Below are positions 1 through 64,000 of a stretch of DNA of 64,000 nt, piece after piece. How positions within the stretch are numbered: position 1 is the stretch's first letter; the number at the start of each line of letters is the position of its first letter. Source of the DNA: Balanoglossus misakiensis. Its lineage: Eukaryota > Animalia > Hemichordata. The position numbers were made by a program, and so were the translations under genes. The stretch lies in NCBI GenBank assembly GCA_040954595.2, contig CM082597.2, forward strand, positions 700,859 through 764,858, written 5' to 3'. The notes beneath the pieces are model-generated. The model was given only the letters and a program-made list of their open reading frames with translations, did not search any database and was not told where the DNA came from.

Positions 1-389
1 GATGCTGAAATACTGGAAAGGCAAACATCTGGTTTTAAAGAGACAGGTAAGTCCTCGCCAGGTGTGATGTCATCTAATTGCGACCTCTAAGGGGAACAGA
101 AATTTGTGATTGTAATCCATGCTCCTACAACTCTGCCTGGTGTTTATGAAATCTGTAAAGTAAGACTTCTGGGGTAACATGGCTACAGTTTGTGAACCTA
201 TTTATAAATATCTGTTTACTCCTGTTTATTAGTTTTGCCTGTTTACTGTTTGTTGACATGTTTATTTGTTTTTTTTTCCAATTAAAGGACTTGATCAATG
301 AACACATCGCAAAGCAGAACAAGAAGAAGGACGAACTAAAGAGGATTGATCCATCGTGTCTCAAATGGACGCCACCAGTGACAAGATAA
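1..389 (+). CDS. KAT7: MYST histone acetyltransferase KAT7/HBO1, last two coding exons (1-46, 288-389); 5' part lies outside the window
   Basis: Spliced translation MLKYWKGKHLVLKRQ|DLINEHIAKQNKKKDELKRIDPSCLKWTPPVTR* matches the HBO1 C-terminus (YWKGKHLVLKRQDLI...DPSCLKWTPP). GT donor at 47, AG acceptor at 286-287. Confidence 0.9.
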
Positions 390-3300
390 CGTCAACTGTC
401 GTGTCTCACGAATCATGCAGACTTGTCAGAGATTGTTGCTGCTTAGTGGAAGTTATTTCAGTCTCAAGAGGGCGCTGTATTCATTCTGAAGCACTGAGTT
501 TCCAGGCATTATTAGTACACAGGTTTAGAAAGCGAATCCTAGAATAACCATAGCATCAATAAGAATCGGAGATAGCCACTCTGCTGTGACTTTCAGTACT
601 GCCCAAGGGTGTGCGCCCTCTGTGTCAATACATGTCAAGAATATTTTGTACACTATCGAGGAATTGTACAAAGTTTTGAAACAAGTCTTTTGTAATTTGT
701 GTATCATGTGTTTTGGGAAACTTATAACATTCTGTTGCCTTAAATGCTATTAAATTTGAATACCCAAAGTGCTTGAAAACATAGTAGAGCCTTTATATGT
801 TGAACATGAATTGGGCAAGTTGGACACAGATATTTGCAAGGCACCACTGAGGGCGATTTCTTCAGTCACAAGCTTGTTTTTCAAATTTAAGTAAACAACC
901 TTTTCTGTCTTGATATCCTTAAACTGCCATGTACTGCAAAATTTACAGTTCATTGAATAGTATTCATCTTTTCCTTCAAATTTTGTACAAAACCGTCTGC
1001 AAGTTTTTTTATTATTAAGTTTTACCATGTTGTATTTTGCCTATTTAACATGAACACATTCTCAGTAGAATAATCTTACTTTCGAGCATTTTTTCTTGTT
1101 TTGCTTTAGTATCTATGGAATGGTTAGAAAGCCTTTTACAGTTTTCTTGCAGATGACTGAATTTCATTTCATTAAAATGGTTGAAGATGATTCGCCTGGT
1201 GTTCTTTTTATCTCATTGAGTGAGTGATCAAGATGTGACAACTGTTGTCTCTGTGTGTTGCTAAATAGTCTGCCATAACTGATTTGAGGTTGAATACAGT
1301 CTGCCTGTAGCTCTGCATTTTGACGACAGGCTGTGTCGTAAATCTCAATCGTCAGGATGACACGATTTTCTTCTCTACCCTATCTGTGATGTAACTCTCC
1401 ATTGCAACTGCAGCCTACACGTATCTGTTTGAAAGACCCTTCTAGCAATTTGACACCTTATGGGAACCTGTCTTTGAACAATGACACCATTACAGCACAT
1501 TCCTGACAAGACTTGTCTCGAATCCCTCTTGCCTTGACACAGAGTTCTTTTCAAAATAATTTCAATGATGGCAACAACATGAATGGGATGAAGGTCTCTT
1601 TTTATATACTCACACCTTTTCACAGCAAGTTTTCACTAACGTTAACATATCACTCCAGTGATGTTATTGCGACACTAGTTTTGAACCAGTCTGCAGGTTA
1701 TAAGCAGTCTATTAGTCACTGGCATTTTCACAAGTCAGAACCTATGAGCTATTTTATTTAGAAGCACGTTCAACAAACTGGTGAGGCTAACATTAAGTTT
1801 AAACTCAAGTGGATCTCATTTTATAAAATCTCTGCCAATTTCAAGAATGGGAAAGCAGAAAACAGCTGAATTAAACGGTTATTATTATCTTTAAACAAAT
1901 CAGTATACATGTACATTGCTAATTAAATCCTCGAGTGTGATTAAATATGAAAAAGGGCAGGGAGGGGGGGTATAGTCTCAAAGATAGAAATATACCTAGG
2001 CAAAGATATAATTTATCACACTTTCCAAAGTGTCTGAACACGTTTTCATCACAGAATTCCAAAACTTAAACAAATATGCCAACGGTCAAAGCCATATATT
2101 CATATTTTCTCCAATATGTTTGCATAGACATTTTGGAGCCAATGCCACAGTTTCTAATACCTACACGGTTTCATCAAAACCGTCAGCAGCCGAAAGGCTC
2201 CTACAGTGGAAATTAAGACAAATGATGCAAGTTCGATTTATCTTTACAATGAAACACATTTCTGGTAAAGTATTTTGGTGACCCCTGACTTCAATCTTGT
2301 CAGATTCATGTGTCAAATAACCCCATAGGTGCTGAAAACTGATTAGCTCTGATTACATTATTTCACTTCTTGACAAAACATATTGCCAATTTGGAAACGC
2401 AAGACTTCATTAGGGGAATGAAAACTGAGACCTTCTGGTTCCCAAGAGCAACATCGCCTAACAACATCCATCTACCTTATGTCAGCCTATACGTGTAGCG
2501 TTGAAAAAGTCTCCGAGTCGTCAGTATAACAAGTTTTACTACTGTAGTAATTAAATTCACACGTCAGCACAGGATTAAACCCCTTTCTCACTCTATATGA
2601 ATTTTAATTAGTGTTAGCCCATAAAACATTTCAGGTTATATTTTGTCATCGTGATGTTTTAATGAAAATGTTTAAGTCATCATAAAGTAAAGTAAAATAA
2701 AATAAAGTACATGTATGATTTAGGTTTATTGGGAAATGGATATATTTTGTAATTTGTTTGTATTTGGCTAGCTTTATGTGTAGCAGTGTGTTGAAATCTG
2801 CCTTCGAATGTAATGTTAGCATTTTGTTGATAAATGCGAGAATACACGATATCGGATTTCTCGTACGCGGACAGATGAACAACTCTTTAAATTTCAAAAC
2901 TCGAAATATAGACAGACTGTTTGGAAATCGAAACTGAACATTCGTCTTATCATGACAGTAAGTTTCTTATCGCGTAACCAAGGCAACCCTAATTAATATC
3001 CCTGTAGGATGACACTGTATCTTTGAACAGATTCATGTGAGAAAAGTTACTGACATTACCCCATCTACCTATTAACCTTTAGTTTCATTTTGTCAGTGAT
3101 AATTCTCTAGTGATGCCTTCGCCGTGAGAAATAAAGATAACAAGCAAAAGAAATAATTCTTGTTTTGTTCTGTATTGATAGTGGTGACAATACGTATGGT
3201 CATGTTTCCATGCCGACAACAATATCACTAGCCACTTTCATTGAGCTTCATATTTCATCAAAATTGTTATTTTGAACAAATAATGGCACTTTTATAAAAG

Positions 3301-5896
3301 GCACTATGTTCATTTTTTTCTTTCATTATATTCTTTGATGTCCAAGATATTTACCCAATATGTAGTGCGCGTCATTTTGAGAGAAAACCGAAGGCGAATT
3401 CTATCTATATTGTAATTTACACTACTTTAAATGCATGTAGTTATTCATTTCGCATCATGAGAAACCTGTCTGTTATCATAGTTACAGTATCTGGTTACTC
3501 CGATCGTTGTCACGAAATCAGACAAATTATCTACCGATGTCATCTATACAAATTTTAACGCATGATTTACGCATTCGTGATATCCATGGCACCAAGCTGA
3601 GTATTTGATCAGTCTGTCGACAGTTTGGATAGACCATTTTCCGAACTAAACGAGACTCTGCGAGATCTCGCATAGCTAGGTAGTTTACATAGCCTAGGTG
3701 GACATTCTCATGTGACACAGGAAAAACAATACATCGTGTTAAACAGCTCAAAAGTTACATTTTGTTAAACTCTACACCTATTCTATTTTCATAAAAAGCT
3801 CGAACTGGCTCTGTCTTAGCTCATTCAGATTTCACACCTTCCAGAAGCAAATTGATTATTGCATCCTGGTGCATTATTATCTTGTAAAAAAGTGGATTAA
3901 GTTCTCGTCCGCCCAATTAAATCGAAGGAGCGCATGACTCATCTATGTCAAGTTCTTCAGTTAGACTACAGAGACACACAGACACACAAAGACCCAGATC
4001 GAGGTTAATCAATATGGCGCCAGTCACGTGACAATTTTAATGGACACCATCGGGCCATTTGCCAGCTGTAGTTCTGTCTTTTCACTTGTATAGTCCTTAT
4101 TTCGTATAGATTTCCATATAAGGTTTTATTGCGTTTGTCGGTAAGGCACGTTTGTTACATTATCAAATTAAAACGGCCCTATATTACGATCCACAAGAAA
4201 TATTTCACTGAAAATATCAAAGGTGGTGACGTCGCGCGGAATCGTGTTCTGAAATTCATTAAACGCGTGGTTATTTCTCAAGTCATTGAAGTAATGCTAT
4301 AACTTATCATAAAACTGTTAAAACGCGAACTCTGATTGGTCGTAAATAACCACCATTATACACTAACAACAGAAAAGTTCTAAAACATCGCGGATAGGGG
4401 TTGCGGAGGTAATCGTGTTTGTCCAATTCTTTCCACTCATCACCCTAAAATCTAGTTTTATATCCACTTTCTAAAGAAAAGCAATTTACTTATGAGACCG
4501 GGTTGTCTATGATAAACAGATGATATACGCCACAAAAATGTATGCTACACTAACAGCACTATGTCAATTTATATCCCTCCACTAATCCACACATTGTCTG
4601 TATGTCTGCATATGTGCTGTCTGTCTGCCTGCCTGTCAATCTGTCTGTCTGTTTGCAAATTCCGATTAAACCATCTGTTCTTCATTTCCCAATTCCCCAT
4701 TTTGTATGCCTCTGTTTCAGAGCAATAATTTATATACACTATAATATTACGAGTCGGAGAGATATTGTAGTTCTACTTTTATTGCCTTTGGCATTTCTTC
4801 CACACCTGATGCAAATTGACGCCTTGGAGGTGATAAGGTTGGAATTGTATTAGAAAACCGTCTGCGACAAACAGCCATTCTCGCAAATCATGGCATCTGT
4901 CACCTCGTTTGCTTGATTATCGAGGGTCACTTTGTTGACACGACAGACAAGCCTAATCATTAATTTGCCACCACTCTGGAAATAAATAATCATTTACTTC
5001 TCGCGTGTTATTCTCGATGAAATGGTAATCCTCTTGCAGGCTGGCGCTAGCATTAATCATTGAATCGTATTAGTTATGTTTACGTCTGTCCACTTGTCTA
5101 TATGTGAAAATGCTGCCAAACTTTAAAACAGATATTTTTTAGAACAAGAACAATTTTAAATGCCCTCGTCAGCCGAATACCTGAATACAAAGCAACCGTC
5201 TTGCAAAGAACTGATCATATCGTTTCAAGTACGATTTTTTTTTTCTGAGGATTGTTGTGACAAATTTAATCATACAATCACTGTTCACTGACATTAAAAC
5301 GTCAATAAATCTTCAATGTTCCGTAAAAACTGGAGGAACAGACCGTGCCCAATGTATACAGTAGTAAAACTAATGACCATAAACTGACTGTTATGTTTGA
5401 ATATCTCCTTTTATGACTCGCCATGTCTGTTTCATCCAGACCGTCGAATAGGAGAGTACAATTGTTGCAAAGGTATCCGCGTGCCAGTTCAGTTTTTATC
5501 AACACTGTATATATTTGCGTAATGGTTTTTATATGTTTGCTGTGTGTGTATACCCACTTTTGTGTTGCAATATCTGGACTTTATATCCACAACGTGACTA
5601 TAGAAAATGAGCTACAAAAGGACACTAACAGTGAAGATATAGCATACGCGATGAACGTTAAGTTTCGTACATGACTTCCTGGGGAGATGGGGTGGGCTAT
5701 TACTGCGCACATATTGCACCTCTTTCATTAAAAACAGCGACATCACACCACTGAACTTCAGGGGAGTGTCTACTAATATACACATCGTCGTGACTGTATA
5801 GGCTATATACTTTTACGGTCTGCACTTTTAAATTACCTGGCTTTATATTATCCCTACCTGGGGAGGTGCTATCTTGTTTGTAATCGCTTAAATGCG

Positions 5897-5991
5897 CCTT
5901 TCACGCTACATTAGATCGTGGTCAACTTCCGGTGAATATTGCTTGTGGTTAAGCTACTTCCGGTTGGAAGTGATCATGGCGTTGTGAAAGG
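5897..5991. mobile_element. Small degenerate inverted-repeat element (MITE-like remnant)
   Basis: Termini CCTTTCAC...GTGAAAGG with imperfect inner pairing; no coding capacity. Confidence 0.3.
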
Positions 5992-6600
5992 TGGAAACTG
6001 TAAATTATCAAATAATTTGTACCGTTGCTAAGGGATGAGCAATCTGGTTATAGCCAGCAGGAGGCCAATGTCACACCAACTGATCAGCTGCGAATTTATA
6101 GCCTAGTGCGGCTGACTGAACACGTGATTTGGCAACCGTTTCAACAAATGCATGCTGCGTAAATGTTGAAAAATTGCCGTGCAGCAATTATGCAAATTAT
6201 GCAGTTGGTAATAGCCGCAGAGCATGAAGTCCCCGGCGACGATGAAAATGTGAACTTGAGCGTTTCCAGGGAAACTCTAGGCTATCATCTGCACTCAGCC
6301 TATAGGTGGCGTGCATTGCACCGTGGAACCGAAAATAGACTAATTATGTGATTTGCTGTAAGGTATACCTATACCGTACGGAGGATGAATCTAGTTACAC
6401 ACTATGCATGTATAATTTATTCAAATATCAGTCCGCGCCACTCAACTGCATTTTGTATGGAACAACACCGATGGACACGAATTCAATTACCTGGCAGGAA
6501 AACGAGGCCGGGAATAACATTAGCGGTTCTCCCCACATGAGATGCACCTAGACTAGTTTTTTTTCTTCTAGTCAACGATACTGCCAACTAGAGACAACAT

Positions 6601-6693
6601 AGACAAAGGGACGCTTCTCAAGTTTGTTTGATAATTTCACTTCGAGGCTGGCGCCTCCCTCCCCTCAGAAAACTGTCGTGAAGACCCTTTGTC
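6601..6693. mobile_element. Small imperfect inverted-repeat element (MITE-like)
   Basis: GACAAAGGG...CCCTTTGTC termini, with partial complementarity extending about 30 bp. Confidence 0.3.
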
Positions 6694-7058
6694 CCTGTCC
6701 ACAAAGCATAGAGCAACGCGTAGGTGTCCACGGCAACATTCAGTAAAATAACTCGACAGACGCCTGTTGAAATGGTTACAGACTGTACCAACGTATCGCC
6801 TAGATCAGATCATCTTACACAGTACGACACATTCAAAGAAGACTAAAAGTCACTTACCAGACATCTAGCAAGTCTTGAATGCAGATTCATATATTTTCAC
6901 CTGAAGATTGAACAAGAAAAAGTAATATGAAGAGTTTGTACATTTTCTCTTTTGTTTTTATTACATCATTGCTGTCGAAGGTAAGTGCTGAAAATATTTT
7001 GTAATGATTGGTATCACACCTCGATATGTCACATGTCAGACAGCAGCCTTCCTGCCTG

Positions 7059-7060
<2 letters not shown>

Positions 7061-7110
<50 letters not shown>
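7061..7110. repeat. (TG)n microsatellite
   Basis: About 25 TG units; explains the spurious CVCV and HTHT ORFs. Confidence 0.97.
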
Positions 7111-7112
<2 letters not shown>

Positions 7113-9371
7113 TGCCTGCTTGCGTGTCTATGTGAGTGTCTATGGGCCTGCCTGCCTGTCTCAGTGATTGTAGTGTACATCTTCATATATTCCATCTCGC
7201 CATCCGTTTTTGTCCCTTCATTTGATTAGTCTCTTTTTGGATTAACGTCAGTCTGGTATCTTTAATACAATCATCCCCAGAGAAGACTTCTCCCAGCAGG
7301 GAATACGGACGTCGAAAATGAGTGTTATTTAAACCCAGAACGCAATAATATTAAACACGATTGTTGTGTAAATGGTGTATTGGTGCCCATGCAGTGAGCG
7401 CATTGTCAGTTGCAAACGAACATAGAACAGCTACAATCGCTCAGGCCAGACACAGCGTTTCTGTGATAAAATCGAAGTTAGCGCTAGAAATTGACTCTAT
7501 AAAGGAAATTAAAAAGCTTAACTAAATTAAACGTCTCAGTATATCATCATGTCATTTCATTCAATGCCATTGTTCAAACTAAGTATTTTTCCTGTTGTTT
7601 TGACTTTGCAAGCCATCATATGAAACTTTGCACTGGAAATCAATAAGTTTGCCCTGTGACTACGGTTTACTAGGAAATTGCACTCTTACTGTAAGAAACG
7701 CCGAGGGAGGGGGGAGACAGAGAAAGAAAGATGCAGACAGAGAATGAATATGGGATCATTTAAATGTATACTGTCATCTATATAAATTTAGTAACTATAA
7801 AGGCACAGACTCAAATTAAGTAAATGAACCAGCACAGATTACCTGGAACAAATACGGGAATATTTTCCCCATTTTCCCACAAAGAATCCATTTTAGTGGC
7901 GGAGTTTACATTACCCGTTACGGCTTATCACCGCAGGCACGCCTGCATGTGGTCTTTGAAAGATAAACTATTTTTACAGTTTACCTAATCTAGGTTGGCA
8001 GTAGCGAGATGATGTTATTACCATAATTTAACGGTGCGGCGTGTTTTCAGACAACATATTCTATCATAACGTTCTGACTTGAATGCTAATCGCCCAGAAA
8101 ACCAACTTGCGTGTGAACATAACACAGTACCGCCTTGAATAGCGTGCAACTCTGTCTCATTTTGTTGGCCGTCTAATTATTCTCCCGCCAACAGAATAAA
8201 CACATACAGGAATTTTTAATATTCGGAATGACAATAACGCCTGCATTAAAAGAAATAAATGGCATTCAGGGTGTAAAGTCTTCATTCCGACATGCAAATA
8301 TCGATTCGAGTTTTATTTTCATTAGTCTGCCTAAGGTTGCTTTTCAGCCTTTTTGTGTGTGTGTCTGCCTGCATATTTGTCTGTAGACACCATAGGGAGG
8401 CCTGTTTGATAGGTTATCGGTTAGTTACCACGTTATCGGTCACAATAGGGCCGGCAGACAGACAAGACAGACACTACACAAAGTTGGATCAATGTATGCA
8501 CATACCTTTCTCTGTCGCGCAGATACGTGCTAAATTACTTCCCCCAAACTCCTGTTCATAAATTCTAATCAACCAAATGACGTTGTTATCATATGAATGA
8601 CGAAAAAGTTCCATTGTTGCGCGTTGAAATGCGACTTGACGTTTCAAACATCCACCTCTCCATTCACAATTCATCCAAGAAAGGTGAAACGACCATTCCT
8701 TTGTTAACGAAGTAACAAACACGACGCCCTCAGTCTATTCACAGAGCTGACAGTTTCCATCGACTCGGTTTTTCATCAGGTACAGTCTAATCGCATCACC
8801 GTGATATTTCCTGAAACTAGTCGTCTAGTTAGAAACTAAGCCTTAGGAACCCTAGTGCTTATTTCATTAGCAGTATCCAATAGATTATACTTCGTGTTCT
8901 CCACACCTCAACAAATTACAACCTTTTCATAACAATGACAGCACCATATGCGAATAGAATATTGGTCGGTAATCTTTCCTAAATAACACTCGCATAGAAA
9001 GAGTTGACATTTTCGTTTTGGGGAAATACAGCGCGTCTTTCAATGTCTAACGACAAACTTTACCTCATTCAAGTCGCATGTCACGATCAGTTATGGTTTT
9101 TATGATTCTCCCTATTTTCACCTACGGACCCTACAAAAGATTCCCCTCGAACATATATACATTCTATTGACATAAATTCACCTCTGCTGTTTTTGTGCCG
9201 CGTCTGATTTTTTTTTCAGGCGAACGTGACGACACTGAAACCATGTGGAGATTAGCATGTAGTGGTCGTCATTTGCTCTGAACAAACCGACGGGTAATAG
9301 TCGAGGCATATGCGAGCACTTCATGCAACAGCATGGTTTGAATACGTGACCAGAGAGACAAACTAAAAACC

Positions 9372-9699
9372 TTTACACGTATTCACACTTTACCGTGTTG
9401 GAAACATTGATTCTCACACTCCTGGCATGCTGAGGGTGTGGGATCAGAGTGTGAGAAATATATAATCTCACACACAAAGTACTTGGGATCATGTTTCTCA
9501 CACCCATCAGCCGGGATATATTTTTTGACAAAAAAACCCAACTCTTGTGAGAAATATGATCCCAGGTCCTTAGGAGTCTGAGATTCTATTACTCGTCGGG
9601 GATATTTTGTCCCACGCGAGCCGCAGGTGAGTGTGGGGCAAAAATATCTCCAACTTGTGCGAGAAATCCCAGGTCCTTGGGAATCTCCTGCCATGTAAA
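9372..9699. mobile_element. Palindrome-rich non-autonomous repeat with three consecutive hairpins
   Basis: Inverted repeats at 9411-9421/9447-9457, 9481-9502/9546-9567 (20/22 match) and 9601-9615/9633-9648. Confidence 0.55.
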
Positions 9700-12600
9700 A
9701 TTACCGCAAAGATATAAGCCGCAAAAAGCACATTCTTCTGTGAACGTCTCTATGTTTATAACTTTCGCGTTGATTGCTGATATGAAACACCGCGACTTGT
9801 TTCGTTGTGTTTTTCTTAATTGGGTAGTGTCGTTGCTTAGCAACTACGCTGAAAACCATTCATTAATCTAGAAAAAATAATGACTAAATATCCGATAAAT
9901 GGCGAATTATGGTCGTTTAGATGGACACAATCGTTGGTGGTTTTCACATTATTAAATTCTTTGAAAAGTATGAGAAAATCTACAGATAATTCCTCTACCA
10001 GAAATAGGTGGCGTGATGCAAAATGTCAAAACACCATACATGTATTACGGTTTTATTTGACAGACAACGATTATTGATGGCATGGGTGGCTATTCCGGAT
10101 AGGCCAGCTCCATCTGCTTGTCAAAAATGATGGAAAATTGAGGATGTGTTTTTTTACATGGGTCCATACACTGTTCGCGCGTGCTGCAGGTTTCTTTTGA
10201 TGTCAGTGACAACTTAAATGCGCAGTCCATCATTTGGGTCGAGACAGTTGATGAGCAGAATTGTTGTGAATTTTCACGTCGTTATTAATAGTGTAAAACC
10301 ATCAGTCCTATTACAGCTGCGAATGGCCATACGAATCACAGTGCTAATGCAGAAAGTGGAATTTTCGCTATTGTAATGTTCTAACAAGTTTTATAAAATC
10401 AAGGCTAGGTCACCGTGCTAAGGAAAATAAAATTTTGGGTTATGGTATCGTGATGAATTAAGCTTTATTAGACTTTGTATAACAAAGATAAAATCTTCCA
10501 ATTTGAAGTTATCGCTCGTAACATTAGAACGACAGCAATTCTGATCCGTCAAAATATCACGTTGTAATCTATCTTTCTGCCTCGGTGTGTTGTTCCACAA
10601 AAGCCATCTGAAGACAGCCTCCCCTTTCCTGAAATTATCCAACACTTTATTTTAGCTCTCGAAGAAGGAAATTCATTGTCCGTATGGTGGACGAAACCGT
10701 TTGATTCAACCATTGAATGATATATAGATGTGACGTCACCAGACGTTCGTATTTCATCATCAAAGTCCAACTAATGCGCGGAACCTGTTATAATTGCTGA
10801 ATAAATCCGTAAAATGACATAGGCCTAACTTAAAGGTTTTCTGATTATTTGCATAATTTCTCTGAATGCAGCGAATGCGTTGCAATCCCTGTAGATGAAA
10901 ACGCGCTTGGGAAATTTCACGCAATGTCCACCAAACTAAATGCTCCATGTGATGCCACAGACACTAAAATGAGAGAAATATTACACTTAATATTTTACGT
11001 GTTAGATATAAAATAAATCAACTAATAGCCAAATCTCTGGGAAAATAGTCTTTTCACCCAATAATTAAATGGAGTTTTGGCTTGCGGGGTTTTACATTAT
11101 TGAAATGACAATGCGCAATAGGCGGGCTTTGAAATGAACATCAGGATAATGAAAAAAGAAATGATTTTATTGATGCTGTAAATGTTTCCATCTGTACCTT
11201 TCAAGAATCAATCATTTTAATGTTCTGAAAATTAGATGAAGTACTTTCCTAATGAAGGTACTCCCAGTTTTTATTCTAATCGTACAGCTGTGTTTTGACA
11301 CAAACATTCCAGTACTCTATATATGATCGCCATGAGTGTAATATCCCCTGACAGAATGTCATCAGGCAATAAGGGAGAAATCAGTTTCATAAAATATAAA
11401 CACAAGTCAGCTTCGCTGGTGATTTACTGGAAGACTCAGAATGTTTAAAATCCCAAGTGAATATAATCTTAATTATAAAACCAAAGCGTGTGCAATCGTC
11501 GTTTTCAGTGAAAAGTTCACAGTTGAAAATTGATCGCCATTATTCGATGCAATCACTTCTGTGCTCGAGTGTTTTAAGAAAAGGAAAACTGCAGTCAAAG
11601 ACAGCGTGCCTGATTGTGTCTAAATGCTTTCAAGAAAGCGAAATTTCAGTTTGTGATATTTGGAATCCGCCACGGAGTAGGCTTATAAATTCCTTTACAC
11701 GTTCCCGCAATCACTCGTCACTTCTTTCAATTTAACGGAATGAGTTTAGCTTTATTTAAATTTCACCGTTCACGCACGGACCATTTCGGTTCACGCAACA
11801 AAATTACGACGGGTTTTTATCGCTGTCGTAAAGTGGTGACATTTTGTGCAATGAAACGTTGTTAGTCGTAAAAGTCGAAAACCCGCGCGGTTTCAGGATA
11901 ACGTTTTCTGACACACTGAAGCTAAAACCTCAAGTTGATGAAAATGTGAATGCATGTCATATTGTTAGATTAAAACGACTGCACTAATTTTCTCCATACT
12001 GATGAAAGACGTTACATATTGGCGTAAATTATGACTGTATATTCTAATAATGTTTATCGATAAACTGAAATGCCACTAGGGAAATATATAAGAGTATGTT
12101 TAATCTTCATAAAATGATACGTTTCAAGTAATTTCGTTTTTAATGAAGCTATTGGGACAAAACAAACATTGGTTGCGTCTGTTTTGCCTGTCCGTGCTTC
12201 AGAGTCTGTCCCTGGGAGTTTTCGATGCGACTATTCATGAAACAATGTTTCTCCGATTTCATTCAAACTATTTTCACGAGAGAAAACACGACTAGAAAGT
12301 AAATAGAAATCTTGAGTAAAGTGTAATGGGATTTTTTGTGGTGTGAAGCAGTCATTTCGATGCTGCTCACAAGAATAGTGGAGGCTTGATGTAGAATTGA
12401 TTGGATCAGTATAATGGAATTTCTGCTTGGTTACTTTGCTAGTGTCAACCTATACAGGAAGTAAAGTAGATTCTGTCAGTGGGATTCCGCATTTCAGCTT
12501 AAATGTTCTCAGGAGAAATTTAGCAAGTGAAACCAGAGTGAAAGTGGAGACAGGATAAGTTTAAGCGCGTCTACTCACGAGGGATTAGGTGTGTCTACCC

Positions 12601-13715
12601 AGACTGGAATTGGAAACTATTGACAAAAAACCTGAGCAGAGTACTCGACTTTTTTGTCATTTTGCTTTGCTCAAAAAATGACACACTGACTTTTTACCGG
12701 AACTACAACAAACATGATTCACTTTTATCACTTCATTCACATGCCGGAATCTCAAAATAGACGATTTTAAAAATACGTTTTTGACAGACTCACGCAAAGG
12801 TAGTAAATTGTAATAGGGTCTTTACTGTGACGTCAGCAATATGATTTTCGGGTCTGAAATATTTTTCAGTTAATAAACTGGCATTATTGCACATCAATCA
12901 TTGTCACATTGATTAAAACACCACCAGATGTTTGTTGTATTTCGCAAATGTATTCTGAATTTACAACTTTCAATAGATGCTGCTTTATATCAGGACATAT
13001 TTTTCCATAAAATGTTTCCTCATAATTTTATTTTATTTCATGTTTAGTTGGGACGGGATGTCTTGCTTTGTAGCATGGTTGAATATTCAAAACAGTAGAC
13101 AGTAAAACATGTTCTGCGTGTCTGACCATTTATAGCAAAAATAATAGTATATTAACTACAATGCATAACTACAAAGTCATCATTATTCAGACACTGTGAC
13201 ATCTACCTGTTAGCAGAACTCTTCTGCAGTGATCTTGCAGGAAACAAATATTACGATAGTTTGCATAGAACGTAATCCAATAACCGTATCTCTATAGATA
13301 GAATCTGACATTACGCCTCTTGGCGCGCATTTGGTCGGCTGCGTTTCATCCGCACCGTCTAAACAGAACAAAGCAATAACCGGAGTTCTCATCTCTCAGT
13401 GGATCAACTGATTTGACGTTTGCTTTTCTGCTGAGCTGAAACGTTGTCATAGAAACCTAAGCGCCCGAGAAAAATACTAGCGACTAGACAGGAAGAATGG
13501 TCTTCTTGAAAGTGGTACTTTTTCAAAAGTATTAATGATTCGACGTCCGATGTCTTAATTACATTTATTTCTTTTCAACAGTGACGAATGCACTAAATAA
13601 TCCCTAAATTATAGGGCGCCAGATTTTGTTTAGGTGTCGTCGGTTGCCGCTGCGTGCACTGTTTAAAAAAATACCGAAGAGAAAAACAAGCTTAAGTTTA
13701 TCTTTCCAGATCCAG

Positions 13716-16700
13716 ATGGTACATATCTTGTTTTTGTGTGGATACACGCGTGGCCAAGTGGGCCAGGCTATGACAAGATGGCGACTGCCACAGCCTCGTA
13801 CCAGGACAAAGAAAGACCCCCTCGTAGCCGCCCATTTAAATTACAATACAGCAGAGCGTTATTGACACTTTTAAAAACCAATATTTGGTACATTTATAGT
13901 TATGTCAATAGATACTTTATAAATTTAATCAATTATAACATTTCATACTGTTATCAACCTCAGGTTATCAGTCTAATCATTTTGGACCGATCACCTTGAA
14001 AACGATTAGTACTCTGAGGAGGACACATGTCTGCCAAGCTCCATACAAGTGGATTAGACCTTGCACAGTGCAAGAAAGAACCTCTTAGCGTAATCAAGTC
14101 ATGTACTTCTATCTTTCTTCAAGTCTAATGTAATTTCTACGAAACACGCGGCTCCGTGGCAGACGTAATCAAGACACATTACTTGTTTCCTCAATAAGTC
14201 CATTCCTGGAATCCGTTTCTTTCCTAACACTTCGCCTAATTACTTCGCCGTAATGCATTATATTGGCTAATCAAGCACCCACCACACATTCTTTTAACAA
14301 TATATCCCTCCCTCCCTCCCTCCCTCACTCACTCACTCACTCAATGACCAAGCGCCATTCAGCCTACCACCCACCCACTCTTTAAGAGTTGTGTGTCGAC
14401 ATTGAAGTTAACGCAAACATATCTCTCTATTCCCTCCACAGTCCGTGAGCCCACAAACTTGTGAATCTGGCTGGGAAATATATGATTTACAGTGCTATTT
14501 ATTCTCAAACGCGGCTGAATTCGGCGACTACACGACAGCTAACGCTTCCTGTTTCGGCCATGGAGGCCACCTAGCAAGGATAAAGACACAAGCCATCGAC
14601 GATTACCTAGGGGGTCTTACAGGCGGAACAGCCACCACAAACTTTTGGATTGACCTGACCTTTAACTCGGTATGGTTAACTTTGTAATAATTAATATTAC
14701 ATTGCATTATAGTGGAAAGGTTATTGTATTGTTCTCTATGATATAGGCCTACCAATATTGGTTAATTAAGCACTCATTTTTACACATGATTGTTTATTTT
14801 TCGAATCCTCTGGCATATCTCATTTTCAGGTTCATTCGAATTGGTCATGGTCTGATGGAAGTGCGCTTGAGCAGACCTACCCATGGGTGAGCAGCTTTGG
14901 TTACAGTAATCCAGGGTCACTGACATGTGGCGCGAAAATATACGCGGATGCAGATATTCAACAATATGTATTCAACCCTTCCCCCGAAAAGGGGAATTGG
15001 CTTGGCCTCGATTGTACCACACAGCATGGATGGATTTGCCAAAAGTCAACGGCTGGTGCCGCTACAACACCCAGTGTGTCAACTGTTGGTGCGCAGGCCA
15101 CAACTATGAAATCCAATTTGGAGGTAAGCTCAACGATGGGTCAGCCATTGCAGTTGAAGAGGTCACATGCAAAGACGTGGAAGCAAAGATAAATGCCAAC
15201 ATTCCCCACCCCAGGCAATTCTCACTACCCTCAATAATTTTGGCTTCATGCTAGGGGGTCAAATCCGCCATTTTGAAATTCTGTGGACCACAAGATTTTT
15301 ATCACTCACCTAGGTAGCAAAACCTATTCAAGGTAGTGAGAATTGCTTTACTGAGAGCAACCCTTGCAAGGTTTGGATGGCTTACATAATTTTATTTTTC
15401 GTTATCATTGGCTAGCCGACCATGCCATATTTTGTTCTTTTCATGCCTTGGTATTTCAGACAAATTTTAATGACATTTTCCGTAATATTCTACGCTCCAT
15501 TACCAAGCTTTTGTGATCACCCATCTGAGCACTCATTATTTCATGCCTTCACGCTTTTTCACGTTTGCGCCGGCAGACTACGGCAGCTCGTGCTTCGGCG
15601 CCTGACGCCATAACAACGGAAGTGACGCCATCATCGACCCCTAGCGCTCTAGTGTCCTCGTCGGCAACTGCTGGCGCCCTAGTGAGTATCTCGCGGCTAA
15701 AATTGCAATTTGGTCACCTGAGACGACATTTTGTGTGGTCGCCATATTGAAACCCTCCATTGCCAAGCGTATTTGTATAGAATGTCACTGGCTATATGCT
15801 GCACATTCATATCACATAATTACGCTTCTAAAATGTAGCACTATACCTGTAATGTTCATTTTTGGAGTAGGTTTAGTTTATTAACTAACTTAAAGGGTTT
15901 TACTAACGTCTCCATCTCTCCATGTCATTTTGACAGACGCCCCCAACCGACCCAGTCGATTTGGTGATATACTACGAAGGCAGTGTAGACAAAAACACAG
16001 CAACTCTTGCCCTTGCCACGATATCTCAACTGGCAAATTCTGGCAATATGCAAATGACAGACATGTCAAGAGTCTTGTTCGCCATGGTGTACATGAAGAG
16101 CATGTTTATCGATAATCAGGAATCAGTCGAGGTAAGAAAAATGCCAATCATATTGTTTAGAGCCAAACCAATGGGGAAGGAAGCATAGTGATTTATTACT
16201 CGAGATGATATAGAGTTGAATTTTTTACAATGACATCACCACATTATTTTGAGTCATGAATTGCTATTTTTGCTTATTTCGTAGACATTTCTAAGAGTTA
16301 TGAGTGATATTCTTGGTATCGACAATTTGAAAATCTTGACTTCGCTGTTTTATGTGAGTATTTCACTTTTCCTTTCCTATATACAAACATGTGACGATAA
16401 AACTGTTTGATATGCCTATTTGACATTCTACCTGTGCAACACACAAAAGCTACATATACGACGTTTTAAATATTCTATCCATCTTCTACCAGAATCAACC
16501 AGAGATTGCAAGTACTCTTCTTCGTGGAATCGAGGAATATGCTACTTTAGCCAGTGAGACTTTGCTGATGTCTTCGACAGAATATACCTCGAAACAAACA
16601 AATATTGGTAATTGAATATTCTCTTCTGCATATTATCTCTATGGTTATATAATCTAATTATGGGTTACAATCATCCCTTGGTATTTCCAACTACAAGCTT

Positions 16701-18163
16701 TAAAGGTGAACAACTATGGTTCGACTTCAAAAGTGTCCCTTTGACTTCAAAGGGGTCCCTAACATTTGTAACGATTTCAATGTTTTCTCTCCAAGCTCTG
16801 TTCGCTGAAACTGTTCCACAAGATGCAGGCGCGAGTGTATCATTTGGAAATGGTGCTGTCAGTGTGAGCTTGCATGAACGTGGACAAAAAGATGGCGAGG
16901 GTAAGATAAATTTAATCTTGTCTCACAGATATATTTCCCACTTGATAAAAGACAAAAAATGCTTTGCTACACTACTACACTACGCTATGCAACTGTATTT
17001 ATTTTCACCTGTAGTCGACGTTGTGGTTGTCGCTTACAATACTATTACGGAAGTTTTGAACTTGACCAGTGTGGAGGGTTATGAATTCACATCATATGGC
17101 AGTACAGTGGTGTCAATCAATGTCAAGTACCATTCAGATGGGTCAAAGGTCACCTTCGATGATGATAACCCAATCACGTTCACTCTCGACACGTCAGCTG
17201 TAAGTATTTCAAATATTATGGCAAAGGTCACCAATATTCAGTGTCCACAGCCACAGAACATTAAAACGAAATACTATATTTGCATAATTGCCAGTTACCG
17301 TCTTCTGTCATTAATAAACCAAGCCATACATGAAGCTGATAAACACATTGTGTCTTTTTCTAAATTTATGTCTGAAGCCAAGAGAACACGAAGAAGCTAC
17401 ATGTTCTTTCTGGCAATATTCAAACGAGTGAGTAGATGTTGTTACACCTATCTTCACTATTCTCATGATGATGATGATGATGATGATGATGATGTCGATA
17501 CACGAAACTCGTCCAACTGAGAAAAGGGTTTTATTATGCCTATTAATCACTTCTTACAGACCAGAATCGTTAGATGGATGGTCGACTGAAGGTTGCTGGA
17601 AAGTCGGAGGCAGTTGTCAGTGTAACCACCTCACAAACTTTGCTGTGCTGATGAGATTTACAGATGTTGAGGTAACAAATACCGAACAATCTATTATAAC
17701 ACTGTAACTGTACATCATGCTGATTTAAATGATAGTGGACTTAAAATAAAATCGACATGCCAAAGATTGACCGATATATCTGCTTTTTTTTATCAAGATC
17801 TCAGCGAAGGACGCAGCGATCATGACGTACTTGACCAGTGCAGGAGTGGGATTATCTATCGTGTCATTGGTAGCTGCAATATTCACATTTGTCGCACTGA
17901 AGTGAGTATGGTTACACGTTGTTTTAACCATATATGGACATATGTAAATGAAGGGTGACTGCATACTTTTAAATAGCCCAATTTTCCTCTAAATTTACAT
18001 CCTTTTTCAGTTTATACAGATCACAGAGAGTGATCATTCACATCAATCTTGCCGTCGCTCTCCTCTTTGCGCAATCTCTGTTTTTGATGAGTGGATTGGT
18101 AGAAGAAATCCCGGTAAGTTTATTTCGATGGCTCTTCTTGACGACGATGATGATGATGACATC

Positions 18164-18204
<41 letters not shown>

Positions 18205-20091
18205 TTTTTTTTACTCATCAGGCACTATGTAAATGCATGGCTGTCTTGCTACACTATTTCTTCCTTGCCACTTTTTCGTGGATGTTAGTGGAGGGTATCA
18301 ACCTGTATCTGAAATCCACTGCTGCCTTCAATGCCGGAGTGAAAACACAAATCTACGCAGCCATTGGATGGGGTAAGGTGTCTTAATTTAACTAAGTTTC
18401 AAATGCAACATGGCAGATAAAGTCTTTGCTGTTTTTACCATTATTACTAAAGATATTTATGTCTAAGTGGAATAATCAATTGATACTATTGTCTGTCTAT
18501 GATTCCTCATAGGTACTCCTATAATAATAGTCGGTGTATCGTTGGCAATTAGATTTGATACCTATGGAACAGGACCAAGGTAATTTGGGATTCAATATTT
18601 GATCACATGATACGTTAAGACACCTGTATTCCACAAAGGATGTGGTAAATCAAATATGATTTTAAACTCAGTTATGCATTTTTAAATTCATATTTAATAA
18701 TTTGAACGAGAATTGCACTCATATCTTGTAATTTCTTACATTTACCTAGCGATGCTAAATGTTGGTTGAGCGCTGAATATGGACTTATCTGGGCATTCAT
18801 TGGACCTGTCATATTTGTTTTGTTGGTAAGTGTTAACATAGTTTATTTATTTGTGATTTACTTGCTACATTTTTAATTGATGCGGTAAAACAATTTGTGA
18901 ACAATGACTGTGTTCTGATTCTAGCATATCTAGCTGATACTTGGGCGTTTTTATTTCTTTTTTATTTCACGAAGGTCAATGTCGTCATATTTATAATGGT
19001 GATACGTGCATTCATGACACTCAAATTGAACGCTGATAAGGGGAAAGTTGAGAAAACAAGGTACGAACCATTAATTTAATTCCTGTAGTTATTTTAGTGT
19101 AACACCCCCCTCTCTCTCTCGTACAAGAACCTCATCTTAAATTATTTTACTACATCGCACTAATAAAATGTTGTTTTTTATGTTGTCAGATCTGGTCTGC
19201 GTGCTGGATTGGTTTTGATGCCACTGCTTGGCATAACTTGGCTGATTGGGATTGTACAGCAACTCCAGTATCTTTTCGTTGTTTTGAATTCACTGCAGGT
19301 AATTTCCTTTCTCAAATTCATCCATCAATTAACGTGAACAGACTTATGCATCACTATTTATAGAAGCCTAATATGATTGGCTGACCTGCGATTGAACACG
19401 TGATTGAACATGTGATTGAAACAACAGCACGAGAGAAACATGTCTCACATTTTCCTCTTTCTCTACAGGGCGTTTTCTTTTTTGTGCTTCATTGTATGAT
19501 GAATGACGAAGTAAGTACGATACACATAAACAATTTTTAGATTACTGGCCATTTATGCACATATAAAAAACCCCAATCCAGTCAGCCAAACAACTCTACA
19601 CCATTCCACCGAAACGCTACCACCGATCCAACCCACTCATCCATCCATTAGTTTTGACGAGAAGCAGTCAGTCGACTATATCTACGTTACTGAGATGAGA
19701 TAGCAAACTAGTACTCAACAACTGTGCTAAATGAGATGACTTCACAGACTGAAATAACTACACGGCTGGCTGTTATCTGCGATGCATAAAATACAACACC
19801 GTCCATCTAACCGATAGTAATTGCTCCACCCACAGGTCAAGAAAGCGTACCAAATAAAACGTAAACAAGCATCGTCATCGGTGATGTCATCAACATCAAA
19901 ACATGACAATCCCTCGTTTTTCACCAAGACAAGTAACTTCACCAAGGACCCGGGTAAGAATACATCTTATCGGTCAGTAATCAACAACAGAAATTATCAT
20001 TTTGGTATTTTTCAAAAACTAATAACGTTTTAATTTGCTTTCTCATACAATTTAATTTCTTCTAGGATCAGTGAAGGACGCTTGGAAATAA
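13716..20091 (+). CDS. Adhesion GPCR (ADGRD1/latrophilin-like 7TM) with N-terminal C-type lectin domain, Ser/Thr stalk and GAIN/GPS; about 19 coding exons
   Basis: CTLD exons 14442-14669 and 14830-15123 (CESGW...CYLF...FWID...WICQK). S/T-rich stalk. GPS CSFW...WSTEGC...CQCNHL|TNFAVLM at about 17400-17650. 7TM motifs HINLAVAL, LLHYFFLATFSWMLVEG, CWL, PLLGITW and NSLQG. Stop TAA at 20089-20091. The first exon (13716-13757, MVHILFLCGYTRGQ, phase 0) is tentative. Confidence 0.88.
15215..15346. mobile_element. MITE in an adhesion-GPCR intron
   Basis: Perfect 15-bp terminal inverted repeat GCAATTCTCACTACC (15215-15229 / 15332-15346), extending imperfectly to about 40 bp. Confidence 0.65.
17464..17494. 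repeat. (ATG)n microsatellite, intronic
   Basis: Run of GAT units; gives the spurious poly-D and poly-M ORFs. Confidence 0.9.
18146..18199. repeat. (ATG)n microsatellite, intronic
   Basis: Run of GAT units between two 7TM exons. Confidence 0.9.
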
Positions 20092-21667
20092 AGAGATCCA
20101 TAAAATATGCTGACAGCGATATACAGATCTCTGTGCGCTGTGGATACGCCATACGCCTACGTCAGTCGTAAAAATGTTTGATTGTAAATAAAAAACGTAG
20201 CATCGATGATTTAAGATACAAATAATGTTATTAATCGAAATGGGTTTATCATGTCTTAGTTTTATTCCTATCTGTTGCGTCTTAATTGAACATTGTATCT
20301 GGCTGTATATTTCAATACACTTGCTGTATATTTCATACTACTGTTTATAATATTTTGAATAATCTTGCTAATTATGATGTAGTTTACTAACATGTATTAA
20401 TACATGTTGTTATGTTGAAAAAAGTTTAAGATACCGTCCGACAAGTTATTTTTTTTGTAAAAGTGTTCTTGACAATGGCTGATATGATTACACAGTTTAT
20501 ATTGTAACAGGCCTATTTTGCACATTACTTGTATATTATATGGAATATTATCTTCTTAATGTGTGAAGGGGAAAACGAATTCTGAACATTTACAGTGAGT
20601 CTATGTATCTATCTACTGAACCAATCGATATATTTCCTTTGTCCTAAGCCAAATAAAAACCTTTGCACATCTTCCGTCCAATTAAGTCACCGTTTGCTAC
20701 AGTCTCACACATACACGTCATACAACCCCAACAATATGAAATCTGCTTCGTCATAATTGTTGATGCTTCAAAAAATATTGTTATCATAGGTACATGCGTG
20801 TCTGTGGGTTTCTAGGTCGGTCATGTGGAAGTAGGTCAAATATTGACCCTTGTATACACAGCATAAAGAACTTAAAATAAACGTGGTTAACTCCTCTCAT
20901 GGTGACTGTATTTTAATCACAACACCTACCAGCAAGACACACCTTTGCGTAGAAATGTTATTTTCATAGAATCAAACTGTTTAGAAAATTCTGTTGCTCT
21001 GATGATTACAAAGTAAAACTGGATCAAAATGGAACATGCTGAACGCAAGATAAGATTGAATCATAATCATATCCATGTTGCGATTGTCAGATTAATCAGT
21101 TATTTTAATTTTAAACCAGATAATTCAAGTCTGGTGTTATGAATGGGACAAGGTCACAGCTTACTCAATGCATTGACTATTAAAACAATATTTAAAAAAA
21201 CACACCAAAGTCAAAAGTTTGTAGAACAATTTCTGTACGCTCTCTGTGAATATTTTGACAGAAAATCTCCTAAAGGCATCTCTGAGAGTTGCCACTTCTT
21301 GCTTTGACCACCATAACGATGTCACACCCTGTGAAAAACACCTAGTGTTCTTCGATTGCGATCTATTTCTGTCCAATTATGTACATTCTTATCATCCAAC
21401 CGTGACATATTTTCATGGTGTTGTCTCCTCCGTGGGATCTGCAACAAGCTGCATCCTTTTGATGGATGCTTTGCACTGACAGTTGATAGATAAAGTAACT
21501 TCTATCGCGGTATATACTTGGATACAACTGGAAGCCTACTGCTATTCTGTATTCGCCAGCTTTGAGAAAACAGGTACTGGTTCTCCTAGCATACATGTAA
21601 AGGTCGGTGCAAATATTAACGTATTATTCTTGCTAAAATCTCAACAGATGTAAATTAACTTTGTATC

Positions 21668-21798
21668 TATCTGTTTCTGTCTGTCTTTGTCTCCCTGTCT
21701 CTTTCTCTCTCTCTCTCTCTCTGTCTCCCTGTCTCTCTCTGTCTCTCTCTCTCTCCGTCTCTCTCTCTGTCCCTCTGTCTCTCTCTCCCTCCCTCCTT
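21668..21798. repeat. (CT)n-rich tract forming the polypyrimidine tract of the first coding exon of protease copy 1
   Basis: CT/CTGT repeats end at the CAG acceptor (21801-21803). An equivalent tract lies at about 26775-26892 before copy 2. Confidence 0.9.
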
Positions 21799-21807
21799 CT
21801 CAGGACA

Positions 21808-24692
21808 ATGCGTTGTTTCATCTTTGCCGTGCTTGTCGCCGCTGCATCAGCAGCCATTCAGGCGCCTTACGACCATTCGGACCGTGGAGATGCCATGAAA
21901 AATAGTTACATAGTTCAATTGAAGGTAAACAAACATTACATGTCAAATTCTGTTATTGTTATTACGATTTTTTTGCAAATTATACATTATCAAAAAAAAC
22001 GAGATGAGTTTCAACTTGCAAAGAACACAGCTTCGTTTAAGCATTTCAACATTTATACATGTATCTGTATATTGTTACACTTTAGGATGGTGTTGATGCC
22101 AACGCGTTCGCCGGGATCTTGAAATCTCAAGTCGATGTCAATGTTAAATATGTCTACACAAAGGCTCTGAATGGTTTGGCTATCGAAACAATGGATTTGG
22201 CTAGCGTAAGTTCAGCTATATAGTCATAGTATCTTAAACGTCGGTTGTCCGTCCTCATGGTATAGCACCCCTCCCCCCCTCCGGAGTCTGATTTTCAGAA
22301 ATAAACCATGAATATTTATTGATTCTGACCTGGCTTTACTTTTTTTTTCAAAGGTCCGTGGCTTTGATGGGATCAAACTGATCGAAGACAATCTCCGTGC
22401 CAGGAAACTTGTGGAATGGGGAATGGATCGTATTGATCAAAGAAATCTGCCTCTTGACAGTCTCATGATTTTGAACGGTAAGCTTTTTTGGACAAGATAA
22501 AGATAAGAAAACGATAGTTCAGTGGCTATCTATTGGGGGAAAAATGAGATGAAATTGTTGTTTGTGCGTCGACAAGAATTTAATTGTCCTATCACGTTTT
22601 CATAACACATTTACCACCGGAGCACCATTGGCATACTGAACCAGCAAATTGCAAACATCTAATTTACGGCATTTTTCTTATTACAGGAGATGGACTTGGA
22701 TCTAACGTCTACATTGTTGACAGTGGTATCCGCTACACACACGAACAATTCGGCGGCCGTGCCTCATACTTCTGGGACTACGATCCAGCCAACAACGTGA
22801 GTTGATTGAAGTTTTTCAAATATCAGTGATCATACCCATCCAGTTCAAATAAACAGTCTTTACCTTGCCAGTTGCAAAAAAGTTACAAAATGATACAACA
22901 CAGCACAGACAATTAGCAAAGCACAAAGAACAAAGTCAAATCGGTCATAGAAACAAAGTCAAATCGGTGATAGAAAGATATACATGTATGGACCTCTAGC
23001 AAAACAGACCAGGAAACATACAACCCTAACAGAGAACGTGTGAAGATAGAAACCAAACAAAAGCAACCACCACCAGTATTGTTTATCTTGCTATTATTCT
23101 TGTTATTGTTATTATTTAGGGAAATGATTGTGACGGTCATGGAACTCATTGTTCTGGAACCGCTGCTGGAAATACCGTTGGCGTTGCACCAAAGGCAATG
23201 ATACACAGCGTGAGAGTTCTCGACTGCCAAGGATCTGGCTACATTTCCGACATCGTCGCCGGTAAGTTTTTGGGGGGCTTAATTCTATGGTTGGTGAAAT
23301 TTTTAAAAAATCGCGGCGACAACAATTTTGCTGTCGTAGGCACTGACACTACTTCATTTTGATGAGTCTAGCGCCCTCATGAGGGGAGTGGCATTTTATA
23401 GGAATTGTCAGTTTTGATATCATGAATTATCGCGCAATAACGACATCTGTTTCTTATCTAGCTCTTGATTACATTATCGCTAATGGTAACGACCCAACCA
23501 GAAGTGTCTGCTCTCTGTCTATTGGTAGCGGTCCCAACAGCGCCTTCGACGATGCTGTCAGAAACACCGTTCTTGCCGGCTACTCTGTGTCAGTTGCCGC
23601 TGGAAATTCTGGCAAAAGTGCCTGTACTGAATCTCCCAGTAGAGTCGCGGAAGTAAGTTACCATGTCACGTGACTGTACCGCGTTGTACAATACAGCAGA
23701 CTCTGACAGCAGACTACCTTATGACATTGACTGTATATTATTTTTGTAATCAGAGTCTCTGGTTTGGCACATGCGCATAAGAAGATCGTTGCCCTTTAAA
23801 AACTAGTTTAAAATGTGATGTGCAGAAAACGCTATCTTGTTTTGGGGATTAAGAATAAGAGGGTGGTATATGCTTACCTGTTGATTCAGTTGATGGCTCG
23901 GACTTCGAAGGACACACCCGAAGGAACGGCAGTTCTTTTCCACATAGAGCGCTGTAAAATTTCCCCGAGAAGTTCTCCAAAATCCTGGAACAACCAGTCA
24001 TCCTTGTCAACCTCTTACTGTCTTTCTGCTTCGCGTTTTAACGTGTTTTTGCGGGTCACGGGCGAATACGCTGTCGACATCCGACGGACACGATGCTGTC
24101 ACCAGGAAAGAGTGACACGACGGAAGTGACGTGGCAATGCACCTGTAGGTGCCGTGTATTGAACTAGGTCGCTCTCAGCCAATGGGAATCCATATGCCTA
24201 CGTTACGTTCTAAGCGTCCATTGGCTGACAGAAAATCAGTGTACACCAGGTGTTGCGGACGTGTTACAAGCAGATTATGCACCAAACTCTGCACCTATTA
24301 CTAATTTCATCCAAATTTTGATTCGTATTACTTAGCTGCAAGCCGTTGCTACGATAATTAACAAAGTCTCGCCAGATCTCAATGGTTTGAAAATCGTCTA
24401 TTAACGGTTTACCCTTCCTTTTTACTATTACAGTGCATTACAGTTGCCGCCTCTGACAACACTGATACCCGTGCAAGCTGGTCCAACTATGGCGACTGTG
24501 TTGATATCTTCGGTCCTGGTGTTAATGTCAGAAGTAGCGTGCATACATGTGATACTTGCTACGATACTTGGAGCGGTACATCCATGGCAACCCCTCACGT
24601 GACAGGTACATGTTTGAGTCATTTGCATGCAATCGTCTGGTCTTCCTTTTCTGTCTCATTTTCCTCCCACCTTTCCTCCCCCTATCTCTGTC

Positions 24693-24725
<33 letters not shown>

Positions 24726-25098
24726 GTTACTTTCTCTCTCTCGAGCTCTCTCTCCCTCCCCCTCTCTCGCCATGGCCACCCTCACGTGACATGTTTGAGT
24801 CATTTGCATGCAATCATCTGGTCTCGCATTCAAACTTCTGTGGATTAATAAGACCACGTCCATTAACTACGTTACAGGTCGTTAACCATGAAGAATAAAT
24901 GATAACAAAATAAATAAATATTTAACACGTGTATCACGATTTCTTTCCTTTCATCCAGGCGTTATAGCTACCCACCTGGCCGCCCAGACCTGCACCAGCA
25001 ACGATTCCTGCAAGGCTAAGCTTCTGGCGGAGGCCACTCCCGGTGTCATCAGTGATCCGGGAACGAACACACCCAACCTCCTTCTGTATGCCGATTAA
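21808..25098 (+). CDS. Secreted subtilisin-like serine protease (S8A, aqualysin/proteinase K-like), copy 1; 8 coding exons
   Basis: Exons 21808-21924, 22086-22205, 22354-22477, 22687-22796, 23120-23261, 23462-23652, 24434-24605, 24959-25098. Signal peptide, I9-type prodomain (YIVQLK), [14 protein letters not shown], catalytic VDSG / HGTH / GTSM, oxyanion-hole AAGN, C-terminal PNLLLY. Confidence 0.95.
23751..24291. mobile_element. Putative insertion in intron 6 of protease copy 1
   Basis: This intron is about 780 bp, against about 95 bp for the equivalent intron in copy 2. Ends are CAGAGT...ACTCTG, with an internal hairpin CAGCCAATGG/CCATTGGCTG at 24176-24227. Confidence 0.4.
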
Positions 25099-26903
25099 TT
25101 GGCCTGTCATGTGTAATATCACAACCTGACACAGGTACAGTCTATGCAAATATACCCAGAACGGTTAATATATAACTATAATCAAAATTAACATGTCTTC
25201 CAATTTTGTGAGAAAACATCTGTTAGGCGTACATACGCTATCATAGTCATATTCATTTTTCTCTTCTCTGAATTTTGTTGGTATAATGTAATTCACAATT
25301 AAATCGCTTCACGACTTACACAACAAAAACCTGTGCAAGTGATGTTTTTTTCAAATACATTTACATTAACATCTCTCTCTCTTTCTCTCTCTCCATATGC
25401 CTACCCCAGTTGGTCGTTTGATGAAACAGTTCGGAATGTATGAAATGTAGTTTTCATTTTGGAATGGATTTTTAACGGAATAAAAATGTTTAACAAAACC
25501 ACGTATGCGTCGTCAACATATTTTCTAAAGTACATCGTCTTTATGCTGATGCAATGGTATGGCAGTGCGTCATTAGTAATCCTGATTAAAAACTTGCAAA
25601 GTGATAATCATGTATAATTGGTAAAAAGGTCCCTGAACTCATCTGATGTACATTCCACTGCACGCGGCTGACCTGTGCTATCCAATCACATTCAAACTAC
25701 AATTGAAGTACTGCCAAATAGTTATATGCACACGTCTGTGATTGGATGACGCATTGCCAAATATGGCGACTGTCTGTCAATATGCTGTTAATTATCAAAC
25801 GATATTATTGGCTGTTCGTCTGAAGGCAATGTTTTATGGGTCGTAAGATATCTCTACGCTCGGCCCTTGTTTGACCGGACAAAAGATATTTGCACACGCC
25901 TCGCAAATGACTGATAAGGACAAACCAACATCTGCCTTTTGCACACGTCCCAAATTCAGGCTATCCACCCCAGCGGAAGAAGCAGAGGGGTCTGGGTAAC
26001 GGAGACTATCTACCCTCAGGCCGAATTCCGCGTAGAGTCGCAAGCTCTGCCTTTCTAAATCCCAAATTATCGCACCTCGGTTTTGTACCGTGTACATGTG
26101 CTGCTGTGTAGTATTCCTTATTAAGTTTGCAAGATGATCGACCAGACAGTTACATGTACACGTGTATGGTTGATGACGTATGCCAGACATGGCGTCTACT
26201 GATAAAGTAAACGCTCGCTGTCGTTCATACGACGTCATATCCGGAACCCCCCCCCCCTCCCCCCGTAGGACGCTGACCCTTATATGGCTCCGTATAACAT
26301 TATAGCCTTATAAAATTCCTTGTAATATATCTAGGACATAAGAACACAGCATATGTCTCATCTTAATTCGAAAATTGTATCCAAAGAAGGGGTACATGAA
26401 TAAACCACCATACTAAGTCACGTGACAGTTACAAAAAAATAAAGCGAGTAAATGCGAATTAAGCAATGTGTACTTTGAGCCTTCTTCGATAAAAACTTCT
26501 GGTCAACTCCGTGGGATCCGAACCAACTTAAATTGATGGATTTATGATAATAGAGGCTGTACTCAGTTTTAGATAAGGCACGCGAAACCCTTAAAAGGGG
26601 GACATTATCGAGTAAATTTGTCACTTGCTCTGGAACACAGATACAGGTAAGGTTCACATATGGGTCTCTTAACGTTTCTTTGCTGGTTTAGACATGCGTT
26701 GTTAACGTTGAAATTACATGGAATTCAACATATATTGTTAAGTTTTTCTCGGTCTGTCTACATTCATGTGTGACTCTGTCTCTCTCTCTTTTTTTCCTCC
26801 CACCTGCTTCCCTTATCTATGCTTGCCTCTATATCTGCCCTCTCTCTCCTCTCTCTCTCTCTCTCTCTAGGCTCTCTCTCTCCCCCTCTCTCAGATCAAC
26901 AAT

Positions 26904-29248
26904 ATGCGCCTTTTCGTCTTTGCAATCTTTCTCAGTGCCGCATCGGCGGTCGAAGTTCCCTATTTGCAGTCGGTTGGTGGCGACGCATTGCCAAACAGCT
27001 ACGTTATCCAGCTCAAGGTAAAATTCCTTCCACATTCAACATTTGGCAAGAGCATCATGCTCACTACATACAGTGACCCATTGCATTTTATACACTGACA
27101 AAACTATTATAACATAATTGTAACACACATGACCACTTTAATTCTGCTTGACCTTCTAGGATGGTGTTGATGTCGATCTGTTCAGCCATATACTCCAGAG
27201 CCAGGTGGCCGTCGATATTAAATATGTCTACACAAAAGCTCTGAATGGTTTGGCCATTGAAACCATGGATTTGCCAAGCGTAAGTTCTACTCTGTACAAA
27301 TTCGATCCTGTACAAACTTTCAAACAACATTCTTCCCACCACACTTGCCCCACGTAGGCTTCAGTAATTCATCCTCCATGCAGTAGTTCCCTGAGTGTTT
27401 TGTTATCATGATTCTTGTACAAGCAAATGTTTGTATATTATGTGCTTTTAAAAAATAAACCCACCATTTCTTGTACTTGAAGGTTCGCACATTTGATGAG
27501 ATCAAAGTTGTGGAAGACAACATCCGGGTCAGAAAAGTTGTCGAATGGGGAATGGACCGAATCGACCAAAGGAATCTGCCACTGGACGGACTTATGCTTC
27601 TGCACGGTAAGTTGGGGCCAAAATGGCGGATAATTCTGACTACTCCATGATGTGGATCACGTGACCTATCGATACGGATCACGTGACCGATTCTCTGATT
27701 CTGCAAGTAAGACTAGTGACGCAATATGCACTTTTAATACACTTTTTCTTCAATCTAGTGCCCTCGTGTAGCCATTATGAATTTGAACTCAAAGCGAGGC
27801 CGATTGGCATCCATGCAAAATTAATAACAGTTTCTTGATTTTTGACGCTAGCGGACGGACTTGGTGCAAACATCTACGTTGTTGACAGCGGAATCCGCTA
27901 CACCCATGAACAGTTTGGCGGTCGTGCCTCCTACTTCTGGGATTACAATCCTTCCAACGGAGTGAGTTTGTTTTTACTGCAATTTAGTGAACATTTCATG
28001 AATCTATGACATTAAAAAGGCATAAAGGTGTATTATTCTGTAGAGGATTAGCCTTTTCATCGTCACAGCAAGAAACAAACCAAACCAAACTTTTCTAACC
28101 AAGATACGTTTAATACACACACAGGGAAACGACTGCGACGGTCATGGAACTCATTGTTCTGGAACCGCTGCTGGTAATACAGTCGGTATTGCACCCAAGG
28201 CTTTACTGTTCAGTGTGAGAGTTCTCGACTGCCAAGGATCTGGATACATATCCGACATTGTGGCGGGTGAGAATTTTGTTCATTTGCGAGAATTGAACAG
28301 CAGACCACATTTTTGTCTGCATCAAGGATGAGGGAAATAAATTGACGATTGGCCGTCGTTGTTTGCATTTCTTGGCTACTGAATAACGTATGGTATCTAC
28401 ATGTGATTGAAGCCGCGGTTTGCCATGTCGACATTGCTTGATGAATAATTAGGACCTACTTTTCGCCTTTTCAGGTCTTAACGAAATTATCACCAACGGT
28501 GCAGACCCAACAAAGAGTGTTTGTTCCCTGTCTGTTGGCAGCGGTCCAAACAACGCCTTCGACGACGCAGTCAGGAACACCATTCTTGCCGGATACACGG
28601 TGTCCGTCGCCGCTGGAAATTCGAATGGAAACGCCTGCTTTGAATCTCCCAGTAGAGTCGATGAAGTAAGTAGACGATGCCATGAGTATGACCTTTGCCC
28701 CCAAAGTGACGTCACCAACGACTGATAAGTATGATAACACTGTTATTGCATTCTTTACAGTGTATCACTGTTGCAGCCACTGACAGTACCGACACACGCG
28801 CATCATTTTCCAACTTTGGCACCTGCGTCGATCTCTTTGCCCCTGGTGTTAATGTCAGAAGTAGTACACAGGTCTGCGATACTTGCTACGCTACTTGGAG
28901 TGGAACTTCTATGGCCTGCCCCCATGTGACAGGTAATCTTTTTAGTTTCGTCTTTGTCACGAATTCGTCACCTGGTCAGTACGGACAACATGCGCAGCCA
29001 GACCAAAAGTTGCTATAGTAATTTAGATTGCATCCTACTTCATTAAAATGGCCTGTTGGATGTGTTACTATTCGCTTTTATGGCTAACTATTTCTACTCA
29101 TTTACTTGTAGGTATTGCAGCAATTCACCTGGCTGATGGTCACTGTACAGACAATACTTCTTGCAAGACCGAAATCCTCGCGGAAGCTACTGCGGGTGTT
29201 GTCACAGATCCAAGCAATTCTCCAAACCTTCTCGCATATTGCGACTAG
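26904..29248 (+). CDS. Secreted subtilisin-like serine protease (S8A, aqualysin/proteinase K-like), copy 2; 8 coding exons
   Basis: Same intron positions as copy 1. Signal peptide [53 protein letters not shown]. Confidence 0.95.
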
Positions 29249-29999
29249 CTTGAGTAGGCCTACACTGTGAATGAGTTTATTAGCATCATTTACCTTAGAC
29301 GCCGTTTCTCCACCTGTTACATTTCAAGCACATGGTTCCCATAAATATGATTCATTCCTTGACTCTTAAAGCATGTTGAATATTAAAATAAATTTAAAAT
29401 CAACTACAAGCAAGTGTATTTTTCTTTATTTCTCGTCATCTGACAAACTTCGAGGCCATTATTGGCTTTGAATTGTAAATACACGTCTCAGTGCTCAAAC
29501 GCAAGGACACTGTTCCCGGGGCCAGACTGGTTAAGAAAACAAAAACCGATGTTGTTTGAAAATTTCGGAAGCGTTATAGGTTTAAATCTTTTCTGTTTAT
29601 CGCACTATGTTTATATCGGTCACCAAGCAACGACGCCGACGGACCAATAAACCCCATTCCAAAGCCCATATTGTATTATTGCTGCCCTTTGTAGAGGCCG
29701 CTAATTCATCATTACCTCAGGATGTGGAAAGCCCTACTATTGACCGGCGATTTGCTATGTGGAATCAACTATTATCAAATAAATGCATTTTTCGAAATGC
29801 ACACTAAGTCTTGGTATACCACGGGTGAGATTTCATTCATGGCACGTAATCTATCGACGGACGATTATGGTTTTCATCATCATCCATTTAAAACCTGCAG
29901 CAAAAAGTCCAATTTTTGAAAAGGAAAGTAAATCAAAGGACATCCATATTAGCCATTTCACCAGAACACTGCTTCGTCACAACCTCGCCAGATTTCGAC

Positions 30000-31289
30000 A
30001 TGGGTAGCGGGAGTTCGAAACCTGTCTCTGCGCGTTCACCGACGCCTCCAATAACCCCTCGGATACCAGTCAGCGTACAAACAAGGTACATAAAAAAGTT
30101 TCATTGAGTTTGATGTAAGGTAGCGTCCTTAGATTAATCTCTTCAAATGTTTCATGTCTTAAAATAGTCTCACCCTTATCTCCCCTGTATTCATTTTTTT
30201 CTACGAAGGCCTTTGGACGAATGCGGTTTCTGCAAAACGAAAGAAGCGACCGGTTTTTGTGTCGACTGCGGAGTGCTCCTCTGCCGGCAATGTACGAATC
30301 ACCACAACGAGGCAAGCGTACTGAGGAAACACGACAAGATTCCGCTGGCTACGTACAAAACTAAGAGACAGCTGCTGTCTAAGTATGTTCGTCCGAGTGT
30401 GTGTTCGCAACATGCAGGTAATGAAATGACCTACTACTGCAGTCATTGCCAAGTGGCCATGTGCGTCGTGTGTGCCGAGTACATCCACAAAGCTCCCCCT
30501 CATCGACACATAACTTTGATCGACGCACTGGTGCAAAAACACAAGGCTTTGGAGGAGAATATAGAGAGAGTTAAACAAAAGAAGCAGACGATGATAAACA
30601 TGAAATCTGACCTGACAAGCTTCCGGAGAGAGAATGTGACAGATGGCGACGATCTCAAAACGACGGTACAGGTTCACACACAGAAAATCATCAGCAAGTT
30701 GAAGCAAACGATCGACGATCTGCAAACAGAAAGCGAGAAATTGGTCAAAGATCTCGAGAAGGGACAGCAATCAAAAATGGACTTTGCCAAAGAGAAAGAA
30801 AGAGAGATTAAGATTTGTGTCACAGATTGCGAGAAGCAGCTACGACATGCGAATGACCTACTGGAAAACAGCAATGATACCGGATTTCTTCGAGCTGTCG
30901 ACAAGATATGCGAATCGCTCAAGACAGTGTCTGACCACGAAGTGCGACATAACCCGGAGTCGAAAACGCGATTTAGTCCGATTGACGACGCTATCGAGGC
31001 GGCAAGGAAGGGGAAGATTGGTTGGCTGGTAACTGAGGAGCGTGGGACGACGAAACAGGAGAGGTTAAAGATCACGAGGAATGATCCTCGACGTGAATGG
31101 GGCAACGCCGGCAACTCACGAGAAGACACCGAACGACCCCATGCCTCAAGTTCACGGTCTGATTGGAATCGCCTTTTGGAATCTCAAAGGGGGCGACTTC
31201 AGTGCAAATCCAGCTGTTCGTCGGATTCACCAAAGAGGGAAGAATGGTATCTCAAATATGTCCATCCTAACTGGGGAGAGCTTGTGTAA
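30000..31289 (+). CDS. RING-less TRIM-like B-box1/B-box2/coiled-coil protein 1 with N-terminal MGSGSS; exons 30000-30085 and 30209-31289
   Basis: Exon 1 MGSGSSKPVSARSPTPPITPRIPVSVQTR joins in frame across a phase-2 GT-AG intron to CGFC..CVDC..CRQC..HH (B-box1), C..H...YYC..C...MCVVC...H...H (B-box2) and a heptad-rich coil. Confidence 0.88.
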
Positions 31290-31851
31290 CAATTACAACA
31301 ATGTATTTTGGACTTAATTTTTTTCTCACTGGCAGACGGCTGGTATGATAATCACATCTTTGGTTGGCGTGTTACTACCTATGAATGAAAATCAACAAAC
31401 CTTATGTATAGAAACTTTATTGAACATTTTTCTGTCCAACTTTTTACAATATAAACCCTTTCGTTTACATTTTAATATAAATCAGCCTGAGAAACGCTTA
31501 GTAAACCACTCATCTTGATTCTAATCTAATACATGTACAAAGTTTCGGAAATTAAAGTGTAAAACTTAACAGTGTAAATGTCTCTTTCTTTAAGAGCGAT
31601 TTTGTAAATCAGACAATTTGATATCAGTGCAGCCTCAAGGCTCATCTTCTATAGTTTTGTAAAAACAGAACAATGTAATATCTTAGTGCTCAAAATGAAA
31701 TGTAATGTTAACATGATTTTTATATAAATAAATCTCCAATAAATTGTCAGTGTAACCTTTTCCATTCATCTTATATTCTGTAACGGTCTTCAGATGCTCC
31801 ATTAAAAGTATGTTTTGTATCAGTATATATGGCTGCCCGGCAGCCATTTTA

Positions 31852-33224
31852 TTATTTCTTCTCCAATGCAGAAAAATTCGCCCAATAAGAAGCCCAGCCA
31901 GAAGACCTCTTTGAACCTTTAGACTGTTTCTTGTTTTGCCGATGTTTGGTCTCTGAATCCCAGCTTCGAGTGCTCCGTGGACTTTCCACTTGTTCTGACA
32001 TTCCAGTGTTGTTGCTATTAGTAACCGTGTTGTTGCTATTAGTAACCAGACGACCAACCTTTCCTCTCCTCACTGCTTCTGTGGCGCTATCGATTGGCGC
32101 GAACTGCAAACCCTGACCCAGGTTCCCACAGACCTCTTGTTCCGAAGCAGCCTTCAGAGACGCACAGATCTCATCCACAGCTAACAGAAATCCAATGTCG
32201 TTGCTGTGTTCAAGCAGATCATTCGCATCCTGCATGGATCTATCAAATCGCCAGACGCACGATCTACTTTCTGCTTCTGTTGTCTTGGCAACTTCTCCCA
32301 GAGCCTGTCCTCTCATTTCTATCTCCCTGACAAGGTTGTCCCCGTCTGCTTGTAGATCTTCAATCGCATGTCTCAGCTTGGCCACAAGTTTCTTGGTGTG
32401 TGCCTGGACAGCGTGTTTCAGATCTGAACTGTCCGAGGCAGAAGGGTCTTGAGATGTGAACACGTGTCTCTTCTGTTTCAGAATAGCTATATGCTCATTC
32501 AATTCCTTGTGTTTCTGTATAAGTGCATTGATGAGCGTTGTGTGTTTATGCAATGGCGGCTTGTGGTTGTACTCGGCACACACAACGCACATGGGAACAC
32601 CACAGCTCTTGCAGTAATACGTCATCTCATTTCCCTCATGGAATCTGCAACCAACAGGACTGACGTACCTGGAAAGGATGTGCTGTTTATTTCGGTAAAC
32701 AGCCAGCGGCATTTTGTCGTGTTTCTTCAGTAGCATAGCTTCATTGTGGTGACGTGTGCAGTCATCGCAGATCAGAACGCCGCAGTCCACGCAGAAGCTT
32801 ATCGCTACTCTGGTCTTACAAAATCCACACTCGTCGTAGTGGGCGCCAGATTGTAGAGACCTTTGTGGAAAAAAAGACGAACACTTATATTATACATTAA
32901 TTAATTCATATTAATACTCTAAGACTTCAATTATACCCATCTGTATTTCAAAGTTCATAGATCAAATATGACTGTTACCTGGTCTCAAAGACAAACACAC
33001 AACAATGTAGCACAGGTCAACCAACAACAACAACAACACACACACACACACACACACAATAACACCACCAATACGACTACTAATGATGACAATTATTCTT
33101 CTAATCAACAAACAATTTAAACAAATTTGTATCCGCACCTTGTATGAGCACTGGGGGATTCCCAGGCCGGGTAGAAGGGACTCGACATCTCAGTATCGAA
33201 TTCACTGGAGCTTCCACAACCCAT
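31852..33224 (-). CDS. RING-less TRIM-like B-box/coiled-coil protein 2 with N-terminal MGCGSS; exons 33224-33139 and 32860-31852
   Basis: Exon 1 MGCGSSSEFDTEMSSPFYPAWESPSAHTR (86 nt, same length as in paralog 1) joins in frame to SLQSGAHYDECGFCK. Clear paralog of 30000-31289. Confidence 0.88.
32006..32047. repeat. Perfect in-frame 21-bp tandem duplication (VTNSNNT x2) inside B-box gene 2
   Basis: GTGTTGTTGCTATTAGTAACC occurs twice in tandem. Confidence 0.95.
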
Positions 33225-34502
33225 TTCGTTGTGAAGTTGCCGGAGACACACTGGATGCAAGAAAAAAAAATGCAAGTTACATGTCAATAACAGGGTAACA
33301 AGCAGTAATTGGTCATTTTTGTCAGATACTCGCCGTAAACGCGTCACTCACATCACACATGGGCATTTCTGTTGGCCTTTCCGCGTCAGGTATGAAATAA
33401 TATGAAATAAAAATGTGAAATCCTTCGGAATATGAAACATTTGAAAGAACTTATAGTTGATACTTACCGAGAATCAAGTCGGGTAACGCAATAAACGTCG
33501 TGACTACAAGCGTGTGAACCGTCAGAGAAAACGCACGAACAATTTATTCGACGACAGACTTGCATTCGTTCTCAAATACAGCTTAGTCTCAGTTTTCAGG
33601 GATCGAGGCATTCACAAAACACTACTTCAAGAGAGTGCAACAAAATGGCTGAAATTCAAGACCCGGATTTAAGACGACAAAGCCTCGCCATGGGCATAGA
33701 CGAATCCAACTATTGAATTTAAGAAATGGACAATAAAGTGTTGGATATAAGTGTATCAGTAACCAAGGCTTAACAATAAGAATAGAGAAAACTAGATTAC
33801 AAACATAGACCTTCAGTGCCTTTTCTCACGTTGCCAGCTTGACAACCTTCCCAGCTGTCACCGCGGTTCGCTCGGTGTCATGGCTATGCACATGCGCCAG
33901 GTGTTCTGATCCTTACTCTGCAGGCATTGTTGCCAGGTAACCGAAGTAAACAAAGAGAAATGTCCAATCATATTTAAGAACTATCCCTTGTCGAACTGAA
34001 CCAAGTGCGACAACATGTGTACTGGAAAACATGGCAGTAAATTATTACTGCAAAATAAAACCAAATGAGGCGCAAGCATTTTGATTTATAAATCATTTAT
34101 TTGAATTTTGAAACGATTACAATGATTGCACAGCAGATCACACGTTTAGTACATAGAATAAGAATGATATTGTAAATACCAGTAAATATAGAGGAACTAT
34201 GCATTTGTAATCAGCGTAAGATATGCAGCGGGGGACGGTATATAGGAGTAGGTAAATACCAAACATCTCAATGGAAGCTATGTTAAAATTGTATTTGGTT
34301 GAACAGTCGTTTTTCAGGAATATAATGGATATTTACTAGTCTCATAAGTCTAGATTAAAACTGGAAAAATCATGGACGGAAAAAGCGCACAGTATTATAA
34401 TTACTTGGTCTTGTATGTCAGTCTCCAGAAATCATATATCATACTAATGTTATGACATGGAATATCCCAGCTACCCAGTTTCAGCATAGGAAGGTTGTAC
34501 TT

Positions 34503-36043
34503 CTACCAGTCGTCAGATGTCTCTACCTTGGCTGTATTGTCCGTGGGAGGCGCTGTATCTCCTTGATTGGATGTCACGGTGCCTGGTCTACTGCCTGCTT
34601 TGGACTTGCTTCTGGCAGACACGTTCGTTCCTGGTCTGGATTTGCCGACGCTCGAAGCCTTGGACGCGGGTCTGCCATTGCTGGTCACGGACATCATTGT
34701 GTTTGGTCGTAGGCCTGCCTCCATGATCTTTTGTTCTTCTTCGTTCAGGTTGAAACCATTGGTCTGTGGAGCTGTCACCATGTAGTTGTTGTTGTTGCTG
34801 TGGGTGGTGTCTGGCCGGAAGTTCTGTCCACTTTGGCGCGATGAAGATGACGACCGGCTTGATTCATCTGCTCTTGATGACCTTCCGGGGAAATTCTTCG
34901 TGTACCCGTTGCCAGAGTTGTTGCTTCCAGTCACCACTTTCCCTACAACGTTGATGGGCATAGACTCAATGATAACCTCGTTTGGCACGAACTCGTAAGT
35001 AACAGGGGCATCCACAGTGATGTCCTTACTGGTCTCCAGTTTCAGTCTGGCGATGTATTTATTAACGGACAACAGAAATCCAATCTCGTTGCTGGAAGTC
35101 ACCATGACCCTAGTCTTCTCCATCTCGTACTCCATCTTGGTCAGGTGTTTGTTGATCTCTGACGTCATGTCATCCAGCATTCTCGTGTTCTTCTGCTGCA
35201 TCTGCACGACCTGTTTAGTCAGGTTCTCTCCATGCATCTGCAACTGTATGATCATCTGGTGCAGTCTATTGGTCAGCTGGTCAGTGTGATCCTTGATGAG
35301 ACCCACCGTCACTTGACCTTTCTCAGAACTCTTCTGGCGCTCATCAATGACCTTTGTTCGCAAGGTCAACCAATCTCTCTTCTTACTCTCGCTTGCCTTC
35401 AGGGCCTCTTGGATCTCTCCCTTCTTCCTTTCTCTGCCAGCGATAAGCGTCAGGTGCTGGTGTCTTGGCTTGGTGTGGTTATACTCAGCACAGACCATGC
35501 ATATGGGAATACTACACGTGTTACAGTAGTAGGTCAGTTCATTGCCGGCATGTACGTGGCATATCAGAGATTTCACGTATTGGTCAATGGTGGCTCTCTG
35601 AAGCTTGTAGTCCTCGTAGGTGATCAGACGATGTTTCTTCAACAGGTTGGCGTCTTCGTGGTGTGATCTGCAGTCCTGGCACATCTGCACAGCGCAATCA
35701 GTGCAGTACATCTGAGATGGTTTGGATCTGCAGAGAACGCACTGGTCTTTGAGAAGGAGTCGTTCTTCTGTTGTTGGTCGGTACGAGATGGTGGTGCTAC
35801 TGGTCTTTGGTGGTTCTGGTAGAGGCGTTGGATCCACAAGGATTATTGGTGAAGGGGAATACATGTTGTAAGGATGAGGAGAATCTTCCCTCTCCATTCC
35901 AGGCTCTGCCTGCATCCCCCTGTGGAAAACATTAAAACAGTGCTATAAAATCCGTGACTACAATGATGAAGACATTTCATGATGGCGGTCTGTTGAGACA
36001 GACAGACAGACAGAGACACAGAGAGAGAGATGAGTGAGTGAGT

Positions 36044-36127
<84 letters not shown>

Positions 36128-36259
36128 AATTGTAAACACTAACGTGTCAATGTAGCTGGATATAAAAATGTAGAAGCGCATAAGAAAAAAATATCCTTAC
36201 TGTGACTCCACCCACTTGACATCTTTCTTCTCATCGACTTGAGAACTTCCGCTTCCCAT
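34503..36259 (-). CDS. RING-less TRIM-like B-box/coiled-coil protein 3 with N-terminal MGSGSS; exons 36259-36201 and 35919-34503
   Basis: Exon 1 MGSGSSQVDEKKDVKWVES(Q), donor CA|GTAAGG, phase 2, joins in frame to GMQAEP. Two B-boxes, coiled coil, SNEIGFL motif shared with the paralogs, and a long Ser/Asn-rich tail. Confidence 0.88.
35995..36128. repeat. (AG)n/(ACAG)n microsatellite in the intron of B-box gene 3
   Basis: Long AG run flanked by GACA units. Confidence 0.95.
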
Positions 36260-38669
36260 GTTTACGTCAGAGCAATATCAGCGTCTACAATATAAGACAA
36301 AAATATCAGGGTTGTCAACCAAATCGGGATATTTATTATGCTGTTGCAATTACATCACTAATTTACCCATTATACGAAACGTCAAATGATTTTGTCATAT
36401 TTCTTCACCTCCCTTGCCTGCCAACAAATACATTGATGATAAATTTCTACTAACACAACAATTTTATCGATTTCTTATCAACACAGTTTGTTTTGGAGAC
36501 TGTTACCAAAACCTTATACATACTATGACCTGACTCTTACGTGCGTGATTTGAAACTCCGCGAGAGAAAAAAAATAGCCTAATTCATCGTTTTCTATGGA
36601 AAAGTTGGACCTCAAAACAGGAAAATGGGGGATATGACCGCTATCGAACGAACACTACATGTAATATGCTTTTAATTTACTCAGGGTATTAGCAATTGGG
36701 ATTTCCTTATCAGATGAGAGCCCCTCTCTTCATCAGCTCCTAATAAATACTCGTTTGATAGAGTCTTGCGTGACATGGAGCGGACTTATTTGATCTACTT
36801 ATCGGATCATGGTACGTGTGATTTAGTAAGTAGCTCAGATATTCGTCATGTTATCTCATAGTTTAGACACTATAGTCAATAGTCATTAATTATAATCACA
36901 GCTATTGTATAGGCGTCCAGTTATCGCTGGACTTTGATGATATGCCGGTGCTTTCGTTTTGTTTGGTACTGTATGTTTGGCATACGCGCCATCGCCATGG
37001 TGATCAGCGATAGAGATTAGCGTTTCTCTGCCACGTCTCGCCAAGCGTGCAATTCAGTCGGCAAACACGGAAGGTAAAACTACCTTTGGGTCACACAAAA
37101 TTACAAAATATCTGAGAAAACCCCCAAAACGACAAAATGTCTACATGAATATGGAATGAACCCAATATCCATCGAATTGTCAAAAGGCCATGTTATTATT
37201 ATAAAGACATGAAGCAGTGACTATCTTTCCTAGTGAGTAATTACGTCGCAACGCCATCTTTTCTCGTTGCCTCTGTCGTCACCCTCTCAATTCTCACTCT
37301 TCCCCTCTTTCTCTGAAGTCGTTGCTAAATTTCCTTGTATATTTTGAGCTTCTTCAATCTCACGAATAATCAAGTAGCTATATAGTGAATGACATGTTGG
37401 GAGTTATGTCTCATTTGTTGAAGTTCTTTTAAGTTCTTTCACTTTACACTTGTAAACTTCAAAGTACTAGGGAAGTCAAAATTAGCAGAAGTGTTTATCG
37501 ACAAGTCACTGATGTACTTTCTGTTTAATGTACCACGACAGGTAATTATTATACAATACAGATTGTTTAATCAAATTATTGGCAACGCTGTGAAATCACA
37601 TCAACTTGAAGTTTGAGAAATTCGAGTACGTTTTTCGAAAAAAAATACGCTACCACAATCAACTGTCAGCCCTTCAGCCAAATCGTTAATGAAAAAAGCA
37701 TCAATTCAATTCTCATACACATTTACCACGTACATAATGGAAACGTTTACTCACCTACTGTCACCCCGAAACAGCACTGGACGATGCTCTCCGGCCAAAA
37801 GTGGAGGCTGGTCTCTTCAATCCCGTTTTGCAGCGTGGCAGTTGTGTGTTAATTAATGATTAGTCAATCATTATCGGTGATGTATGATCAACTGATGGGG
37901 TGAACGCGGGGGTCACTGCACATCGATAAGACCATTTCGTGATTCGATTTATATCATCCCGGGAAGCTTAACATATTTCCCAGGGTGTGTCAATGAAATA
38001 TTTAGTTTTACGAATTTTCCTGGAATCTAACACCGAGAGCTTAAGTTATAAGACGGATTAAGTGGGAGAGACAGGTTTCCACGACAACGCTGAGCAAGGT
38101 GTCATTTAAAAAAATAAATTATGCAGGGGAAAGGTGTTTTTATCGCACTGCCAGTTGCTAGTTTAAGTGTTTTTTAAATCTCTACCCGAAGATATTGCGC
38201 AAGCTTGATCTGAGAGTAATTTATAAAATGCAGATGTCATTACAGTACCAAAAGTTGAAGTCATAAGTATGGGTGACGTATAGTAAATAAACTCGCAATG
38301 AAGCTTGTGAAATAAGAAAGAAGTTGTATTACAGATGTTGATGGCGCTATTCGTAACAATTATCAGGTTACACGATCGAGTTCTGTATCACAAAAACAGC
38401 TTTGATACGCTCTGCTGTAGAATGCAGAAAATGAATTGACTGACTGACTGACTGCTTGATTGATTGATTGATTGACCTAAATTTCGCCTGGCTGGCATAC
38501 ATACTTTGTCGTTTATGCAAGGATGATGCCATGCCTTGTGACTGGCCTACATTCGCAAGTTGGCATGGGGCTTGCCATGAATGGTAGAAGTCTCACCTTA
38601 GGTGCATTTCCGGATATGATGTCAGCATGATGTTTACAACTCACTCGGGTCACTGTAGTGAATTACACG

Positions 38670-38903
38670 ATGTGGTCACTTCTGTCCATTGTCAATATCA
38701 TTTCGAGCATTTTCGCCGCCACGGCATGTTTGTACAGCACTGCCAGTCACCATTGGTTGGAAAACACGTCATCAAACGTTGCTATCGGACTATGGGAGAA
38801 GTGTTCGCACCCTGATCATGACCAAGTCATCAAGTGTGTCTCGACAAGGAAAGAAAACAGAGACAGAAAAAGACAGCTTCAAGATTCGCGCTACACTGAA
38901 TGA
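38670..38903 (+). pseudogene. Truncated claudin/PMP22/EMP-superfamily ORF (TM1 + ECL1 only, 77 aa)
   Basis: MWSLLSIVNIISSIFAATACLYSTASHHW...GLWEKC...C carries the W-GLW-C-C signature, then a charged tail and a stop. I found no donor or downstream TM2-4 exons. Confidence 0.6.
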
Positions 38904-39510
38904 AGCCATCACGATGTCTTCGCGAGACAATCAACGGCCAACGTGGCAAAGTGGGGGTTCTTTATATAGTGGACACCAGGTGTTATGCACAAACCGCACC
39001 AGGTGCAAATGGACCAATAGTGAGGTGTGTAATTGCCGCATTTAATTAAAATAAACCGGTGTAAGCGCGCAGGCGTGACAAACACAAACTGGCTCTACAG
39101 AAACGACATGCACCAAGCGTATATCCAAATTTTATATTCAACTGTCACACCTATCAGGTTGGAAGTTAGTACAATATACTCTATATTACATAAAGAGAAG
39201 AAAAACAACCGGGGAAATAGCAAAAATAATCGACAGAGAAACAGGCATTATCTGGCATAGAACTACCGAGAATTTTGACTTCAAAATGTGTATAAATATA
39301 AAATGTAACCCTCACTACGGGTACACATGAGAAAAATGGAAATATCACTGATCGAAAATGAATGTTACATTCGTCTCAATCACTGCTGGGAACCAGATAG
39401 CGGTGATATCGATTATCCAAAGTACAGCTAGAAGCAAACTGTCTTGATGGTGGTTTCAACGAAACCTTGAATAATTTCGACGATAGCTGGGCAACTTTAC
39501 AAGCGACACA

Positions 39511-40615
39511 CTACAGCTTCAGATACCCCATGCGTGAGCGAAGTCTTTTGTGCTCCATAACTAACAGAGCGCCCCCAACCAACGCCACAGGTAAGGACAA
39601 CCAGGCCAGAATGACAGCGTGACCCGGTTTCTCCTCTAATCCTTTCTTCTCCATTTCTAACGCCATCAGTGACGTGTACATGACGGAGGCAAGTAACACT
39701 GGCACAACTGAAAGAAAAACAGTTGAAAGTTACTCCCTGAAACATCGTCGTAAAACCATGGCAGATGGCTAGCCAGCAAGCCAACCAGACAGACAAACTG
39801 AGGGACGGACAGACAGACGGACGGACAGACAGACAGACAGACAGAAAGAAGAAAATACTAGAAAGTCAATCTATCACTTACTGGTCAACATAATGAGAAT
39901 CCCGGCCACTTTCAGTTTGTTACTGAGAACTTTGACGACATGAGCGATAAGCAGTGTCCACAGTATACACAGAATGAAGAGACTTGCACATATCATGAAG
40001 GCGCGTGCAAAATGAATGTAAGCTGTAATTAAAAAGACAAAAAACATTGTTGTTATCGATTAATAATTACATGTGTTGATCAGCTAAAGACAGAAGAACC
40101 ATAGACATGACCTCATGACCAGATAAAGCAGCCATCGTCATAGACCGAACCGCAAAGCGACTGATACATAAATTACTGTTAACGATTTAACTGATATCGT
40201 TGTCAGGTTTAGAGCGCATGATACAAAGTCCGGACTTTAATCAAATAAAGCCCATGATAGCTTCATTGCTGTCTTTTATCTGTGGATCTCAGGCATGTGT
40301 TATTTGTTGGAATACGTAAACGAAAATCCTGACCAATATTTGAACCTTACAAGAGACGCCATCTTACATTAACTGAAATATAGCACAGGGATTGTGAATA
40401 TAGTAATTACCTTCAACGCCAACCATTAGAATGTTTTGACAGATTACAGTCTCACCAACCGAGTCACATTTGTACCACAGACCGCCATGCGAGTACTTAT
40501 CGTCTACAACTTCGTGCCAATAGGGTGACACCGTACTATACACGTACATCACGGCTGCAATCAGCGATACAAACCATCCGAAAAGCCACATGTAGGTTCT
40601 CTCGAGATCAGCCAT
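39511..40615 (-). CDS. Claudin/PMP22/EMP/LIM2-superfamily tetraspan protein; 3 exons (about 40615-40411, 40023-39882, 39709-39511)
   Basis: TM1 + W...GLWYKC...C; exon 2 YIHFARAFMICASLF...; exon 3 with TM3/TM4, GHAVILAWLSLPVALVGG. Confidence 0.85.
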
Positions 40616-40903
40616 GGTGAAAATCACGGTTGAAAAGTTAAACTCACGATACCATTTTACGCGCGCGTCATCAGAGGTAACAAGTGTCGTCGCCTGCACC
40701 GTCCCAGCGTTTCACCTAAAATGACCTGCTGAAGAATTCAGGTAGGAGATAACTGGGCCAAAGTGCGAGATAACATGGCTTGGGAAACAACTAATTTATC
40801 ATCATCATTTTATTTCAGCATACCATACGTACCATAATAAATGTACAATTCCATCGTGAAAAAAGTAAAACGGGTTAAAACAAACATTATAGACTTGAAA
40901 AAA

Positions 40904-40904
<1 letters not shown>

Positions 40905-40945
<41 letters not shown>

Positions 40946-40974
40946 CCAACCAACCAACCAACCAACCAACCAAC
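40905..40974. repeat. (ATCA)n(ACCA)n compound microsatellite
   Basis: Read directly from the sequence. Confidence 0.95.
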
Positions 40975-41175
40975 ATCACTCGCCTTTGAAATAGAAAGTC
41001 TGCCTATGCATTGATGGTTATGTAATATAATTTTTTCCATGGAAGGAAAGTCATCTATGCTAATAATAATTTTTGTTAAAATATTTTGAAATTCTTGTAA
41101 TGATTACTATAGTCATGGAAAAAAATCCGTTGATAGTATCCGTTCTTATGACGTTCAGGGGATGACGTCACAAGA

Positions 41176-44100
41176 TCAGGGGTCATATGCCATGTGTTTT
41201 CCACGTTGTGACACAGGACCATAGCCTGCTTCCTTACGAAACTTGTTAATGGCGGGACCCCAGTCGCTGGTTGCGCTCACGGAATTTGCCAACCTCTGTA
41301 ACGACAGAGTTCAACAGAAAGAAGATATCAAAACCGAATCTCTTATTCATGTATTTAACGATTCGGATTTGAAGATTAACTGTTTATATTTCTAAATTAA
41401 TTTCCTCACAAAAGTCCTACCTGCCAAAGAGGTCCGGTTTCCTTACAGATCAAATGGTAGGGTATGTATAAAACGAACGCTGATAAGGATGAAAACGTCA
41501 TCAGCCAACCTAGGATAATGGCCCAATCAGGATACGTGTAGCGGCCCAGCGTTGGGGGTTTGTATTCAACCCAGTAAAACGCAAAAATCAACTGCAATAA
41601 ATAAATAAAGACAAAATAGATGGTGACGCGAATGATTATATAAATATATATATAGGAAGATGACGGTTCTTTATGACAAAATATCAACACTGATAGGATT
41701 GATTATTTCTATACTCACGGCCAGAACGACAGGAACGGCAAAAAGAGGTGCCAAAAATACCACAATCAGCATCATCTTAAACCATCGTGAATGATGTCCT
41801 ATCATTGCTTGTACGTCCTTGAGGAAGCGAGATATTCCTAGAAGAGAAGAGGATTTTTTATCGGTGTGGTGGAATCATTCACAACAAGAAAGTTCTCAAA
41901 CACCAGAATTATCACACCTATATGGACCATTATAAAGGGAAATGGAGATGAAAAGGTTACAACTCGATTTATGAAGATGTATATACAGGAATACTTACCA
42001 TAGAAGATAATAACTACAAGACATTCAATGATTCCAATAATCATTGGTAGAAACGGTATCGCATAGGCATCCGCCAAATTGACCCAATATATGCCTGCCT
42101 TTTGAGGAAAAGAATAAGACTAGATATGTAACATACATAGGCATAGATACATAGATACATAGATACATACATACATAGATACATACATAGATACATACAT
42201 AGATACATACATAGATACATAGATACATAGATACATACATACATACATACATACATACATACATACATACATACATACATACATACATACATACATACAT
42301 ACATACATACATACATACATACATACATACATACATACATACATACATACATACATACATACATACATACATACATACATACATACATACATACATACAT
42401 ACATACATACATACATACATACATACCTGTGTCACGTGAGGTAAACCAAGCAGAAACGTTGCAATGCAGAACAACATTGGCACGACCCTCTTCCAAAACG
42501 TCCTTCTCCGAGACATAAATTTGATCTCGTCCAGAAATGCCGTCGTCACTGTTTCCACAATAACAAACTGTGGACGTAATAGACGGAGAAGTTAAGATTG
42601 GCTGGTATGTATTCAAACATGTTATTGGAACTTTCATTAACAAAACAGAAAGGCCAGTCAGACATAAGAAAAGCATGTACAGGTACATACCAGACTATCT
42701 ACGCCCAAAGTGATCAAGGCGAGGAAGAAGACAGCAGAGAAGAACGGAGACGCCGGCAGGGTAGACAGGATTGCTGGGTAGACATCAAATGCAAGGCCAG
42801 GTCCACCAACAGCCACTTCTTCGATATTCTTTCCCAGTTTATGCGCCATGTGTCCAATCATCGGGAAAATGGCAAAGCCGGCAAGAATGCTTGTGAGAGA
42901 ATTCAGGGAAGATACGACAATGGAATCCCTATGGAAAAATCAAAGACACCCATAATGATCAACAAATATTTCTACATGAAGAGACAGACAGACATCCGGC
43001 TAGCCAGCCAGGCAGACAGACATACACAGGAAGACAGACAGACAGAAAGACACCTTACTTGATTTTGTGGGCTTCTCACCTTACTATGTTGTTGTGAAAT
43101 TTATTGTAACTTGCCATAGTGTAAAGTGGCCCAATAGAGACTCCAACCGACAACAATAATTGAGAAGCCGCATCTCTCCATATCTGTACGAACCGAAAAG
43201 ATCATTTTTTTATTATAATATGATTGTTGTTGCTGTCGTTTTCGCAACATTGAATTATGAACCGTATGTGAATTGGAAATCAGCTGTAATATAATAATTC
43301 CGAAACTAAAATGTTGCACACGTCGTGCTTTTACTTACCCCTGCATTTTTGAGCTTAGACCAATCAGCTCTGCCGATGTAAAAATGAATGCCCTCCCAGG
43401 CGCCCTCTAAGGTGCATCCGCGCACAACGAGGATGATAATCAAAATATAAGGAAGAGTAGCCGTGACGTATACAACCTGAAAAAAATGACTTCATTGTAA
43501 AAACTGGCTTGAAAATCTGCACAACAGGATATTCTCAGAAGGAGCCAAGGTACATATATTTGTTTGAAACACAGCGCTAACAAAACATTCCGGGAAACGC
43601 GCGTGTCAGTTTATAACTGACACATACTTTGTCGTTTTCGGCCACCGTATATCTTACCTTACCAGCTGATTTGATCCCATTTACAATACAGAGATAGACA
43701 ATAATCCACGCCAACAGAAGAGAGAGAGCCAGATGCCATCGAATGTGGCCAGTGTCCTCGATACCAGTCGATACGTTTAAAACAAAATTGCTGTGAATCG
43801 AATGAAGATCAATTTCAAAGTGAAATGGAACGAGATTCTTAGGCGACACAGGACAAACAACTCATGACCCATTGACTTGTATTACATGTTCTTGGCGAGT
43901 AACCCGTTACATTGGTTAATTACCAAGTCTCGCGAGATCTCGCAATTAGCGGGAAATTATCTATTATCTGAATAATTAGTCATACTTAAAATATTCAGCA
44001 GATGCCGTGGTTGTTGTGCCGTTCAGTGAATAGGACGTCACAGCTGTGGCGTTTAAGTAATCGATACATCTGTCCGTATTCCAGTAGTGTCCGCATCTTG

Positions 44101-44919
44101 CCCAAGGAACAGAGGGCAGGTCAGAAAACGAGGCAAAAAAGTAGAAGATGGACCATGCAAGAATAACGCAGTAATAGATGGCTCCAAAGAATATACCGAT
44201 CAGCATAGTTATCCCGACTCCTGAGTATGCAAACAAACACAATGATTTATGTATTTATAATTAATTAATTTCATTCATTCATTCATTCATTCATTCATTC
44301 ATTCATTCATTCATTCATTCATTCATTCATTCATTCATTCATTCATTCATTCATTCATTCATTCATTCATTCATTCATTCATTCATTCAAACAACTAACC
44401 TCTGAATAAAGGCGCATAGTTCCAAACTGATACACAACCACTGCTTGAAAATTGTCCAAGTCCAATCTCCAGAAAAAACAACGGCAAAGCTATGACAAAG
44501 AACATCAGGGCGTATGGGATGAGAAATGTCCCTGTGAAGACAAAATATATGTCAATGGCACCAGAGTTCAAACCTAAGCAAGAACTATTTGAATGCTGAG
44601 TGGCGCACATGCCCAAGCACACATTTTCAAGATGGCGACCGATTCAGTTGCGCATGCCCATACACTTTCAAGATGGCGTTCGATTCATTTTGAATGTTAC
44701 AAACAGGACACTTGTGTAGCATAATTTTTACTCGCCTCCTCCATTCTTGAAACACATGTAAGGAAATCTCCATAAATTCCCTAGCCCGACAGCGTAACCT
44801 AAACAGGTCAGCAAAAACTCAGCTTTGTTTGACCAGTTGCCCCTCTCTGGGTTTTCATCGGTCACATCGGCTTGTTTACCCTCTGTCTCATCCATGCATT
44901 CCATTTCCAGCATGGCCAT
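41176..44919 (-). CDS. SLC6 sodium/chloride-dependent amino-acid/neurotransmitter transporter (GlyT/PROT/ATB0,+-like); 12 coding exons
   Basis: [37 protein letters not shown]|TFLIPY...[11 protein letters not shown]...[52 protein letters not shown]. Stop TGA at 41178-41176. Confidence 0.93.
42133..42426. repeat. (TACA)n/(TAGA)n microsatellite filling an SLC6 intron
   Basis: About 290 bp of tetranucleotide repeat; source of the MYVC ORFs. Confidence 0.97.
44270..44388. repeat. (TTCA)n microsatellite in SLC6 intron 2
   Basis: About 30 TTCA units. Confidence 0.97.
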
Positions 44920-46530
44920 TGGTCCATCTTCGTTCTGCGTGGTGGAGATAAATATTCACACATTGTTTACACAGTCTACCGGTTGACTTCGTGCTCGGTT
45001 GCACCTGTACAAACATCACTTTGTGATGAAGCGCTATTTTCCACAGTTGAACACGCCTGAACCTCTTCGTGAGCTCAGCGCCCGCGGAGGAATACATTAA
45101 TGCCTCTCTTCGCACTAGTTTCACGATTTTACTTTCAAACTTATATTGGCCGATAAAACTTGTGTGTTTCTTTTACCATTTTCTACAGATGTGTGACCAT
45201 CTATTGCAATGCTTGTTACATGGACATTTCATACAATGATCTTTTGTTACACCTTTGGACATGCGACAAACTCAATAGAGGGGAAAAAAGAAATAGGTAC
45301 AACGTGAAGCGAAATCAAAGTACGTGTACTCTGAAAAAAGTAGGATTGACAATAAGTAGTTTTAATCAAGGTGCTTTGTAATTGAATCCCTTCCCTGGAC
45401 CTGAATTCACTCCCCAGGGAGCCAAACACTGACATGTCAAAGGTCAGATACAGTCATGAGCGCAACAAGGCGTCTATGGCTACCAGGTGTCAGTTATGTC
45501 TTGCTTCACTTCATATCCAGGTTGTCGTATCAGGTCTGACACTCAGGCTGCTCTGATACGCTTTACACAGGTGAAATCAGATACATGTACTCATGTACCA
45601 AGAGGAGGGGGTGGACTTGACTAGTGCGTTTGCACTATTTTCCAACCTCCTATTCACTTTATGAGTACATTATTCTTGTACTCTATACCATTCAATGTAA
45701 ACATCGGAAGTGAAGTGAATAGATTGAATTGAATTGAATATAAACCGAGGGACAAAGCACCAAACCACGGAGGAACAAGAGATGCGCACACTAGAATCTT
45801 CGAGGAAACTTGGAAAATGTTCGTAAGTCCATTAAGGTAGAAAACTCGAGGAGCGTATACAGCTATATTGCATATGAGTCGTGCATTTGTCCTCTAAATT
45901 GGGAAAAGTGACATTTCTTAAGCTTTTTGAGTTGATGTGGTCATTATCTTAGCTATGACTCACCTTAGACATGATTCACTCCCTGGTTACAGTTGTGTAG
46001 TTGGTGTTGGGGACACTGGATCCTGTGTGAGCTTCACAGAATAAGTTGAGTAGTACAAAAAGCAACTATTTGTGTGTATTGTGATGCAGGGACGATAATA
46101 TGAATATGTTAATGCGTCTGCATTCCTCGAGAAAAATATTTCAATGGACTCGTCCGGATGACCTCATTTGTATGATAGATTCTGTTCAACACCTGTATTC
46201 ACATTTACTGACCCGGTAATACCACAACAAAGAGTTTCTGCAGTTTGCTTCTTGAAGGGACAAAGTCGTTAACTTTTGACATTGCTATTTTTCGAGAGGC
46301 TACATCTACTTATGTTGACATATTCACAAACCGTAGCGCATAGAAAAATAGATGATTTACCTATCTCGCGAGACTTGGTACAATACCCATATCAACGGGT
46401 TGACATCAAGTACAATTCAACGATTGCATGAAATTTTTGTAGAAGTTGTCTTTATTATTCGCACTGAAAACAACTCCACAAAACCATAGCTGATGATTGT
46501 CACGTGAGTAACCATCGGACAACGTTAACA

Positions 46531-47866
46531 TCATTTATGAATAATATTAAAATCGATTGTCAGATCTTTGCTAAGGTCTTGAAGTTGGTCTGCTCCCGTT
46601 ACATTTACATATCCTAATAGTTCCATAGCGCGTGTGCACTTCCCCTGAACAGCCTCCAACTGTTTCATCGTTACTTGCTTCCTCCAGTAGTCAACTACCA
46701 ATTTTGAATTCTTGGTCGTGGAGAATTTGAGTAATGTATTCGAGGGCGTGTTGTTGGAAGTCCATTGGACAATGTTTTCATCCGCGTGTAATCCCAAAAA
46801 GTTGTAAATTCTTTCCATTTCTTGAAAAGTGTGTTTGGCCACATCCTCGTACCGGAGGACTCTATACTTTCCACTAAACAAATCTGAATTTCGCGCGACA
46901 AGCAAGTTTTTCTCCAAATCCCGACAGTACTGTAAGATTTCGTCATCACCTCCTCTTCGCTTGAAATCTTTGTTCGTCATTTTCAACGCGCTCCTAGAAT
47001 TAAACACCGCCCTTGGGTCACGAACGAGGTGAAGGATACGTACATTCAAGCTGGAGTCGATCAAAAATGATCTTAGCAAGTTTATATCATAAATGCGTAT
47101 TATCTTCACAGCAATATGGCGACGAGTTTTGCAAATATTGGCCAGAGTATTTTTAATTTTGCGTTTTTTCTTGGGAAACTTCTCCGTTGTGTGCCTGTTT
47201 TTGCAGAAATCGGCAAATGAAATCGCCTTGGCAAAGTTGCAGTTCGTTTGAACGTTGAGTTGCCATTTCTCAGGTAGGTTGTTGAAGTCACAGCGAAATA
47301 TTGAATTCAGGGAGTCAATGGACATGCTGTCGAAGAGGTAATTGGATAGGTTGCCTTCCATGACGGAGTGAGTGTAGATTTCTATTGGTTCAAACATATA
47401 GAAGAAATCACTGTTCCGGTTGAACAATTCTCCGACGAATGATGAACCTGTGCGTTTGCTGGCGAAGATGATTACCTGGACGGAAGCGTTACTTGTTGCC
47501 ATGGTTTCAGGTACTGGTAACAGAGAGTGTCTTTTAGAAAGAAGCTCTTTCTGCAACTCGTGGGTGCAGTCATCGGGTTGTAGCAACAGCACTGCAAAAT
47601 ATAACAGAAGTCGTATAAGAATCAGACCGTATGTACCTCCACACCCGGGGCTGGAGGTACAGAGCGCCCTCAAACGACTGTACCTTACAGTCGAATGACG
47701 CAGATTACTGTTCGCGGTTGCCAGTGACAACCCCACGTCTTATTTGTAAAATGACAAATCATTCTGATAGTTAGTTCACCAAAGGAAACGCACCTCGTAT
47801 GTTGAACAGAGTGAGTCCTAATATTGTGGTGAAAGTTACTAGACGGAGAGAGGTCAACCGAACCAT
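46531..47866 (-). CDS. Golgi carbohydrate 6-O-sulfotransferase (CHST1/3/5-like); exons 47866-47794 and 47591-46531
   Basis: 5'-PSB motif KRTGSSFVGELF, FEP, 3'-PB motif LVRDPRAV..SR, RYED. Exon 1 MVRLTSLRLVTFTTILGLTLFNIR supplies a type II anchor through a phase-1 intron (G|GTGCGT...TTTTGCAG|TG). Confidence 0.88.
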
Positions 47867-49312
47867 TGCATCGACACCGTCCGTTCTTCAATGAAACACC
47901 TGTGTAAAAACAGAAAGTCTGTACATCACTGTGGCTGCAGGCTGTTATAATTTCAATGTGAATGACAGTTTACATACTCTGTACGACAGACAGTGAAGCA
48001 GGCAGGTAGATAGACAGACATATCCACTAATGTACACATTATAACACTACTGGCCACTGTACAATTGTCGCCCTTCTATTTTCACATGGATGACGTACAG
48101 ATGTATACTTGGTCAGACGTCGTGACCAAAAAACCTCCATCAGTGGGCCAATCTAGATTAACTAACCTGAACATAACCGAATAAAGAATACTGTAGCCAC
48201 ACACACACGGATCGACAGCAGCTTGAAGACTGCTAACAACAATATTCGCTTTGCGAAGAAAGAAAACAAAGGTTTAGAAAGAGAATGGCTGTCATGATTA
48301 CGTAACACAGTAGAGGCGATATCACTTTCAAAGGTGATTGAGTCAAAAGGCTCAGAGTTGAAATTCACGATGCGCGAGGGCGCTAGACTTACGAAAAGGA
48401 TGTACATGTACTTTGCACATACCTCTGTCGGCCAGCAACTCACCAAATCAACCTATTGACATGTTTGGCCACTTCACTGGGTTCAAGGAACGGTGCAATA
48501 AAATTTGCGAACGTGGGCCGCTCGTCATCTTCAAGTGATCTCTGCACATGTAGCCCTGGTCTAGAGAAAGACTTTTGACTTTCTATCACTTTTTCCAGCC
48601 AGGTCATTGGAAGAACAGACGTGTAAAGCTTACATGGCAACGAAATAAGGTCCATCAGATAAGAAGTGTGACACGTTTTTGATATTAACAGAATTAAAAT
48701 ATCATCTGTTGTGGACATTTTAAGATAAATAATTTTCCCACAAACGGTTCAGATCCACGTGGTTCTGGAGTCAGACCTGCCCAGTGTACTACTAGTATCC
48801 TCTCTCCAATACTACCCGGTTAATACACCAGAAGGTCCCGTCATCTTGATTTGCTTGGCTTGTGAGCGTCACAACCCTGCCTGGGCTACCCATACAGATA
48901 CATCAGTAAGTTTTTCCACCGACTGAAATTGCAATTGCAGTCGTGTAAGCTTTCCTGGAATGTACCTCTCATTCATATATCGGAGAAACTACCAAGTACG
49001 AAGCAGGACGTCAACACAAAAATTCCATATGGTCAGGTCATTCCAGGAGTCAGTTGCTCGTTCTAGCAACAATTCGTTGCGGTTATAGGTCTAGAAATAC
49101 GAGAGTGCTTTAGTTCCAAGTTGCAACAAACAGGCGTTCCAGAAATAAAGGAAATCGAACTACACGATGTACATAAATTTTCCTATAAATCTTTGTTCAG
49201 TGGTTGGTCGTTGTTCACTCTTTTTGGTCACTTGAAGATTATTATAAGTCACAAATGAGATCTCTTTTACTTTTGTTGGTTTCCATTTTATTGCGTTTTC
49301 AGATCGATTTCA

Positions 49313-49867
49313 ATGGCACGACCAGAGATAACTATAATTTCTGGCCTGTTGGTCCTGACTGTTCTGAACGTCGGTCTGGCTGATGTCGATATCGACACCG
49401 AAACATGTGACGCCAGCTGTAACAAATACAGTAAGTCAGCCAACGAACAGCAATCAGCATTCTATGTGTCGTTGGATCAACACATCATGAAAACCAAGTC
49501 CCAAACTCGTCTCAAGTTCGACGAAGTTGCGCTCAATATCGGCGAGCATTGGGATGAAGAGAATAGCGTCTTCAAGTGTGAAATCCCAGGTGTCTATGTA
49601 TTCACCTTGAACTTGATGAAGATGGGCGACTGTCCGAGCGCTACTGGTTTCATCACCATTAGCGACAGCACTCTTAAACCCAAGAAGCAAGACATCAGTG
49701 CGTACACACACAGCGAGATGTACTCCACTGGTAGCAGTTACAGAATCTTGCAACTGAAAAAGGGTGACGTGATCTATGTGACAATAACTGGTGGTTCTTG
49801 TGTATTTGGCAGTAATGTCAGATACACAAATTTCAGTGGTCATCTTTTATATCCAGATGACCAGTAA
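49313..49867 (+). CDS. Secreted globular C1q-domain protein (cerebellin/C1qDC-like, no collagen region)
   Basis: Signal peptide; AFYV, KFDEVALNIG, FKCEIPGVYVF, LQLKKGDVIYV and FSGHLLYPD are gC1q signatures. Confidence 0.92.
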   Translation: MARPEITIISGLLVLTVLNVGLADVDIDTETCDASCNKYSKSANEQQSAFYVSLDQHIMKTKSQTRLKFDEVALNIGEHWDEENSVFKCEIPGVYVFTLNLMKMGDCPSATGFITISDSTLKPKKQDISAYTHSEMYSTGSSYRILQLKKGDVIYVTITGGSCVFGSNVRYTNFSGHLLYPDDQ

Positions 49868-50138
49868 TAATCCAGCCAGTATTATCTGGCCAGAATGTAT
49901 CGAGTTTATATCATGTAGTCAGCACATGTAGACAATACAGAAATGTCCTTTTTGTTATTTTTGAGTTTATTTGTAAACCCAATCATCTAGTTTTCAATTA
50001 TATTATACAATGCTACCGTCTGCCATTCTGATTGGCCGAGAGCTCAATCAAGTGATGGTAAATTACTTGGAAGACAATGATTTCTGGAAAATTGAAGTGA
50101 TGTGTAAATATAACTTGTCAGCTGCTCCAGTAATTTAT

Positions 50139-52298
50139 TTACTTCTCTGTGAGATCTTGCACACAATAAAGATCATGCCTCTTTTGTTGTTGGACTGGTA
50201 TCTGCTGTCTCACTTCATTCTCGTACTTTAGATCGATTTCTGCGTAGACTATCTTCTCTTCATGCTCTGCCTTGGCGATGACTGCCCCCCTGTGTTGAGA
50301 AAGTGCCAGGATTACAACACAACCATTGAGACTAAAACATTTAATTGGAATGAAGTCAGTGGTTTTGTTAACTGTGGTATCCAGGTAAATGTTACAATGA
50401 TTCCCCACTAGGAATAAAAAGCCAATCTGATATTGTACAAAACAAGGCAAAAAATTACCATGGGTTGACAACTGTACTGTGACCCCAAGTGACATAGGAT
50501 GCTTGTTCATCTCTGGCTGGTGATACCGTGGCAACGTACATTTGGTTGTCCAATGCTCTGCAGAGAATACAGAAAATATAATTGGTAGAATCTCTACAAC
50601 TGTGTGGAGTGTCCGTCAATGTGATCCATAGTAAATTCTCTAAGAGACTCTAGACTATGCTTACCTGGCTCTCTGCAGGAGTTCCCAATGGGCTGGACCA
50701 GTTGTCATATTAAATGCACCAGGATAGAATAACAACTGACAGCCTATACATTACAGACAAACAGAAGACAACAGACATAGACAGACATGTGACTGTCAAT
50801 AGGTACAATGGTAAAGCAAGTCAACAGTTCACTGAAGAATTGGCGAATCGATGACCACTACTAGTTTTGTTGAACAGTCTATGGGAAATGTTACAAATTC
50901 CAATTTTAAACTGAAGTACATTACAGGTTTATTAAGAGTAGACACACTGTCTGCATTCATGCTGATATATTTTGTTGACTGATGTCAATTCTTACCTTTC
51001 TTGTTGTAAATCTGAGCCAGCTCAGGAAATCTCATGTCATAGCAGATAGCAACACCAAATTTACAAAATCCTGCCAAAGAATCAAGCACCTAATGATCAG
51101 TAAATCACTAAATGTTGGTCACATTGCTGCTGATAGCTTACAACTTGGAAGAGTTTCAGAAGAAGTACATTAGCCCTTTCACTACATAATGGAAACCAGA
51201 GTTGTCGATGCCAGAATTCTCATTAATCTCCATGACAAACACATTCATTGATCCTGTCATACCTGTATCAATGACAGCCAGAGTGTTGCCTGCTGATAGA
51301 GCATCAGATTCCTTGAATGTCATTTTACCAGGCACATCAATGTCAAATAAATGAATCTAGAAGTAAACACACAGAGAGCCAACAATGTGCCGTCAATGAC
51401 AACAAGGCTTGCATATCAGAACATATAAGGTAAGTTTTATTTGTGATGTATAATTTACCTTTCTGAACTTTGCTATCATCAAGCCCTGTGGGTTGTACAC
51501 TGTGCAAGTATTATACAGTTTACCACTATCCTCTTCTGGGATTGAACCTGAAAATGGCACAGAATATTGAAGTGTGAGCCAAAATCTGAGTTTTCATACA
51601 ACTATGCAATGCACCTGGTGTTTCCTTTGGTAACTAAGCAACAGGTATACTTGCCTCCAATGAGGAAGATCGCATTCTCTTTGGCTGCTTTTGACAACAC
51701 TTCCGTTGTTTGTCCTGGGATTTTCTCAGCATATTCTGGAAAATATTTTGTCCCATATGGGCTGTTGAAACACTCCTGGTGAGGAGGGATGAATTTAGTA
51801 CAAAATATCAATGACCAGAGAAATGGTGCCAATCATTATATATATTAATTCAAGTCCGTATTGCATGGAACGAAAGAGAAAATATATTCAGACATATACC
51901 CACTGGTAAAGACACTATTTTGGCACCATTCTGAGCTGCCTCGTTGATCAGCTTGGAAGCTCTAGCTAAATTCTCGATTTTATTTGCTGTCACAGCAAGC
52001 TGCACGAGGCCAATCCTGAAAGCTAAAAGGAGAAAAGAAAGACCACTTTATCCATAATACCATAGTACCAAGAAGGTGTCCGGTTTATGGTTACTATGTC
52101 CGGGTTCGGAGGCAAGCTGCAATGAATGCTGTATTCTGGTTTTATGGGAATTATGATGCGCCTGTAACGATGCTAGCCTTAATGTTTACCCCTTTCCAGT
52201 CCCCTACGTCGTGTAATTTTGTGCATAGGGGCACGGCACTGCAAGTTAACCAACGTCGTAACTTTGTTTACATCACACACCCACCTACCTGACGCCAT
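50139..52298 (-). CDS. NIT2: Omega-amidase NIT2 (nitrilase superfamily); 9 coding exons
   Basis: MAS|[11 protein letters not shown]|ECFNSPYG (catalytic E), RK|[11 protein letters not shown] (K), [10 protein letters not shown] (C), [46 protein letters not shown]. Confidence 0.93.
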
Positions 52299-52675
52299 TT
52301 TGATGTCACAGGTCAACCAGTCACCTGACTGGGGATTCCCTCGCAAATGACGTCACCAGCCTCGATGCGCGAAAATTGAAACATATCTGAGTTACACGCA
52401 GCTGAAACAGACAACAAACTAGACTCCGTGCTTGAGAAACGAACATCACTGCTGAAGTCAACATTTCTCGAGAATCTTGATGTGCCAAACAGACATTTTA
52501 TTTCTACGATCACTGATGGGTATACGCAAGACGGCGATTGGCGTGATCGCGTATTTCTGATCGTGTTGTGAGCTATCACCGGAAGTGCCAATTGTCAAGT
52601 TTATCTCACTTCAATTTCGAATCCAAAACTTCACCAGTTTTAATTTATTTATCGCAAATAACTCTGCCGTTTTGT
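52299..52675. promoter_or_regulatory. Bidirectional NIT2/CHEK1 promoter
   Basis: 377 bp between the divergent ATGs. CRE TGACGTCA at 52348-52355, E2F GCGCGAAAA at 52367-52375, inverted CCAAT at about 52538, ETS CCGGAAGT at 52579-52586, YY1-like AAAATGGCG over the NIT2 ATG. Confidence 0.75.
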
Positions 52676-55600
52676 ATGATGACTGAAGTAACCGCGTTCG
52701 TCGAAGGCTGGGATTTCGTTCAAACGCTCGGTGAAGGGGCCTATGGCGAGTGAGTAAATCTTTGTTGCTTGAGATTGAAATCACCACCTGTTTCATTTTT
52801 CGCCAATCGATAATAATATTGTAACTCTGTGTATATTTTGTTTCAGAGTAAAACTGGCTGTGAACCAAACAACTCAGGAAGCAGTTGCTGTAAAGATTCT
52901 GGATTTACAAAAAGTGGCTCAGAACTACGACAACATCAGAAAAGAGGTGGGTGTCATGACAACCAGATATAAGCTTGACTGATGGTGACACTTTTTTTGT
53001 CATAATTAAAAGATACAGGAAATAGTGCAATGAAACTTTTGCCAGTCATGTGGTCAAATTCAAGACAAAGACGACAAACCTTTGTTCCTACTTTCGTGTT
53101 TGCCTACAGATATGTATACATCGTATGCTGACAGACAAGTCCATAATTCAGTTCTATGGATCCAGGAAAGAAAGCAATCGGCAGTATATCTTCCTGGAAT
53201 ATGCCAGTGGTGGTGAACTGTTTGATCGGATAGGTACGTGGATCAGGAATATTACTTGGCACTGCAATATGTACTGGCTCCTAATTGTCATTGTAAGACC
53301 ATGATGTTCCCAATGCCCTGATGTACTTTCTGTTTATTCTCTGCACAGAACCTGATGTTGGTATGTCAGAGACTCTGGCACATAAGTTCTTTACTCAACT
53401 CATCGATGGCGTTGATTATTTACATTGCAAAGGAGTTACTCACAGGGATCTGAAACCAGAAAACTTGCTGCTCGATGACTTAGGTAAGATCAGAAATTAT
53501 AGATGAAGTAGGTAGATTTCTGAAAGCTGGAGGATAGTTTGTATCTTAATTATTATTTGAAATGTATTGTGTGATAAAACCCTGTAGAATTGAACATATG
53601 AGCTTTGTTTTGCTGTGCATACCAATTAAGGTAAACACTCTTCCCAACTTTCTCTTCACAGATAATTTGAAGATTACAGATTTTGGTCTGGCCACGGTGT
53701 TCCGGCATCAAGGCAAAGAGAGGCTGTTATCCCGATGCTGTGGAACCAAACCCTATGTAGCACCGGAAGTGTTGAAAAGAAAGGAATATCACGCGGAGCC
53801 CTCCGATATCTGGTCATGTGGTATAATCCTGGTTGCTATGTTATCTGGAGGTGAGAGGTCATGTCATTTCAGGTTTGACCCCTGGCACATCTTTTGGAAA
53901 ACAGAATGTTTGCACTCACTTAAAACACCATTTTGTGTTTGTTGACAGAGTTACCATGGGACCAGCCAACTTATGACTGTCAGGAGTACTGTGATTGGTT
54001 GGACAAGAAAATCAACCTGACACCATGGAGTAAAATTGATACATTTCAGTTGGGTGAGATTTAGATGTGGTTTGTTTATTTGTTTACTGTATACCCAGTA
54101 TACTTATTGTAACATTCTAATTTGGGGTTTTGCACTCTGCAATGCACTGACTGCATTTTGTGTATGTGCCACTATTGTCAGCTTTACTACAGAAGATCTT
54201 ACAAGAAAATGCCACCAAGCGATACACCATTGTCCAGATCAGAAGAGATAAATGGTACAACAAGACATTCCACAAGGCCAAAGGTATGTGTAATAACAAG
54301 ATGGCAACGTCTTGTGTATGCTACAGGTCCCAAATGTTTCAAGCAAGTCGTCAACTTGACAATACTCTACACACAAGATTACCTCCTCCTTGCATCATCT
54401 GTCGATCAAACACTGTTTCCCTTCTTGCAGGTATTGCACGGAATCTATCAGGGTCCTGTCATGATTCTCCTGATGGCAAACCAGTGAAAAGGGTCTGTTC
54501 GGGCAATGACCTCTCACCTTCATCATCATTTTGTCGGTAAGATTCCCTGACAGTAAAATGGAGTTGACATTGACAAAGTATTGTTACATGAGTTTCTGTG
54601 TAGGTACTATATAGACTGATTTATATCTAAGAGTCTGTATGGTACATTGACATAAATGTGATGATGATTTTTGTCTATACAGGGAGGAGGGGAGCTCAGG
54701 ACGGATTTCAAGTTCACAGCCAACATTCAGTACCCATGGTAACCAGTCTGGAGAGAGTACGTCTTCTATAGATGATCTGATACATGGTGTCAGCTTCTCG
54801 CAGCCTGTACATTTGGACAACATGCTTCTCAGTAGCCAATTACAGTGCACTCCAGGGAGTTCACAGGTAAGTCACCTGATGGTCACATGGTGTTACTTAG
54901 CAGCCAATTACAGTGCACTTTAGGGACATCACAACCAATCAGAGCAAACTGCCCAGCAAGGGGGTTTGATACTCAGAATGATTGAGCCACAAGTAGAACA
55001 CAATTTGTAATAATACACAGAAATATAATTTGATCATTTTGCATTTCAGACACCCATGCAGAGACTGGTGAAGCGTATGACACGGTTCTTCACCAATCTA
55101 TCAGCAGATCAGACATTCAAATCTGTCACTAAAGTGTTAGACAGTATGAAGTATAGCTGGAAAAAGAGCCCACCAAGACAGGTACGCTATAGTACAGTAC
55201 AGTATCAGAACTCAGTTGCCTATATGTAAAATGTTCAACTGAAGAAAAGCATTTGTCATTCTGACTTGTTTGAATGACATTGCACATGTATGTTTTCCAT
55301 AGATCACCATCACCATGACAGATCGACGTAAATATCAACTGATTTTCAAGGTGAACTTGATTGAGATGGATGACAAGATAATGGTTGATTTCCGGCTGTC
55401 CAAGGTAAGAAAATAATAGTTGCTACCTCGAATATTTTTTTGTAGCGCGTTGAGAGAATATCTCATATAATCAACAGAATTTCAAGATGGCTGATGTCTG
55501 TCATGTGTGATAAATTAACCAATTACAGTGAAGAACACAGTTGAGATTCATCCAAATCACCATCCTAATAACCTTCTGTTACATGTTTTCTGATTGCAGG

Positions 55601-55692
55601 GTGATGGTTTGGAATTCAAGAGACAATTCTTGAAGATCAAGAGCAAATGTGCCGACTTCATCAGCAAGGCTCCCGTCACATGGCCTTTATAG
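52676..55692 (+). CDS. CHEK1: Checkpoint kinase 1; 12 coding exons
   Basis: [18 protein letters not shown]|[11 protein letters not shown]|[36 protein letters not shown] cluster (SSSQP, SFSQP, SSQ), KA1 motifs [10 protein letters not shown] and VDFRLSK|GDGLEFKR. Stop TAG at 55690-55692. Confidence 0.96.
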
Positions 55693-56729
55693 ACAGGCTT
55701 TACCCTTTTCCCACAGTGGTTTGGTCCAAATCTATTTATTCTACAAGGAAGTTGGACCTCTGTAGAAAAAAAAATGTGGGGTGAAGGGGTTTATATTCCA
55801 AGTATTTGTGCTTTTCTTGGTCTACCATTTTCACTCATTTATTGCAGGCCAATTAAATAAAAAAAAAAACTTAAATAGTTAATGAAGACTAGATAAATTA
55901 TATGTACTAAAACAATATACACTTACTAATAGACAAAATTACTTGTCTCCCCTGTAGAGTCAAAATTATATATGTAGCTCTTTTATAAGAAAACTTTTTT
56001 TGTATTTCATTCATTAATATTTAATCATGTCAATGTGGAGTACACTACCGGTATATTCAGATATGTGTGTAAAAAGGTGTATTTTCCCCTGAATTTGAAG
56101 GAATGTCGTTGCTATAAGATGTATTTTTATGGCAAGCAAATAAAGTCTGTTAAATCATGCAGTGTTGTTCAACTTGCTTGTTACTATGCAGCAGCCCCCA
56201 AAAGGCATTTTGATTGTTTAATCCCTCTGTCATTTCAAACAGGTGAACCTGGAGCAAGTCTGAACCCAACTGTGAAAAAAAAGACAAAAACAACCAGTAG
56301 TGACATTTCACTTTGCCTTTTATTTTATAAAATCCAATAATACGCTGTTCACAAGTTACTATCCCTAAATAATGTATTGTGATGTCTATTTCAACTAGAA
56401 AATGACAAGTACATAAAACCATAGACCCTGAATCTCCAGGATAAAACACAGCAAATTAAACTAATCCAGTACAAATGTAATAAAGTGAGAAAATGGCATC
56501 ATTCCTGACAATGAAGACTACAGAATTGTGGAAATTTACATATGAATTGATAATTAATACAAGCAGTGAACTGTGTTAAATGTTTTAAAAGACTGGATTC
56601 TCTGAAATTGACATCCAACACGCGATTTGGTAGCGTTCTGTCCGCAATGGGAGATTCCACATATAAAGTACAAGTTCCTCATAAGTCCAATTTTGCATCA
56701 CAACACGCTTCAATGTCGTTTTAACTCTC

Positions 56730-57143
56730 TCAATATTCTTGACTTTGCGATGACTTCTTTCCCGCTTTCCCAGCGGCAGTTCCCGTCTTCTTCGGCAAGA
56801 GCACGGCTTGGATATTCGGCAGTACTCCTCCCTGTGCTATTGTCACTCCAGACATCAGCTTGTTCAATTCTTCGTCATTTCTGACGGCCAGCTGCAAGTG
56901 ACGGGGGATAATTCTGGTCTTCTTGTTATCTCTGGCGGCATTTCCGGCCAATTCAAGGATTTCCGCGGCCAAGTACTCAAGGACAGCCGCCAAGTAGACA
57001 GGGGCACCTGCGCCAATGCGTTCAGCGTAATTTCCTTTCCTGAGAAAACGATGCACTCTTCCTACGGGAAACTGAAGACCAGCACGGCTGGAACGGCTTT
57101 TGGCCTTGCCTTTGGCTTTTCCGCCTTTACCTCTGCCAGACAT
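56730..57143 (-). CDS. H2AX: Histone H2A.X (intronless)
   Basis: Canonical H2A fold plus an extended tail ending in SQEY. Confidence 0.97.
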
Positions 57144-57199
57144 GTTGAATTTTTCTGTCTTTCTCCACCCGGAAACGTCTGCTGGAATGCTTTTCTGTA

Positions 57200-57315
57200 G
57201 AGTGACGTTATCAGCAGCGCGCCAATGAGTTTATAATGATCAGAGGGTTGTGAGCTCATCCAATCAGGGCTCACATTACAAACGTTTGTGACCAATCTTT
57301 CACATGCAAATTACC
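57200..57315 (-). promoter_or_regulatory. H2A.X proximal promoter
   Basis: E2F-like TTGGCGCGC (57217-57225, minus strand), TATAAA (57230-57235, minus strand), three CCAAT boxes (about 57222, 57260, 57292) and octamer ATGCAAAT (57304-57311). Confidence 0.7.
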
Positions 57316-58368
57316 AAGAATCACGGGAATAAAGCTATTTCGCTTTTAGTTTTGTTTTAGCTTATTATTTTTCGACAAAATCGACGAAAAGGAGAAAAGA
57401 TTATATGAAGCAAGAAATTGTGGGGCCGAACTTTGGGGCACTGTGATAAGAAAAATAGACAATACATGTAAATACAAACAAATGACCGGGTCACGGTAGA
57501 GGTCACTATCTGGTCACGGACAGCGCGCAGCGTCATCGCCACAAAATATTAGCGCTTGCTAAACCGCCGACGTGCGATACACATGATACATGGAGATCCA
57601 CCGAACGAAAATACAAAACTCCATCAGCTTCATCTGTTGTAGTGTTTTTGAAAACTGTGTATATCGCATCATGATATGTACATCGCGTTTGAATGACCTT
57701 TGACCGCTGCGACATTTTCCCTTTTTAAAAACTTACTTTTAATCAAACCTTTACCAGATTTCTGCGATTATTGTACATTTATTATAATAAATACATGGTA
57801 TTTCATATCATTCATGAAACATAGTACAGTTTAGTGTATTACTAGTATGTTGGGGTCACAATGGACCAATCATTCTTCAGTTTACAAAAGGCAAAGGTAG
57901 GAAGTGAACGAAAGGCGGTGATATTCAAAGAATGGCCAATTTTTCTTGTTGTTGACGAATTGTGATGTTCACTGTCGTTGTCGAGAGGCACAACAGGTAA
58001 GATTGGTCACTACTGGTGTAAGACAGCTAACACACCGAGGTCTGGAATGAAAGTCTTCCTGGTTAGGCTGATATTTGCCAGATTCAGCTCAGCTGGTGTA
58101 CATTACAGCGCCCCCTTGTTGACATTGACATAAGCGCGCAAACGAAATAGATTCACATTCTTTCCGGAAACGAGTGACGGTGGTAGTTGTGAGACGTAGA
58201 TTGTCAATTTAACATGTTGTTCGAGTCCGGGTAGGATCAGATTAGTGTTCACCAATCTCAGATACACTCAAGAAAGCTTTGACAACTGTTATTAAGAAGA
58301 TATGTGTTATTTCTGTGGTATTAAAGTATGAAAAGAAATGTTATTACTTATCTTAACTAGATTGAATC

Positions 58369-61300
58369 ATGAACTCTAAAAGAAAGCCTCCAAGGAGTAT
58401 GAAAGACCGTGATCTGCATCTGCAGTGTGAATGGTCCCAGTGTAATGTTGTCATAGAAGATACCATGGATAACTTCATCAACCACATTAAGAGCCATATA
58501 CAGGAGTTTTTACCAAGGCTTGGGGAGAACAATGAAGAAAGTATGATCATTTGAATTTTTTTGTATATGTTGTCAATGGGTAGAGAACTTCGGTATTCTA
58601 CATTACAGTGTAATAATTTTGCACCTGGACAATATGTGCTCTCACAGGGTTGCAGATCTCCCCTTTATTTCATGGGTCACCAAGACGTCACGGTGCAAGA
58701 GGTTAATGGCCAATTTTTCTTTTCAATTTTCAGAGGAATATATTTGTCTATGGAAAGAATGTGGTTACAGCTACACCGGTCGTCCGATTGACTTAATCCG
58801 CCACCTGTACTTCCATGCTTACCATACAAAACTGAAATGGTTCGGACTTCAAGAGGCAAACAGATGTAAACTGAATGCCTGCCAGCTTGACATGCAGAAC
58901 AGAAATCTGGTTCCGGATTTGCCTGAGAAGTTCCAATGTGCCTGGCATCAGTGTATGGTGAGTGGGGATACATCCTTTCTTCTATAGAGGTCCAACATTA
59001 CCATAGAAAACAATTGGTTTGGACTAAACCATGGAGTGAAAGGGTTAAAAAATATTGCCATTGCAAGTAAATTATGATGACATCAAAACTTGATTTCATA
59101 AAAATGTATTTCTTTATTGTTTTCACAGTATCATGTTGATAATCCAGAATATTTCTATCGCCATGTGGAGATGCATGCAATGACTGCAGATTTGGAAATG
59201 TTGCATGATTGTACAAAAGGATTAACCTGCAAATGGGAAGGTATGTATAGACAGATAATATGTTTGTGCAGTATTCTCATCAGTAAACTAATTTAAATGA
59301 ACCAATCTAAGTTTGAAAGAAAATAGCAGCACATGGAATCTAAGATTTAACCAATATTCACATTTCAGGGTGTCGCATTTCTGTGAAGAATAAGTTCAAA
59401 TTACGAGAACATCTTCGTAGTCACACACAAGAAAGGCGATATGGCTGTGCAATCTGTGGTGGGCTGTTTTACAACCGGACAAAATTTGTCGACCACTTGG
59501 ATCGTCAGTTAGCAATAGAATGTAAGCATCAAAATTTAAGTCTGAACTAAACGTAAAAGATAACTTTCACTGTATTATTTTCCATTGGATACACAAGACA
59601 TACACTGGTGTGATACAGTGTTAGTAGCTGGGTAGGTGAATGTGTGTATTCCTATATTCTAACATAAACATTGTTTAATTCCAGTACAAAAATTCCAGTG
59701 TTCACACTGCTTCAAGACGTTCTCCACAGAAAGATTACTTAGAGATCACATGAGATGTCATGGTAAGTGATGCATGAGAACTTTTCATTGGTCAGTATTT
59801 CTAAAACTCAAAAAGAATTGATTATTATGTCAGTGTGGTCACAAACAATACAAATATTATTTATTTTGCTAAACAGTAATGTATTTATACTTTTAATTTT
59901 ACAGTAAATCACTACAAATGTCCTTTCTGTGACATGACTTGTCCATCGCCATCGTCTCTCAAAGCACATATCAAGTTCCGACATACTGAAGATAAACCAT
60001 ATAAATGTGACTTGTGTGATTACAGGTAAATCTATCACAATTTTAGTTTTATTATGGAGAATCTATATTGGTATCAGTTGTCCTGTAACAGTATTATAAA
60101 TGTATTCCTTACAACGTCCCATAAAACTCTTCCATTTCAGTTGCAAGACGTCATTTGATCTGAGACGTCATATGAACAGCCACAATGCTGCCGTATTGCT
60201 GAGATGTGAGGAGTTAGGGTGTTCCTATGAAACCAAAGTCATGCAGTCGCTGAGACTTCATTACAAGAAAATACACAATGTAAGTAGAAGCCTAACTATG
60301 ATGATATAAATATCAGCTAAAAACAAGTATTTATTGAACTGACTGATCTATTTATACATTATGTTTTATAAAATTTTCTTCATCTACACTTACTTCAGCA
60401 TGAGGAAGTACCACGCTATCTCTGTCACATGTGTGATAGCCAGTTCTCTAGAGGAGGAATCTTAACTAAACATCTCAAGAAGAAACATAAGTTTAAATGG
60501 CCCTCTGGACATTCCAGATTCAGGTATGTCCAATATTTTTCCTTGGAATCAAACAATCTGTTGATTACGTATTACTCTGATTGTGAGAGTGAGGCTAAGT
60601 GGGAAATCCCCTTGATGTGATTGGTCTACTTTCCCCATGAGCCTCTCTTTGATGGCTGCATGAGGGCGCTAGACTTAAGAAATGGGTGTATTGCATGTCC
60701 TTCACTTTCAGGTATAAACTTCATAGTGATGGCTTCCATCGTCTGCAAACTGTGCGATATGAGAGTATTGAATTGACAGAGCAACTCATCAATGAAAGGC
60801 AAGCTGCTGGCAGCAAAGCGCAGGGGGAGACGCCAGTTGTCATGGAGACTGAACAGGAAATGGACGACGGGGTCCAAGAGACTGAGATGGTGGAGTTAGA
60901 GAGTGAGGTGCCTCATGGTGGGAATGCTTACGGTGCTGAGAGTGTGTTGCGTCAAGAAGGTCAGTCGGAAGAACAGAGAGATCTGGAGAGTATTGTTGAA
61001 GGGGATTCTTACAGCAATGGAGAGATGACATCTACTGTGGATCATTCAGGGCTTGTGAATAACTGGATTGATTCACAGGAACAAGTTTACGACGGCGCCG
61101 GAATCATGAAAAATGCTGTGTGTAGCTCTGAACCGAGCATAGAGCAGATGGCAATGCAGCAAGTTGAGAGACAAATAGATGTTGATCCAAATAAACAAAG
61201 TTCGCACAGGCCAAGCGTAATTGTGTATCACCAGGTTTCAATGGAAGACTCGCCAATTGAACACAGCGAACGCACATTCAGTCTCGCGCAACACGAGAAT

Positions 61301-61696
61301 ATGCAGCAACATTCTCACCATTCTACCTCAGCGTACAGCCACCAAGATCATCTCCAACACAACGTTATTGGTTTAGTTGAGCAAAGCAATGTTCACCAGA
61401 CACCTAGCAATATCCTTTTGCCGTATGAATTCCCAAACATCTACGAGATGAGAGACTCTCTAAGGAATACAGAGAGCCCAAGTAGTATTGATGCAGGTGA
61501 CAGAGAATTCACACACTCAGAGAATGGGACTATTGACAGGAGTCTGTGTAAACCAACTGAAAGCTGTAGCGATGGGCAATGTACTAGTGGTAGGATAAGT
61601 GATGGGAACGAACAAAAACCTGGTGTACATAACAGTGCAGATTCACTGACGATACTAGCAAATACAGCTGAACAAGTTGGTTTAAAACTAAACTGA
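58369..61696 (+). CDS. HINFP: Histone H4 transcription factor HINFP (MIZF); about 9 coding exons
   Basis: [62 protein letters not shown], and the diagnostic [15 protein letters not shown]...[12 protein letters not shown]. Acidic low-complexity tail. AATAAA at 62042. Confidence 0.94.
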
Positions 61697-62242
61697 CATG
61701 GCACCAACAGGGTTAGGGAATAGTGGTTTGTCCCCTTTGCCGGAATATTTTTATGGAGATTCCTCCAAATCAAGGGAAACAATTGTGTGATGGCAGCATT
61801 TTAATCTAAAGGACTCTGGTCGACACTTGCCTTTGAAAGACAAAAATTATGCATGCAGTGAAATTTACTTGTCAGTTCACTGCCTGGAATTCGAAAGTAA
61901 TATTGAAGTTTGTAATTGTAATCATGGTTTTTTCAGATTAAAAGAGTTTTACAATTCTTAAAAGTAATGTTATTGACTTATGATTATGTACGGTTTAAGT
62001 TGAATCTTGTATTATTTTGTTGGTTTTAAATACAATGTAGTAATAAAATTTAAGATGTTTATTCCTGTGAGTACCAGTATGTTTTTAATACATACAGACT
62101 GATGTCCACTACTGTAAGGTGGCTTGCATAAAATATGTTGTGGCTGCATGCGCTATATTAGAAGCAATTATATTGCAGGTCTAAAACTCGGAAATTTTGC
62201 TCCCTTTAAAAACCTTCCTATACACACACGTAAGCTTATAAA

Positions 62243-64000
62243 TCATTGTAATCTGTCTGTGGTCACATTTTGTATCTTGCATTTACTAAACGTGCCATCC
62301 AGTATGGCCCTGATTATATTTACTGTAGCGTAAGCCTTCCATGCTCTCGTTGCCAGAACCGAGTGCAGATGACAGATGTCGTTGTCAACACTCAACCCCG
62401 ATAAATCGAAACCATCGTTGTGAACAAGCTCGACTCCGAGTTCGCTCAGCACAATACCGATGTGGATATCGGAAAATTTGAAAAGCTCTCCTTGTTGTGA
62501 CTTCTCGACCACCTTGCCAACAACGTCCATTGACATAATGCAAAATGATCGACTGCAGTGTGGCGGAAAGTAGGTTTTGGTCCACTCTGTCTCCGAGACA
62601 TAATTCACACTTTCTCGATATCTGATTGGTTTTTCGCCTGTTAAGACGTTTCCAGTGACGAAACCAGTGGTTGGGGACGTCATAAGGTGCGATACAACGT
62701 TTTCTGTGTTCACAAACACGTCATGTTCAATTTTCATCAAATATTTGGCAGATCTGCAGTGTTTGACAACCCACTCAAAAGACTGAACGAGAATTTTAGT
62801 ATCATCCGTGTCTTCATGAACAGCAGACAGCATGACGTCACGGTGAAGTTCATCTTCATGCAGAAGAACTCGATGGTAACTATCTCTCGGATGGTCGCTA
62901 ACCACAAACTGCACTAAAATTCGTTGACCAAGAACTATTTCCTTGTCGGCCCAAATAAGGCGAGAGTGTCGCCTGTTTACGTAATGGTCGGCTTTGGTTA
63001 TAACAAGGATCACAAGAAAGACTGGACTTGCATTTGCGTCGTAGTATTCACATTGAGGATGGCTTGTCCAAAAATTATCGTCTGCAACGATGTCATCCCT
63101 CCCAATGACGGCAAATCTATCGCCTCCCTCTGGAAGGCCGATGAATCTGGGCTGAACTTTATCCAGATAATGATCATCGCACGTTTCCCTACTGATATCA
63201 CTCTGCAGTAAATTCCACAAATCTCTCTGCATTTGTGCCGTACATTTGTGAGATGCAATTGCAGCGTGTATGTTACACGGGCTACGATAAATTCCGTTCA
63301 GGTCGTAATGAATATGGGGGTATGGGGCTATGATTAATTTTTCCAACAGATCCCCGATGAGCACATCCTCCCATTTGAAAATTCTCTCTGATTTTGACAG
63401 CTCATAGGCTCGTTTTACCACATCTATGGACATAACGTAAGAGGGTCCTGATATGTAAGGTGGATAGAGGTTATCTGGCCAGATATATCTTGGGGTGTAC
63501 CATTTATGAGTTTCTGTACGCAACGGTCCAGTGCCGATCATCACTCCACCCAAATACAGGTCATGGCGAGGCGCATGTGTCAAAAACTCCGCCAAATTTC
63601 TAGAGTTCAAAAATAAGTCATCGTCAACTTTTACAAAGTACCTCGCACGGCTGCATCGATGAGTCACCCACTGCAGCATGGCCAAAGTTTTGAGCACAAG
63701 ATTGCTGTATGATTCGTGAAAGTTATACTGAACCATGTCGCCATATTGGTCGTTCTCAGCCGCGAGTTTCCTTTGGATGACGCCATTCGTCGGCATACCA
63801 ACGAAGAATACGGTTTCAAATCTGTAGTCTGGAAAGGTGTGGCCATACATACCCCACGTTTCTCGTATTGCTTTTCGTACATGGAAATTAGATGGTGCGG
63901 TCATAACGCAGATGATCATGAATATGTCTCTTGCATTGTTAGTTTTGGCACATATTTGTGGATGGTCCATAATAATCGCTGGGATGCTACCGTTTGGTTT
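62243..64000 (-). CDS. Beta-1,3-galactosyltransferase-like protein (CAZy GT31) with two tandem catalytic domains; 5' end lies outside the window
   Basis: The frame stays open to the window edge. Domain 1: RKAIRETWG, F.ESY.NL.LK, KVDDDLF, YPPYISG, EDVLIG. Domain 2: RR..R..WA, KIEHDVFVN, FPPHCS, SDIHIG. Confidence 0.9.
   Translation of the reverse strand, partial: KPNGSIPAIIMDHPQICAKTNNARDIFMIICVMTAPSNFHVRKAIRETWGMYGHTFPDYRFETVFFVGMPTNGVIQRKLAAENDQYGDMVQYNFHESYSNLVLKTLAMLQWVTHRCSRARYFVKVDDDLFLNSRNLAEFLTHAPRHDLYLGGVMIGTGPLRTETHKWYTPRYIWPDNLYPPYISGPSYVMSIDVVKRAYELSKSERIFKWEDVLIGDLLEKLIIAPYPHIHYDLNGIYRSPCNIHAAIASHKCTAQMQRDLWNLLQSDISRETCDDHYLDKVQPRFIGLPEGGDRFAVIGRDDIVADDNFWTSHPQCEYYDANASPVFLVILVITKADHYVNRRHSRLIWADKEIVLGQRILVQFVVSDHPRDSYHRVLLHEDELHRDVMLSAVHEDTDDTKILVQSFEWVVKHCRSAKYLMKIEHDVFVNTENVVSHLMTSPTTGFVTGNVLTGEKPIRYRESVNYVSETEWTKTYFPPHCSRSFCIMSMDVVGKVVEKSQQGELFKFSDIHIGIVLSELGVELVHNDGFDLSGLSVDNDICHLHSVLATRAWKAYATVNIIRAILDGTFSKCKIQNVTTDRLQ

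What the first reader, a model, noticed from the sequence alone, without database searches (positions are those of the whole stretch)
30000..36259. Three RING-less TRIM-like genes, each with a hidden first exon encoding an N-myristoylation motif (MGSGSS / MGCGSS / MGSGSS)
Seen: the ORF track starts these proteins at or near the B-boxes. Each actually has a short upstream exon (30000-30085, 33224-33139, 36259-36201) joined in frame by a phase-2 GT-AG intron. All three begin MG(S/C)GSS, while the rest of exon 1 has diverged, which points to selection on those six residues. The architecture is MGxxxS, B-box1, B-box2, coiled coil (shared SN(D/E)xGFL) and a disordered tail, with no RING and no SPRY/NHL/filamin domain. 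Established: Gly2 with Ser6 is the N-myristoyltransferase consensus, and Cys3 (paralog 2) is a typical palmitoylation site. TRIM coiled coils form antiparallel dimers and B-boxes drive higher-order assembly. Inference: a lipid anchor replaces the RING, giving a membrane-tethered TRIM scaffold or decoy that could bridge membranes or recruit RING-bearing TRIMs. I do not recognise this as a named family.
Basis: partly seen in the sequence, partly recalled or inferred. Interest (0 to 1): 0.8.

Follow-up and report, generated by a model that had tools for sequence, protein, structure and literature searches.

The report
Lipid-anchored RING-less acorn-worm TRIM rods
Three neighbouring genes, likely from an acorn worm, are predicted to encode TRIM-like proteins that lack the ubiquitin-ligase RING finger and begin with the same six residues as relatives in two other acorn worms; that start likely carries a fatty-acid anchor, so the predicted rod-shaped dimers would sit on membranes as scaffolds, possibly in cilia.

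Summary
Observation confirmed. Three open two-exon frames (388, 364, 491 aa) start MG[SC]GSS and carry B-box1, B-box2 and a coiled coil; no RING lies anywhere in the window. Eight database proteins from Ptychodera flava and Saccoglossus kowalevskii form one clade with them (100/99); 7 of 8 start MG[SC]GSS, none has a RING, and one is identical for 27 residues across the predicted gene-3 junction. The exons are likely first coding exons, not first exons. 'Anchor replaces RING' is weakened: 4 of 10 proteins of the mostly RING-bearing sister group also start MGxxxS, so the anchor likely came first. Best reading: myristoylated antiparallel rods (homodimer model 0.69, best control 0.00, possibly from memory of solved TRIMs) with an anchor at each end, acting as non-catalytic membrane scaffolds. 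New lead: invariant small residues 3-5 fit the published UNC119 ciliary-cargo motif, cystin starts with the same hexapeptide, and 2 of the window's 3 strict RFX X-boxes lie upstream of genes 1 and 2 (post hoc). Splicing, acylation and location are untested; no RNA holder was listed. No description found in print, and the scan had not noted this on other DNA.

The parts
30000..30085 (+). Gene 1 first coding exon (86 nt, MGSGSS start, Pro-rich linker)
30086..30208 (+). Gene 1 predicted phase-2 GT-AG intron (123 nt; AAG acceptor as in gene 2)
   Evidence: not seen in RNA
30209..31289 (+). Gene 1 main exon: B-box1, B-box2, coiled coil, SNDxGFL hairpin, tail with EEWYLKY motif, stop
33139..33224 (-). 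Gene 2 first coding exon (86 nt, MGCGSS start with Cys3)
32861..33138 (-). Gene 2 predicted phase-2 GT-AG intron (278 nt)
   Evidence: not seen in RNA
31852..32860 (-). Gene 2 main exon: B-box1, B-box2, coiled coil with an 8-residue deletion, hairpin, tail, stop
36201..36259 (-). Gene 3 first coding exon (59 nt, MGSGSS start; in-frame stop 21 nt upstream of the ATG)
35920..36200 (-). Gene 3 predicted phase-2 GT-AG intron (281 nt, holds a GA microsatellite)
   Evidence: junction matched by P. flava P0001
34503..35919 (-). Gene 3 main exon: Pro-rich linker, B-box1, B-box2, coiled coil, hairpin, long tail ending in Trp, stop
33251..33467 (-). Candidate 5' UTR intron of gene 2 (donor GTAAGT after 33468, acceptor before 33250); adds no in-frame ATG
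   Evidence: inferred
36285..36306 (-). Candidate splice acceptor 25 nt before the gene 3 ATG
   Evidence: inferred
29619..29631 (.). Strict RFX X-box match 381 nt upstream of the gene 1 ATG
   Evidence: consensus as printed in bioRxiv 10.1101/2022.11.11.515474; function untested
33929..33941 (.). Strict RFX X-box match about 705 nt upstream of the gene 2 ATG
   Evidence: function untested

Best explanation
These are three open-frame paralogues of a RING-less B-box1/B-box2/coiled-coil clade found only in acorn worms in these searches, whose conserved MG[SC]GSS start is likely N-myristoylated and whose predicted antiparallel dimers would act as non-catalytic scaffolds on a membrane face. Steps: (1) shown: frames, motif, intact zinc ligands, no RING, conservation in two other species. 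(2) Inferred: Met removal and myristoylation of Gly2, with S-palmitoylation of Cys3 in gene 2. (3) Predicted: coiled-coil homodimer about 17-18 nm long, one N-terminus at each end. (4) Inferred: one myristate is a weak anchor (established knowledge, recalled), and genes 1 and 3 lack Cys3, so two myristates per rod supply the second signal; the rod most simply lies along one bilayer, B-boxes link rods end to end, and the tails, which leave the hairpin, present short conserved motifs to partners. (5) Inferred history: the anchor arose in RING-bearing acorn-worm TRIMs, then this branch lost the RING and the C-terminal propeller.
For: Clade of 11 rows at 100/99; HMMER over 1.84 billion representatives gives 7 members at 240-434 bits, then a gap to 159; all 8 database members are P. 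flava or S. kowalevskii. 7 of 8 start MG[SC]GSS; positions 1, 2, 4, 5, 6 are invariant in all 10 MG members (3 of them my models), position 8 onward at most 5 of 10; 1 of 134 proteins outside the clade and its sister group has such a start. P0001 is identical to the gene 3 model for 27 residues across the junction. All B-box ligands are invariant. Cystin begins with the same hexapeptide and its Gly2 is listed as a myristoylation site (PMC4049891 table, PMC11240719 table; passages). Homodimer model of P0002 residues 40-318: score 0.69, best of 3 controls 0.00, runs agree in at least 73% of contacts, pLDDT at least 75; the mark was reached by 20 of 30 solved pairs and 1 of 23 single chains (microbes), 17 of 29 and 0 of 30 in eukaryotes; contacts 157:250 and 167:239 are antiparallel. 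TRIM25 is a 170 A antiparallel rod (PMC5076470, passages). RING plus MGxxxS in 4 of 10 sister-group proteins.
Against: Nothing here shows transcription, splicing, acylation or localisation. Database members are computed gene models whose RNA support I could not see. For gene 1 all 4 upstream donor/acceptor pairs could add an in-frame ATG and bury Gly2; for gene 2, 1 of 4; for gene 3, 0 of 3. P0008 lacks the motif. The dimer pass may be memory of solved TRIM rods and was run on the P. flava orthologue. 'Non-catalytic' rests only on the missing RING; RING-less TRIM16 has B-box E3 activity (PMC3357404, abstract). The node joining the clade to the MG-RING group is weak (81/69), 6 of 10 sister proteins lack the motif, and kin share labels, so 'anchor first' is only mildly favoured.
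Confidence: 0.6

Rival explanations
1. Ciliary version (refines rather than replaces the best reading): the N-terminus is a high-affinity UNC119 cargo signal, the genes are RFX targets, and the rods work on the ciliary membrane.
For: UNC119A Specific Cargo motif = myristoylation consensus plus small residues at 3, 4, 5 (PMC6179904, section 8 and passages); residues 3-5 are [SC]-G-S in 10 of 10 MG members although the PROSITE pattern (recalled) leaves 4-5 free; sister TRIMs vary there (CVA, CIT, NVV, SGA). Cystin starts identically. Strict X-box: 3 in 64 kb against 0.57 in shuffles (max 5), 2 within 1 kb upstream of genes 1 and 2.
Against: PDE9A1 also starts MGSGSS and was seen at Golgi and membranes in PMC1647287 (passages); LCK uses the motif outside cilia; myristoylation alone is insufficient for NPHP3 ciliary targeting (PMC4049891). 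No cystin-type EGG motif in the N-terminal linkers. The X-boxes were spotted by eye first, 4 patterns were tried, gene 3 has no strict site, and start sites are unknown.
Confidence: 0.25
2. Membrane-bound ubiquitin ligase or ligase subunit: B-boxes act as the E3, or the rods heterodimerise with RING-bearing sister TRIMs and recruit or damp them.
For: TRIM16 lacks a RING, has B-box E3 activity and heterodimerises (PMC3357404 abstract). B-boxes are the most conserved part (66% between genes 1 and 2 against 41% in the coil). Likely lipid-anchored RING-bearing sisters exist in the same animals.
Against: No test of E2 binding or heterodimers was run; coils have diverged to 19-21% identity between gene 3 and genes 1/2, which argues against free mixing even among paralogues.
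Confidence: 0.2
3. Membrane tether: the two anchors insert in different bilayers about 17-30 nm apart.
For: Predicted end-on N-termini with 26-73 residue low-confidence linkers.
Against: Both ends carry the same anchor, so nothing selects two different membranes; binding one bilayer is simpler (inference).
Confidence: 0.1
4. The motif is not acylated in vivo, or the genes are decaying leftovers of TRIM expansion.
For: RING-less B-box/coil proteins are common in invertebrates; possible gene 1 extension; P0008 lacks the motif.
Against: Synonymous sites are saturated (pS 0.61-1.0) while frames, zinc ligands and the hexapeptide persist, and orthologues keep them in two other species.
Confidence: 0.05

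Closest known systems
Subfamily C / class VII TRIMs (TRIM2, TRIM3, TRIM45, TRIM56, TRIM71; Marin 2012, PMC3503706)
   Same: Nearest relatives outside the clade are acorn-worm RING-B1-B2-CC(-NHL) proteins labelled TRIM2/3/45/71-like; TRIM3 and TRIM28 are the best solved-sequence hits.
   Different: No RING, filamin or NHL; N-terminal MG[SC]GSS instead. No vertebrate reference was in my tree, so the subfamily assignment is not tested.
RING-less TRIM-like proteins TRIM16 and TRIM29
   Same: Two B-boxes plus coiled coil without RING; TRIM29 is among the Atlas structure look-alikes (TM 0.55); TRIM16 homo- and heterodimerises.
   Different: Neither is among the sequence neighbours seen here; TRIM16 has a SPRY domain and neither is known to be myristoylated (recalled, not tested).
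TRIM31
   Same: A TRIM proposed to reach membranes through lipidation (PMC4890305, passages).
   Different: Has a RING; palmitoylation proposed on B-box cysteines, not shown directly; the authors saw no myristoylation consensus.
Cystin and other UNC119 cargoes (NPHP3, LCK, FMNL1)
   Same: Identical or motif-equivalent N-terminal hexapeptide; NPHP3 also pairs a myristoylation site with a coiled coil.
   Different: No homology beyond six residues; no cystin-type second targeting motif.

Membership tests
TRIM (complete RBCC) | N-terminal RING | tested here: not met
   no RING in the 3 models, the 8 database members (0-4 bits) or the window's six frames
TRIM (complete RBCC) | B-box1 and/or B-box2 with zinc ligands | tested here: met
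TRIM (complete RBCC) | Coiled coil forming an antiparallel hairpin dimer | tested here: met
   predicted only: helices 142-259 and 262-281; dimer model 0.69 vs control 0.00, possibly from memory
TRIM-like (Marin 2012: clearly TRIM-related but lacking RING or B-boxes) | Sequence kinship to canonical TRIMs with incomplete RBCC | tested here: met
   definition read in passages
Subfamily C TRIM-NHL | Filamin and/or NHL C-terminal domains | tested here: not met
   tails low-confidence
Subfamily C TRIM-NHL | Grouping with TRIM2/3/45/56/71 in a tree | tested here: inconclusive
   nested among automatically named TRIM2/3/45/71-like acorn-worm proteins, no curated references included
N-myristoylated proteins | Gly2 consensus with Ser at 6 | tested here: met
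   (pattern recalled from PROSITE): 10 of 11 clade rows
N-myristoylated proteins | The ATG is the true start | tested here: inconclusive
   purine at -3 in all three, in-frame stop 21 nt before gene 3; database models start there; gene 1 extension not excluded
N-myristoylated proteins | Myristate on Gly2 | not testable with these tools
   needs labelling or mass spectrometry
UNC119A Specific Cargo | Small residues at 3, 4, 5 after the myristoylation consensus | tested here: met
UNC119A Specific Cargo | High-affinity UNC119 binding, release by ARL3 only, ciliary localisation | not testable with these tools
   bench test

The most novel reading that the evidence does not exclude
Acorn worms evolved a radiation of myristoylated TRIMs, and this RING-less branch became an RFX-driven, UNC119-delivered set of 17-nm double-anchored rods that assemble through their B-boxes into a lattice under the ciliary membrane: a TRIM skeleton turned into a lipid-anchored membrane scaffold.
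Probability: 0.2. Interest if true: 0.75.

Novelty: new variant of a known kind. Interest (0 to 1): 0.52.

Why it matters
No myristoylated TRIM or TRIM-like family turned up in the paper searches run here, and the databases label these proteins as E3 ligases although they have no RING. If acylation holds, they are a natural case of a TRIM rod with a lipid at each end, which makes testable how dimer avidity can serve as the second membrane signal and whether B-box lattices form on bilayers. The sister group adds likely myristoylated RING TRIMs, so gain of an anchor and loss of catalysis can be ordered on a tree. The reach is limited: the clade was found only in acorn worms.

Tried and rejected
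No whole genome is held. Word-based searches returned 5 and 6 clade members and no further species; one search added only P0153 plus generic TRIM2/3 hits. No Glandiceps member of the RING-less clade was returned although that species is in the collection; unexplained. Foldseek's top hit, a Toxoplasma pre-conoid ring chain (E 2e-4, TM 0.18, rmsd 53 A), was rejected as coiled-coil noise; the next hits are KAP1, TRIM5 and CONSTANS B-boxes. dN/dS could not be estimated: synonymous sites are saturated. The B-box2 pattern had a wrong spacer and gave false negatives; corrected (11 of 11). The RING regex missed real RINGs; replaced by a profile. Four short rows were dropped before the 151-row tree; the careful tree used 39 of these 151 rows, chosen by me. 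Fisher tests are not used because kin share labels. No AU test was run. A consistent LIR motif in the tails was looked for by eye and not found. The primary cystin paper (PMC2794227) is not held. Paper searches that found no description of the family: 0 papers; 13, titles and abstract starts seen, one read in passages; 1, listing only; 0 for six accessions; 12, listing only; subscription journals are largely missing and no supplementary files were read, so gene-family tables in hemichordate genome papers (e.g. PMC11175523, whose main text has no 'B-box') could list these genes.
Full report
1. Observation. Joined frames are open for 388, 364 and 491 aa. MG[SC]GSS occurs 3 times in the window's six frames against 0.005 in shuffles, each time a few hundred bases upstream of a B-box exon; the loose MGxxx[ST] pattern is at chance level (14 against 13.1). 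The six codons differ synonymously at four positions. Pfam finds two B-boxes and nothing else of weight, and a RING profile finds no RING exon in 64 kb. Good acceptors 25-26 nt before the ATGs of genes 2 and 3 suggest untranslated upstream exons. Gene 3 cannot be extended through that acceptor because of an in-frame stop; gene 2 could be by 1 of 4 upstream pairs and gene 1 by 4 of 4 weak pairs. No RNA holder was listed, so splicing is inferred.

2. Relatives. A word-based search gave five proteins from Ptychodera flava and Saccoglossus kowalevskii, all starting MG[SC]GSS. An index-free HMMER search of 1.84 billion representatives gave 7 proteins at 240-434 bits and then a gap to 159. Together these are 8 database members, 4 per species; 7 of 8 carry the motif and none a RING. 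P0001 is the gene 3 orthologue (69% over the core) and is identical to the model for 27 residues straight across the predicted junction, independent support for that intron. P0002 and P0003 group with gene 1; gene 2 is their sister. Shared contig lengths and close accession numbers suggest clusters in both species (inference). The window is therefore likely from an acorn worm. P. flava and another acorn worm, Schizocardium, last shared an ancestor over 370 million years ago (PMC11175523, passage); the Saccoglossus split is of like depth (recalled).

3. History. In a 39-row maximum-likelihood tree of the B-box/coil region, the RING-less proteins are one clade (100/99) nested in a 20-row group (94/93) and a 27-row group (99/98), all of whose database rows are acorn-worm proteins. 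The other members mostly have a RING, and 4 of 10 sister-group proteins start MGxxxS (P0009, P0017, P0025, P0034), against 1 of 134 among the rest; P0153, found later, is a further one close to P0025, and P0049 has such a motif at residue 26 of a probably mis-built model. So anchor and RING coexist in close kin. One gain with three losses takes four steps on this tree; separate gains take four or five depending on a weak node (81/69). 'Anchor first, RING lost later' is mildly favoured; 'anchor replaces RING' is not needed. RING loss by itself is ordinary: the nearest Atlas clusters are RING-less B-box proteins, commonest in molluscs, and earlier scan notes report several such arrays (unchecked).

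4. Anatomy. AlphaFold2 on the orthologue P0002 gives confident B-boxes, a long helix (142-259), a return helix starting at the SNDxGFL motif, a short strand-helix-strand element, and low-confidence N-linker and tail. All zinc ligands are invariant in 11 rows. The two-copy model of residues 40-318 scored 0.69 against a best control of 0.00, with at least 73% contact agreement and pLDDT at least 75; that mark was reached by 20 of 30 solved pairs and 1 of 23 single chains in microbes, 17 of 29 and 0 of 30 in eukaryotes, and the pass may be from memory of solved TRIMs. The contacts are antiparallel, and SNDxGFL packs on the partner's coil start, which explains its conservation structurally. By arithmetic the rod is about 177 A, like the 170 A of TRIM25 (PMC5076470, passages). 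The tails hold short conserved motifs: E-x-W-aromatic-x-K-Y in gene 1, P0002 and P0007, and a C-terminal Trp in gene 3, P0001, P0005 and P0006; partners unknown.

5. Mechanism. The start fits the myristoylation consensus, and cystin has the same hexapeptide with Gly2 listed as its myristoylation site (tables in PMC4049891 and PMC11240719; primary paper not held). I put acylation at about 0.85. One myristate binds membranes weakly (established knowledge, recalled); gene 2 has Cys3, but genes 1 and 3 have none, and gene 3 has no basic patch (4 basic, 6 acidic in residues 7-30), so two anchors per dimer are the likely second signal. The simplest working form is a rod lying on one membrane as a scaffold, without intrinsic RING activity (0.6 overall). 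B-box E3 activity or partnering with RING sisters, as for TRIM16 (PMC3357404, abstract), remains open (0.2); tethering two membranes is possible but has no selecting feature (0.1).

6. Ciliary lead. Gly4 and Ser5 are invariant in 10 of 10 although the general consensus leaves them free. PMC6179904 (section 8 and passages) shows that small residues at 3-5 give high-affinity UNC119A binding and ARL3-specific release, and names this a cargo motif for cilia and the immune synapse. The strict RFX X-box (consensus in bioRxiv 10.1101/2022.11.11.515474, passages) occurs 3 times in the window against 0.57 expected, twice within 1 kb upstream of genes 1 and 2. Against: post hoc, four patterns tried, none strict for gene 3, PDE9A1 has the same start without reported ciliary location in PMC1647287 (passages), and the motif alone does not suffice for NPHP3. 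A lead at about 0.25.

7. Comparison and verdict. By Marin's definition (PMC3503706, passages) these are TRIM-like, not TRIM; database names calling them E3 ligases are automatic. The closest lipid-linked TRIM found in print is TRIM31, by proposed B-box palmitoylation (PMC4890305, passages). Five searches found no description of a myristoylated TRIM-like family, within an open-access library and without supplements. The scan had no look-alike sequence and no note with all the key words. Verdict: real, conserved, lineage-restricted new variant of a known kind; interest 0.52.

Noticed in passing
P0009, P0017, P0025, P0153 (P. flava), P0034 (S. kowalevskii), P0013 (G. talaboti): RING-bearing acorn-worm TRIMs that start MGxxxS: likely myristoylated TRIM ligases; P0017 has two RINGs, P0013 also has NHL repeats.
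   Followed up: partly
P0049 residues 26-75: Internal MGSGCS and only the first half of a RING: probably a mis-built model of a P0025 orthologue, or a separate partial RING loss.
   Followed up: no
P0008: Only clade member without the motif, on a long branch (0.81 against 0.24 for its sister): missed exon or relaxed copy.
   Followed up: no
window 32006-32047: Perfect in-frame 21-nt tandem duplication in the tail of gene 2; gene 2 also lacks 8 residues in the first coil helix.
   Followed up: partly
window 34503-34520 and 31240-31275: C-terminal acidic-Trp end of gene 3 (shared terminal Trp with P0001, P0005, P0006) and a Trp/Tyr motif near the end of gene 1; they recall acidic-Trp docking motifs of Arp2/3 activators or kinesin light-chain cargoes (recalled, untested).
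   Followed up: partly
window 17973-18386, 24362-24898, 28710-29018, 46531-47739, 49259-49867, 53550-53945, 56730-57230: Neighbours by Pfam: secretin-family 7TM exon, two subtilase (S8) exons suggesting a tandem pair, sulfotransferase, C1q-domain gene, protein kinase exon, and a histone H2A ending SQEY (H2A.X-like, recalled). None points to cilia.
   Followed up: partly
window 2974-2987, 9832-9844, 51630-51642: Further strict or relaxed X-box matches away from the three genes; their genes were not identified.
   Followed up: no
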